Shown: positions 1-64,000 of the stretch, one piece after another
Position numbering within the stretch: the first letter of the stretch is position 1
Layout of the letters: every line of letters starts with the position of its first letter
Source of the DNA: Dipteris shenzhenensis
Taxonomy: Eukaryota
NCBI GenBank assembly: GCA_047967505.1
Contig: CM106538.1
Length of the DNA stretch: 64,000 bases
Direction: 5' to 3' (one strand)
Notes under the pieces: generated by a model
The model's input: only the letters and a program-made list of their open reading frames with translations
Databases searched by the model: none
What the model was told of the DNA's origin: nothing
Position numbers and translations under genes: made by a program

Positions 1-3000
1 GTTGTTATCTGAGAGCTTCCATCTGGAATTCAAATTGAATACTACTTCCTCAATGTTGTCAGAGGTAGTGGGAAATGGTAGGAAGTGAGGGCTTCCTACC
101 CAACTAAACTCTCTAGAGTAGATCAAAACTCTCTCTCCCTTCCACGTTATCTCATTGTTCCAAAGCTGTAATCTGCTCGTGATCAAAGGTTGATCATGAT
201 TAGAAAGCCTGAATTCCCTTCTGATTTCTAACCATGTTTTTTATCGTTATTCCAAGTTGATCCCAGCACTACAGACCCTTCTTAAATAGCTGACCAGCTC
301 TAGCAAAATCATCATCTCCTAGGTGTTGTGTCTTAAAGATTGTAGGAACCCAAATTGAGTCCAAGGCCATAAAAGAGCCTTTCCCAGCAGTAAAGATAAT
401 TTGACTTTTTATATGCTCAAAGGCATGCCGCAGTGTTCTCTACAACTGACTGCCCTTGGTTGTGCAAGGTCCTGGGTTGCATAAAGCTGACAGGATGGGG
501 TAGTTCTTCCATTTGGCATCCCTACTAGGCCTGACATATTGAAAATTTCTCAATAAAAGATTTGCCCAATCACTCTTAGGGTGAATGATAGCCCTTATGA
601 TCCAATAGGCTGCCAGTTTATAGTTTGGTTGTTGAATGTTGATGACTCCAACCCTCCTTCATTTCTGGGTCTTGTACAGAAATACCACCTCACTTTGGAG
701 ATTCTCCTCTTAGTATCATTGCCTCCCCATAAGAAAGATCTGCATATTCTGAGAAATTTTTCCAGACCACTTTGTGAGGGGCACCAGCAAGAGAGGTAAA
801 ATATGGCTATAGGATAAATGCAGTGATTAAGAACAACTCTTCTCCCAGCCAGGTTTGCTTGGAAACCTCTCCATCTGTCCAGCTTAATCTTTAGTCTATT
901 AAAGAACCATTCCCATCTATCTTTCATACCCACCTTGAAACCCAAAGAATTGTCCAAAAGCCTGAAAATATGCCCCTATTGAAATTTTTAACAACCCAGT
1001 TGTGTTAGCTGTTCCTAATCCTTCCCTGAAAGGAAAGCATACCCCATTTTAGCATGATTGACTTTGGATCCTGAGGCAAGACAAAACAGATCCACACATT
1101 GTAGAGAATTCTGGATGTCTTGTGCTGTGTTCCTTATAGTGAGATTGGTATCATTAGCAAATTGCTGATTTACCAACTGTTGTCAAGAAGGCAGTTCAAT
1201 TCCTAGAATGTTTCCCTCATCAACCTGCTCTTTGATCAACCAGCCCAAAGCATCTGCTGCTATAGCAAAGAGGGATGGGGCTAGTGGACATCCTTGTCTT
1301 ATGGATCTTCTAAGCATAATGGGCTGAGACATTTCCCCATTTATTCATACTTTTGCTGAGGTGTTAGATAAAAGTATAGCCACATGAGTAGAAAACTTTT
1401 CTCCCAGGCCAATATCTTTGAGTGTCCAGAGTAGGAAATTCCAATTGAGCCTGTCATAGGGCTTATCAAAGTCAATCTTAATGAAGCACACATCTTGATG
1501 GGTTTCCTCTGCATGTGTGCATCCTTCCTAGTGTTAATAATTGCTTCCAGTAGATGTCTACCCTTGATGAAACCTTTCTGCTCCTTAAGAATCCACTTGT
1601 CCATTTTGTTCTGCAATCTTAAAGCAGTAGCCTTGGCAAATCTTGTAACTGCAATTCAAAATTGTCAGTGGCCTCCAGTTCTTCAATTCGGTTCTATCTC
1701 CTTCTTTGGTATGAGCTGGATGATTTCTCCATTTACATATCCAGGGATAGCGCCCAATTCCAAACACTCCTGCCATAATTGAAGTAGGCAAGGACCTATT
1801 ACTTCCCAAAAAACTTTATAGAACTCCCTCTCCTGGTGTTTTTCCATCAGTCATCTGAAAAAATGCCTCTTTGAGCTCCTAGAGAGTAATGTCAGTGTCT
1901 AACTGCATCTTATCTAAGCTTGAGACCACCTTCTTCCTGGCTTCCTAGCATTTTCTTCTACCCTCAACAATCTAAGGACTTAGATGGTCTATGGTGCTTA
2001 ACAGACTGCTGAAATGGTCAAGTATTATTTTCTCATTATCCTCCTCAGAAAGGGCAACATAACCCTCTGCATTTTTGAGAAGAGGTATTACCTCATAGTG
2101 TCTTTTCTTCCTTATGAGTCTAAAATTTTCCTTGGTTGGCCTGTCTATGTGACCACCCCACCAATCTCTAAAGTAATTTTGGTATTCCGAATTTTTATTT
2201 GTTCCTGTTCTCTAATCTCGCCTCGTTTTTTGACTAGCTGCTCCTGTGCACTGATGTCTCCAAGTCTGGCCTTAGCCTCTAGCTCTTCAACCTCGTTTTT
2301 TAACTCATCCATTCTTTTAGCTCTTATAGCCGCTCTGTTTTTCCTTGCTTCTTTCAGGATTCTTTAAATGCCGGTTACTGCATCTTGCCACCCCTGTGCA
2401 TAACTGTCAGCAACATAAAAAGTATTCACCCATTGAGAGCGAGTCTCTTGATGAGCAGATTTGAGCTCAAACAATGATGGGTCTGCTTTAAACCAGCAAG
2501 TCCCTTTTTTTACCCAGCTCATATCCAACCAGGTAAGAACTGGTTTGTGATCTGAAAGAGTGAGGGAAGAGAAAACTTTGTTTTTTGCTTGGAGAGACAG
2601 ATCTAACAGTCAAAGAGAGATGTAGACCCTGTCTAGCCTCACCTCTCTCCTCAAGTCTCCACACTGTCAGTTGCACCAAGTGAACAAGCCTAGGCATCTT
2701 GTATCCACCAGTTGTTCTTCTTCTTTTAAGTCTTCCCAGATCTGCAATTCCGAGCCTCTTAGGACTGATCCTTTCTGAAGCGTAAGGGGGTCAAATCCTG
2801 CTTGGTCAATACCTTTTCTTCTTCTGAACACTTTCCAGTATCTACCTGAGTCATCTTGCTATTTTGTTGCGGATATGTGCATGGTCTTTTGGAAGACATG
2901 TATGAGGACCTTTTCAATGTCCTCATTGTCATTCTCCTCATGCCTTGGGCCTACATTCAAGAGGAGCAAGTGACCATGAAGAAGCTGCAGATTGAGTGGC

Positions 3001-3150
3001 AGCCCACCTAGACTGGTATCCAGACAGTAAGGTGGAAGAGATACTTTGGACAAAGAGTCTACATATGCTCGGTGGAGCATGTGGGCTCGGAGATCTAGAC
3101 GTGCCAGGCATATAGTAAGAGGACATTTTGATTGTATTGTGTCCGATTTT
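1..3150 (-). mobile_element. Degenerate L1-type LINE ORF2 (endonuclease + RT + C-terminal region), running off the window start
   Basis: Minus-strand motifs in order: RLDRVY (~2622-2639), SDHKPV (~2538-2555), NWRPLTILNCSYK (ORF 1585-1809), RSIRQGCPLAP (~1275-1308), QQFAND (~1151-1168), and the post-RT segment LAGRRVVLNH..FLWGG (ORF 595-957). Many stops and frameshifts; 5' boundary approximate. Confidence 0.9.
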
Positions 3151-3896
3151 GACTTGCCCTTTTGCTTCTATATTTGTCTTTAAGCAAGTCTATTTGCTGG
3201 CTTGCACTCACATGAATGGTTGAGAAGTACACAAGTGTTTATGAAGCTTGATTCCATGGTGAAACACTTCCACATGTAATTCTTGGGCCCATCTATCAGT
3301 CTTCCAATTCGGGATACCCTCTGGTGGGATTTCATTGTCTAACAGAACTTTGGCACATCCTGTCTCTATTCTATTTTCCATTGTTGACATCTTTCAGCTT
3401 CTCGACCTCTTGAATTAACAAGGTATGTCCATCCTACATTTGACCATTGCCTCGTACATTTTCCTTTCTGAGGACCTATGAATAGGGGGACATAATCCTC
3501 AAAGAGGATCTGGGAGTAAACATTTTTCCAGATACTAATAACTATATTGGTGGTGATCCCGGCTGAGCAGCTCCAACGTTCCCCTCAGGGAATTTCTACT
3601 TGCGACTTTCTTCTGTAATTCTCGAATCTCGACCTATTCAAACAGGTTTAACAGTAGAATATAGCGAGCAGTTCAGCGTTTAACCATTTTGTTCTAAAAT
3701 TCAAGCAAATGCCGCATATTTCTTTCAGCTTGTCTGTGCCACAGTGGCCGATGTTGAGTTTATGCCAGCTTGAACTTGATAGTGTCTGATGGTGCTTTAC
3801 TGGCGCATCTGTCTCCTGACATTCAATCCACGATCAATTACTGATGGCATTGTTTTGTTGTAGTCTGTGAGCAGCTGAAGTGAAGTGACTGACAGT

Positions 3897-4134
3897 GCTT
3901 CTTGCTGGCTTTCCCCAGTGCACCCAAATCATCATCCATCTCCAGTCTTTGTTGGCACGATGTAATCCTCTAGTTCCCCGGTGTGTTTGAGGTGAGTTAG
4001 CACGCCAGTAGCAATAGCTGGCTTCTTGCTGGCTTTCTCTAGTGCATCCAAATCATCATCTATCTCCAGTCTTTGTTGGCACGATGTAATCCTCTAGTTC
4101 CCCGGTGTGATTGAGGCGAGTTAGTGCACCAGTA
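3897..4134. repeat. Tandem duplication, 124-bp unit x2
   Basis: gcttcttgctggcttt...ccagtag starts at 3897 and again at 4021, with a few substitutions. Confidence 0.9.
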
Positions 4135-4286
4135 GTTTGGTGCCACGTCAGCAGCAGAGGGGCCTTCTTGGCTGGATGTGGTAGCACGACAGTAGCAACA
4201 GCTATTGTCCCATCTGTTCGTGGCTCTTTGGAGCTCCCTCTCTGGTGTAGCAGCAAAGGTTTGGATGGGCAGGTGCAAAGACGCGC

Positions 4287-4334
4287 GGGGGGAGGGGGGG
4301 GGGGGGGGGGGGGGGAGGGGGAGAGAGAGAGAGA
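4287..4334. repeat. Poly(G) tract followed by (GA)n
   Basis: Read directly from the sequence. Confidence 0.95.
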
Positions 4335-4339
4335 TCTAC

Positions 4340-4586
4340 CTACAATAGTCATGAAATGTTGATAGAGGGACCTTGTAAGCAGGGAACCATTTAGCTTCTT
4401 CAAGTGCATCACCACTACACTCGCCATAGCATAAGGACTAAAAGAATTGTTCATTGTACCTGAGAACAAGGATCAAAACCCATTTGAGAATGCAAATGGA
4501 TGTGATGCATATCATAAAAGTGCATATCTACCTTCACAACACTCTTCGAAAAGATTACAATTAGCTTGCTAAGCATTCAATTGCAC
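4340..4586 (-). pseudogene. Possible degenerate exons (4532-4586, 4340-4459) of an unidentified spliced gene
   Basis: AG/GT boundaries (ttgttctcag|G...TAG|gtagat) and a 72-nt intron. The phase-compatible translation includes YNEQFF*SLCYGECSGDALEEAKWFPAYKVPLSTFHDYC. In-frame stops are present and no homolog was recognised. Confidence 0.25.
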
Positions 4587-4829
4587 CTATTCATGTACTT
4601 CTTTCCTATTTTCCCTCTCTCTCACATTTCAATTTGAGAGGTAAGGTAGCACCTAACAAGTGATCATAGTAAGCTGAATTTCTTATGTGTCAGATAAGAT
4701 GTGCTTTATTTAACAAGTGCATCAATTTAAACATCGAGCAAAAGTAGGCTGATTGTATTCTAACAAAATCCAAAATGGAGGTCAATGAATCCACATCGTC
4801 CCTGAGTTATCATTTTCCATGAAATTTCT

Positions 4830-4900
4830 TAATTTCCCCCGAAAGACTTCTATTGAGTATGAAAGAGAAACCAACATGCAAAGCATGAAGACCCCGTGGT
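4830..4900 (-). mobile_element. Old L1-type 3' end remnant
   Basis: Minus strand reads catgc-ttt-gcatg...catactcaatagaagtctttcgggggaaa, resembling the cttaatagaagtct..A(n) termini of the L1 copies at 46300 and 55250. Confidence 0.5.
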
Positions 4901-7900
4901 AAAAAATCACTCAAATATTCTGAACAATGAGATATGGATAGGAACCAAGACAGTGGTTAGAAATGCCATGTCATGCCTGTGATGGTCTTAGAGAAGAAAG
5001 GAAATTTCATCTCCACCACCACAACATCAAGAAATGTATATAACCTTCCTAAACTCTCGAAATGGCATGACACCAAGCTTGATCGATAACCATCTAGATT
5101 ATGAGGATCCGCCTTGTCATGTGCATCACTATGAAAACTATAAACTGCAGCCGTAGACTGTGTACAGACTCACATAAAAGAAAGCCATGTGGGGTTGTAT
5201 GGCAGTTATGCAGGCTGCCAGACAGCGGCGGCATACATAGTATGGGCAGTAGAACAGGCCCAGTCGGCCATGTCAACAGACTGACAAGCCAAGTGGTAGT
5301 CCACCATGGCTTGGTCCAGTAAGTAATCCATGCAGACATGCCTTTTAAAAAGTGAACAGACTGGCACAAGTCCAGAATACACTCAGAGGGTTCAGAATAG
5401 ATAAGGCACCAGAGCCCCACTCATTGTTTATCCACAGCAAGACCTAAGCAGCGGCAACTCTCAGGCTGTAGAGCAGCAGGAAAAGAGGAGCAGCGGCCTC
5501 TCTGCATCTGCATTGCCACAAGGTTTCCTGCAACACCCATTGCACAAGCAGTCTGCTTTTAGGCATTTGTAGTCCTTTCATCCCTAACAAATATTCTCCA
5601 ACTTTAAGGGTTGGGTAAGTAAGGAAGGGGGGGGGGGGAATTTCAGTGTCTACTCCCAGCTTTCACGTGTACATGGGCACATGTCTCTTTTGTTTCAACA
5701 AGCCTTTACTGCTTCCACACTGAAGCAGGTACCACGTGGATGCGTGTGACATTAAGTAGCTAGCTTATGTGCATGTTACTTAGTAATTAAGGTACCAAAA
5801 TGCTCTCTCTCATTGATGATAAGATGGGACATGAAAGCACCAGCCCAACCATTGCAAACAGCATGCATCCCAAAGAAAATTACTTTTCAAGAGTATGATG
5901 GCAAAAACCATACCCTCAATTCTCATCTCATGGCTTAGCTCATTGAGAACTACATACTAGCATGCATGCACGTAAATGGCGAAGCAGTCACAGTGGTAAG
6001 CCAACAACTGTCATATAAGTACCAGTTTGATTGGAAAATTTTTGCAAAAAAAAATTCGGTTGTCAATTTTTGCAACCCCCAAACAAAGTAGACAAAAAGT
6101 CAATTTTAGCCAAATACATCGCTCAACTGTACTATGCAGATCCATTCATGCAATTGGTAATTCAACTAAAGAAACATGATGTGGGATAGCTATAAAAAAG
6201 TTTACATTGATTATAGTCCAACTTTCAATTCTATGTTTGTTGTTTATTGGTTGGAAGGGTTATGACATTGTTTGAGTTAGCAAATAATCATGAACACATG
6301 AGCAAAGGCCCTCATCCAAAGACTGCTCTTAGCAAAAACTATAAAGGCTCAACGTTATCATAAATAGAAGTACAAATGAGTGGGTATTTTTCAGAGGACT
6401 ATGGAGGAGAGTGCCATGTGGCTGCTGGCACACGAGCATCTACCCCTTGTATGTGGAGCCTTAGAGGAATGGCCAAGTGGTGATCATGCATGGCTACCAA
6501 TAATCTTCCCTTCGAACCTTAAAAATGAGACACTAGTCTTTCAAATCTTAATCTCATACATACTAGTAACATAATGATAATGATTGAAAAACCCTAAACC
6601 CTTAGTTCTAAACTCCAAACTCTAAACTTACCTTCAAATGCCACTTGTGAGGCTATTTGGTTAAAGAGAATCATAAACAATATTGGGCTTGGGCAAAAAG
6701 GGCCAACTCCTTTACAATAACAAGTATTCTATTTGATAAGCACAAAATCCAGTATTTCATGATCAGAGTAAGTGCATAGGTGTTCAGCATCACTTTGTAC
6801 ATGAGAAACTTCTGAGCAATAAAATAGATTTGGTCGATTATCAAACAAAGGATCACGTGGGCAGATATCCTAACCAAGGCTCTTGCAAGGATCAAGCAAG
6901 AGAAGTTTTCCAACATAATAGGCATACCATGTCCATTGTTCATTAAGGGGAGTGTTGGAAAATTGAGTTATGGACTATGGATTAATGCATTAGGTCACTG
7001 TTGGGGTAATTATAGTTAGGATTATAAAGATTCAATAGAGTGATTATTACACCTTAGGTCCTACACACCACCTATTATATTATGTCATTGATAGGTGGTT
7101 AGACAATGTGGTTGCCACATGGCTAGTGCATGGGATGGATTCCACTACATGTGGGATTATTTCACAAACTATAGGGTTGTTCAGGCGTGTAAGGCTTGGT
7201 TCTTCTCACCAAAAATATGAATGCATCTCAAGAAGCTCTCTCAAACGAGTGAATACCTCCACTTTTTCCTCTTTTATCGATGGGCATCTCCACCATGTTG
7301 AAGTTTCCCCCAATGATCCATAAGTCCACGCTTAGAATCCAAGAGAGTGCTTCTTTTCAAAACCAAATACACTCTCCTCCGTTGTTAGGAATGTACAAAT
7401 TAAGAAAATCAATCTTCCACCCATTAGGAAATAGAATAATCCACTGAGCTCTATAGGGGATGAGAACACCATGCCCAATAACTAAAGGGCAAAAAGAAGC
7501 TGACCTATAAATGCATGTTTCTCCTCTAGTAAAAATCGCACCAAAGCCAAAAGCACAACCAAAAAGAAGTTTGGCCTAGTTCTTGCAAATTGCATCATCC
7601 AATTCATGCTCTTGAAGAAAAAGAATATCAAGGGGTCCAATTGAAACACGTGGATGTAGCTGATTACAGATCAGTTGTCTACTATGCGATACAGTAGACT
7701 ACCTAGACCCCGTATGTTCTAGCTAACAATCCTCATTGGTGAGATGGCGAAAACTAGACCTCCTTCCTTGACCTAGTGATAGAGGCACTTGCCCCATGTG
7801 TACCTTGATCTTCTAACATAAGACAAAAAGCCCACTAAAGATAGAAGATAGTGTCATGGCAAACTCTGCATATATGATCTCGTGGGGACTAAGGGCTTAC

Positions 7901-7944
7901 TCCGAATCATCCTAAATCCCATAATCACCTAGGGACTGATACTC

Positions 7945-7984
7945 AGAGAGAGAGAGAGAGAGAGAAAGAAAGAAAGAAAGAAAG
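7945..7984. repeat. (GA)n-(GAAA)n microsatellite merging with the RTE-X tail
   Basis: Read directly from the sequence. Confidence 0.95.
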
Positions 7985-8722
7985 TGTATTATTGTCCACT
8001 AAAGGCCAAAATGGGCCCATGGGACATCAAGAACTCTGCGTACAAGATAGCACAAAATCAACGTGCCACAAAGAAGAGGCATCGTCGAATATCATCTAAG
8101 TGCTACGCAATACAATGCAAGTGAAAGTACATAATGTCAAATCTGAGCCTAAATACAAAGTAAGCTAGATGCAAGGAAACCGCCCCTGGGTGCAAAATGG
8201 GGGGATGAGTACAATATGTCAATGCAAAGATACAAATCCATGTATCACGGAGTCTGAGAACCAAAATAATACTGGAAATCCTGTCCATCGACTCTGCCTC
8301 CTGCTATGAGAGTACAAATCTGAGCAAAAGTGAGGTGAGCGGCTGGTAGGGCGAGATCTCCATGAGTAAGTCTCCTCCGAAAAGCTGCCATCATCCTGGA
8401 TCGTCTGAAGCGGCGAGTACGTCCCCTATGTAACAAGATCCTGCGGCGTCTACAAACCACCATCTCATATGTACATCCACAGGGTGGAGGCATGTGTCCT
8501 GTGTGAGCTCTGACCTCCTCGTGCTCCTCCTGATACCTGTCATCTGGTATAGCGTGTGTCTGAGCTCTATCGGGCTGGGCTCTATCACGCTCCGGTCTGT
8601 GCTGATGGTCTCTGAGGTAGTGTCGTCGAAGCATAGTGGCCTCCCTGACATAAAGAGCTAGGCAATGCTGATCCTCATAATCCATCACTCGTGAGAGAGG
8701 TCCAAAGCCATCCGTGAAGAGA
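7964..8722 (-). mobile_element. 5'-truncated RTE-X-like LINE (3' ~750 bp) with (CTTT)n tail
   Basis: Near-identical to 24498-25251 apart from three small indels; ORFs 8245-8688 and 8103-8288 match the C-terminus of ORF 24631-26106. Confidence 0.9.
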
Positions 8723-8938
8723 CTATAGCAGACACTGAGATAGGGTAGACAGATTCATATGACTCAAGGATGATAACTTTGTTAATGATTCGTGTGCCAA
8801 GGGCATGATTTATAGCACAAACACTTCCATTGACATCACACCAATGAACTAAGCTATGATGTGACACACGTCACCTTCCTTGACTCTTTCACTCACCTTC
8901 CTTGACCCTTGCACTCACCAAAAGTGGCAATACACCCA

Positions 8939-8957
8939 TTCACACACACAAACATGT

Positions 8958-8988
<31 letters not shown>
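8939..8988. repeat. Imperfect (CA)n microsatellite
   Basis: Read directly from the sequence. Confidence 0.9.
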
Positions 8989-9109
8989 TAGCTCCGAATT
9001 ACCTAGTTAGGATTGACATCTCCATGGAGCAGCAAGTAGCCTCAAATCTTAAAAGTGTACGACAAAAGCTCTTGTATTAGAGCTCCACCAAACTCTTTGT
9101 CACAGGTCA

Positions 9110-9700
9110 AGTAATGGTCGCCAAATTTGAGTTGCCATGGCATGCTACACAACGTCTTGCTGGTGCATGGCTCCCAGTTGGTGTACAACATGAAGTATTA
9201 GGGATCACTGACATTTAGATGCAAATCCAAACCCTTCTGGACAAGCTTATCATACAAGGCCTCACCCCACATACAAATCCCTAGAAGCTCCTCTTGTAGC
9301 AAGGACTTCTTTGGAATACTCCAAAGATGGGAGGATAGATTTTGCAAAGATGGATCTTCATGTAGGCCCCCCTCATTGGAAAGGTTGACTCAAAACTTAA
9401 TGAGAACTTAGCGATGTTGTTCGACGGGTATCACTAGAGCCAGTCCCATAGTGCAAAAAGGAGATATGCCAACAACACCTATCTTGCACCCGTAGGTTTA
9501 AGATATGGACAGTTAGATGCTTGGTAACACGATGCACATCAATCGGGCATAGTGGGATAGTATCCCAATCAGGTCCTCGAAGGCATGGAGGCACCTTCCA
9601 CAGTAATGGGAGGAGCGTCATAAGATGTTGCCACAATGAACACACATGACAGGAGTACGATACTGGACTGAGGAGATAGTGATAACCATCCCCAAGGCCT
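9110..9700 (+). mobile_element. Highly degenerate L1 ORF2 post-RT fragment
   Basis: ~9210-9290 reads DI*MQIQTLLDKLIIQGLTPHTNP*K, similar to DLQCRALLCKMVVRGLMPGQEPWK in ORF 51559-54216. Boundaries approximate. Confidence 0.55.
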
Positions 9701-10354
9701 GGCATGAGGGCTTTAGATGAGAGGATGAGCAGCTTCAAAGGCTAAAAGTTAACCTTATTAACGTTCAACCAAGGTTGGCACCAAAAAGGGTGTGGAGTGT
9801 CCATAAAAGAAGTATTGGTTGGCATTAAGAAGGATTGGTATGGAGTGTCCTGAATCTTCGATGCTCGTTAATGACCAATAGTTTAGCTCACAATCACTTT
9901 TCAAAAGGAGATCATATGAGCATGGTAGACCTTTTTAGAAAGAGGGCATGTGATCCAAGGGGCTATTTGTAGCATCTCAACCTTTTCTATGGGACTTGGT
10001 CGTAAAGAGATCGATGTAAGCACAGGTCACTTTTGAAAATTTTGACATCTGGGCCAATGTTTAAATGCTAAAATGTGGGTATTTGGAGCATTTTTTCTCG
10101 ATTACATATTTCAACAATCAAAAGATACAATGTGCCTTCCTTAACAAACCACAAAATAAAGATCATAGTATCATAAGTTTTTTAAGGACATACAAAGCTT
10201 CCAAGCAGAACTATTTTGAAAGGAAATTGCATGAGAAATCTCCAAGGAAAGCGTTCATATTTGTATCAATGAGTATCATTGGCTAGGGGCCATTGAAATT
10301 TTTGACCCAGAAACAAGATAGTACCATTTTAACATAAGAAGACCCAGACCAGAC

Positions 10355-10490
10355 CTGTAGCAAGCAAGAGTAGAGATGTACACTGGTTATCTTCATTGGC
10401 CAGCCATCTTTCAGCAGCGACAATCTCTTCCTCATCAGCCAAGACAAGAAACAGTCCTTTGACATCTGCCCATCATCTATACAAACTTAG
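10355..10490 (-). pseudogene. Possible degenerate exon of an unidentified spliced gene
   Basis: tctacag|CTA...ACAG|gtctgg, 136 nt, translating as LSLYR*WADVKGLFLVLADEEEIVAAERWLANEDNQCTSLLLLAT. Lies in an AT-rich gap where I recognised no TE sequence. Confidence 0.3.
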
Positions 10491-12028
10491 CTGTAGATAA
10501 GAGTAACGCTGTAAGTATTTATGCTTTTGCTGTGTTATCTTTACTCATGTTTGTTGGAAGTGTGCTAAATGTCCTGTCCAAAAGTCACTAGAAATATAAG
10601 GAATTCTACAGGATTTTAGAAGAAGCATAAGTTAAAGGCATAGCACATGGTCCTCCCTTTCTCTACCCTAATGGCATAATAGCTAAGGGGCTTGGTCCTT
10701 TTCTCTACCTTATTAGCATAAAAGATGAGGGAGCAGCAACATTGGTAATGTATACCACTTGTAGTGCTCCCCTATTCAGCACTACATGAAGATGCCTAGC
10801 ACAACTTGGCAAAGGAGAGGTTTGAAGAAGCTGAGAGGAAGAAAATACCAAGGATGAAGACATGGATATGAAATGTGTCACTTCAAAAAATTATCAGCCC
10901 TCAGGCGTGCTAGGGTCTACATTTCTGCACTATTTCTGCAAACAAGCAGGCAGCAAACAGTGAGTTTGCAAAAAATGCCTAAATGTGGTTGTGTTGAAGA
11001 TAAATGGGGAAAACAGGCCCTAGATATTGCCATGGAAACCTACTCATTAGGGACACCCAACAAGGTTTCAGAAAGTGTCCCTACCAGCCTCCATAAGGTT
11101 TGCACAGCCCTCATTGAGAAGATAGATAATCTGGAAGCTACAATGTAGCCTTATTGGCTGAGAAAGCACTTGTGGATAAGGTACTCAATGAAATGAAGAA
11201 ACAGGGTGGGAAGATGCAAGAAGAGTGGAGAAAAGAGAAATCCAAAAGAGAGGAATGGGAAAGGACGGGGTAACTGCCAATACCGGCCTCCAAGGTAACG
11301 TACATGCATTGGAAATTATAGTACAGCAAATAAAAGATATGAATGGGGCCCCGTTAGAAACATGCAAGACAATGGAAGATCTTAAAGCTGAGAATGCCAA
11401 CCTCAAGAAAGATATTGCAGCTATGCAGGCAGAATGCAAGGGAAACACGCTGAACTGAAACAGCAAATCAAGATGGGGCAGGCCAAAATGTTGGAATGGA
11501 AGGATATGGTCAAGAAAGGCACACCTGCTCCTAAAAAAGAGAACATCTCCGAAGCACTTCAGGAGGAAAAGAGCAGGACCAGCAAACGCTAAATGTCTTA
11601 TAGGAGACACTCCAATGGCAAATGCCAAGATACTGTTCACCTAAATGGGGGTCAATCTCCCTTGCAAGATAGCGTGGAGGGTGGGCAACTGTTACAAAGC
11701 CACTAGTGTTGAAATTTCGGACAAGCATGGACAGGAAGACCCTCGTGAGCACAAGAGCGACTTTGAAGGGAACCAAGATCTACCTGGATGACGACCTCAC
11801 ACTTCTACAACACGAGCACCGAAGGGGAGGTATGGTACGAGTAATGGCAGTGAGGGAAGTAGGGAAATGGGCTGTATATAGGGATGACTAGGGTGATCAT
11901 CCGAGAAAGAGGCGACAAGGAGGATAATGAAGAGAAGGAAGAAGGATAATTATGACAGTGCCGAGCCCATGGGATGTGTGCACACACTGGACAGAAAATA
12001 GCAGTATGGAATTGTAATGGCACACTAT

Positions 12029-12790
12029 CTCAAAGCTTGGGGCAACTTTAGAACCACTCTTCGGAGAGTTCCACCCTCCTCTCGTCGAGAAGAGACAGAC
12101 AGGCAGCCAGTCATGTGGAATGACTCGATACTGGATGAGCATGGCAGATCACTAGAAGCGTCACATTATATGCAGTGGTCTAGATGGGAGAGGGGACCTG
12201 CTTCTATAGTAGGTGCCTGGAAGGCGTTCAGGCAGCTTCCAGAGGATCAGAGACTCACTTCTATTGGCCATCTCAGAGAGAGTGCAGTCAGGATGCAGCA
12301 GATAGAGGAAGCCATACCAACAGAGTGGATAGATACAGATGATTTGCCGCATAGTCCACTTGGTTGGGAGCTTTCACGAGGACGGGTATGCCTTTACAAG
12401 TCATAACCTTGCGGGATGCACTTGAGGAGACCCTGGTCTTTGATGTTCAGTTGGGAGGCAAACTACTCACATCTTTAGGTGATATTCTTTTGGAGGTTGC
12501 CTTCCAGCCTGTTAGGATTGCAGGTTACATGGAGTGGGGCACAAATTCATAGTGGTTTCTTCATCCCGACCCTCTTCTCTTGGCACTTGGGTCTTGGAGA
12601 CTCTAGTTGTATGGTCGTTCCCCTGAGTCTTCTTGAGGGTTGAGGTGGCATTTTCAGCGTCCACCTTCAAATTTTGTTAGCTCTTTTTGAGCCGTTTATT
12701 TTCTTCGCCATGGCATGTTGTACTCCCACATTAGAGCTTGCTCTTGCGGTTTTCAATCATACTTAATGAAGTGATCTTTTTGGGGGGAAA
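12029..12790 (+). mobile_element. 5'-truncated L1-type copy (relative of the 48808 family) with 13-bp TSD
   Basis: TSD aatggcacactat at 12016-12028 and 12791-12803. KAWGNFRTTLRRVPPSSRREETDRQP matches ORF 51559-54216. Internal deletion near 12620, 3' hairpin and short A tail. Confidence 0.93.
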
Positions 12791-13866
12791 AATGGCACAC
12801 TATGGTCTGACCCAGGAGGTTTCTTGGAGACATATAATGATAGAGACATGATCCTCTACACTGAGATGCACAAGAGCACACAGTAACTAGATATACATGG
12901 GAGTTAGCTCACAAGAGGGAGTTGAAGAGAAAGAAAGAAAGTTTATTAAAGTCTTTGGAGGACCGATGGGTCTATGAGATTGAAAAACCTAATACAATGA
13001 GCTGTGGTAGTGGAGCTAGTAAACAAACATCCACACCAATGCAGAATGCAAAAAATGCAAAATGGCAGTACTAAGTCCTAAGTACAACATAGTCATGTCG
13101 ATAGTCGACTATATATCAATCTCAGCATCATCGTCATCATCAACATCATCAAAATCATCATCATCCTCGTCATTAGCAGCAGGACATCAGGATGGATTAG
13201 GCAGTGGAGGCATGAGGTCAGCAATAGAGCGTTGTCAGCCCCTCAAGGGTGTAGTCTTGCTACGTCTCCTAGTCGTAGCTCTGCGTCTAACCAGGGCCAC
13301 TGTGACCCCTGTCGGTCGGGCTCAGACCCTAAACAAGGAGGGGATGTCCCCAAGTACGATCTATGTGTCAACCCTCTGTCTAAGCTGTCGGGTCACAGGC
13401 TCCGGGTCACGGTTATGTTGAGGTCTCGTCTTGTGGGCGTCTGTGATCTAGCTGAAAGAACTCCGTGATAGAGCTCTGAGAGGTATCAATCGAGGAAGAA
13501 GTCTCTGCTCCTGTCTCCGTGCTCGGAGTATCCTCTCGCGGTGTCTAAGCACATCATAAATGAAACCAACCAAACACCGCTGGTCTAGGTAGGAGAGGAG
13601 ACGAGCCAAACCCCCCTAACTATCTCTGAAGAGGCAATAGAAACGCCCTCGGATCTCATAGTAAACAGGACACCTGAAGATGAAATGCTCCTCTGTCTCA
13701 ACCTCCTGCATGTCACATAGTGTGCATATGCGCCTCTCCCTGGGTAACCGCTCTGCTCTGCCACTCTCGATATGAAGTCTATGTGAAGAGACCCGGAACA
13801 GTCCAAAAGAGATCCTCAACGAGTGGGGTAGGTGCATCTACATGTATCCTGGTGGATCAATGAAAC

Positions 13867-14014
13867 CCTCCGTTGTGATATGTAAGAAGTGATCTCTGTA
13901 GAAGCCCAGCTTCACTGGAAGATCACTCAGGCCCAACCAAGTCCTCCGTTGTGATATGTAAGAAGTGATCTCTGTAGAAGCCCAGCTTCACTGGAAGGTC
14001 ACTCGGGCCCAACC
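13867..14014. repeat. 76-bp tandem duplication inside RTE-X ORF2
   Basis: cctccgttgtgatatgtaagaag...ggcccaacc at 13867 and 13943. Confidence 0.92.
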
Positions 14015-16989
14015 GTGTCCGGAATATGTGTAGCTATAGTAGATCCTCACAGATAACCTAGTTGACCTCGTGTGATAGAAGGGGAGAGAACGAAGCATGC
14101 ATGTTGTAATGGAATGGAGATAGTCTGTCCATGTGGAGCCCTAGCCCCTCAAACCATCTCTCTGTGCATGCATACCAGCACCTCTGGTCTCCCCCTGCTG
14201 CAAGTGCTATAGAAGAGGACAGTGCTAGCCATGGTATCCTGCTACGCCCAGAGGTGTAATCCCCATATTCCCTGACTCGGTACAGGTATGTGATGGCCTG
14301 AAATGCAGCATCTAACTATAATGGGGGTGACCCAAATTCCGCCCGAATGATCCAGTGAGGAACGGATGGCTTACCACAGATCATCCGTGATAACATGAGA
14401 ACCTGCAGCTGCTTCACCCTGGCCCACTCTATATCCGACAAGTCTGGCCCTCAGCATGGACTGTCATACATCCCTACTGAGCGGACCAAGGAGTCAAAAA
14501 GCAACCCTTTGGTCCGTGGATTCTGAAAGTGAGAGCCGAAGCACTGCCTCTCTAGTCTAGCCAATGAAGCATATCCTCTGCTCAGACGTGCATGCATCAC
14601 CGGTCTCATAGTGAAGATGGGTCCAGAAAAGACGACCCCAAGATAAGTGTATGATGAAACTACCTCAACAGGGGACCCATCAAATGTGAACCTGGCGCAT
14701 GACGATTCGAGACGTATTGAAGATCATAACCTTGGTTTTATCCAGGTTGACCTTCAAATCATGAGACTCACAAAATACTGTAGTGTGTCAAGGTGTCTCT
14801 GGAGCCCCTCTGCTGAGGAAGACAAGAGAGCCACATCATATGCGTAAAGCAGTATCTGGATCAACATGCCCGCGAGAGAGCAACCTACCCCCCCGTGTTT
14901 GCATCACTGTCTCGAGCTCGTCAATGTAGAGGCCAAACAAGGCAGGTGATAATGGACACCCTTGTTTGACCCCGATAGTGCTCACGATCTCGTCCGTCCA
15001 TCCAGATCCTGTTCGGACTCTGCCTGAAACTCGCTCATAAAGTGCCATGACAGCCCAAATGATCTCCTGGTCGTAACCCAAATCCTGTAGGCATTGTATG
15101 AGGCCGGCTCTCGGAACTGTGTCAAATGCCTTGTGGAAATCCACAAAGCAACAATAAACCCTTTGCTTCTGTGCCCTCGCCTCCTCGATGATACATCTGA
15201 GCGCGACAATGTGGTCCATGGTCCCATGATCCCGCTTGAAACGGGCCTGTCCCGCTGCTTCGAGTCCTTGACACTCTGCAAATCTGCTGACCTCAAAATC
15301 AAGTATTGATGCATAAATCTTAGACATGACATGTCCAAACATAATCCGAGCTCATGGGATCCCCTGCCTTGTGAATGGGTGAGATGGTGTTAATGGTCCA
15401 GATGCGTGGAAACCCCAAGCAAACCACTTCATTGAATAGCTTTGCTAAGATCGGGGCTAGGAAATTAATCCCATATGCAATGAACTCAGTGCATAGTCCC
15501 TCATGATCCTTCGCTCGGCCATTACGAAGTTTCATTACGGCATCCTTTAACCCCCCGCTAGTGAAGAGGGTGCAGGATGTGAGACGTGGCATGTGTGATA
15601 GGTTAGGGACTGGCTGATTTGGGATATCATAGAGTGTGCCTGCATAATCAAACCACACCTGAGTGTTAGTGAGTGGTGAGGGGGACCGTCTCTCTAGAAA
15701 TCTCCGCCAAAAGTCCTTAGAGTTGTTACTAAATAGAATGTTAAGTACCACCTCCTCGTTTCGGTGCACAAAGTCAAGTTTCTTCGTGCGTACCAGTCGG
15801 CGGTACTCGCATAGCATCTCTGGTTTGCTCGGAAGATTGTTTTTGGTTTTGAATCCGAGCTAACGGCGTAAAGCCTTACACTCATCATCGTACCAGTTAT
15901 TACAGGGTACGGTCCTGGGTGGAGCGAGTGGTGTGGGGAAAGGCGTGAAGAGCAACCTCGTGTAGTGAGTGGGTGACTAGGACAGCATAGTCCTCTAATA
16001 GGGGTATAAAGTCAATGTATGCAAGAAGTATGTACAGACGGCCAGAGTAAGTAGGTGAGTGATCACGATCAAAGCGTATATCATGGTAGGTGGAGTAAGA
16101 ACTCAACGGGGTAGAAAGAGCTGTGCGGCGGGGGGTAGAAATCCTAAAGAAAAGATAGGTATGATCAGCCCTTGGAGGGAGAGGTGTTACGGTAAAGTTA
16201 GTGATGCGAGATGTGAAGGCAGGGGATCCAATGATGTAGTCCACAACACTGAAGCCTCACCCATGTGGAAAGCACGTGATGCGGGCCCTCTATCAAGACC
16301 ATTATAAATAATGAGGTCATGCATCCTACCGAGGTCTAATAGGGCCTGTCCATAAGATGCGAACCGTCCTTGTCGGTCAGCCGAAACTCGTAACATACCT
16401 GCCTCCTCAAGGTCAATGTCTGGCAGTAGAGTGGAATCATCCATGAAGTCGAGTGGTGCCTAACGAGCACCTCTCCTCGCGTTGAAGTCCCCAACTAGGA
16501 GGAGTTCTTCGCAACCAGAGAAGTCAACAATGGACTGATAAAGAGCAACAAATGGGGATGTCTCATCCTCCCCTCGAATATCTCTGGCAAAGCGGGAGGT
16601 CTCGGGGGAAAATAGCAAACTGCAATAAACAGATCCTGGCTATCCATGTGCCGAATCCGGATCTAGAGAAACTTGGAATGTGTATCTCTCTGCTCCACTG
16701 AGATGGCCCCTAAAAGTGTGCATCTGTAAAGGACTGCGACTCCTCCTGACCCTTAAACCCCTCCAGTATCCCTCATCTCATCTGTGTAGATAGACTCCCA
16801 TGTATACCCGCTAAGTACTGGTAGTGGGCGCTCTGGACTCTGATGTGTCTCTATATAAAAGACTATGTCATGACCTGTATAGAATTCCAAGAAGTTCCCT
16901 GGTTCTGACCATAAGGTACCATTACAGTTCCAGACGGTACAGGATAGGGTCTCGGATGTTTGAGTCTCATAGACCCCGCCTCCCTATGT

Positions 16990-18399
16990 GGGAGGAGAGG
17001 TGGGTGCCCGATGGGGGCCTGTAAGGAGTCGTCCATCTCGTACTACTGCCCACTTCCCCTCGTTGCGGGCCTGGTCCCACTGTTGCAATAGAAAGCGCCT
17101 CTCCTCAACCTGTAGTGGAGTGAGGTCCTCATCCATGGAGATCGCTGGCTGGTCTCGTAAGGCTGACCACGACGTAAAGCCGAAAGTCGTGCCTCGGCGT
17201 CATGGAACTGTATGATAAGGGGCTGCTCTCGGTTGGGGTCCCTCCCAACCTGCCATGCTCTCTCAATCCTATGCTCAGTCGCCCCTAGAGTAGTGGCCAT
17301 GAAGGCCGTCGCATCTACCATCGGTGTAGCCTCAGTGCATGGGATCCCACGTACTCTGATGTTGAGAGCCTTGCTGGCTCTTTGTTGCTATTCCAGGAGG
17401 GTAGCCGAAATGGTTACCCTTGCAGGTTCCCGTTTGGCTACGTCGACCCATCTGGATGTCTCCTCGATGGCAGATTGCATGCTCGCAATCTGTGCCTCCA
17501 CAACTGGGGCCCCTGGGACTGTATGTATAGCAGTGACCTCATGTCAGAGCTGCGAGATCTCCTATCTGAGCCCTTGAATAAGATCAGTTTGGTCTCAGAT
17601 AGCCTGAGATTGCTCCTATATGAGACGCACCTGCTCCTGGGTGAAGCGTGTCTGCTCCTGTGCGAAGCGTGACAGCTCCCTCTCGCGCTCGAACCTCCAT
17701 CAGCAAGTTCTCCCAAGCCTCTGATGGGTCAGCTCGTCCGTAGTGGAAACTGCAAGGACTATGGCATGAAAGTGTGAGGATGAGACTGGAGGCTGGTGAT
17801 GACTGGGTGAGATGGGTGCGGTATGCAGATGATAGTGGCCTGGAGGAGGCGATCCCAGCAGGGTGTGGGAACGTGGGCTGACTGAGAGGTAGAGGGGAGA
17901 AAAAGGTTGAGTAGTGCGGAACAGTGTATGACCCCTCCAAAGGAGGTGTCATAATCGGAGAGAGAACTGTAGTGGGAGAGGAAGGGAGAGATGGAAGAGA
18001 TGGTGTCAATGACAACCCCTCTATCTTAGGGGAGGGTGGAGCAATCAATTTCATGGGTAGGGGTATATCAGAGCCAGGAGCTGTAACTGTAAAGGCTGTG
18101 GACGGAAGTAGAGCTGAAAGTGAAGTTGAAACTGAAACTGGAGCTAATGCTGAGACTAGCGCTGAAGCTGAAGATGAGGATGTAGTTGAGACTGAAGTTG
18201 AGACTGAAGCTGGAACTGAAGCTAAAGCTGATACTGAAGCTGAGGCAGAGGTGGACCCTGCCTTTGCTTTGCTGTCAACTCCGAGTCCACTGCAGTTGTA
18301 GCGTGTGTTCACATCCTCGAGTTCCAGTTGTGTTTGTTTCTTGGCTTTGTTGCCATCTTTCTTGGCGGCTTTATCTGTATCTTTGCCACCTTTCCCCAT
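16990..18399 (-). pseudogene. ORF1 of the RTE-X-like element (basic N-terminus, Ser/Pro-rich linker, coiled coil, RRM/CTD-like end), frameshifted
   Basis: ORFs 17584-18399 and 17043-17321; ALNIRVRGIP..RAWQVGRDPNREQPLIIQF..MDEDLTPLQ..GKWAVVRDG resembles the L1ORF1p/Transposase_22-type C-terminal half. Confidence 0.75.
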
Positions 18400-20175
18400 T
18401 TCGTTTGATTGACCCGTGTTGGTGTAGGTCTTAGTGCAGGAGCAGGAGTACGAGGCTCCGGGGGGTGGTTGTCCTTTTCAAATCAGACCTGAGACCACTC
18501 ATATATGTGGTCCGGAGAGAGGAGCATGCACGCAAATCTGGATACGAGTTTAGCTTTCAGGTGCTCGACCTATCTTACTATAGATGGACACAGCCCATAT
18601 GACACGATCCATGATGACATCACAGAGTTCTCCACGCAGGGAGACACACTCCTACAAGGGGATTTCAATGCACGGACACGAAATAGATAGGTGGGCCTGC
18701 CTGACTTCAGAGATGACAAAGATCCACACTTAGTACCGGAGCTAGATGTAGCTGATCTCGGAATATTGAGGCACTCTGTAGATGCCCCACAAGTGATAGG
18801 GTATGAACAACATCTGCTTGTGCTGGGGGCTATCCACGACTTGATCATCTATAATGGTCTCCATAGATGGCCATCTTCTGGAAGACTTGCTTGCTTCCCG
18901 CATGGCGCTGGGTCTAGTACAGTGGACTATCTAGTAGGCCCACTAGACTTTGTCTCACAGATACAGGACTTCACCATACCCCCCCCCCACACACTCAGAG
19001 TTGACCACACATACTTGGCCTTCCATATCTCTACCACCATGCCAGCCACAGTGAGAGCTCCCTCCCCACCCACTCGCTCGCATTCAGATCCACTTTGACC
19101 ATACCCTTGACCTAGTGTACATGAGTCACCTGGCCAAGGAGATCCCGGCCCTACTTTGGAGATGATATAGACCTCGCCAACGCTTCCAACACCCTTGTCT
19201 CAGTGGTACAGGCTGTTGCTACCAGACTCTTTCCCATGACCCAATCCAAGTGGGTTCGAGACGGGAAGATGCCTCAAAACCCTTGGTTCGACGATGACGA
19301 GTGCAGAGAGGCGAGAGCCCACCTCACATAGGAGCAGGCTTTGAGTCATCTGACATCAGCTAAGGCACACACGATCTTTCGACTGACATTCGTAAGAGGT
19401 GGGCCTTCCTCACACATAAGATGGATGAGATTGTCAGATCTTTCTGAGGAAAAGACCCAACCAATGGATAGGGGTTTCTATCGAAGGGGAAGCCACCTAT
19501 CCCCATTACCGACCCAGGGGTGTGGCACATGTATGCATGTTCCCTCTATGATGCCAAGATGCAGACACCACTGGATATGTCCTCTATGCCCAGGCCCACC
19601 AGTTGTCACATGTTCACGATACAGAATGTACGCTGCACTTCGTCGATTATACAATCGCAGCGTAGGACCATGAGGACCTACGGCCTGATCACTTTGCACA
19701 TGGACAGGAGGTCCTGGCTCCGATACTAGCACAGATGTTCAACCGGTTGTGATGGCTTTCCAACTACTTAGAGCACCACCACTATTGTGCCGATACACAA
19801 GGCCAAGGACCCTATGGAGACTAGCAACTACCATACCCTCATGATTGGCCATACTCTGGCCAAGATTTATGGATCAGTTTTAGAGAGGGAGCAGGCACTA
19901 GGACAAGCAAGATTCTAGAGACAACATTCTACCCTAGATCACATCTTGACTCTAAGGGCTATCATTGAGGAGGCGAGATCTAGACACCAGAAGGTCTATA
20001 CATGCTTTGTAGACTTTCGGAAGGCTTTTGACACTATCCCAAAATCCCGCATGATCAGGAGACTATAGGAGCTGAAGATTGCAGAGACACTGATATGAGG
20101 GGAGATGAGCCTATACAAGTCAGTCAAAGACAGAGTTAGTGCACCAGGTGGTCTATCGGACTTGGTCGAGAGTAC

Positions 20176-21993
20176 TGTAACAACAAAAAATGATATTTTG
20201 TTTTGAAACCTGTGGGAGGATTTGTGAGGTTTGCACGGTGACAAAAGCTAGCAACGGAGACAAAGAACCAAGAAGCGTGATGGAGGAGTTGGTGGCGGGA
20301 GACGGCTCTTTGCGGCTACTCTCGTTGCGGCTTGTCAATCTTTTGATGTCGACTACTTTATTTCATGTAATCATTAATGTGGGTTTGACACTAATTAGAA
20401 TAATTAGTGAAAATGATTGCAGAGGTGATTATGAGTGGAGTGCATCATTTTAAATACCACGGGTATGAATTATAAATACCTTGGTATAGGGATAGAATGG
20501 TTTGAGAGAGAGATTATTTGCTTTGTAATTGGGACATAGAAATGAGTCATATATTTAGAGTGGGCCAAAAGCCTACATGGACTCAATAATGTACTAAAAT
20601 AATAGGGAGTGCACATGGAGAGCATGTGGAGGGCATGTGGAAAAGTGCAGAGGAGTGTGGAGTCAAAAGGAATCCTTCTAGAATTCTTATGTGGAATGTG
20701 GAGGATGTTGACATGTGGAAAATAGGAGGGTCCTCTTGGGCTACATGTGGGAGGACTATTGATTTTTCTACTCAAAAGGATAAAGAAGCATCTTATGATG
20801 GGACACTTGTCAAAATCCTCCTAAAAGGACAATTGATGATGACCCATGCCCTTATGTTAGGAAGAGGTAAAAGAATCTACTCCCAGTAAATGTAACAGGG
20901 TGAAGGAAGGTGAGAATTGCACTATAATAGAAGCCCCTCCCCTCTCTCTCAAGGCATCTCATTTTTTCCTTGTAGCCTTGCCATTGCCTTGTATCTAGCT
21001 CCTTCTATGCCTCTCCTTTCCCTTGAGCCTTAGCCCCTCTCTTCATTGTAGTTCTCTCCGATTGGGAAGCTTTCCTGGGTTCCAAAACCAAGATCTTCCC
21101 TTCTTTTCCCATTTTCTCATATTTTTTCCCTCTTCGCTCAGGGAGCTCCATTGGTGCTCATGTATGGCTTGTTTTGGGATTTATTCTGAGGGGATTCTCT
21201 ACCCTTTAGGGCGACCTCAGTCCAATATGTATTGTGGAAGCAACCGCTTCAGTAAGAGAAATCGTTGCCTTTTCCTATTGCTCAAGTCGCTCTTGGACTG
21301 TTTTGGTACCCTGTCGTAAAACGGCCATAACTTTTTGCTCCCTACTCCGTTTTGGTCGAAACCTATATCACAATCTTCGTCTCTTTGAGCTCTATCCATT
21401 TATGTCTTTACTTCCATGTTATGATTTACTGAGAAAATGTTACAGTGCGCAGAACAGGGTAGACTTGGATTTGGGATAGTTTTGGAGTCTGTTACTCAAA
21501 TGGTCCTAACTTCTCATCTCTTGTTTCATTTTTGTGAACTATATGTCAACATTCTTGTCTTTTCAAACCCTACAAGCATGTGTTCTTTGTTTTGGGTTCT
21601 GAGGGTCAAAGGAAGAGCTATTCCCATGCTATCATAGCTGTATTTTTATTTCCAATAATTATGGGTACTCTTGTGTGGAGCTTTATCAAAATGATGCGAT
21701 CCAACAATGCCATACGTCAGACTGAGCCCTACCAATTCAGCCCCATCACTTCCATCCATGTAGTTCTTAGTATGAAAATTTTCTTCCAACAGAGGCTTGC
21801 TCTTACATTCGGCGCCGAACGCTTGGCAGAAATCGATGCTTCCCCTCAACCTTTCCTCTTTCCCATGTTGAACTATGATCTCACCTTTGATGTTTATATC
21901 TTTATCTTGCTTTGATTGGTCTATTTTCCTTTCCCTCTTGTTCTTTTGACTCTAAGAAGTGACTAGAATTAAGCCCCCAAATTCTGTGTCACA
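20176..21993 (+). mobile_element. Solo LTR (1818 bp)
   Basis: Termini tgtaaca...tgtcaca with flanking gtac at 20172-20175 and 21994-21997. Removal restores the host RT VESTIGVKQGCP. TATA-like ctataata at ~20922 followed by a CT-rich tract; no coding motifs. Confidence 0.88.
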
Positions 21994-24497
21994 GTACAAT
22001 CGGAGTGAAGCAGGGCTGCCCTAACCCTTTTCGGGCTTTACATTGATGACATCACTTCCGTCATAGACCGCTTAGGAGGCGGAGGATCACTACTAGCAGA
22101 TCTCATGATACAAATATTGGTATATGCTGATGACATAGTCCTTATCTTATCCTCAACAGAGGGGCTGCAGAGACGTTTGGAGTCCCTAGAGGTTTTCTGC
22201 AGAGAGAGAGACCTGACAGTCAACCTTGGCAAGACCAAGGTTATGGCCCTCAACCTCACATGTAGTGCTTCATTGACTCAGCTTCACCTACTGAGATGAG
22301 CCAATGGAGATAGTGCAGTCCTACACATATTTGGGAGCAGTCTTTACAAGACCTCTTTTCACTATGACACATGCAGCTCATGCACGACTCACACGGGGAA
22401 GGAGTACTCTGGCACGATTGGAGACGATTGGAGACAATGCTTCTAGGGACACTTTCAGGATCCATTGAGGAAGTGTTGGCTCTTTGATACGCTAGTGCGA
22501 CCGACTGCCATGTATGCAGCATCCTTCTGGGGTTGTAATCTATTGATAGCAAAGTGGAGGAGATTTGAGCAACTATAGGTGACTATGGGATCTAGGATTA
22601 TTCAGAGCAAGCCCTCAGTCCCTTATGAGATAGTACAAGCGGAGTTCACCATGACACCACTACAGAATGATGCCATCTTCCAAACAGTGACATTAATTCA
22701 TAGAGTCTTGGACCTAACCCACTGGAGACTAACGAGGCTGGCCCTCCAGAAGACTAGTTGAGAGCAGGGCATACACATGGTATGCACGTATATCCACATG
22801 GTTTGCCAGACATGGGATTCAGATGGGCAGGGTTCCCTTCCTTTCAGTACAGTATGGATGCACCCCCTAAGTGATCCCGCAAGAGGAGATTAACCGTATC
22901 ATACAGTTAGATCTCCACTCCACACGTCTCGGACTTGGGGGGAGATCAGGAGTTCCCCACCAAGACCTAGTTCTACCGCGATCAATTCCTGAGCGTCTCA
23001 AAGGAGGGATTCATGATCAGACCCCAATATGTGGAGGACAAAGGAGTCTCACATGCCTTGAGGATGGCTATTGGGAAAATGTAAGTTTCATATCATTAGC
23101 TGAGGATTGAGACAGGGAGAGCAGCACGTATATACCTAGAAAGCAGCGGATCTCCATGCTATGCACAGTGAGAGTGATTGAGATAGAGGAGCACTTTCTC
23201 TACGCGCCTACCCAGCCTACTACGAGATCTGAGGGTGACACTCTTGTCTCTATCAGGATGGGAGTGGCTTCGGGCCACTATCACGATTGATCCGCTTCCT
23301 TGACCAGGTCTGCATTGGGCTCTATCTACTTGAGATGCGCCGACACAGGGAGACCCTCCTATGATAGATCAGAGAGCAACAAGAGGTGATCAGACCATAG
23401 GATACAGAGGCTAACTAGACACAGCGGTGAGTCACAGATTTCTATGTTTTTGAGTCAGCTCCAGGCGACAGTGGGGTGGAGGAGGAACTATCTGATATGT
23501 GGGCAGTCTGGATTACCGAGAGAGACCTGCAAGGCCACCTATGACATGGAGAGCAACCAGAGCACCCTCTATTGGGGTCCGACATATCACAGCTTTTCTC
23601 AGAGGACTCTTCCACCAGCAACCCTTCTCCACCTAGTTGCGCCTCCACCCGCAGCGCACCTCCTCCCCGCCTAACTACGTACCCACCTGCAGCCCCGTCT
23701 ACCTTACTGTGCCTCCACCCACATCCCTCCCTACCCGCCTCCTATCCCCCGCGTCTCCTCGCTACTCGTCACCTGCCCCTCCATACCCACCTCCTATCCC
23801 TCGCCGCGTTGCCTTTGCAGCCCCTCCGTCATGCTCCTGCAGCACCTCCTTGCCCACCATCTGCCTCCTATCCCTTGCTCATGCTCGGCCATCCGCTTAC
23901 AGCCCCCCTATAGAGAAACGATAGGGTTTGCAGTGGAGCGATCAAAAAATAGACAATACTCAGATACAACTGAAGAACGGAACTCAGAAAACATAGTGCC
24001 TGTCGGTAATATGAAAAACTGAATACAAGAACCTCAAGCTGTCGTGTCTTAAGGACCGTGGCTGAGGTGAATCAGAAAGATGATTCCATGTAGAGAAACT
24101 GTAGAAAAGATAGCAATAGAGGGAGCGAAGCGCAGTCCTCCATGTAGCTCGATGATGACGAAGAAGATGAAGGGCTAGAACTGCCCTAGGAAATGGCTGA
24201 AAACCAGCATGCTCTGAGGAAGGAACCTTCAGGCTATCTGGAATAGCAACATGATGAAGAAAAGGAGCAGATCTAGAGCAGGAGGGGCAGATCTGGAGCA
24301 GAAGAAGCAGAGGGGCAGATATGGTGCAGAAAGAGCAGAGGAGCAAAAGAGACAGATCTGGAGTAGGATGGGACAAATCTGGAGCAGAAGGAACAGAGCT
24401 GAAGTAGAGGAGCAGATCTGGAGCAGAGGAGCAGAAGTTGGGACAGATCTGGAGGAGAGGATGGAGCAGCCAGGAGGCAGGAAGGAGAGGCAGAAAG

Positions 24498-26011
24498 AAA
24501 GAAAGAAAGAAGTGTATTATTGTCCACTAAAGACCAAAATGGGCCCATGGGACATCAAGAACTCTGCATACAAGATAGCACAAAATCAAGGTGCCACAAA
24601 GAAGAGGCATCGTCGAATATCATCTAAGTGCTACGCAATACAATGCAAGTGAAAGTACATAATGTCAAATCTGAGCCTAAATACAAAGTAAACTAGATGC
24701 AAGGAAACCACCCCTGGGTGCAAAATGGGGGGATGAGTACAATATGCCAATGCAAAGATACAAGTCCAGGTGTCACGGAGTCTGAGAACCAAAATATGGA
24801 AATCCTGTCCATCGACTCTGCCTCCTGCTATGAGAGTACAAATCTGAGCAAAGGTGAGGTGAGCGGCTAGTGGGGCGAGATCTCCATGAGTAAGTCTCCT
24901 CCGAAAAGCTGCCATCATCCTGGATCGTCTGGAGATGAAGCGGCGAGTACGTCCCCTATGTAACAAGATCCTGCGGCGTCTACAAACCATCTCATATGTA
25001 CATCCACAGGGTGGAGGCATGTGTCCTGTGTGAGCTCTAACCTCCTCGTGCTCCTCCTGGTCTCTGTCCTCTAGTATAGCGTGTGCCTGAGCTCTATCAA
25101 GCTGGGCTCTATCACGCTCCAATCTGTGCTGATGGTCTCTGAGGTAGTCTCGTCGAAGCATAGTGGCCTCCCTGACATAAAGAGCTAGGCAATGCTGATC
25201 CTCGTAGTCCATCACTCGTGAGAGAGGTCCAAAGCCATCCGTGAAGAGACAGTGGAATCTACCTCTGAGCTCATAATATAGCGGGCATCTGCAAATGAAG
25301 TGCTCCTCTGACTCCACCTCTCCCATGGTGCAACAAGGGCAGATCCTCGTCTCTCGGCCTGGTCGCCGTCCATCCTCCATGCGTCGCATCCTACCAGTCT
25401 CTATCTCGAGCTGATGCGAAGAGACTCTAAGCTGGCCAAGGGCAATCCTCAGTGAGTGGGACATGTGGATACCTGTATAACCTGGTGGAATGACAAATCC
25501 ATCCTCTGAGATCCGAAGGAAGTGGTCACGATATGTGGCCATCTTCGTCGGAAGCTGCGTGGGATAAATCCAAGTGCGATACGTATGAAGCTGCAGCAAG
25601 TCTGCTCTCGTGACCTGGCTAAGCTCGTGGCGAGTCAACTCAAGATGAGGGGCATCTATGCTGTATCGAAAGGGAGGCAGTCTATCCATGTCTAGTCCAA
25701 GAGATGTGAGCCACCTAGTGAGTCTGAAGTACCAGCAGTATCGGGCCCCAGATCGCCGTGCCAACTCCATAGAAGATGCAAGTGCTAACCATGGCAACTG
25801 AGCTCTGCCTGCTGCTGAGTCTCCAAACTCCCTAACCCTGTGCAAATACATGACTGACTGAAACGCTGCATCCAATGCAAGGGGAGTAGCTCCAAACTCT
25901 GCTAGCATGATCTCATGCGGAACTGTAGCCTTGGCCCTAATGAGCTGAGAGAACATGATGATCTGTAACCTCTCTACTCGTCTCCGATCTGCAGCGCCGA
26001 GGTCTCCTGCC
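24498..26011 (-). mobile_element. Young 5'-truncated RTE-X-like LINE (1.5 kb) with 7-bp TSD
   Basis: TSD cagaaag at 24491-24497 and 26012-26018; (CTTT)n tail; uninterrupted frame 24631-26011 containing RVSSHQLEIETGR..CPCC..ESEEHFICRCPLY. Confidence 0.93.
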
Positions 26012-26180
26012 CAGAAAGGAGCCCAGAGAGAAGGCAGCAGCCAGGAGGCAGAGAGGAGCAGAACTGAAGAGGAGAGGTAGAAGTGGAGCAGGCGGGGCTG
26101 CAGCAAAGCATGGAGGAGAAGAGGAGCAGCTGCAGGTCCTGTCCTGTCAGAAGGAGTGTGGGGGCAGATGCCTTTTATAG

Positions 26181-26275
26181 GCCAGACCTAGCTGGTCGGC
26201 CAGCTGGTCGGTGGGCCTGCCAGCTGGTCGGCCAACTGGTCGGCCAGTTCTGGTCGGCCAGACCAGCTGGACTTT
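26181..26275. repeat. Tandem 12-bp ccagctggtcgg repeats (~6 degenerate units)
   Basis: Read directly; each intact unit contains the palindrome ccagctgg. Confidence 0.85.
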
Positions 26276-26940
26276 CTGGCCACTTGTTTGGCTGAGATGG
26301 CTGGCCTTTTGGCTGGCCTGTGAGCTGTTCGATTGCCCCATAAATTGGGGATTGCTTAGTTGCTGAATACCCCCCTCCACCACCGACAGCCTTTTCACCC
26401 CACCTCTGATATTAGCCCTCCTTCTAACAATGGGGGGGCTCGTCATGCCCCCACGCTAGGACCTGCCACCCAAAAAAAAAAAAAGGCTACAGGATAACAG
26501 GAGTCAATTTCCGAAATGAGAAAAGGGGAGAAAGACAAAGACAAAATCAAGAAAGAAGACAAAAACCAGCAGATACAATTGAAGCTCGAGGATGTGAATA
26601 AGCGCTTCAACTGGAGTGGACTCGGAGTGGATAGCAAAGTAATTCATAAGACGGGATCTACCTCAGCTTCAGCTTCAACTTCAGCCTCAGCTATAGCCAC
26701 ATCTGCAGTCACATCCACTCCAGCTACTTCTTCAGCCACAAATATACCCATGACAGGAGGTCCAACATCGACTTCCTCCCCCTCTCCCGCGAGCGATAGA
26801 GGGGTCGACACCGATCTCCTCCCTCTCTCCTTCTCCCACTACAGTTACAGTCTCCCTATCTGCCTCATTGCCTATGTCACCTACATCTGAGGTATCATAT
26901 ATTGTCTCACACTACTCGAATTTTCTTTCCCTCTTCCTCT

Positions 26941-29900
26941 AACAGGGCCAAGGGCCCCTCTGTGCACTGTATGGGCACCTCCGACAGCACCAGGGCTGCC
27001 AAACAGCAGCGTGACCTGCAAAAGAAGCCCCCGCAACAGGTACTAGGGCTCTCAGGCCCCCCCACGATCTGGGACAGGGCTCAACGCCCTCCAAACACCA
27101 GCAAACTACTCCAGGGGGCTCCTAGCTCCCCCGGTGGGCTGCTATCTCTGTCCAAACACCCCCAACTGCCCTTGGACTTCTCAAGGGTTGCCATGGGCAG
27201 CCCCTAAGGTGTGGACAAACCCACAGGACCACACAGAAGGACCTGCAAAAATAAAGAACAAAATCATCATGACAATGAGGAGCTATGCAAAAGCTCTTGA
27301 AAGAGCAATGACAGTCTATATGGCTGGCTCACCACCCAAGAATGCTTCGAGGTCTTGACTCACCTCAGTAAAATTTGTATGGCTTTGATTGAGAAAGTAG
27401 ATAGCATCGAGACCACCAATGTGGCACTGATGGCAGAAAAAGCGCACATTGACAAAACATTGAATGAAATCAAGAAACAAGGAGGACATATGCAAGAGGA
27501 ATAGAGGAAGGAGAAAAGCAAGAAAGATGAATGGGAGAAGGAGAAAGAAACATGGGCAGCTGAAAAGACCAGCCTCAATGATAAAATGCAAGCCATGGGG
27601 ACAGAATTACAGCAGCTGAGGAACATGCAAGGGACAATGGAAGGGACGTGCAAGGCAATGGAAGAGCTGAAATCTGAGAATGAGAAGCTCAAGAAGAAGA
27701 TGGCAGCCTTACACACTACTATACAAGGGAAGCATGCTGAGTTCACACAACAAATCACTAAAGGGAATGCAAATATGCTAGAATGGAAGAATGTGGTTAA
27801 GAAGGGTGCAGGTGATCATGGGATCTAGGACGATAAGGAGTAAGCCCTCAGTTCCCCATCAGATCATATAGGCAGAGTTCGCCATGACACCTCTCCAGGT
27901 GGACGCCCTCTTTCAGACCGTGACTTTTCTCCACAAAGTTTCAGCCCCACCTCAGTGGAGATTATCGAGACTCGCACTAGAGTCATCCCGACGACGACTG
28001 GCAAAGAGGGGCTTTGATACAGCATGGTATGCATGGGTTTCCATGTGGTTTGATAGCCACGGTATCCAAATGGATAGGCTGAAGCTATGAGTATCTATGT
28101 TAGATCTCAAGCTGACATCTTTGGGCTGAGACTTCCCATCAGAAGGGAAGAGGAGCTACTTGACAGTGAGTTGGCAGATGACACAGCAGTTTACTTGGAT
28201 GCCACTCCACAGACGCTCACTTCTTTCAGGACAGCATTGGATTTATTTTGCTTAGCGGCAGGGGCACAGATAAATTGGCATAAATCCAATGGCTTTTGGA
28301 TCAGTGATGAGGACACTCCAGTTTGGGGGCTTGACATAGGATTCACTTGGGTTCAGAGGGGTGAGCCTATTAGGTATTTGGGCTGCCAGGTCGGCTTGGA
28401 TATTTCTACCATGCAGCAGTTTGCTCCCGTTTTGGAGAGCATCAGAAGGAAGCTTCTTTTTTGGAGCTCAGCCAAGCTGGATCTTGCCTCTAGAGTTGTG
28501 GTGGTCAACCAGGTCCTCTTGGCCACGACCTGGTTTGTTTGTTCATGCTGGTGCCGTTCTAGGGACTGCATCATTCAGCTCAAAAGACCGATCAGAAACT
28601 TTCTCTGGAGTGGGCTTGATGGCACAGCAGATGCCTTAGCCAGGGTGGCTTGGGAGACCCTCATCCTCCCTACACAGGAAGGGGGTCTCAATATTATTGA
28701 TCCAGATTTACAGTGCAGAGCTTTACTTTGCAAGATGGTGGTGCGGGGACTTATGCCAGGGCAGGAACCGTGAAGGACTTTCTTATCGGCAGCATATAGA
28801 GGTGCACACCTTCTTCAGGAGGAGACTGGATGAGCAGTGTTAGGTGGATCTTCACCACAACACACCTCAAATCACCTTTGTCCCCTCTCATGGTTGCCAT
28901 TCTGAAAGCTTGGGCCAGTTTCAGAAGCACTCTTCGAAGGATTCCTCCTTCCTCTCGGGAAGAGATTGATAGGCAACCCATCATGTGGAATGACAGTATT
29001 TTAGATGATCATGGCAGACCACTGGGTGCCTCACTCTACATGCAGTGGTCCAGGTGGGAGAGGGGACCTGCATCATCCATGGGGTCTTGGAAAGCTTTCC
29101 GTAGGCTTCCAGAGGAGACCAAATCCAGGACATCTCAGAGGGAGTGCAGGGAGAATCTTGCAAATTGAGGCAGCCCTTCCAAAGGTTTGGGTAGACACAG
29201 ATGATACGCCACTCACTTCCTCCACTTGGGCAGGTGCTTTTACGAGAGGCGGTGTTCCACTTCAGGTTTTGGCCTTTCGAGATGCACAGGAGGATGCTTT
29301 AGTTTTTAGTGTCCAGGATGGTGGCAGATTGCTCAGGTCCACAGAGGACATCTTGCTTGAGTCTGCTTTTCAGCCTATCAGGGTTGTAGGTCTTTTGGTG
29401 CAGGGATCAGATTCAGAGTGGTTCCTAGACCCAGACCCCTGGCTACTCTCCACCGGGTCTTGGAGGCTCTAGATCTTTGGGGGAGTTCCCATCAGGTATT
29501 TGCAGTGGGACCCCGGAGAGTGGGAGTGGGTTGACGCAGGGCATCGAGAGAAGAGCATCCCCTTCTTTCGTTACACGGTCAGTAATGCCAGGAGATATCA
29601 GCTCAGTAGTAGAGGTTGGAGACCTTCCAGAGTTCCTCATTGGGAGACATTTGATATCACTGCGGATCTGCAGAGGTGCTTTTGGGAGAGACTCTGGAAA
29701 TCCCACAGGAATAGAAAGATCACTATCTTCTTTTGGCTTTCTATCCATGGTGGGATTGCAGTAAACCTTTGGAGGTCCAGGTTCGGAGCCGACCCTACTT
29801 GCCCTCGATGCCTCTCTGCTTCGGAGACTATTCAGCATTGCTTATGGGATTGCAGACAGGCAAGGATGATTTGGATAGGGGTAGCCAGGACTTTCAGTCA

Positions 29901-31567
29901 CTTTGCCCACTCCCCATTTTTTATGACATGGGGCTCAATGGCTTGGCTTTCTCTTACAGGACCTCAGGTTTTCTATGAGAGTTGACTCCTCTCGGGCCAT
30001 TTCGGTTCGACGTCATCGGATTGAGTCCTGTTCGTTGGATGTGGTACCACACCTTCCTTTTACAGCTGTACATGCCTCTGTGGATACTTCTTGGGAGATT
30101 CTAGCGAGCATAGCATCCTGGCATATCCAGAGAGCCAGATGCACAGAGGCTTTGGAGGGTACTCAGGTTCATCCCTTGCACACATTGGACAGACACCGTA
30201 CATACTTTGATGGCCGTATGGACGGGTATGCACGGAGACTCCTGTGCAGCCTTAGCTAGGAGGGCTTCTTTCTTCAGGGAATGGAAGGATTCTCCTTTCT
30301 TCTCTGAGACTACTACAGGGTTAAGGTGGCACTTTCAGTCTCAGCCTTGGTTGTTTTCCACCTCACTCTAAGGGGGTTTTTTTTTTAATTTATCCTTATG
30401 ATTTCATGATGTATTCCGCTTTGAGCTTGCTCTCGCGGGTTTTTTCTCTTACTTAATAAAAGTTTTTTTCTTGGGGAAAAAAAAAAATGGATGGGCTCCC
30501 TCCCTTTTAGTACAGCATGGATGCACCACCGGAGCTCATTCCACATGAGGAGGTTAACCGTATCATACGGTTAGACCTTCTCTAGCTCCACACATATCGG
30601 GCTTTGGGTAGGGGATCAGGAGTTCCCCACCAAGACCCAATTCTATCATGAGCACTTTCTAAGGATATCGGAGCATGGTCTCATCATCATCATGCCCTAG
30701 TACCTCAAGGATAGGAGAGTCTCACACACCTTGCACATTGCTATCGAACAAACACGAGTCTCATCCCCCCAGTTGCGGATTGAGGCAGGGAGAGTGGCTG
30801 GCATACATAGAGAGTAGTGGGTCTATAGACTATGCACGATGGGGGAGGTTGAGATAGAGGAGCATTTTCTCTGTGTCTGTCCGGCCTACTATGAGATCCG
30901 AGGGCAATACCACTGTCACTTTCAAGAGGGGCTTGGCTTCGGACCACTCACACGGTTGATACGTTTTCCCAACCAGGTTTGCATTGGGCTCTACCTGATT
31001 GAGATGTGGAGAGTTGAAACACATAGATTCCGTTGTGTGGCAGGCCAGAGATCAGCTATAGTTGATGCCTCAGGACACCGAGCTAGACCGAGCGCAGAAA
31101 CGCAACACTGATTTTTACGCATCCAAGCCAGCACCAGATGAATCGAGGGGGAGGAGCTGGAGCAGAGAACTATGGATGAGCATTGTCACCAAGATGTGGC
31201 ATTACTCTCGATGTAGCCCATCAGATATAGAGATTTAGAAGAGCACGCCCCCCGCCACCGCGGGAGATAGCCCAGAAGACACAGATACATGAGCTCTTTG
31301 CATCACATCAGAGGGCCATGAGGGAGCCGGGCTATATAGAACTTGCACATGTACTTGGAGCTCTAGTTCTAAGCAGTACTTGATTGCTCTTTTCCTACTA
31401 TTTTGTACTAGCTTTTTGCATTTTTAGCACTCAGCACTCAGCAAGGGCCTTAGTGAGCCCTTTGCTTCAACCCACAGTGTCGTATGGGTTACATATATTT
31501 TGTACCTTGTCTCATAGACCCGCGAGGTCTCCTAAAGACGTTAATACACTTTTCTTTCTTTCTTTCT
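26941..31567 (+). mobile_element. Internally deleted RTE-X-like element (ORF1 part joined to post-RT ORF2) with (CTTT)n tail
   Basis: The coiled coil at 27340-27810 matches 11050-11520. At ~27807-27811 the sequence jumps to a region matching 22575 onward. C-terminal EEHFLCVCPAYYEIRG (30839-31111); tail at 31549-31567. Confidence 0.87.
28081..30484 (+). mobile_element. 5'-truncated L1-type copy (2.4 kb) with 13-bp TSD
   Basis: Highly similar to 52858-55279. TSD aaatggataggct (28068-28080) / aaatggatgggct (30485-30497); poly(A) tail; host frame QMDRL|PPF resumes afterwards. Confidence 0.95.
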
Positions 31568-31706
31568 CAGCCAGCCATCTCTCCAACACCCAGCTGGTAT
31601 CATTCCAGCCATGTCTCAATCATCCCCATATCTCACCCAGCTAGCCCAGTCACCATCCGCCATTTTGCACATTCTCCTAGTTTTGTACCACAGCCTTTTC
31701 AGTTTC

Positions 31707-32005
31707 AGCTTGGGCGAGGACTAGCTGACCCATCACCAAATCCCTAGGTGTCTCTGCTCATGGAGGTACACAGGATTTGTGTACGCAAAATGGAGCTGAC
31801 TTGCTTCACACAGGAGCGAGCCTGCTTCACCCAAGAGTAGGCTCGTGCCATACAAGAGTAGCTTGGGCGAGGACTAGCTGACCCATCACCAAATCCCTAG
31901 GAGTCTCTGCTCATGGAGGTACACAGGATTCGTGTACGCGACATGGAGCTGACTCGCTTCGCACAAGAGCAAGCCTACTTCATAGGCTCGTGCCATACAG
32001 GAGCA
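31707..32005. repeat. 153-bp tandem duplication in the RTE-X ORF1 coiled-coil region
   Basis: agcttgggcgaggactagctgaccc... at 31707 and 31860. Confidence 0.92.
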
Positions 32006-33419
32006 GGCCGGCGTGGAGCAAGGCCTCATCCAAGAGCTCAAACAAGACATCTTACAGCTCTGACAGGAGGTAGCAGCCATCCATGCAATCCCAGGAAGTA
32101 CCCCAGTGGTCGAGGCACAAATTGCGAGCATGCAATATGTAATTGAGGAGACATCCAGATGGGTAGATGTGGCCAAATGAGAACCTGTGAAAGCAACCAT
32201 TTCAGCCACTCTCATGGAGAAGCAGCAAAGAGCCAATAAGGCTCTCAACATCAGAGTCTGTGGCATCCCACGCACAGAGGCTACACCGATGAGCGATGCG
32301 ACTACATTTGTGGCCACTACTCTTGGGATACTTGAGCACAGGATTGAGAGGGCTTGACAGGTGGGAAGAGACCCCGATCGAGAGCAGCCCCTTATCATAC
32401 GATTCCATGATGCTCCTGCATGACTCCAGCTCTACAGCACAAATCAGTCTTATGGGACCAACTATCTATATCCATAAATGAGGATCTCAACCCCTTACAG
32501 GTTGAGGAGAGGTGCACTCTGATACAACAGCGGGATCAGGCTCGCAAGGATGGGTAGTGGGCGGTAGTTTGAGATGGATGACTCCTTACAAGCCCCCGTT
32601 GGGCATCTGCCCCTCGTTCCACATAAGGAGGCGGGGTCTATGAGAGTCAGCCTATGGAGACCCTGTCCTGTACCATTTGGAACTGTAATGGTAACTTATG
32701 GTCAGAACCAGGTAACTTCTCGAAATCTTAGACAGGTCGTGACATAGTCTTTTATACAAAGACACATCGGAATCTAGAGCGCCCACTACCAGTAGTCAGC
32801 GGGTACACATGGGAGTATGCTTACAGAGATGAGACAAGGGACATAGGGGGGGTACGAGGATCAGGAGTAACAATTCTTTACAGGTTCACCCCTAAGGGAA
32901 CCATCTCAGTAGAGCAGAGAGATACACACTTCAGATTTCTCTGGATCCAAATCCGACACACAGACAGCCGAATTTGTTGTTGCAATATGCTATTTCCCCC
33001 TCGAGACCACCCACTTTGCTCGAGATATCCAAGAGGAGACGGAGACATCACCATACAGCTCTTATCAGGACATCGTCGACCTCTCAAGCCGCGGGGAAGT
33101 CTTGCTGGTTGGGGACTTCAATGTGAGGACAAAGGTCCGTCAGATACCATTCTCGACTTCAGAGATGATTCCATTTTACTGCCAGACATTGATCTTGAGG
33201 ACCCAAGTATGATGCAAGTTTCAGCTGATAGACGAGCTCCGAACACATCTTACGGGCAAGCTCTATTAGATCTAGGCAAGATGCATGATCTTATTATTTA
33301 TATTGGTCTTGATAAATGGCCCTCCTCAGGTGGTTTTACCTGCTTCCCACATGGAGGGGGCTCTAGCACTGTTGATTACATCATGGTATCCCTTTCCTTT
33401 GCCTCTCGTATCACTAACT

Positions 33420-36130
33420 ATTATTTTTGGTTGCAAAGAAAGGTACCTTCTATTAATGATTGAAAAACTTCATACAAAACAGCAGCCCCAAAGGTGCTGA
33501 GTATGGAAAAAAATCCGAATAAAGGCTGAAAGAAGAAAACCCATCATGTTCCAAAGAAACCCAGCTCACTGTCTAGGGAATCTTTGGTACAAGGGCTAAC
33601 AGCCAGGTGGGAAGACTATACAATAACCATCGAATCCCTCGCGGAGTGAATATGTAGAAAACTCCTGCAGGCCAAGCCTTGCAGAAACGTGCGTGCCTCG
33701 GGATAGTCACCCTAGAGCCTGGGGGTGTCGATGATATCCTGCTAGATGGCAACCAAGGTAGCCGAGGGTGGAACTGGATGCTCACCCATCATCAGACTAT
33801 AGCGAGCAACCCAAATGTTTCACACCGTGATATTGGGTGCTACCTCCCACACGCTATCCTCCGGAGGGGAATGAGGATCTGGGATATCAGGACAAACCGT
33901 CACATGGAGCTCTATCCTTTGAATGCTCTGACCCTATATCTAGTAAGCCGGAGAGACCTCATAAATCTGGAACACGTGTCCTCCCACGGTCAACTAGGCC
34001 ACCATGCCCCAGGTGTAGTCCCTCTGAAGGCTCTGCATGCAGGTCATAATCTTGAGGGCTCCCATCCAGATCCCCACTGCACTACGATAGCTCCAGAGGC
34101 AGTGAGGGATTGTATCTAAAAATCTAGCAGAACAGCAATGACACACTGTCCCTCCACCCACATCTGCTCCAACCATAAGCCTATGGACAAGCCTCCGTGG
34201 GCAGCCAGCCAAGAGAAGCCAAGATGGAAGTACGCAGAACCTACGCGAGCGAGCCAGAGGTCCATGCCCTGAGGTCCCATCCACTCATCGATCATCTGGT
34301 ATATCTGGTGCTCCATCATCGCATTGAATAGCTCTAGTGTCCACTTCTCCACCCTTGTGGAGGCAAAATGGAGGATCCGAACTGGGTAGGTGCACGATCC
34401 TACCGCACTGATGCCCCCTTTACGGGGCTGCAGGACCAAAATAGTCAACTCCAAGGGCATGGGGTAAGAATCCGGGATCTCCAAACAGTTCCAAGGTCCC
34501 AACTGCCAGAACTCATGCGGTAGCCGCCTCCTAGTATGCATGTAAAGGCCCGCGGACACATCATCGTGACCCCGCTCTCCGAAACTATGGGAAGAAGAAG
34601 CTGAGTCTTGGCTACCTAGAGCGCTAACTTGCTGCCAAGCCAAGGTAAGCAGGGGAGCTTTGCCTTGCCCTTGCTCGCGGAAGCGGGGTCAGTTGCTGAG
34701 CTTGGCCAGGTGCTCGAGGCAGAGGCCCCAGGCGAGGCTGCAGCTAAGGCTGCGGCTAACTGAGGGGAAGGGGAGGGGGCTGGAGGGGAATTGCGGGTAG
34801 TGAGGATAATCACCGGGGAAGGAGCAGGTTGAGGCAATAAGGGTGGGGGAGGCACGGGAGGGGGCTGCGGAGAGGAGGTTGGCGGTTCCACGGGAGGGGG
34901 AGAAGAAGGCTGTGTTGAGTCTGCTATTGTCTCCGGAGAAGGGTGCTGCGGTGGAGGCGCCTGCGTCCTCTGAGGCTCCTCCAAGCTCGGAGGAGGGTGG
35001 GCCAGAGAGGCTGTGGGCATTGGTACTCTGGGAGTCTCCAGCGTCGGCTCTAGCTACGGTGGGGAATCCTGCAGAGACGAGGAATCTCTCCTCCAGAGGG
35101 GCCTGAGGGAGGTCCTAAGGTCGCTGTCTCCCTCTTCGGATCACGTGATACCTGTGGCCTCCCATCGGATCTCCTTGTGACTGTGTAGTTGTTTGTGCTC
35201 ACCTCTTTCGGTTGGCACGATGTCGTTGATTCTTTCTGGCCCACTTGCCCCTCGTCTTTTTTCCCACCTTAATCCATCTGCCCTTTGAAGGCTCTACCCA
35301 GGGGGTTTGCGACTTTGGCTATTGTCCCTGAGACTCCTATTGTGTTTGCCTTGGTGGCCTTTGAGTCCCCTCCCCTCTCATGTCTCTATGTTGTCCATGT
35401 GTCTCTTAGGGGGAAGGATGAGTTTTGTATTGGCCTCGTGTGCAATATCGAGCTAGGTGCCCCATATGTCTACACCTCAAACACTGGCCTGGTAAGCCTG
35501 AAACTTCCTGACGTTGACGAAGAGTAACTCCCTCCACAGTCTCCAAGAGAATCACGTTTGGGATGGTATCTGGGTTCTCTACCATGAGTCTGAGTGGAGG
35601 AACCCCATCATCTGTTACCACTGCTGCCTCAGACTCTGTTGGGTACTCCAAAACTATGCCAAACGCTTGTCCAATGGAAGAGAGGATGGACTTGTATTCC
35701 CTCAGAAGCCTCGAAAAGCAGAGCGTCGCTGGGAAGCGAGGAACATGGTGAGTCGAGCCCATGTCCTCCACCATGAATCCATGATACCAAGGGATGAGGT
35801 AAACCAAATGGGTCCCAGGAGGATAGGCCTAGCTCCACGAGAGTAAGAGTGGTATCCGGGGAGCCTAGCTGGAGGAGGAAAACACCACGTCCATAGATAG
35901 TGACCTCTTGAATGTGATCACCGTCTAGTGCCAAGCTGGCTTGGATCCAGTCCTGCCAAATCTGCCTCCTCGAGGGAGTGAGGCCTACTATCGTGCTTAT
36001 GACAGCCCTGTCTTGCAAGAGATTCACTGCCTGCTGTACCTGTTGCTTTTTCGCTGGTGATAGAAGAACTTTGACATCTGGGGGAGTCGAGGGTGCTGCC
36101 CTAGAGCCCCTCTGGCCTCGCCATCAATGT
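33420..36130 (-). mobile_element. L1-related element with ORF1 and ORF2 C-terminus but no EN or RT
   Basis: ORF1 DUF4283-like GRGVFLLQL..PW..CLRCRHMGHLARYC (35406-36027), Pro-rich 34616-35020, then WLAAHGGLSIGLW..C..C..TIPHCLWS..TWGMVA, homologous to 54520-54740. Terminus ttaatagaagg..aaaaataa. The 5' end may extend to ~36800. Confidence 0.8.
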
Positions 36131-37054
36131 ACCAGTCACTAGCAATAAGCAATAAACTACACCAACCTAAAAGAGGAGGAGAGGAAGAAAGAAGTAAAAG
36201 CGCCTACGAGGAGAAAGCCCTAATGAAATGAACCGGCCTGGCCTGAGAAAATCATTGAAGTTCTTCCACAGGCAAGCTCCGAAATCCAGAAGTGAGCTAT
36301 CACAAAGAAGAACACTAGCTCGGAAGCAGCTTCCAATGAACTTGTTGAGGGAGCTGGTCGAGCAATGGAAAAGGACAATGACTGTACACTGCCAGTAGCA
36401 TCTGAAGTCTCCTTTGGGTGAAGTAGATTGCAATCGAAGAGCACCAAAAGGAGAACCAATTGACCCACAATGGCTGTGGGTTTTTCTGCGTGATCACGAG
36501 CTGCTTAACCAAAGCTGAGTTGCGAGGGTAATGTACAAGCTTGGAACAATATGACACTAGCTGTGGGAGCAAAGGCGCAAAGGGAGGGGCTGCGAGATTA
36601 GTCCGCTTCTAGCCTGCAGTCCACGATGGGCAGCAAGGCCTTGCGATGCCAAAGAAGGGCACACGGCGCGAGAGGGAGGGGGGGTGGGTGGTGAGCTCGC
36701 AGGTAGAAGGCGTCCGTTCCAAGTTTGGACATGTCTATGGTCCAATTTGCAGCCAAGGAAGATCTCCTCCAGCAAAGCCAGGGTTAGGCCTAGCTATAGC
36801 AGTGATCCGTCTACCATCGAAAATGATTCTCTTTCAGGCTCACTTCTGGACCCTTCAGCAGTGCGCTAACCTCTTCGGTGTAGATGTCAGTATTGGGCAC
36901 GCATAGCAGGGATCGAGCCAGTGGCGACTCTGGTCTGTCGGTGCACGAACACAGGTTACTCTCCCTCCAAACCTTCGGCGGAGTCACTAAAGTCAAATTT
37001 CTTAGAATAGGCTCCAACGCACAGGCGAGCCTTGTTCAGTGCTACACCTTCCCC

Positions 37055-39295
37055 ATGAGTTTGACTATGGTTAGTTGGAATATGCATCGCCTTCATGACC
37101 GTGCGCACAATCAACCGCAGTATTTGATTCTCCATCAGGAACTGCAGCGGGCTCTAGTAGGTGGACCAGTTGACTTTCTCTTGATTTAAGAGCACATGTT
37201 TTCCACAGTAGACATCACACGCCCTCACCGTCTTCTCCCTGGCAGGGGCCTAGAGGTTTGGTCCCCAGCAGTTGGCAGGAGTGAAGAGGTCTGCATCTCA
37301 GTATCCCAGGTGGTTGCCCCCGATATTTTTGCACAAGGCAAGGCCACGCAGTGTGGATGGGCCTTCAGGTAGGAGAGGCTCAAATTGGTGTCTTGAATGT
37401 GTACGTAGCCGCTTGCAGACAAGACCGCCCGGCTCGATAATCATGAGTTCTTGGAGGATAAGTAGGGAGGAGCCTCTTTAGAAGAGATGCCAGCAGGGGA
37501 GAGGAGTAGTTGGGAGCACTTCATTTTTGCGATCTGTGGCAAGGACCCTTGGCGAGAGCCTGAGTTTCCAGGACCCCGGGCAGCCTACGTTTCTCCTTTG
37601 GGCAGCGGAGGTAGGATGGACTACTTGAGTGTCTGCATAGATTCTATATTGGGGATTGGGCTCTACTCCACAGTGGGTCCACTGGCATTTTAGCATGCAC
37701 CACGATGTCGGACCATTCTCCAATGGTTCTACACTTAGAGCAGCCCCGTCGTCTCATGGACTCCCCCACAAAGGGGTTTGTATATTAGATGTTCTCTTCC
37801 AAGAGGCGGACGTTCAACAGTTGATAGCAGATCTCTCGAGACAGCCTGAAAGCAGACCCGAGGAGGGATGGGCGGCTTGGGTGGCTGAGAGGATTCAACG
37901 TAGCAATTGGGAGCTTCAGAGTTAAACCCTCAGACGGAGAGTGGCTCTTCAAGAGCGGGAGAGAGCCCTTCGCAGAGACCTTGCATCTATCGAGAGACTC
38001 CAGGAGCATCCCACTGGCTTAGGGATTGCCTGGAGTTTGCACGCTTGGAGCTGCAGGATTTGGAGGTTCGCAGAACAAAGTTCTCATACTACTCTTCCCG
38101 GGCCAGGCGGGTTCAGCAGGGAGATAGGATGATCAGACAGTTCTTTAAAGCCACACGACCACGATCTGCAGGAACCTAGCTTATGCGGCTTCGAGACCAC
38201 ATGGATACATGTGCACATACCAACAGGAGATCCTTGAGATGTCTACAGCCTTCTACAGCCAGCTTTTTCAGTCAAAGGAGGTATCGTCCACCACCATTCT
38301 GGCTAGAGAGGCGGTTTGCAGGTCCCCTCATTAGTTTCGCAAGGCCTTAACAAACGATTAGAGGTTCCTTTCACGGATGAGGAGTTGTGGGAGGCCCTTC
38401 CAGCATAGAAGTGCCCTAGTGAGGATGGCCTGACCCCGACCTTTTTTTGATGCTTCTGGGAGCATATCTCCAATCCCTCTCAAACTGGCCTGCAAGGATT
38501 TCTTCGACTTAGGATCCCTCCCACACTCCTTGAGCAAAGGCTGGATTTTGAAGGGGGGCGATAGATCAGACATTCGGCAGTGAAGGCCGATTACCATTCT
38601 GGACACTATTTACAAGATCTTCACCAAGGTCTTGAGTCTACGTCTGAGACCCCACATCCCAGATATCATTCATGAGACGCAGACCGGTTTTGTCTGGGAG
38701 CGTAGTATCCTCGATGACATCTTCACCCTTTGGGAGGCACTGGACTGGGCCAGGGAGAAGGCACAACCGCTAGCCGTTCTCAATTTCAAGAAGGCATATG
38801 ACAGGGCGGAGTGGTCCTTCTTGGAGGGGACCATGCAGAGGCTCAGTTTCTCAAAGAGATGGATCAGAGGGGTATCAGCTCTCTATACGGGCAACTAAAG
38901 CCACATAATTATTGGGGGGCCACACAGGCGAGGCCCTCCATCTCTCCCACTCAGTGAGGCAGGGCTGCCTGCTGGCCCCTTATCTTTTCCCTTTTGTGGC
39001 AGAGGCCTTAGGTTATTGTCTGTATCCCTGGCATTACAAGGATGCGGCTTCCGATCAGGCAGAATAAGGAGCTCCTTGACTCCGAGTTCGCAGATGACAG
39101 CGTTCTATGTGGATGGCTCTGCGGCTAGCCTCGAAAGGGTGAGAGGGGCCTTAGCCATTTATTGCGAGGCTTCCGTAGCTCGCATAAATTGGGCCAAATC
39201 CGTTGGTTTCTTTGCATGCTCAGAGGACACCCAAGAGGCTCGATACTGGGGAGCTGATTTTGGCTTTCGTTGGATACCGACATGGGAGACGTGTT
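37055..39295 (+). mobile_element. Degenerate L1-type ORF2 (EN + RT), 3'-truncated
   Basis: VSWNMHRL, SDHSP (~37708), *RPITIL, HETQTGFV, NFKKAYDR, RQGCLLAPYLF, DSEFADD (~39078-39098). Confidence 0.9.
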
Positions 39296-40540
39296 AGGAA
39301 CATGGTAGAGAGAGAGGGAGAGAAGGTTAGGGTGTGAGGAAATAATACATGAATTTCTAGCTTCCTCCAGTAATGCTTCGGAGCAGTAAAAGAAGGCTTA
39401 TCCAGTAAAGCCTTAGCAGAAACCGGAGGAGAAGGAAGAGTAAACTTTGCACTTGAAGAAGGAACAGGAGGAGTGGTCATGGAAGCTGAAGGGCAAGCAT
39501 GTGCAAAATGACCAACCTACCGGCACCGATAACATGCTGTAGAAAAAGAGTTGAAATGCATCCTCATGCGCATCGGATGAGCAAATCCCAAATCAAGATC
39601 CAGAGTAGAGGGCACGGGCTGCATCATATCCCATAAAATACAAAGGCGAACATTCCAAGTAGCCTGCAAAAACTCCTGTCTCGAAATATGTAGAGGCCTC
39701 CCCGAAAAAGCTGCAAGAGTAGGAAGATGTTGAAGAAGAGGCAGAGGCAACGCTTTGAGGATAATCCAGACCGGACAGTGAATGAGAAGAGAGGCAGATG
39801 GATCAAAAAGCGGATCCCAGGGCATCACATAAGCAAAGAAACCAACCCCATGAATACCAGCACGACTGACAAGTCGCTCCACCAAAAGAAAGGAGGAAAG
39901 GCAATCTTGACCCAAACCCTACGACGAAGTTGAGCAAAGATAAAACCTTGCCCATAAAGTAGAGACACAGACCCCAAACTGTTGAGCCTATCGAAGACCG
40001 AAAACCAAAAGGGCAAAATCCAAAAAACAAACAAACGGTGAACCCGATGAAGGAACATCTGTAACGGAAGCATAACACATCTGGCGAAGAAGGTCCAGCT
40101 GGAGGGAAGACGAAGGACCATCCGCAATATCCAGCTTTGCTGATTTAACCAAAGTGGGGGGAGGCAAAGCACCACGCTTCAGCAAAAAGAAGACATGTGC
40201 AGGAGGAGCAAAGGCAAGAGGGGGGGCTGAAGCAGAGAAACCAAAAAGATCCATCTATCGGAACAGCAGGAAGAGGGGAGGAAGAGACATCAAAAGGAGA
40301 TTATACTGAACCCGGCTGTACGGACATGGGAGCAGGTACATATGAAGAAAGTTGTACGAAGGGGGAAGACTGTACGGACAACCGTACATCAGGTACGGCT
40401 TGCACAAAGACAAAGGAAGGGGGGCAAGAACAGAGGGGAGCGCCGAGGGGATGGGCAAAGAAGGTACGGCTGGGGGCGGCCTGTGCAAAGACTGCTGCGC
40501 AGAAGGTACACGCAGCAGCAGGCCTGGTACAAAAGCAGGC
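39296..40540 (-). mobile_element. L1-type ORF1 fragment (Pro-rich N-terminus, DUF4283-like region, CCHC knuckle)
   Basis: PWDPLFDP..CPVWIILKALP..VRLCI..CYRCR*VGHFAHAC. Confidence 0.8.
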
Positions 40541-42690
40541 GGAAGATGTACTCAAATGGAAAAATGCAAAGTAGGACTCGCCAGAGGAAAACTTGATGCC
40601 GAAAAGGGACTTTATAATGCCAAAGGAGACACAGCCACTTTCTCCACCAATTTGATGGGCGATCCATATGCCAAACAGAATTGGCTCTGTCAGAAACCCA
40701 AGACGGAGGTAACAACACTTTATACAAAGAAGGCACTGTGATATGTGACAGCTTCAAAGGACGGGCTGAAGAAGAGGAAGAATGGAGAGTCCAACCCTCA
40801 AGCCTATCTTGAAGTTCCAAACGAAGTACCGGCAAGAAAGGTTGAAGCATTTCTTAAATTTTGTGCTATAAAGAACAATAATGAGCTCCCAAACCATACT
40901 TGCTACTAGCAGCCGCAGAAAAAGATAAAAGAGTGCCATCATCCTGAAGTACATCCGCCACACAAGCAATACCTTTGAAAGATATAAAATAAGAACGCCT
41001 GGTTTCTTGTATAGCCAAAGGAGGGTGGAATACTTTGGACCAATAAATATTCTCAGCCCTCAAGGAATTTCCCAACAAAGAATCCCTGCCATTCCATTCC
41101 AAGTGGGATAAAATATGCTTCCAATCAAGAAGCAAATGAGAGACAAAAGGGCAGCCTCTGATCTTGCCTTGAATAGAGCCGAGTAGAAAATCCCACTATG
41201 TAGGCTGCCAATGCTCAAAAGCAGAAGTATCAATATGCAACAAAAGAGAGCGGATCATGAAAGCCCAAGGCCTGATCCCCTTGCATAAACTGCAACATCA
41301 TTTTCCCCCTGTGAGCAAGTATATGCACTGGAATATTGAGTATGTTCAAACCCCCGTGCATCTTTGGAGAACAGAGACGATGCATAGAGAGTAATCTGAG
41401 ACTTTTCTTGCCATTTTTTGAACACTAGAAAATCTCCATGATAGCAGACATAAAGAAAGCCAGATCTGCCTCAGTAAACATAATGAGGGGTAGATAGAAT
41501 TGTATGTATGCTATCAAAATGGTTTGCCTTATTCGCAAACGAACATATAATGGCCAAGTTACAAGCTTCCAATATTCAAGTTTTTTCCTCATCTTTGTGA
41601 GCACCCAATCAATTTGTTGAGAATGAGTGAGCCCCCAACCTAGAGGATAGCCAAGATGTCAAATCAATTGAGAAGGTGGAACAATTTCCCCAGGCCACAA
41701 AAGACTATGACAATCTTTAGCATGCAACATCAACAGCTTGGATTTCTGAAAATTCACATGAAAACCAGTGGCCAAGCCATATGTGGAAAGAGCCTGCATA
41801 TTCAAGGAGAGATCGCTCTAAGTATTTTTCGGGGTAACGAAAGAATCATCAGCATATGCTTGAGCGATCATGCTGCAGCTGCCAGGAATTTCCAACCCAT
41901 GCAACATGCCACAGTCGAAAAGGTGGTCCATATATTGAAGCATTGGATGAGTGGCTATGGCAAATAGTAAAGCACTAAGGGGACAGCCTTGCCGAATAGA
42001 ACAACCAAGAGTCCAGGTTGTAGAAATATCCCCTAAAAGTATGCAAGCAGATTTACTATCTTGATATAGCCAATTGATAGCTGCTGCATTTTTTTGCCAA
42101 ATCCCAAGGCCTGCATTTTGTTTGTGAAATAAAGTCCCATTGAACAGTGTCAAAAGCTTTGACAACATCAACTTGCAATAGCAAAACATCTTGCTGCATA
42201 TATTTGGCATATTCTATTCCAATATAGGTATTAGCAATGTTATCTGTGATATGCCTACGAGGAACAAAACCATATTGTGCAGGATGCAACCCATCATGCA
42301 AATAGCCTTTTATCCGATCAACAATCATTTTGGTAGTAAATTTGTAAATAACTGGCATAAGCGTGATAGGTCTCCAATCAGCCAAAGATTCACAGATTTG
42401 CTTTTTTGGGAGGAGTTTAATAAGACCTTTCTTCCATGTGTCTGGCATTTTCTGATTTTGCTAAGCAAAATTCACCATATGCAGCAAAGTATGCTTCAAA
42501 AGAGGCCCATATTCTAAGAAAAACTCAACCGTAAGACCATCCCATCCTGGAGATTTCCATCTACCACAGGATTTGATTGCATTTGATTGCATCCTGAAAT
42601 TGACTAAGCTCAGTGAGGTCTTGGCAAGTCAATTTAGCCTGAGCAACAGTTTCCCTCATAGTCTTCATGTAAGACTTGCCATAACCTCTA
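40541..42690 (-). mobile_element. Degenerate L1-type ORF2 (RT + C-terminus), a third L1 family
   Basis: DWRPITLMPVIYK, DVVKAFD, IRQGCPLSALLF, AYADD; nucleotide similarity to 57000-58050. Confidence 0.9.
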
Positions 42691-42901
42691 TTTAAACTTG
42701 CATTTTGAAAACAAAAGAATCCCATGCATTATCAATATCAAAGTGGCTCTGAGAAGACAGAGATTGATAGGCATTACTAACCATTGCCTTGAAAGTAACC
42801 TCACACACACACACAAACTCGTACGGAAGGCCGTACAGAATGACGTATGGAATGACATAGGGATGGAGTACGAAAAAACGTTCGTACGCGTACGGACCTA
42901 A

Positions 42902-43794
42902 CTATGACTGCAAGACCAGACTCTTTCTTCTTCTTTTCAGATGCAATCCACTTCTTGCATACAGAAATATCATGCCCAAGTTTCCTACAATAGTTAATCT
43001 CTTCTTCTTTTTGTCATCCCCTGAAGAAGAGGTACCATGTGAATGATCAGCATGTGAATGAGGGGATTTACCAGCTAAAACCTTGCCTTTGCCTTTGTTT
43101 TTATGCTGGGCAGCAAAGGCTTCATCACTAGCCATAGAAGCATTGCGATTTGCACGACTTTGCTCCTCTTGAAGAAGAAGAGCAACCAACTAGTCAAATG
43201 AGAAATGGTTGGCATTGCCACCTGCAACCAACCTCAATGTAGTAGCAAAGCCTTGATAAGAATCAAGCAACCCATCATATTAGAAACAAGATGAGAATCA
43301 GGCATGATCTCATCAACGTTGGCCAATTACTCTTTCAAATCCTTCACATTAGTGAGATAGGCATCCATGTTATCACCCTCTTCAAGCTTCAAGTCCTTCA
43401 ACTGCTTGTAGAGATAGGCTACCCTCGCCTCATTCCACAACTGATACAAAGATGCAAGCTGATCCCATGCTTGCTTAGCTGTCTTGCAAGACCGAGTATG
43501 AGGGATAATAACCCATTTTACTAAAAGAGAAATCATCTAGAAATAGCATTAGAATTATCTCCTGAAGACCCATCACCCAAAAGTAGAGCCAGTGGCAGTA
43601 GGTGTAGCACCAGAAGCGGCATTACATGTAGGCCTGGCCTGAGAACCTGAAACAATATGCCATAGATTCTTGGCAACCAAAACATGTCCCATCATGTATG
43701 ACCATATGGGATAATTGGTGCCATCAATCTTGTCATTAGCTCCAAGCATCCCAAACAAATCATCCTTGCTGCTAGTCATGGTGCTAAAATTCAA
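42902..43794 (-). mobile_element. Ty1/Copia gag remnant
   Basis: KIDGTNYPIWSYMMGHVLVAKNLW, TAKQAWDQLASLY, LEEGDNMDAYL, LLLQEEQ and a decayed knuckle (UBN2/gag-type signature). No pol or PBS recognised. Confidence 0.88.
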
Positions 43795-44591
43795 GACAAA
43801 TGCACCAGCTGGAAAAGCAAATGAGAGGAAGGCAACCTCTCAAAATCAAAAGACAAAATTCTGCTCAAGCTTCAAAGCTTATCCCTACAAAAGAATCTGA
43901 TGTGCCAATGTGTACCTATTGCAGGAAAAATCCCCAAAAGACAACACGAGGCCTTCCAAGGCAACAGGGGCCCTTTCCAAAATGCAAATGAAGCAGAAAT
44001 TGGAAAGAATCAATGCAGCAACAGCTTACCCAATGATGTATCCCGAAAGAATAGAAGCAAAAAAGCTCTGAATGCGAGCAGAGAGTTTCACCCTTGAAGG
44101 AGAGGTGAAAATGAGAGGTGAAAATGAGAGCAAATGGCAATGTGAAATGCCAATAGAGGGCTGGAAATGAGAATTACAGCAAGAGAAAGTGCTCCCACGA
44201 GGAGGAGAACACTTGGGAATGAGAGAAGGGTGATCCAATGGAGGGAAACTCGCAGCCCGAGGCAAAGGATAGCCAATGAAAGAAAAAAGGGCTCAAGAAG
44301 AGATCTCCATATCACTTCAGCAATCTCCAAGGAGCTTCAACAGCCGGCACGCAGCACGAGGCAGCAAGAAACACCTCCAAAATGCAGACACAAAAGTTGA
44401 GGCTGGTCCAAACAACCATTCCATGCATTAAAAGCAGGCACAACAGGTCTGTAGGGACTGTAGGGATGGCCATACTGTCGCTGTACAGCAAACAGCTGCC
44501 ACACGTGCAAATTGAATGAGCCGTACAACTGTATGGATTCAGTACAGCATGTAGCCACCACACGTATGAAGGAATTTCTGATTAAAAAACA

Positions 44592-46339
44592 TTTACATCA
44601 GCCCTGCAGGGCATTTGGGACTCTGGCGAGATGCCCCGGTCGCTCATAGAGGGTCTCATCCACCTTATCCCGAAAGGAGGTTGCAGAAATCTAGTGTCCC
44701 AGTGGAGGCCTATCACACTTCTGGGGACTTGTTACAAGATTTTGGCCGAGGCAATCAGCCTCTAATTGCAGCCGCTTCTCCCAGATCTTACTCATGACAC
44801 ACTGAGACGGGATTTGTGCATGGCAGAAGCATTTTTTATAACATTTTCTCTTTCTGGGAAGCTTCAGAGTGGGCCAAGCAGAGCGGCCAGAATCTAGCCA
44901 TTCTACTCTTGGATTTTGAGAAAGCTTATGACAGAGTATATTGGGGTTTTTTGGAGGGCACCCTTCTATGTTTTGGCTTTACTGATGCTTGGATCAGAGG
45001 TGTTTCCTCTTTATATAGATCAGCCCACATCCAGGTACTTATTGGTGGGGTAAGGGGTGAGAGATTTCAGATTTCCAGATCAGTCCGTCAGGGATGCCCC
45101 CTTGCTCCTTTTCTTTTTTTGTTCGTGGCCGAAGCTATGAGTATCTATGTTAGATCTCAAGCTGACATTTTTGGGCTGAGACTTCCCATCAGAAAGGAAG
45201 AGGAGCTACTTGACAGTGAGTTGGCAGATGACACAGCAGTTTACCTAGATGCCACTCCACAGACGCTCACTTCTTTCAGGACAGCATTGGATTTATTTTG
45301 CTTGGCGACGGAGGCGCGGATAAATTGGCATAAATCCAATGGCTTTTGGATCAGTGATGAGGACACTCCAGTTTGGGGGCTTGACATAGGATTCACTCGG
45401 GTTCAGAAGGGTGTGCCTGTCAGGTATTTGGGCTGCCAGGTCGGCTTGGATATTTCTTCCACGCAGCAATTTGCTCCCGTGTTGTGGGGTATGCCAAAGG
45501 GATGGATCCCAAGAGGCATGAGAGGTTGTGACCTCTCGTATACATGGAATGTGTGCATGAGGCATTAGGCATTCATATGTGGTTTGTGGACTGCATGAAC
45601 ATAGTATAGTTGTCAATAGCAAAAAGTACACTCACGTGGGCATTCCTTCCACCCCATTTGGAGAGCCAATGCTTCTCAACTTATGCATCATTCTTCCACA
45701 CATGTGCATCCTCCAACCGGTATGTGACAGGTAGCCAAGATTTTCAGTCACTTTGTGCACTCCCCATTCTTTATGACATGGGACTTAGTGGCTTGGCTTT
45801 CTCTTATTGGGCCTCAGGTTTTTTATGAGAGACATGACTCTTCTCGGGCCATTTCGATTCGATGTCATCAGGTTGAGTCATGTTCTTTGGATGTGGTACC
45901 ACACCTTCCTTTTGCAGCAGTACATGCCTCTATGGATACCTCTTCGGAGATACTAGCGAGCATAGCAGCCTAGCATATCTGGAGAGCCAGATGCATAGAG
46001 GCATTGGAGGGAACTCAGGTTCATCCCTCGCACACATTGGCTAGTATCTGGATAGACATCATACATATTTTGATGGCCGTATGGACGAGCATGCAGGGAG
46101 ACTCTCGTGCAGCCTTAGCTAGGAGGGCTTCTTTCTTCAAGGAATGGAAGGATTCTCCTTTCTTCTCTGAGACTTTTACAAGGTTGAGGTGGCACTTTCA
46201 GCCTCAGCCTTGGTTATTTTCGACCTCATTTTGAGGGGGTTTATTTATCCTCATGGTTACATGATGTATTCCGCTTTGAGCTTGCTCTCGCGGGCTTTTT
46301 CTCTTACTTAATAGAAGTCTCTTTCTTGGAAAAAAAAAA
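44592..46339 (+). mobile_element. L1-type copy (48808 family), 5'-truncated, with an internal replacement
   Basis: Matches 52321-53211, then 245 bp of foreign sequence (45485-45729, ending tgtgaca), then matches 54668-55279; poly(A) at 46330-46339. Confidence 0.93.
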
Positions 46340-46564
46340 TGCCGCTACAATGAGTGGAGGCTCAAGAGGGAGCCAATATGACAAAACCCTAGGGCTAAAT
46401 TCCCTAACTAGACTAAGTGTCCTAACTAACCTAGCTAGTACATGTACTACTATACCAATAGTCCTAACTGACTATAACTAGGCCTACAAGGCACATACCA
46501 AGGAATAAGTGGCACCTATGGATAGCCCATAGACAATGGCCTACAACCCCTATGAGTATGAGTA

Positions 46565-46870
46565 TGTGATCCATGGTCATGTGATCTCTCTAGAAACCCG
46601 CTTGTCGTATTGCTCTAAGCCCTTGAACCTTTGTGAGCTGGCTGACCTCTATGTCGAGTATTGATGCATTAATCTTGGACATGACATGTCCGATCATAAC
46701 GGTCCTATAGTTTTCCAAACTCATGGGATATTTTGCCTTGTGCATGGGGGTGATGGTGTTAAGGGTCCACGTGTGGGGGAGGCCAGTACAAACCGCTTCA
46801 TTAATAAGCTTTGCTACGATCGGGGCCAAGGTATTGATTCCATATGCAATGAACTTGGTACATAGGCCCT
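46565..46870 (-). mobile_element. RTE-X-like RT fragment
   Basis: NYRTVMIGHVMSKINASILD..QAGF matches 15230-15500. Confidence 0.85.
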
Positions 46871-47651
46871 AGGAGAGAGGATTGAGCAACACACACTCCT
46901 TTGGCACCTTGAGTGTGACATCCTAGGATCCAAGAAATGCATAGGCTATGCATATTGGGATGGTGGCCTTAGTGGCTTCCTAGGGTCTTGGATCAGACTA
47001 GTAAAGCAGCCTAAGTAGAAACAGCTTAGAAACCTGCCACACCTAAGAGAAGCATGAGGTGAAAATGAGGAAGTAGTGTAGCCATGCACAGTTTTCTTAG
47101 ATTGCAGTCCCACTGAGATTCCCACTATTATGCCCAAACTGACTCTGTTCTATAGCATAGAGAAGGGAGGTGAGCTACACTCCCCTGTTCTACAACAAGA
47201 GATCATAAATAACGACACTCTCAAAATGGAAGATTGGCAGTAAAACAAAATGGTCAAAGCAATGGTTTATTGACACCCAGTGAGGTAGATTACGGAGCAT
47301 TCACAGTGGTGACTATGGTTATGGGAGAGTCGTCCTCTTTGAGAGGTCTTGTGGGAGCCTGCAGAGTGGTTTTGGCCCACCTAGAGACAGTAGGGTAGAG
47401 CAGAGTGCACCAATGCCCTTCTTCTCCTACACCACCCGTATTGGCAAGTGGCTCTAGATCATGGCTTCTCTATGGAATCCCTTGCAAGAGAGGCACTGGC
47501 TTAAGCAGCATCTTCTACATGCAGGTTCTTTCTAGTCTCGAAAGAAGAACATTTGTAAATGGCAACAACCTTAAATCAGAAATTAAATAATTGTTTTCTC
47601 TAAAAATGTTTAAAAAAATCCATTTGTATGTCGTATGTTGGCCCTTTCCAC

Positions 47652-48288
47652 CTGATTCGAAAACCTTAAGTTTCTTAAAGCTCAGGATAAGGACCTGACT
47701 TTCCCACTTTTTTAGCTTTCAGAGACAAGAAAAAGTTTTCCCTTTAGACCAACCAGTTGTAATCACTAGTGCCTGATTCCTGAGAAATGTACTGCATTTA
47801 CAGAAGGAAGTAACTAAGTACACAATGGTAGGTTGTGAGGGAGAAACCATTACCTGATGTAAGGAGAAACTCTATAGCTCTTTGTAAACAGGAAAGGTAG
47901 AAAAAACCAGCTGTCATGGATTGTCCAAGATACAAGTGCTTTGTGAATCTGCTGTTCATAAGGAAATGTTCTCATGTTTATTTTTTTTTGCTTTGAGGCA
48001 TTTACTTTATATAATACTCATATGGGATTATGTAGATATTGTCACAAAATTTAACAAGCATCTAGGTTAAAAAGGAACCAAGGAGAACAGAGGTTGGATT
48101 TTTAGTAAATAGTTGTCACATACAATCACAGCATTGCAAAACCTCACCAACATAAAATGTGCCAGGATTTGCAAAAGAAAAAGAGATTCATTTATACCAC
48201 TTACCTGAGGGGAGGAGAAGCAGACCAGTAATAGCTTCTCATGTTTTAAGAAAAGGACTGATGTCATGGATGCAGAACGGTATATCAT
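47652..48288 (-). pseudogene. Possible exon cluster (48205-48288, 47854-47910, weaker 47652-47791)
   Basis: cttcag|..CAG|gtaagt (84 nt) and gacag|..CAG|gtaatg (57 nt), a 62-nt intron ending tgcag, and an AT-rich intron-like context. Phase-1 translation DIPFCIHDISPFLKT*EAITGLLLLPS-AGFFYLSCLQRAIEFLLTS. Confidence 0.35.
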
Positions 48289-49322
48289 CTGAAGTATGTA
48301 ACAAAATTTCATAAGACACATACAAGTACCCATTTTTTGAACTTTAACTCAGAATTGCAAAGTTTCACGTTTATGTCACTTCCATTTGAAAGGGCAATTT
48401 AACAGAGACCTTAAATAGAACTCAGATCCAGATGCTTAAGAATAAGACTAAACACACGATGATGTACTTCTTCTTTACAAGGCAAGGGGGCAAGTCAGGG
48501 ACTTGCTCACTGCACTCCATCCCGCCATAGTGAAGATCATGCTTCACTAAGAAGACAAATCCTGAAAGAGAACGTTGCCCAGCATAAAAGATATCATAAC
48601 CAGCCAAATGACAATGTTGTCCAGATTACATGTGCTGGTTATGCTCTTGTAAAGCCACTATGTCAGGCTGCAAATGATTGAGATACACCTATGCTATCTT
48701 CCATTTTCTAGCATCACAAAAACCCTATACATTGAGTGTCAAACATTTGATTTGTGATAACGTATTTACAATTATGTACATTGCCAACAAAAAGTTTGCC
48801 CAAGGCATCTGGTCCTCCAGAGCTGCTGCTCCTCCCCGTTCCCCTGCTGCTCCCTCAGCCCGTCCCTCCCTTCTCCCCTCAGTCTGTCCCTCGCCCCCTC
48901 CCTGCTGCTCCGCCCCCTCCCCCCTCCTGCTGCTCCGCCCCCTCCCCCTGCCTGTCCCTCGTCCCCTCCCCCCTGCTGTTCCGCCCCCTCCCTGTTGTTC
49001 CGCCCCCTCTCTTCCTCTCAGCCCTCTCCCTACCTCTCAGCCTGCTCCCCCCCGCCTCCTCCCTGCTTCTCCGCCCCCTCCCCCCCCCCCTCTCCTCCCC
49101 TTCCCTTCTCTCCTTCCTCTCCCTCTCCCTCTCCTTCTTCTCCACTCCCTCTCAGCCCTCCCCTCCAGTGCCCCCTCCCCTCTCAACCCCTCTCCTCCTC
49201 CCCTTGCCCCCTGCTTCCTCCTTGCCTCCTTTCCCCTCCTTCTGCCCCCTTTTCTCCCGCAGCTTATTGGAACAGAAGGAGCGTTTAATTTGTTAGAGTC
49301 GGCCTCCCCACCTTGATTGGCG

Positions 49323-50879
49323 ATGGATACCCCGTCAGCCAATCCTACTCCACCTCCACCGGCCGTGAAAACTATCACTTTCTCTAAAGACGAGTTGCAG
49401 CAGCAAGCTCAAGAAGGATGTAGAGATTGAATGCTCTACCACGTTGCTAGCACGCATCTTCGGGTCTCACCCCTCCAGATCCCAAGCCAGAGACTGGATG
49501 CTTGCGGCTCTCCCCCAGACCTCACTCCACGATTGTTAGATGTCCGTCTTCTGGGACGAGGTTTTTTCCAGGTTGTTTTTGACACTCCACAGGCTGCGAG
49601 CACTGTGCTCAAGGCTGAGTTTTTACACCTGGGACACAGGAAGATTTTCTTTGAAGCCTTTCACATTGGTTTCGACCCAGTAGAGGCAGATAAGAAAATC
49701 TTCTCGCTCTTCATCAGGTTCCCCGGGCTTCCCCAGGTTTACCATCGACTTCTTTCTGTTATTGGGGAGCATTTTGGCGCAGTTGCTGAGATCCCACCCC
49801 TTCCTGGGTTGCCATTGACTGCAGCAGAGGCAACCAAGGCTGATGGGGTTCCTAGAGTTAGGGTCCTTTGCAAGGATCCTAACCTCAAGATGGATCACGT
49901 TTTGATCCAGCGCCCGGATGGTTCCTTTTTTCGCCAGAGAGTGGAGATTTCAGGCAGGCAGGACCAGTGTAGGATTTGCAGGACCTCGGGTCACTTTGCC
50001 AGGGATTGCCCCCAGAAGAAGAAAAGGCCTAAGAAGCCCTCTGGTACAGCTACCGCCCCAGGGCATCGACAGGGGGGACAGGGGGGTGGATTAGACCCTG
50101 CACTTGCCCCTCGACCTCGATAGAGGGGCGGTACAGGTCCAGCTCCTGCTCCTCGTCCTTCGCTTGGCGGTCCTCCTCAGTTAGGTGGTGGTACAGGTCC
50201 AGCACCTATTCCTCGGCCTCGACAGGGAGATGGTACAGGTCCTTCACCTGCTCCTCGACCCCCACCTCCCTCAGGCACATGCGACGCTCTACAGTGGGTT
50301 CTAGTACGTGTTCAGGTCCCTCCTTCAGTTCAGGAGGGTACCTTAGTAGACTCTGCTTCACCTCGAGCTGTCCCTTCTGTCTCACCCTGCACAGTCCGAG
50401 ACGCTGAAGCTTCGACCTCCTCCCCAGTTGCAGCTTCTTCCTTAGATGCAGCAGTGCTAGATGCTCCTTTTGAGGCAGGAGAGATCTCCGCGGCTGGGCA
50501 GACACAGGATAGAGAGCATTCCTCGCTTCCTCCCTTGGATAGGGGGAAGGGGATAGCTTACACTTTTGATCCTCTTCCCTCACAAGGGATCCTTCGCACT
50601 CCGGTGTCTGGCTTGCTCCACAGGAACTCGTTTTCAGCCTTGGCAGAGAGTTCAGATTTCCCAGAGGAGGAGTTTGTGCCCGCTACTTTTGGGGAGCCAG
50701 TGGTTGGGTTTCCTATTGAAAGGGCTTCTTATTCAGGTGCCAGGATTCTTTCCCCTGTTGATTTTCCACCACCTGGTTCCATCCCTCCCTCCTCAAGCAG
50801 GAGGTCTTCCCCTATTGAGGGGTTTGTTTCCGCCACTAGGTCGGGTAAGGTGTTCCACTCTACATCCTCCCGTCGATGA
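49323..50879 (+). pseudogene. L1 ORF1 (DUF4283-like RRM region, CCHC knuckle, Pro/Gly-rich tail)
   Basis: ATG 49323 is in frame with ORFs 49431-50123 and 50454-50879, interrupted by TGA 49428 and TAG 50121. Contains LGRGFFQVVF and CRICRTSGHFARDC. Confidence 0.88.
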
Positions 50880-53800
50880 GGATTATCAGTTGGAACATAC
50901 AGGGCCTAGGTGGCGTCCCACATCGCCGCCGTAGACAGCTGATCCGGGATCAGCTTCATCCAGGTGTTTCTGGGGGTTCCATTGATATATTATTTATTCA
51001 AGAGCACAAGCTGGATTATAGAGATTGTGCCAAGTCAGGCAAGTTGCTTTCTGGCCATACTTTTTGGCCTGCCTTGGGCACCAGGGGAGGCACTTCTATT
51101 TCAGTTTCGCAGTCGGTTCTCCCCTTAGTTGTTGGGCACGGAGTCATTATCCCCTCTAGAGCTCAGTGGATTATTCTTTTGATTGGAGGGCGTAAGGTTG
51201 GCTTCCTTAACCTATATGCCTCCAACATTAGAGGGGAACGTGTCCTTATGTGGAAGACTTTGCTCTCCTGGGCCCCCATTGTGGATTCATGGGTGATTGG
51301 AGGTGACTTTAACATGGTCGAGTTACCGTCAGACAAAAAAGGGGGTAGAGAAGGCGGACTTCACTCTTTGGAGAGAGCAGCTTGGGATGCCTTCCTTTTC
51401 CATTTCTGTGGCAGAGATACTTGGTGTGATGATGCCTTTCTTATTCAGCCACGGTCCCTCCTGTTCTCTTGGTCGAACAGGAGGCAACAGATGCCTATTC
51501 ATGCACGCATTCACAGATTTTATGTAGATGACTGGGCACTAGACAGAAGTGGATCGGTATGCATTGCTGCGGGGGTTTCCACTTCAGATCACTTCCCTGT
51601 TGTGCTGGCTATCTCAGAGCCTCACTTGAGAGGCCGGTCTACCAGCATCAGGATTCCAGGTTTGCTCATGTCCAAGGTGGGCAGCCACATCCATCACATG
51701 TAGCCGCTGCCCTTTCTGGTATTAGCGACTTTTACTGCTCAGTTGCTTGTACCAGGAGACGAGATATTCTCAGACGTGAGATTGGTGTTCGCCAGCAGTT
51801 GGCAGCTTTGCAGAGGGAAGAGCAGAAACGGCCTTCAGATGCTTGGATTCAGGAGCGCCTTGCTGCAGCAAGAGCTCATCTGCAGTTATTGCTTGATCAG
51901 AGAGCAGAGTATGCCTTTCATGCACGGGAGTCCTTCTGGATTCAGATGGGTGGTAGAGTCAATAAACACTTTTTCTCTACTCTTGGCCCTAGACATAGTA
52001 GAGAGAGTGTATCCCAGCTTATTGACTCACATGGGGTTTTACAGACAGAGCCTGATGACGTCTTACACATAGCTTCAGATTTCTATGCCACCCTTCTTAC
52101 TGCTGATCCTGAGACACACGATAGAGAGGATGCTAGACAGGCTATTTGGCAGAGTATCCCTGTGTTGGTGAATCCGGATATGCATGTTCTACTCGACGCA
52201 CCTTTCACCAACACAGAGTTCAGGACTGCACTTTCAGCCCTTCACAAGGGCAAGTGCCCAGGTTTAGATGGCCTCACCCCGTCTTTTTTCATTGCATTTT
52301 GGGATATGATTGGAGACTATATTACTTCAGCCATGCAGGCCATTTGGGACTCTGGCGAGATGCCTGGGTCGCTTACAGAGGGTCTCATCCACCTTATCCC
52401 AAAAGGAGGTAGCAGAAATTTATTGTCCCAGTGGAGGCCTATCACACTTCTGGGGACTTGTTACAAGATTCTGGCCAAGGCTATCAGCCTCCGATTGCAG
52501 CCACTTCTCCCTGATCTTATTCATGACACTCAGACGGGTTTTGTGCATGGCAGAAGTATTTTTGATAACATTTTTTCTTTCTGGGAAGCTTCAGAGTGGG
52601 CCATGCAAAGTGGCCAGAATCTTGCCATTCTACTATTGGATTTTGAAAAAGCTTATGACAGAGTAGATTGGAGTTTTTTGGAGGGCACCCTTCTTCGCTT
52701 TGGATTCACTGATGTTTGGATCAGAGGTGTTTCCTCTTTGTACAGATCAGCCCATAGCCAGGTACTTATTGGTGGGGTAAGGGGTGAGAGATTTCAGATT
52801 TCGAGATCAGTCCGTCAGGGATGCCCCCTTGCTCCTTTCCTTTTTTTGTTCGTGGCCGAAGCTATGAGTATCTATGTTAGATCTCAAGCTGACATCTTTG
52901 GGCTGAGACTTCCCATCAGAAGAGAAGAGGAGCTACTTGACAGTGAGTTGGCTGATGACACAACGTTTTATTTGGATGCCTCTCCACAGACGCTCACTTC
53001 TTTCAGGACAGCATTGGATTTATTTTGCTTGGCGGCAGGGGCGCAGATAAATCGGCATAAATCCAATGGCTTTTGGATCAGTGATGAGGACACTCCAGTT
53101 TGGGGGCTTGACATAGGGTTCACCTGGGTTCAGAGGGGTGTGCCTATCAGGTATTTGGGCTGCCAGGTCGGCTTGGGTATTTCTACCACGCAGCAGTTTG
53201 CTCCCGTGTTGGAGAGCATCAGAAGGAAGCTTCTCTTTTGGAGCTCAGCCAAGCTGGATCTTGCCTCTAGAGTTGTGGTGGTTAACCAGGTCCTCTTGGC
53301 CACAGCCTGGTTTATATGTTCATGTTGGTGCCGTTCTAGGGACTGCATCATTCAGCTCAGAAGACCGATCATGAACTTTCTCTGGAGTGGGCTTGATGGT
53401 ACAGCAGATGCCTTAGCCAGGGTGGCTTGGGAGACCCTCATCCTCCCTACACAGGATGGGGGTCTCAATATTATTGATCCAGATTTACAGTGCAGAGCTT
53501 TACTTTGCAAGATGGTGGTGCGAGGACTTATGCCAGGACAGGAACCGTGGAAGGACTTTCTTATCAGCAGCATACAGAGGTGCACACCTTCCTCAGGAGG
53601 AGACTGGATGAGCAGTGTTAGATGGATCTTCACCACAGCACACCTCAGGTCACCTTCGTCCCCTCTCATGGTTGCCATTCTGAAAGCTTGGGCCAGCTTC
53701 AGAAGCTCCCTTCGGAGGATTCCTCCTTCCTCCCGGGAAGAGATTGATAGGCAGCCCATCATGTGGAACGACAGTATTTTAGATGATCTTGGCAGGCCAC

Positions 53801-55172
53801 TGGGTGCCTCACTCTACATGCAGTGGGCCAGGTGGGAGAGGGGACCTGCTTCTTCTTTGGGATCTTGGAAAGCTTTCCGTAGGCTTCCAGAGGAAACCAA
53901 ATCAAGGTTGACAGGACATCTCAGAGGGAGTGCAGGGAGGATCTTGCAGATTGAGGCAGCCCTTCCAGAGGCTTGGATAGACACAGATGATATGCCTCTC
54001 ACTTCCTCCACTTGGGCAGGTACTTTCTCGAGAGGCGGGGTTCCGCTTCAGGTCTTAGCTTTCCGAGATGCACAGGAGGATACTTTGGTTTTTAGTGTCC
54101 AGGATGGTGGCAGATTGCTCAAGTCCACAGAGGACATCTTGCTTGAGTCTGCTTTTCAGCCTATCAGGGTTGTAGGTCTTTTGATGCAGGGATCAAATTC
54201 AGAGTGTGGTTCTTAGACCCTGACCCCCAGCTACTCTCCACCGGGTCTTGGAGGCTCTGGCTCTATGGAGGAGTTCCCATCAGGTATTTACAGTGGGACC
54301 CCGGAGAGTGGGAGTGGATTGACGCGGGGCATCGAGAGAAGAGCATCCCCTTCTTTCGTTACACGGTCAGTAATGCCAGGAGATTTCAGCTCAGTAGTAG
54401 AGGTTGGAGACCCTCTAGAGTTCCTCATTGGGAGACTTTTAGTATTACTGCGGATCAGCAGAGGTACTTCTGGAGGAGGCTCTGGAAATCCCACAGGAAT
54501 AGAAAGATCACTATCTTCTTTTGGCTTTCTATCCATGGAGGGATTGCAGTGAACCTTTGGAGGTCCAGATTCGGAGCCGACCCTACTTGCCCTCGTTGCC
54601 TTTCTGCTTCGGAGTCTATTCAGCATTGCTTATGGGATTGCAGATAGGCGAGATTGATTTGGATGGGGATAGCCAGGATCTTCAGTCACTTTGCCCATTC
54701 CCCACTTTTTATGACTTGGGGCTCAGTGGCTTGGCTTTCTCTTACAGGACCTCAGGTTTTCTATGAGGGAGTTGACTCCTCAAGGGCCATTTCGGTTCGA
54801 CGTCATCGGGTTGACTTCTGTTCGTTGGATGTGGTACCACACCGTCCTTTTACAGCTGTACATGCCTCTGTGGATACTTCTTGGGAGATTCTAGCGAGCA
54901 TAGCAGCCTGGCATATCTGGAGAGCCAGATGCACAGAGGCTATGGAGGGTACTCAGGTTCATCCCTCGCACACATTGGCTAGTATCTGGACAGACATCGT
55001 ACACACTTTGATGGCCGTTTGGACGGGTATGCAGGGGGACTCTCGTGCAGCCTCAGCTAGGAGGGCTTCTTTCTTCAGGGAATGGAAGGATTCTCCTTTC
55101 TTCTCTGAATCTACTACAGGGTTGAGATGGCACTTTCAGCCTCAGCCTTGGCTTTTTTCCACCTCACTCTGA
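50876..55172 (+). pseudogene. L1 ORF2 (APE endonuclease, RT, zf-RVT-like C-terminus) with 2 frameshifts and 1 nonsense codon
   Basis: SWNIQGL, QEHK, GGDFN, SDHFPV; WRPITLL, DFEKAYD, RQGCPLAP, LADD, RYLG; CPRC..HCLWDC. Lesions at ~51700, ~54205 and 54645. Confidence 0.95.
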
Positions 55173-55333
55173 AGGATTTTTTATTTATCCTCATGATTTC
55201 ATGATGTATTCCGCCTCGAGCTTGCTCTCGCGGGTTTTTGTTCTTACTTAATAGAAGTCTTTTTCATGGAAAAAAAAAAAAGGCAGATCCAACTCAAGTC
55301 TGCATATCCACCTCTGGGTCAGAACCTCTACCC

Positions 55334-55517
55334 TGAGGTGACAAAGCTACCTGATGAGAGGACAGCAAACCACATTCTCTTCAGGAAAAGAGTGTGACTG
55401 GCTGTCACAGCAGCCCGAGTAATGAGGTGACAAAGATACCTGATGAGAGGACAGCAAACCCACCACATCCTCTTCAGGAAAAGAGTGTGACTGGCTGTCA
55501 CAACAGCCCAAGTAATG
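55334..55517. repeat. 89-bp tandem duplication in the host L1 ORF1 C-terminus
   Basis: tgaggtgacaaag(c/a)tacctgatgagagg at 55334 and 55423. Confidence 0.9.
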
Positions 55518-56486
55518 CCAGCACCTGAATTTTCTTCAGGAGTATGGCCATTAGATGCAATACCATTGGAGGTAATGGCCTTCTCGCTGTGACAGTCTTG
55601 CGCGCAGTCTGCCAAACTTCTTGTAAAGTCTTTTCTTTGCCTTTAGATTGGAGGTGGAAGGCAAAGAAGTAGGAGCATTCCCATTAGAAACAAGTGGCGC
55701 TTTGCCTTTATCCTATGCAACATAAGCCTGTTTATTGCCTTTGGTTTTAATCACAGAAAAGCCACCCATATCCTCGTTTTGCTTCTATGCGAGCATAGCA
55801 TCTTCTGGCATCGTTTGCACACGCAAAGGACATTGTGAAGCCATATGCCCAAATTTTTTGCATTCAAAACAAGCACATGCTGATTCTAGCTTGCAGTCGC
55901 CATCAAGCTGATCTTACTCGGACAAAACTTTAGGTGCTCCCCCGTAACCGTTTCTCACCTTCAGGCGAAGTTCTGCTAGGCTGCTGCTCCAGACGAGTTT
56001 TATCACAGACAAAGAATCAAGCATAACTTTTCGAGGTTTGCTCGGATTACTTTGAAGTAAAAAGAAATTTTGTTCCTTAGAAGCTAAGCTACATTTTTCC
56101 CTTCTGGGTCAAAGTCAGATTCTGTTTTGTTTGCGCGATATCAGCATCGCAAATAGGGGGGGTCCTGGCAGTCTGTCATTTTTTCAATGATTGACTGAAA
56201 AGCAGAAAAGCAGCCTTCCTATGCTGCAACAGTAGCATCATCTTTGCCCAATACTAGGCAAAATGAAGTCATCCTCCAAAATAGCCTCGAGCTGCATAAT
56301 GGACCTTGCGAACAAAAAAAACATCTAGTGTCCTTGTCAGCCAATTTCCAACTTCTGCAACAACATGCATACGACCTGGAAAGAAAATAATAACATCATG
56401 CTTTGCATACTCCCTCACAGGATCAACAATGTCATCCACCTCAACCATAAGTCCAACTATGGGAGTTGACTCTTTCCCACACACAC

Positions 56487-59400
56487 ACTTTTTTTGTGAG
56501 TATTCGAGTACTTTATATTACAAGGGAGCTAACCCAGAAAAGCCGGTCAGCTGAAAATGTACATCAGGAGAAAATTTCCATGTAAGACCAATATACATCA
56601 TGATCTATGTATCATGTTTGCAGACAACCGAAAAGCGATTGCTGCAAAGAACGACGGAAAAAAACAAAAGGAGAGAAAACTAGATCACCAAAGACTCTGT
56701 GGTTTCTATGTTTCCAGAGAGTCCAAAGTGCCAAATAGTGAACCCAGGTTAAAAAACAGCTCAAACTCCAGCCGTCGAGGATAGATCCCAAATAGCCACA
56801 AAAACTTGCCAAAGGAAGCCTGAGGAAATCTCAGTCTCGCAGTCTCTGCTGAAGAAAAGTCAAGAAGCTCCGTGTCTCAAGGCAATGCCCAAAAATATGA
56901 GAGATAGATCCCCTTGGAGCTGAACATCTATGACAAATAGCAAAGCAATACGTCTGCACGATAAGAGCTGTCCAGACGCAATAACTCCCAGCAGAACACG
57001 CCAGAGAAAGACCTATTGTCGTAGAGGGACCTTGGAGTGCCAAATACCATTTGACTGGACGATGCAAACGCCAAATTTGATTAGCCATATTTGATGCCCA
57101 AGGTGGAGACAACATAACTTTATATAAAGATGAGACTATAATATGAGGCAGCTTCAAAAGACGAATGGATGAGTGTAGTGGAGTAAGAGACCAATCCTGA
57201 AGCTGTCTTGAAGTTCTAAAGGCGGTACTAGCTGAAAGGATTGAAGCATCCAAGTAATGACCTGCCATACAAGACAGTAATGCATACCTAAACTATATTT
57301 TCAAGCAGCCAAAGGGAAAGATAAAAGAGTGCCATCATCCTGAATGACATTTGCCACAGAGGAAATCCCTTTTGAGTTAAGAAATAATGAGCGTCTAGGC
57401 TCCTACAAAGCCAAAGGCAAAGGAAAGATCCGTGACCAGTGGATGCTCTCAGCTCTCAAAGAGTTACACTGCAAAGAGTCCCGGCCATGCCAAGCCAGAT
57501 GTGAGAGAATATGTTTCCAATCCAAAAACATTTGAGTAACAATAGGGCAACCTTTGGCTGTGCCTTCAATACTGCCCAAGAGAAAATCCCATTGAGAGGG
57601 TTGCCAACAACCAAAAGCAATAGTAGTAAGATGAAGAAGTAGTGCATCATAGCAGCCCAAGGGTGATTACCATGTAGAAACTATAACATCATTTTCCCTT
57701 TATGAGCGAGAATGTGCACATGAATGTTAAGAATATTAAAACCACCATGCATTTTTGGCGAACATAACCTCTGTACAGGGAGTAGGCGCAAGCTCTTCCT
57801 GCCATGCTTTGAACGCCAGAAGATTTCCATGATGACAAACAGACGGATGTAAGATCTCCTTTGGTAAAAAAGATCAATGGCAGATAAAATTGAATGTAAG
57901 CCATCAAAATAGATTGAACAATTCTAAAGCGGGCATGCAAAGGCCAAGTCGCCAACTTCCAATATTCCAGCTTTTTCTTTAGCATAACAAGAACCCAATC
58001 AATCTGTTGACGATGAGAGATTGACCAACCAAGAGAGATTGACCAACCCAACGGATAACAAAGATGACGTGCTATCAGATGGGTGGGACAATTTCTCCTG
58101 GCCAAAGTAGACCGTGCCAATCTTTAGGATGCAAAGGCAACAGACGTAAGTGAAAGTGACATGCTGTAATAATTGCTGCCTTGCTGAAATAACCTCCAGT
58201 GAAGGGGTATCTGCTTTACCAAATTGAGTAGCAAAATGATGAACACAAGCTTCGGCAAGCTGTGCTCGAGAAGCACTCCAAGCACCATCAGAAAAAAGGA
58301 CCCTGCAGATACTTCGAGAGTGCCTCCTGTAGTGTAAGCCTTTTAAAAAGGCTTTGGATGAACATCCTTTATCCATGAAAGCCCTCTGTCGTGCTCGTGT
58401 CTCCCATTTGGAAACTTTTCTATTATCATTACATTGCAAACAATATTTATCCTGGTATAAGATCTGATTTTCTTCCATAGAGAGATTTCTAATATGACTC
58501 AACTCAGTCAAGGATTGACACATATGTTTGGCATGAGCAACATTCTCTCTCAAAGACTTCATGTGAGATTTGCCATAGTTGCGAATAACTGCCTGCATTC
58601 TGTCAATGAAAGCTTCCCAAGCATAGTCAATGCCAAAGCGATACTGCTGTGACAAGGGATGGATGGCCTCAGAGACCATGGCTTTGTATGCATCATGCTG
58701 TAAATAACTGTTATTGACAATGAGTTGTCTTCTTTGAGTAAGCCGATCATCTGGCATGTCATGAAGAGAGATCCTCAACCACAAAGGGGCATGATCAAAA
58801 TGCATAAAAGCATAATCAACCCATAATTTAGGAGTGAGACAATCATAGTGCTAAGGATTAACTCTATACCAACGATCTAGACGAGCCTAATAAGAAGACT
58901 GAGCATTATGATGATAAGAATAGCCTGGCACCATAGGCTGTGATTCTTTCCAAAGATCAACAAGGCTGAGCTAAAGCGATGGATTCGACCAATGATGGCG
59001 CTCAGAAGCCAGCATGTGAGTATGGCCAGAAGTGCCATCACCCTGTTGAGGAGCATTATTAAAATCCCCACAAATAAAGTCATATTGTCACCATGGATAA
59101 GCTTGCATCTCAGCCCAAATTAAACCTCTACTGCGAGAGGATTAAGGTGCATAAACCGAGGCAAATTCAAAAATGTCACCCTGAATGAGACACTGTATAG
59201 TCAGCCATCTGCCTTGGCTATCATTAAAAGCAACCACACTATCTAAAACTCATGTTTCACCAGGAAAACCACACCCGAAAAAGAGTATCTCCTGCATACA
59301 AAATGCCATACCCAGCAAAGTGCTCATATTGACCAGCATACATATTCTTATTATGCTCTTGCAATGCCACTATATCAGGCTGTAATTGATTGAGATAGCC

Positions 59401-59760
59401 CCAGGCAAGTTCCCATTTCCTAGGATCACATAAACCCTGTACATTGAGCGTCAAACACTTTATATGTGACAGCATATTTACAGAATATGTACAGCTGAAA
59501 ACCAAAAGAATCAAGTCTGCATTTCAATCTCAAGATCCGGCCCGCGACCCTGAGAAGAAACAAGTGTCTGCGGAGAAGACAAAAGACCTGTAATTTCCTC
59601 TTCAGGAAAGAGGGTACGACTTGCTGTCATAGCAGCCCAAGTAATCCCAATTCCTGAATTTTCTTCAGGAGCATGTCTGTTAACAGGCACAGCCATGGAG
59701 CATAGTGACAAATCCGGCCATATGGGTTTTGAGCTGCAAATGGCTCAACATCGACCTCGC
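56487..59760 (-). mobile_element. L1-type element (third family) with the RT core deleted
   Basis: ORF1 end 59511-59711; EN LTLNVQGL..QEHN and FDHAPL; linker to ~58160 jumps to the post-RT RHLCYPLGW; C-terminal CHRC..HIFGHC; hairpin and A7 tail at 56487-56553. Confidence 0.88.
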
Positions 59761-60929
59761 CATCCGGGCTTCCGGGCTTTGAGCCTCAAATGGCTTACGA
59801 CAAAGGCAGGCGCCAGGACCATCCAAATCGGCAAGGATAACACAAGAGCCATTTGGATCCCGTATAAAGATAGCACAAGAGCCATTTGAAGACGAAAGGA
59901 GATTGAGAGAATGCCTTGGCATCTTATGGGCCCAAGTGGTTGTAACGAAAGTGAAACAAGGGAGAGCGGTATAAGGAAAAGGGTTGGCCCTCCATTCAAA
60001 AGGTGACTTGTATAAAAGGCCAAATGGGTGACTTTGGTCTTCTTTGTTGTATGTACAAGTTTGGAATACAAGCTCCCTCTTCTCTTCCAAGAGTGTCTTT
60101 AGGTGTTCTCTTGTTTCCTTTATAGTGCTCCATTCCCCTTCACCCTTCCCTTCCCCTCTCCCTCTCCCTCTTCCTCTATTCTCCCATCTCCATGTCTCCC
60201 TCGCTTCTCCCATCTGCCCCTTCCCTCTTCTCTTGTGGAAACACATTGCAACAATCCGGGAGCCGCTTGAGTGACACTTGCAAACGGCTTGTGCCTTGCA
60301 TTGCTCTCACAAGAAGTAGCTTGAAGTAGAGGCTCCGACGGCATTCCTTCAAGATCCCCGCAACACGTGAGTCACCGTTGAGGCTAGACATCTTTGGCAC
60401 CACTGCCAAGGAATTCAAGGTATGCTTTTGCATTGCACTTGCCCTCTCTCATCATTTACCCATTACTCATTGTTTCAAGCTTAACTTGCAGCTTTGATAG
60501 TGGAGTTGTAGGAGAGGAATAAGTGAAGAAGTGTGTGTGTGGACGGAAAAAAGATGAAAACTGTCACTTTTCGTTGGAAAGCATTTTTTATCACGGGAAG
60601 CTTGTTTTTTATGTTTGTTATTGTCTTGAAGTGATAGGAAGATACTTTAGAAGATTGCTAAGGTGTGTGTGATAGCAAACTCCAACAAGAACACCCAAAA
60701 ATGGAGATGGAAGCTCAAATTCGCAGTGGTGCTTGAGTGTTGACAGTCCCACTTGTAGAAATTTCTCATTCATGCACCAAAAGTTGATGTTTTTTGCTCT
60801 TTTTTGTTTAGTATAGGTAGTTTAGGTAGTGCATTGCACCCACAAACACTCAGAGCTGGAACAAAAACTCAAAAATCACCAGAACTCACCAAACAGAGGT
60901 CGGTGAAATTCGTGTTCTCAAACTTTTCC

Positions 60930-61340
60930 TATCCCCATGGGTCGTCGCCATAACGCTATCCACATGACCCGTCGCCATAGCTCTATCCCCACAGTCAAAC
61001 CTTCATTGACCCGTCGGCTTAGTCCATATCCCCATAACCTGACAACTATCCGCCATCTAACCCGCCGCATTAATTAATAGGTGTCAGAATTTGCTATCCT
61101 GCCGGTTTGACAGGTGTTGACTTGTGGCCATGAGCCTATGTCCACTACCCATCGGCTTACTGTCAACCCTACGATGGTCGCCATATTCAAATCCTGTTGA
61201 CTTGAGTATCCCGCCGTGCGCGTCCTTAGCGCTTACCCCACGATCGTGGGCATACCATCTTCACCCCATCCCGCCAACACATGTCAACTCTCTATCCCTA
61301 TGCCCGTCGCCATAACTCTATCCCTACGTCCATGGGGATA
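60930..61340. mobile_element. Non-autonomous TIR DNA transposon (MITE-like, ~410 bp)
   Basis: Perfect 11-bp inverted termini tatccccatgg (60930-60940) / ccatggggata (61330-61340); subterminal repeats gtcgccata(n)ctatcc near 60944, 60971, 61177 (partial) and 61306. Confidence 0.75.
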
Positions 61341-61871
61341 TTTATGGGACAGTAAAAAATATACAGAAATAAATATGAGCCAAAGTGTACTTCCGTGGAG
61401 ATCTCTTATACATGCACTTGAGGTCTAGAAGAAATTTGTCCAAGGAACCCGAGCCCAAGGATAGTGTTTTGAGCTCTCACTCAATGCTAGTGCCTCGGCG
61501 TGAGGACCCCTCTAGCTCCGACAAGACAGAGAGCGTGAACGAGGAAATGCAAGACCCCGGAGGCCCGAGGGCTTCTGAATCCCCCTACACCAGCTTGGCT
61601 CCACCTAACTCCCCTACTCCTTCCGTAGCCTCCAGGTTAAGAGGTACGATATCACACATATTTAGACGGTTGGGCCGAACGGATTCAAGAGACATGGAGA
61701 ACCCTTTCGCCAATATGTCTGCAAAAAGGGAAGGCCAGTAACAACCAGCCCTTGAGCCGTCTTTGTGGACTTAGATCCCACAGCCTTCACAGGACACCCT
61801 AACTTGGAAGGCATGAAGGATGAAAACCCATGGATAAGGGAATTCACAGGGCGAAACCTTGGCCGAGGAAA

Positions 61872-62075
61872 CGCTCAGAGATTGGAGAGACTCTCCCTTC
61901 TTTGCTGAGACTTCTACAGGGTTGAGATGGCATTTTCAGCCTCAGCCTTGGTTTCTTTCTACCTCATTCCTCTGAGGTGTTTTATTACATGCTTAGCATG
62001 GTGTATTTCCGCACAGAGCTTGCTCTAGCGGGTTTCTTTCTTACTTAATAGAAGTCTCTTTTTGAAAAAAAAAAA
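61872..62075 (+). mobile_element. Very short 5'-truncated L1-type 3' end
   Basis: DSPFFAETSTGLRWHFQPQPWFLSTS, then hairpin, ttaatagaagtc and A11. Confidence 0.92.
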
Positions 62076-62369
62076 TTTTGGATTGTAGTAATATATGTGA
62101 GTGATGAGGAGTGGGCAGAAGTTGTTTGGCTTCCAAAGGAAATGTGGCCTGAGTATGTGCTGAATGTAAAGGGGTGTAGAGACGGGGATTTTGAATAAAT
62201 GCTTTTACCTTATGATTGTGTTGTTCAGTTTGCTTAAATGTGGGTAAGGGTGGTTGTGAAGGCCGGCTAAGCTCTATCTTTTTTGTTCATCCACCGGGAT
62301 TTGCAATGACTCTAATAAACCCACGCTTCTAAGGTGTTCATCCTTAGTAACCTAACAAATCCGGCAACC

Positions 62370-62578
62370 TACCACATCTGCATATAGTAGTATCTGTACC
62401 ATCAAATCAGCCAATAGGGAGCCCTCTCCTCCTAGGCAATCCACAAAGGATGTGATCTCATCAATGTATAGCCTGAAGAGAGTTGGTGAGAGGGGGCAGC
62501 CCTGCTTCACCCCTATGGTGCTCTCAACCCAATCTAATAGCCCCCCAGGAGTGCCGACTCACCCTCTGATGGACTCAT
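62370..62578 (-). mobile_element. RTE-X-like RT fragment
   Basis: STIGVKQGCPLSPTLFRLYIDE..QILLYAD. Confidence 0.88.
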
Positions 62579-63640
62579 ACGTTGAGATCCAGGTACTAAA
62601 TCTATACGATGCTCTACTGCTTGTTCTGAAGGTAAACCTTCTAGCTGTTGTGCAAGGATTACATCGATGAAATCGTCTAAAAACGTTCTGAATTCACGGT
62701 GTTCAAACACGCTTAAATCATTTTTGTTATTAACACAGACAACAAATGAAGAAAGCAGAATCAAAACACACTGATACACATCATAATGAGAAGTGTTTAT
62801 TATATTCCAAAGCTGCATCGCAGATACAATAGGTCCCTGAGAAGAGGGAATATTATCATATTGAATACAAAATTGGGTGTCCTTGTCCAAAAAAGAGAGT
62901 GTATGGTCTTTCCATCCAATCCAAATATCGTGGGTTTTAAACCACTCTATTCCGATTAACAAGTCCACATGTTCCAAGTGCATGACATAGCACGTAAGAG
63001 TAGCTGTGTAGTCTTGAATCCGGATAGAAAGTTCATCGACCTTACGATCCCAAAATTGCTTCCTAGCTAGAAGTTGCACCTCATAGGTGTGATCGTCGTG
63101 GACAGCCCATCCTCTGCACAAGTTTGTAGTTCACAAAACTGTGAGAGCTGCCAGGGTCAAAGAGAATGTGAACTCTTTGGTCCCTTACTTCTCCATAAAC
63201 TCGAAAAAGGTCATGGGGACTAAATAACGAATTATTACAAGTGCAATTACAAGAAAGTGGGCAGATAATGACATTTACAGGAATACCTGTCATTGAAGCT
63301 TGGTTAGCTCCCTAAGCTTTGGTACCTTGTCCCGCATGGAGCTTTGGTCACGGTGCTTGCATCTAGTTCTTGCGCTTAGGACAATCATTCCGAGTGTGGC
63401 CCCACTCGCAAATAAAACAACGTCCTTCTTTCTTTAACTTCAAGATACGTAGGAAGCGGGCTCTACCATTCTTTGTCTGTGTCGAGTTCCTCTTGGAGGC
63501 GTTGTCAATTGACTTCGACTCCCCGGTACCAGTTGTTGACTGGAAGAACTTCCTCTTGTTCTTTCCACTCATGTCGGCAGTAGTGGGTTCCCTTTACACT
63601 GGCCATGGTATCATCATAGATGTGCGCATAGTTCATGGCA
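62579..63640 (-). mobile_element. Ty3/Gypsy gag-protease-pre-RT remnant
   Basis: KKEGRCFICE.GHTRNDCP knuckle, protease ILFDPGSSHSFV, DLLIGIEW, and GLPSEQAVEHRIDLVPGS. Confidence 0.9.
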
Positions 63641-64000
63641 CGGCTTGGTATCTGACGTGTACTTGGATACACAAGACTAGCTCAGGTAGCCTGGGGAGGC
63701 TTAGGGCTAGTGTCTGAGGGAAGGGGGGGCTTCCTAACACTTCCGGAAGTATTACCGAAGGCCTAGGGCCACTGGTGCGAGAAGCGAGTAAGACATGCCA
63801 TAAGTGTCACGGATGGTGTGTAGGCGACGGATGGTATGTAGGCGAGTGCTTGTCGATGGTGTCAACTATGTGCAAGCGGTACAAGTGCTGAAGTGATGTG
63901 AGCAAGAAGAAGACCAAAGCGGAACAACATCACGAAAGCCAACCCTCGATATGAACTGTAAGAACTTCAAGCACATGACACAGGTCCGTTGTACCAGGTG

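Follow-up and report, generated by a model that had tools for sequence, protein, structure and literature searches.

Stringent LINEs are described as needing a 3' stem-loop together with a repeat tail, and for UnaL2 and ZfL2 the cognate ORF2 protein is reported to bind this stem-loop, recognizing the stem in a general way and the loop specifically (PMC4176376; PMC3747384). A common 3' hairpin with compensatory changes has been reported for RTE-clade LINEs and Au SINEs (PMC6007223). RTE-X LINEs have been reported from brown algae (PMC12477816) and bivalves, and those of brown algae are described as having a conserved 60-bp 3' end shared with the abundant non-autonomous RTEX-N1 (PMC12477816). 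A LINE 3' end composed of a hairpin and a repeat (L2, CR1, RTE, plant L1) is an expected kind of feature.

The window (the whole 64-kb stretch of DNA that was analyzed) contains four runs of at least three CTTT units, and each is directly preceded by a module with the order outer helix of 4-5 bp, CAU bulge, inner stem-loop of 5 bp, bulge of about 5 nt, AAUAMAC, and tail. We assign a probability of roughly 0.6 to the reading that the module at 31508-31567 and its three siblings are a putative 3'-terminal recognition element of a stringent-type LINE family. The position and strand of the module, its conservation, and its pairing through base changes are observed. The features are given below; motifs, boxes, and tails were read from the sequence, and bit scores are those of a covariance model.

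31501..31504, plus strand: UGUA motif upstream of hairpin A
31508..31540, plus strand: two-helix hairpin of copy A (56.8 bits; minimum free energy -10.8 kcal/mol, with matching shape)
31543..31549, plus strand: AAUACAC box of copy A, with the poly(A)-signal-like hexamer AAUACA
31550..31567, plus strand: tail of copy A, a U-rich start followed by (CUUU)3
27782..31567, plus strand: body of element A (coding homology to P0002)
7993..8026, minus strand: hairpin of copy B1, outer GUCC/GGAC, CAU, inner GGGCC/GGCCU (60.8 bits)
7965..7990, minus strand: AAUACAC box (7984-7990) and (CUUU)5 tail of copy B1, then (CU)n
7965..8723, minus strand: element B1, 5'-truncated (coding homology; 94.6% identity to B2)
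24521..24554, minus strand: hairpin of copy B2, like B1 but with inner GGGCC/GGUCU, G-U at pair 3 (53.7 bits)
24494..24518, minus strand: AAUACAC box (24512-24518) and (CUUU)4 tail of copy B2
24494..26187, minus strand: element B2 (open frame 24631-26187)
12951..12980, minus strand: hairpin of copy C, outer helix of 3 bp, inner helix of 4 bp, one A/C mismatch in each (53.6 bits)
12930..12947, minus strand: AAUAAAC box (12941-12947) and (CUUU)3 tail of copy C
12930..16863, minus strand: element C, nearly full length, with frame breaks (P0002 residues 1-1116)

In copy A, the hairpin consists of an outer GUCU/AGAC helix with a terminal U-G pair, the CAU bulge, an inner AGACC/GGUCU helix, a 5-nt loop, and a 5-nt 3' bulge. 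The body of element A corresponds to residues 824-929 (27782-28081) and 926-1132 (30487-31105) of P0002, and is interrupted by an L1-like LINE (about 28081-30487) with a duplication of about 12 nt at the flanks. The open frame of element B2 (P0001, 518 aa) represents the C-terminal portion of an APE+RT LINE protein. No variant letters fall in the B2 hairpin, while six variant places lie upstream (24519-24796; four runs of 1-4 contigs each, too few to weigh). For B1, the candidate target-site duplication is a doubtful similarity of about 17 nt. The window tails are (CTTT)3-5, 12-20 nt long, and the four copies lie outside tandem arrays. A fifth copy in the window, D (18439-23361), was searched downstream for a 3' module, and none was detected.

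All four modules are on the LINE sense strand, at the end of coding homology, and 5'-truncated copies retain them. The original prediction, made from the letters of this DNA, was that four copies with a common fold stand before a box and a CTTT tail, and this was borne out at all four positions; the copy at 24521-24554, which it had given without a strand, is on the minus strand. It had called the 3' ends otherwise unrelated, but the coding parts upstream of the modules are homologous, with 44-54% amino acid identity, and random-level identity (0.44-0.54) is confined to the 50 nt that immediately precede the hairpin. B1 and B2 share 94.6% of their letters across 774 nt, which leaves three independent lineages in the window and not four. 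By sequence comparison, the copies are three subfamilies (A, B, and C) of a single APE+RT LINE family, with about 50% amino acid identity.

The protein of this family appears to be one long chain with an APE endonuclease and a reverse transcriptase; P0002-P0005 (1216-1271 aa) contain both domains. Searches of the family proteins against Pfam returned RVT_1 and Exo_endo_phos only, and the Protein Atlas matches were limited to unnamed RVT_1/Exo_endo_phos clusters. RTE-X, the clade named in the original prediction, is a candidate label for the family, compatible with the reported occurrence of such LINEs in brown algae and bivalves. A further frame is found directly upstream and in frame in two relatives, L078 (272 aa) and L074 (564 aa); no Pfam family was found in that of L074, the one scanned.

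To assess how specific the module is, a regular expression for CAU plus the inner hairpin was applied to the window. It gave four matches, each at a module tail, compared with a mean of 0.23 and a maximum of 3 in 300 dinucleotide shuffles, none of which reached 4. With filters off, covariance model R2 scored only at the four modules (53.6-60.8 bits), and the next match had 13.2 bits (E 0.84). Since R2 was built from those same four modules, the independent tests of specificity are the shuffles and a viral-contig control, in which none of 73 chance matches to box plus tail had the hairpin. A generic two-helix descriptor proved too permissive as a stand-alone search, with 59 matches in the window and relatives' loci, while three shuffled sets gave 56 and a viral control of 44.7 kb gave 11, and was used solely for position-specific checks.

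Minimum free energy folding gave the two-helix shape in three of the four copies (A, B1, and B2), while for copy C it gave an inner stem of 4 bp only. Single-sequence fold z-scores were weak, both for the four window copies (-1.80, -2.08, -0.84, and -0.22) and across window copies plus relatives (-0.2 to -2.6). Folds of copy A, L076, and L074 suggested that UGUA might pair with the UAYA of the box in a third helix, which was rejected because UGUA is invariant while the box varies, because copy C would have a G/A mismatch, and because the spacing ranges from 3 to 15 nt. Across the whole window, Rfam gave no match at gathering score. E-value scans (E<=10) gave four weak matches in total (E 2.1-8.1), none of them on the hairpin of copy A; the one overlapping a hairpin, TMV_UPD-PK3, lies at B1 on the opposite strand (7983-8006) with 9.4 bits versus a gathering score of 34 (E 8.1).

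The compensatory changes that had been claimed were also found: the innermost pair of the outer helix is U-A or C-G, and inner pair 3 is A-U or G-C, with G-U as an intermediate. To extend the comparison, 45 metagenome loci were collected by protein homology only, and the module was present at 16 further ends in these contigs (E<=0.02). One carrier, L078, is an element of 5 kb whose frame of 1249 aa is intact, and the modules of L075-L078, L082, and L089 lie downstream of C-terminal coding homology. Family-wide, the 3' end reads UGUA, two-helix hairpin, 1-3 nt, AAUAAA-like hexamer, and short (CUUU)n, with a hairpin made of an outer helix of 4-5 bp, a 5' bulge of 3 nt (YAU), an inner stem-loop of 5 bp, and a 3' bulge of 4-6 nt. 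Mean identity is 0.74 in the terminal 44 nt, compared to 0.56-0.59 in the 150 nt upstream and about 0.53 at random. Among viral contigs, a search with alignment A1 found no relatives, and a search with alignment A7 found one distant relative, L144, which has an (AAT)98 run about 1.1 kb downstream of its frame.

Alignments of the short ends made with MAFFT misplaced the inner 3' strand and were dropped, and covariance-model alignments were used for this reason. In alignment A6 (20 rows), 86.0% of 186 cells are paired, compared to 29.8-58.9% when the partner is slid. Both sides have changed in five of ten pairs, with nine double-sided cells versus 4.2 in shuffles (3/500 reach 9), and the covariation score is 0.223 versus 0.175 when shuffled (5/500); the number of pairs changed on both sides (78/500) and of further pair types (102/500) showed no excess over shuffles in A6, so that two of the five whole-structure measures fail to beat them. 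At the innermost outer pair of A6, U-A occurs 16 times and C-G three times, and no row is unpaired. Alignment A5 (14 rows) is 90.2% paired, and its covariation was reached in 0/500 shuffles. Both alignments were fitted to the covariance model, and covariation within this close set is modest, coming from few lineages.

Beyond the close set, three distant relatives with 25-37% amino acid identity (L074, L127, and L121) have the same architecture with other stem letters, their hairpins being followed by AAUAAA and then by other microsatellites. Over 11 ends that include the distant relatives, 97 of 99 cells are paired, and at least two Watson-Crick types occur at eight of nine pair positions, in a register for the distant relatives that was chosen by descriptor or by eye and thus favors pairing. 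The shape is not uniform: the minimum free energy fold of L121 lacks the outer helix (z -0.08), the inner part of L122 differs, and L087 has no inner stem. Together with the mismatches in both helices of copy C, the last of these suggests that the inner stem-loop may be non-essential.

These alignments also bear on whether the hairpin matters at all. It could be incidental to a partly palindromic sequence, if constraint acted solely on the primary sequence of the terminal ~50 nt, for example for protein binding or priming. Most positions are indeed highly conserved, most pairs in the close set barely vary (C-G in 17 of 19, G-C in 16 of 18), and the unpaired YAU bulge, the A-rich 3' bulge, and GUUAAUA are as well conserved as the stems; the two whole-structure measures that do no better than shuffles agree with this as well. 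We nevertheless consider such constraint a decidedly unlikely explanation, given that distant relatives retain the shape with letters differing at eight of nine pair positions, that switching pairs pass through G-U intermediates (B2; L076/L077), and that pairing falls from 86% to at most 59% with a slid partner.

The box and its surroundings raise another possibility, namely that the module is mainly a signal for 3'-end formation, in which UGUA and an AAUAAA-like hexamer recruit host cleavage and polyadenylation while the hairpin presents or spaces them, or pauses polymerase, and does not bind the element's reverse transcriptase. Depending on the lineage, the box contains AAUACA, AAUAAA, AAUAUA, or AAUAGA, with AAUAAA in all four distant relatives; AAUACA, AAUAUA, and AAUAGA are known poly(A)-signal variants. 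Of 13 ends examined, 10 have TGTA within 35 nt of the outer stem on its upstream side, at a distance of 8-19 nt, which gives the canonical poly(A)-signal arrangement of UGUA followed by AAUAAA or a hexamer differing from it by one letter. The tails, at 12-20 nt, are about as long as the usual distance from signal to cleavage. In addition, the poly(A) tail of an unrelated L1-like family in the window is preceded, at about 20 nt, by AATAAA or AATAGA, implying that the host organism probably uses such hexamers as signals. However, no A-run follows the tail in the four window copies or in the loci read, and hence no poly(A) lies 10-30 nt downstream, which indicates that a poly(A) tail is not where reverse transcription begins. 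Moreover, a host signal would not need helices that are preserved through base changes and differ between subfamilies. As the main explanation this is unlikely, but it is compatible with a recognition element and may be part of the truth.

Arrangements at several metagenome loci would also fit a role at the DNA level, either as a preferred landing site for insertions into old tails or as a cDNA hairpin that primes second-strand synthesis. In L087, L115, L116, L097/L111, and L095, another 5'-truncated copy begins 0-50 nt after the hairpin and tail, L082 has a tail-to-tail pair, and L100 has two ends about 100 nt apart; the non-autonomous RTE-X partner of Ectocarpus is likewise reported to occur in tandem (PMC12477816). 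Insertion directed to tails would account for arrays, but not for conservation of the hairpin upstream of the tail, and template switching during reverse transcription yields identical arrays. Given also that there are no arrays at the four window copies, we regard a DNA-level function as highly improbable.

Returning to a recognition element on the RNA, we infer by analogy the protein binding, the initiation site, the slippage, and the role of the hexamer. The element's own protein would most likely recognize the hairpin on its own RNA, that is, by "stringent" recognition, and target-primed reverse transcription would then start in the repeat tail, with the number of tail units probably reset by slippage. 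The hexamer probably sets the 3' end of the transcript within or just past the tail. Recognition of the hairpin together with priming in the tail would explain why the module is kept in every copy, however 5'-truncated. Where the original prediction spoke of a cis recognition element, the extreme 3' position, the retention in truncated copies, and the conservation with changed stem letters agree with it; binding by the element's protein and a requirement for retrotransposition are predicted. The tails of relatives vary, comprising (TTTCTA)n, (TTTCA)n, (AT)n, (TCTTG)n, (ACTT)n, and (TAT)n. In a more elaborate version, which we put forward tentatively and think rather unlikely, the 3' end would be an ancient composite signal of the whole clade, from algae to (probably) molluscs, in which a host poly(A) pair, UGUA...AAUAAA, brackets the hairpin; the transcript would be cut in the microsatellite tail at the very place of priming by the reverse transcriptase bound to the hairpin, the letters of stem, loop, and bulge particular to each subfamily would confer cognate recognition, and the tail would attract insertions, leading to head-to-tail arrays.

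The window and the metagenome loci yielded no SINE or other non-autonomous carrier of the module, and there were no tRNA-like genes in the five loci scanned; all four window modules are joined to LINE coding sequence. Two very short copies, L100 and L095, were noted and may be truncated LINEs. If confirmed, the module would offer a cis element for building a retrotransposition reporter of an abundant LINE family as well as a route to non-autonomous passengers, and 5'-truncated copies could be annotated by their 3' ends. Since the same shape occurs with different letters at 25-37% protein identity, it would also be a useful marker for this LINE clade.

Among known 3' ends, those of CR1/L2 type have a simple hairpin directly before a microsatellite, with no AAUAAA-like box in between. 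The present module resembles them in placing a hairpin before a microsatellite, but differs in having two helices and a box; a relative with 23% identity, L126, has a CR1/L2-like end with a simple hairpin and (ATTCTG)4. Neither Rfam nor the literature searched yielded the two-helix shape with an AAUAAA-like hexamer and an upstream UGUA. The earlier statement that no description was known therefore holds, within that literature, for this particular hairpin, but not for its kind, which is well described (PMC6007223, PMC12477816).

Eel UnaL2 and zebrafish ZfL2-1/ZfL2-2, of the L2 clade, are like the present module in that a hairpin at the extreme 3' end is followed by short repeats and not by poly(A). 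They belong to another clade and differ in sequence, and are described with a single stem-loop, compared to two helices with an asymmetric internal loop and an AAUAAA-like hexamer here; their function has been assayed, whereas that of the present module is inferred. The flowering-plant RTE and Au-like SINEs described by Nishiyama and Ohshima in 2018 likewise have a 3'-terminal hairpin followed by microsatellite-like repeats thought to aid priming (PMC6007223). That hairpin is reported as a simple 18-nt one of other sequence and in other hosts, with a T-stretch target signature and a known SINE partner (PMC6007223); no such partner was found here in the window and loci searched. For Ectocarpus, a 2025 survey of transposable elements describes RTE-X elements with a single EN-RT ORF, many recent copies, a conserved 3' end of about 60 bp, and tandem arrangement (PMC12477816). 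It gives tails of (C)n for RTE-X and (CAA)n for RTE and lists no (CTTT)n family, and its text and the five supplements searched do not mention a hairpin or stem-loop (PMC12477816). In an L1 lineage of monocots, together with its SINEs (Ohshima 2012/2013), a 3' stem-loop with compensatory mutations was likewise read as stringent recognition, but these elements are of the L1 clade and have poly(A) tails and another sequence (PMC3747384). As stringent LINEs generally end in a hairpin plus a repeat, the present module leaves the general picture unchanged; what it would provide is a natural case for how subfamilies residing together keep cognate recognition separate.

Four LINE copies in the window, designated A, B1, B2 and C, carry a 3' module in which an outer helix encloses a CAU bulge, an inner stem-loop and a 3' bulge, followed by an AAUAMAC box and a (CTTT)n tail:

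31508-31567, plus strand: module of copy A, in which an opening strand of 5 nt, CAU, a 5-bp stem capped by a 5-nt loop and a bulge of 5 nt are followed by the complement of the opening strand, two further nucleotides, AAUACAC and a tail that starts U-rich and continues as (CUUU)3
7993-8026, minus strand: hairpin of copy B1, layout as in copy A
24521-24554, minus strand (the original prediction gave no strand): hairpin of copy B2, layout as in copy A
12951-12980, minus strand: hairpin of copy C, layout as in copy A

The module precedes all four runs of at least three CTTT units in the 64-kb window. Searching for CAU together with the inner hairpin by regular expression returned four matches, exactly at these sites, compared to a mean of 0.23 and a maximum of 3 in 300 dinucleotide-preserving shuffles, confirming that the common layout originally proposed is real and well above chance. 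The hairpin was absent from all 73 chance matches to box plus tail in viral contigs. In three of the four copies, the minimum-free-energy structure predicted by RNAfold has this two-helix shape; for copy C, which has one A/C mismatch per helix, RNAfold returned a 4-bp inner stem only. Single-sequence z-scores for the four copies were weak (-0.2 to -2.1).

The 518-aa open frame just upstream of the 24521 hairpin (P0001) corresponds to the C-terminal portion of larger proteins (1216-1271 aa) with Exo_endo_phos and RVT_1 domains, and tblastn with the closest of these (P0002) found the family all over the window. Element C (12930-16863, minus strand) is nearly full length, B2 covers P0002 residues 816-1217, B1 is a 5'-truncated copy of 0.76 kb, and A covers residues 824-929 and 926-1132, interrupted by insertion of an L1-like LINE. 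Nucleotide identity between B1 and B2 is 94.6% along 774 nt, and amino-acid identity among A, B and C is only 44-54%; the window therefore holds three independent lineages of one family, and the earlier description of the copies as otherwise unrelated was incorrect. The accompanying claim that their upstream 3' regions do not align held up, with the 50 nt just 5' of the hairpin at random-level identity (0.44-0.54 among A, B and C). Over the terminal 44 nt, identity between the lineages is 0.57-0.70. RTE-X is a plausible putative clade label for the family.

Several other features of the window were also observed. A fifth copy, D (18439-23361, plus strand), spans residues 33-1110 with a 1.8-kb interruption and lies head-to-head with copy C; a 3' hairpin or tail was not detected downstream of it. 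Copies C and F have long common non-coding 5' regions (>1 kb) upstream of the first coding residues, part of which recurs as a fragment upstream of element A (16864-18403, minus; 32010-32746, plus; and 26512-26940, plus). GGAGCAGATCTGGAG-like units of ~25-50 nt, tandemly repeated in a short array (24255-24464), directly adjoin the B2 tail, and a CCT/CCC-rich, proline-codon-like stretch occupies 23600-23900. The L1-like LINE inside element A (28069-30498) is 5'-truncated and has a poly(A) end, and a sequence of ~12 nt is duplicated on either side of it (28069-80 and 30486-98). Further copies of its family lie at 44593-46341 and, at full length, at about 48678-55281, the latter with an ORF1 zinc knuckle, APE, RT, AATAAA/AATAGA and a poly(A) tail.

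Relatives were gathered by protein homology alone, without use of the hairpin, yielding 45 metagenome loci and, from the genome collection, 1 locus in a first search and 25 in a second, the latter collection's loci evidently being mis-binned eukaryotic contigs. Viral contigs gave no relative in one search and one (L144) in another. Sequencing runs with words in common with the window are assigned to a single organism and to an "algae metagenome". Seven eukaryotic LINEs (L074, L120, L121, L122, L124, L127 and L128) lie in contigs filed under bacterial MAGs, several of them symbionts of marine animals, and most probably represent host DNA that was wrongly binned. Two covariance models, R1 (five ends, with the originally proposed structure imposed) and R2 (14 matches), detected only the four copies in the window (53.6-60.8 bits; next best 13.2 bits, filters off) and 16 further ends in the loci at E<=0.02. 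These lie downstream of the C-terminal coding homology wherever the contig extends far enough, and their tails differ: (CTTT)n, (TTTCTA)n or (TTTCA)n. One end (L087:632-666) lacks the inner stem-loop; its outer strands form a simple 5-bp hairpin, followed by the usual box and tail. Two relatives are full length (L078:307-4875 and L074:614-5719), with upstream open frames of 272 and 564 aa, respectively; in each, one in-frame stop lies between this frame and the APE+RT frame. The L074 frame, the one of the two that was scanned, matched no Pfam family.

In a 20-row alignment, 86.0% of 186 cells are standard pairs, compared to 29.8-58.9% after shifting the 3' partner by 1-3 columns, and 5 of 10 pairs change on both sides. 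Double-sided cells (9 observed, 4.2 in shuffles; 9 reached in 3/500) and the covariation score (0.223 versus 0.175; 5/500) exceed the shuffles, while double-change pairs (78/500) and further pair types (102/500) do not stand out. A 14-row alignment is 90.2% paired, with covariation at 0/500. Two pairs stand out as the cleanest: the innermost outer pair (U-A 16 times, C-G three times, never unpaired) and inner pair 3 (G-C 13, A-U two, G-U one, other two). Since the sequences share ancestry and were aligned by fitting them to the model, these statistics are moderate evidence. The distant relatives are stronger evidence (protein identities to P0002 for L074 and to L074 for L127):

L074, 25% identity: 4-bp helix, 4-nt bulge, 5-bp stem-loop, 5-nt bulge and closing strand
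L127, 37% identity: the L074 layout in other letters, then AAUAAA and (UAU)n
L121, 31% identity: outer helix (not returned by RNAfold), 5-nt bulge and GC-rich stem-loop, then an AAUAAA-like sequence and (UCUUG)4
L122, 34% identity: helix carrying 3 bulged nt on its 5' side and differing in its inner part, followed by AAUAAA and (ACUU)6

The L074 structure is the sole descriptor match in its 430-nt 3' UTR and lies directly 5' of AUAAAC, after which the contig ends in (AU)n. When 11 ends are compared by coordinates, pairing holds in 97 of 99 cells, and two or more Watson-Crick types occur at 8 of 9 pair positions, although the register of the three distant ends was chosen by descriptor or by eye, which favours pairing. 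The still more distant L126 (23%) ends in a simple hairpin and (ATTCTG)4, which fits the general rule for microsatellite-tailed LINEs.

The box reads AAUACA, AAUAAA, AAUAUA or AAUAGA depending on lineage, and AAUAAA in all four distant relatives; these are poly(A)-signal hexamers. In 10 of 13 ends, TGTA precedes the outer stem by 8-19 nt, and L074 and L127 have it too. Because AATAAA or AATAGA precedes the poly(A) tail by ~20 nt in the window's L1-like family, yet no hairpin-family copy has an A-run after its tail, we infer that the hexamer may cause transcripts to end within the tail or immediately beyond it, and that the hairpin would be a handle placing the reverse transcriptase on the tail. 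Judged from sequence, the best-supported reading, to which we assign a probability of roughly 0.6, is that the module is a cis recognition element.

In several metagenome loci, another copy of the LINE, truncated at its 5' end, begins 0-50 nt after a hairpin-plus-tail end (L087:632-760; L115:896-1000; L116:1857-2039; L097:1843-1990, equal to L111; and L095:948-1400). Two copies in L082:1664-1789 lie tail-to-tail on one common (CTTT)n/(AAAG)n run, and in L100:2278-2433 the ends are ~100 nt apart. Such adjoining copies suggest insertion into tails or template switching.

Rfam gave no match in the window at gathering score, and at E<=10 two 221-nt stretches gave only weak, chance-level matches (E 2.1-8.1), one of which overlaps the B1 hairpin on the opposite strand (9.4 bits). 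No description of this particular hairpin was found in the literature searched, subscription papers and Repbase entries lying outside it. Among the LINEs of the brown alga Ectocarpus, RTE-X forms the largest group, and its most abundant family is non-autonomous and has a 60-bp 3' end in common with autonomous ones (PMC12477816); the Ectocarpus tails are (C)n or (CAA)n, in contrast with (CTTT)n in the window, and the words hairpin and stem-loop are absent from the text and five supplements of that paper. A kelp genome has an RTEX-1 family with copies >95% similar (PMC4421812), RTE-X is common in bivalves as well (PMC10294476), and green-algal RTEX families have microsatellite tails (PMC3747384). 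In stringent-type LINEs such as ZfL2, a 3' stem-loop is recognised and a repeat tail is used (PMC4176376; reviewed in PMC3747384), and an 18-nt hairpin with compensatory changes, common to RTE-clade LINEs and Au-like SINEs, precedes microsatellite-like tails (PMC6007223). The kind of feature is well known, and the hairpin itself is a new member.
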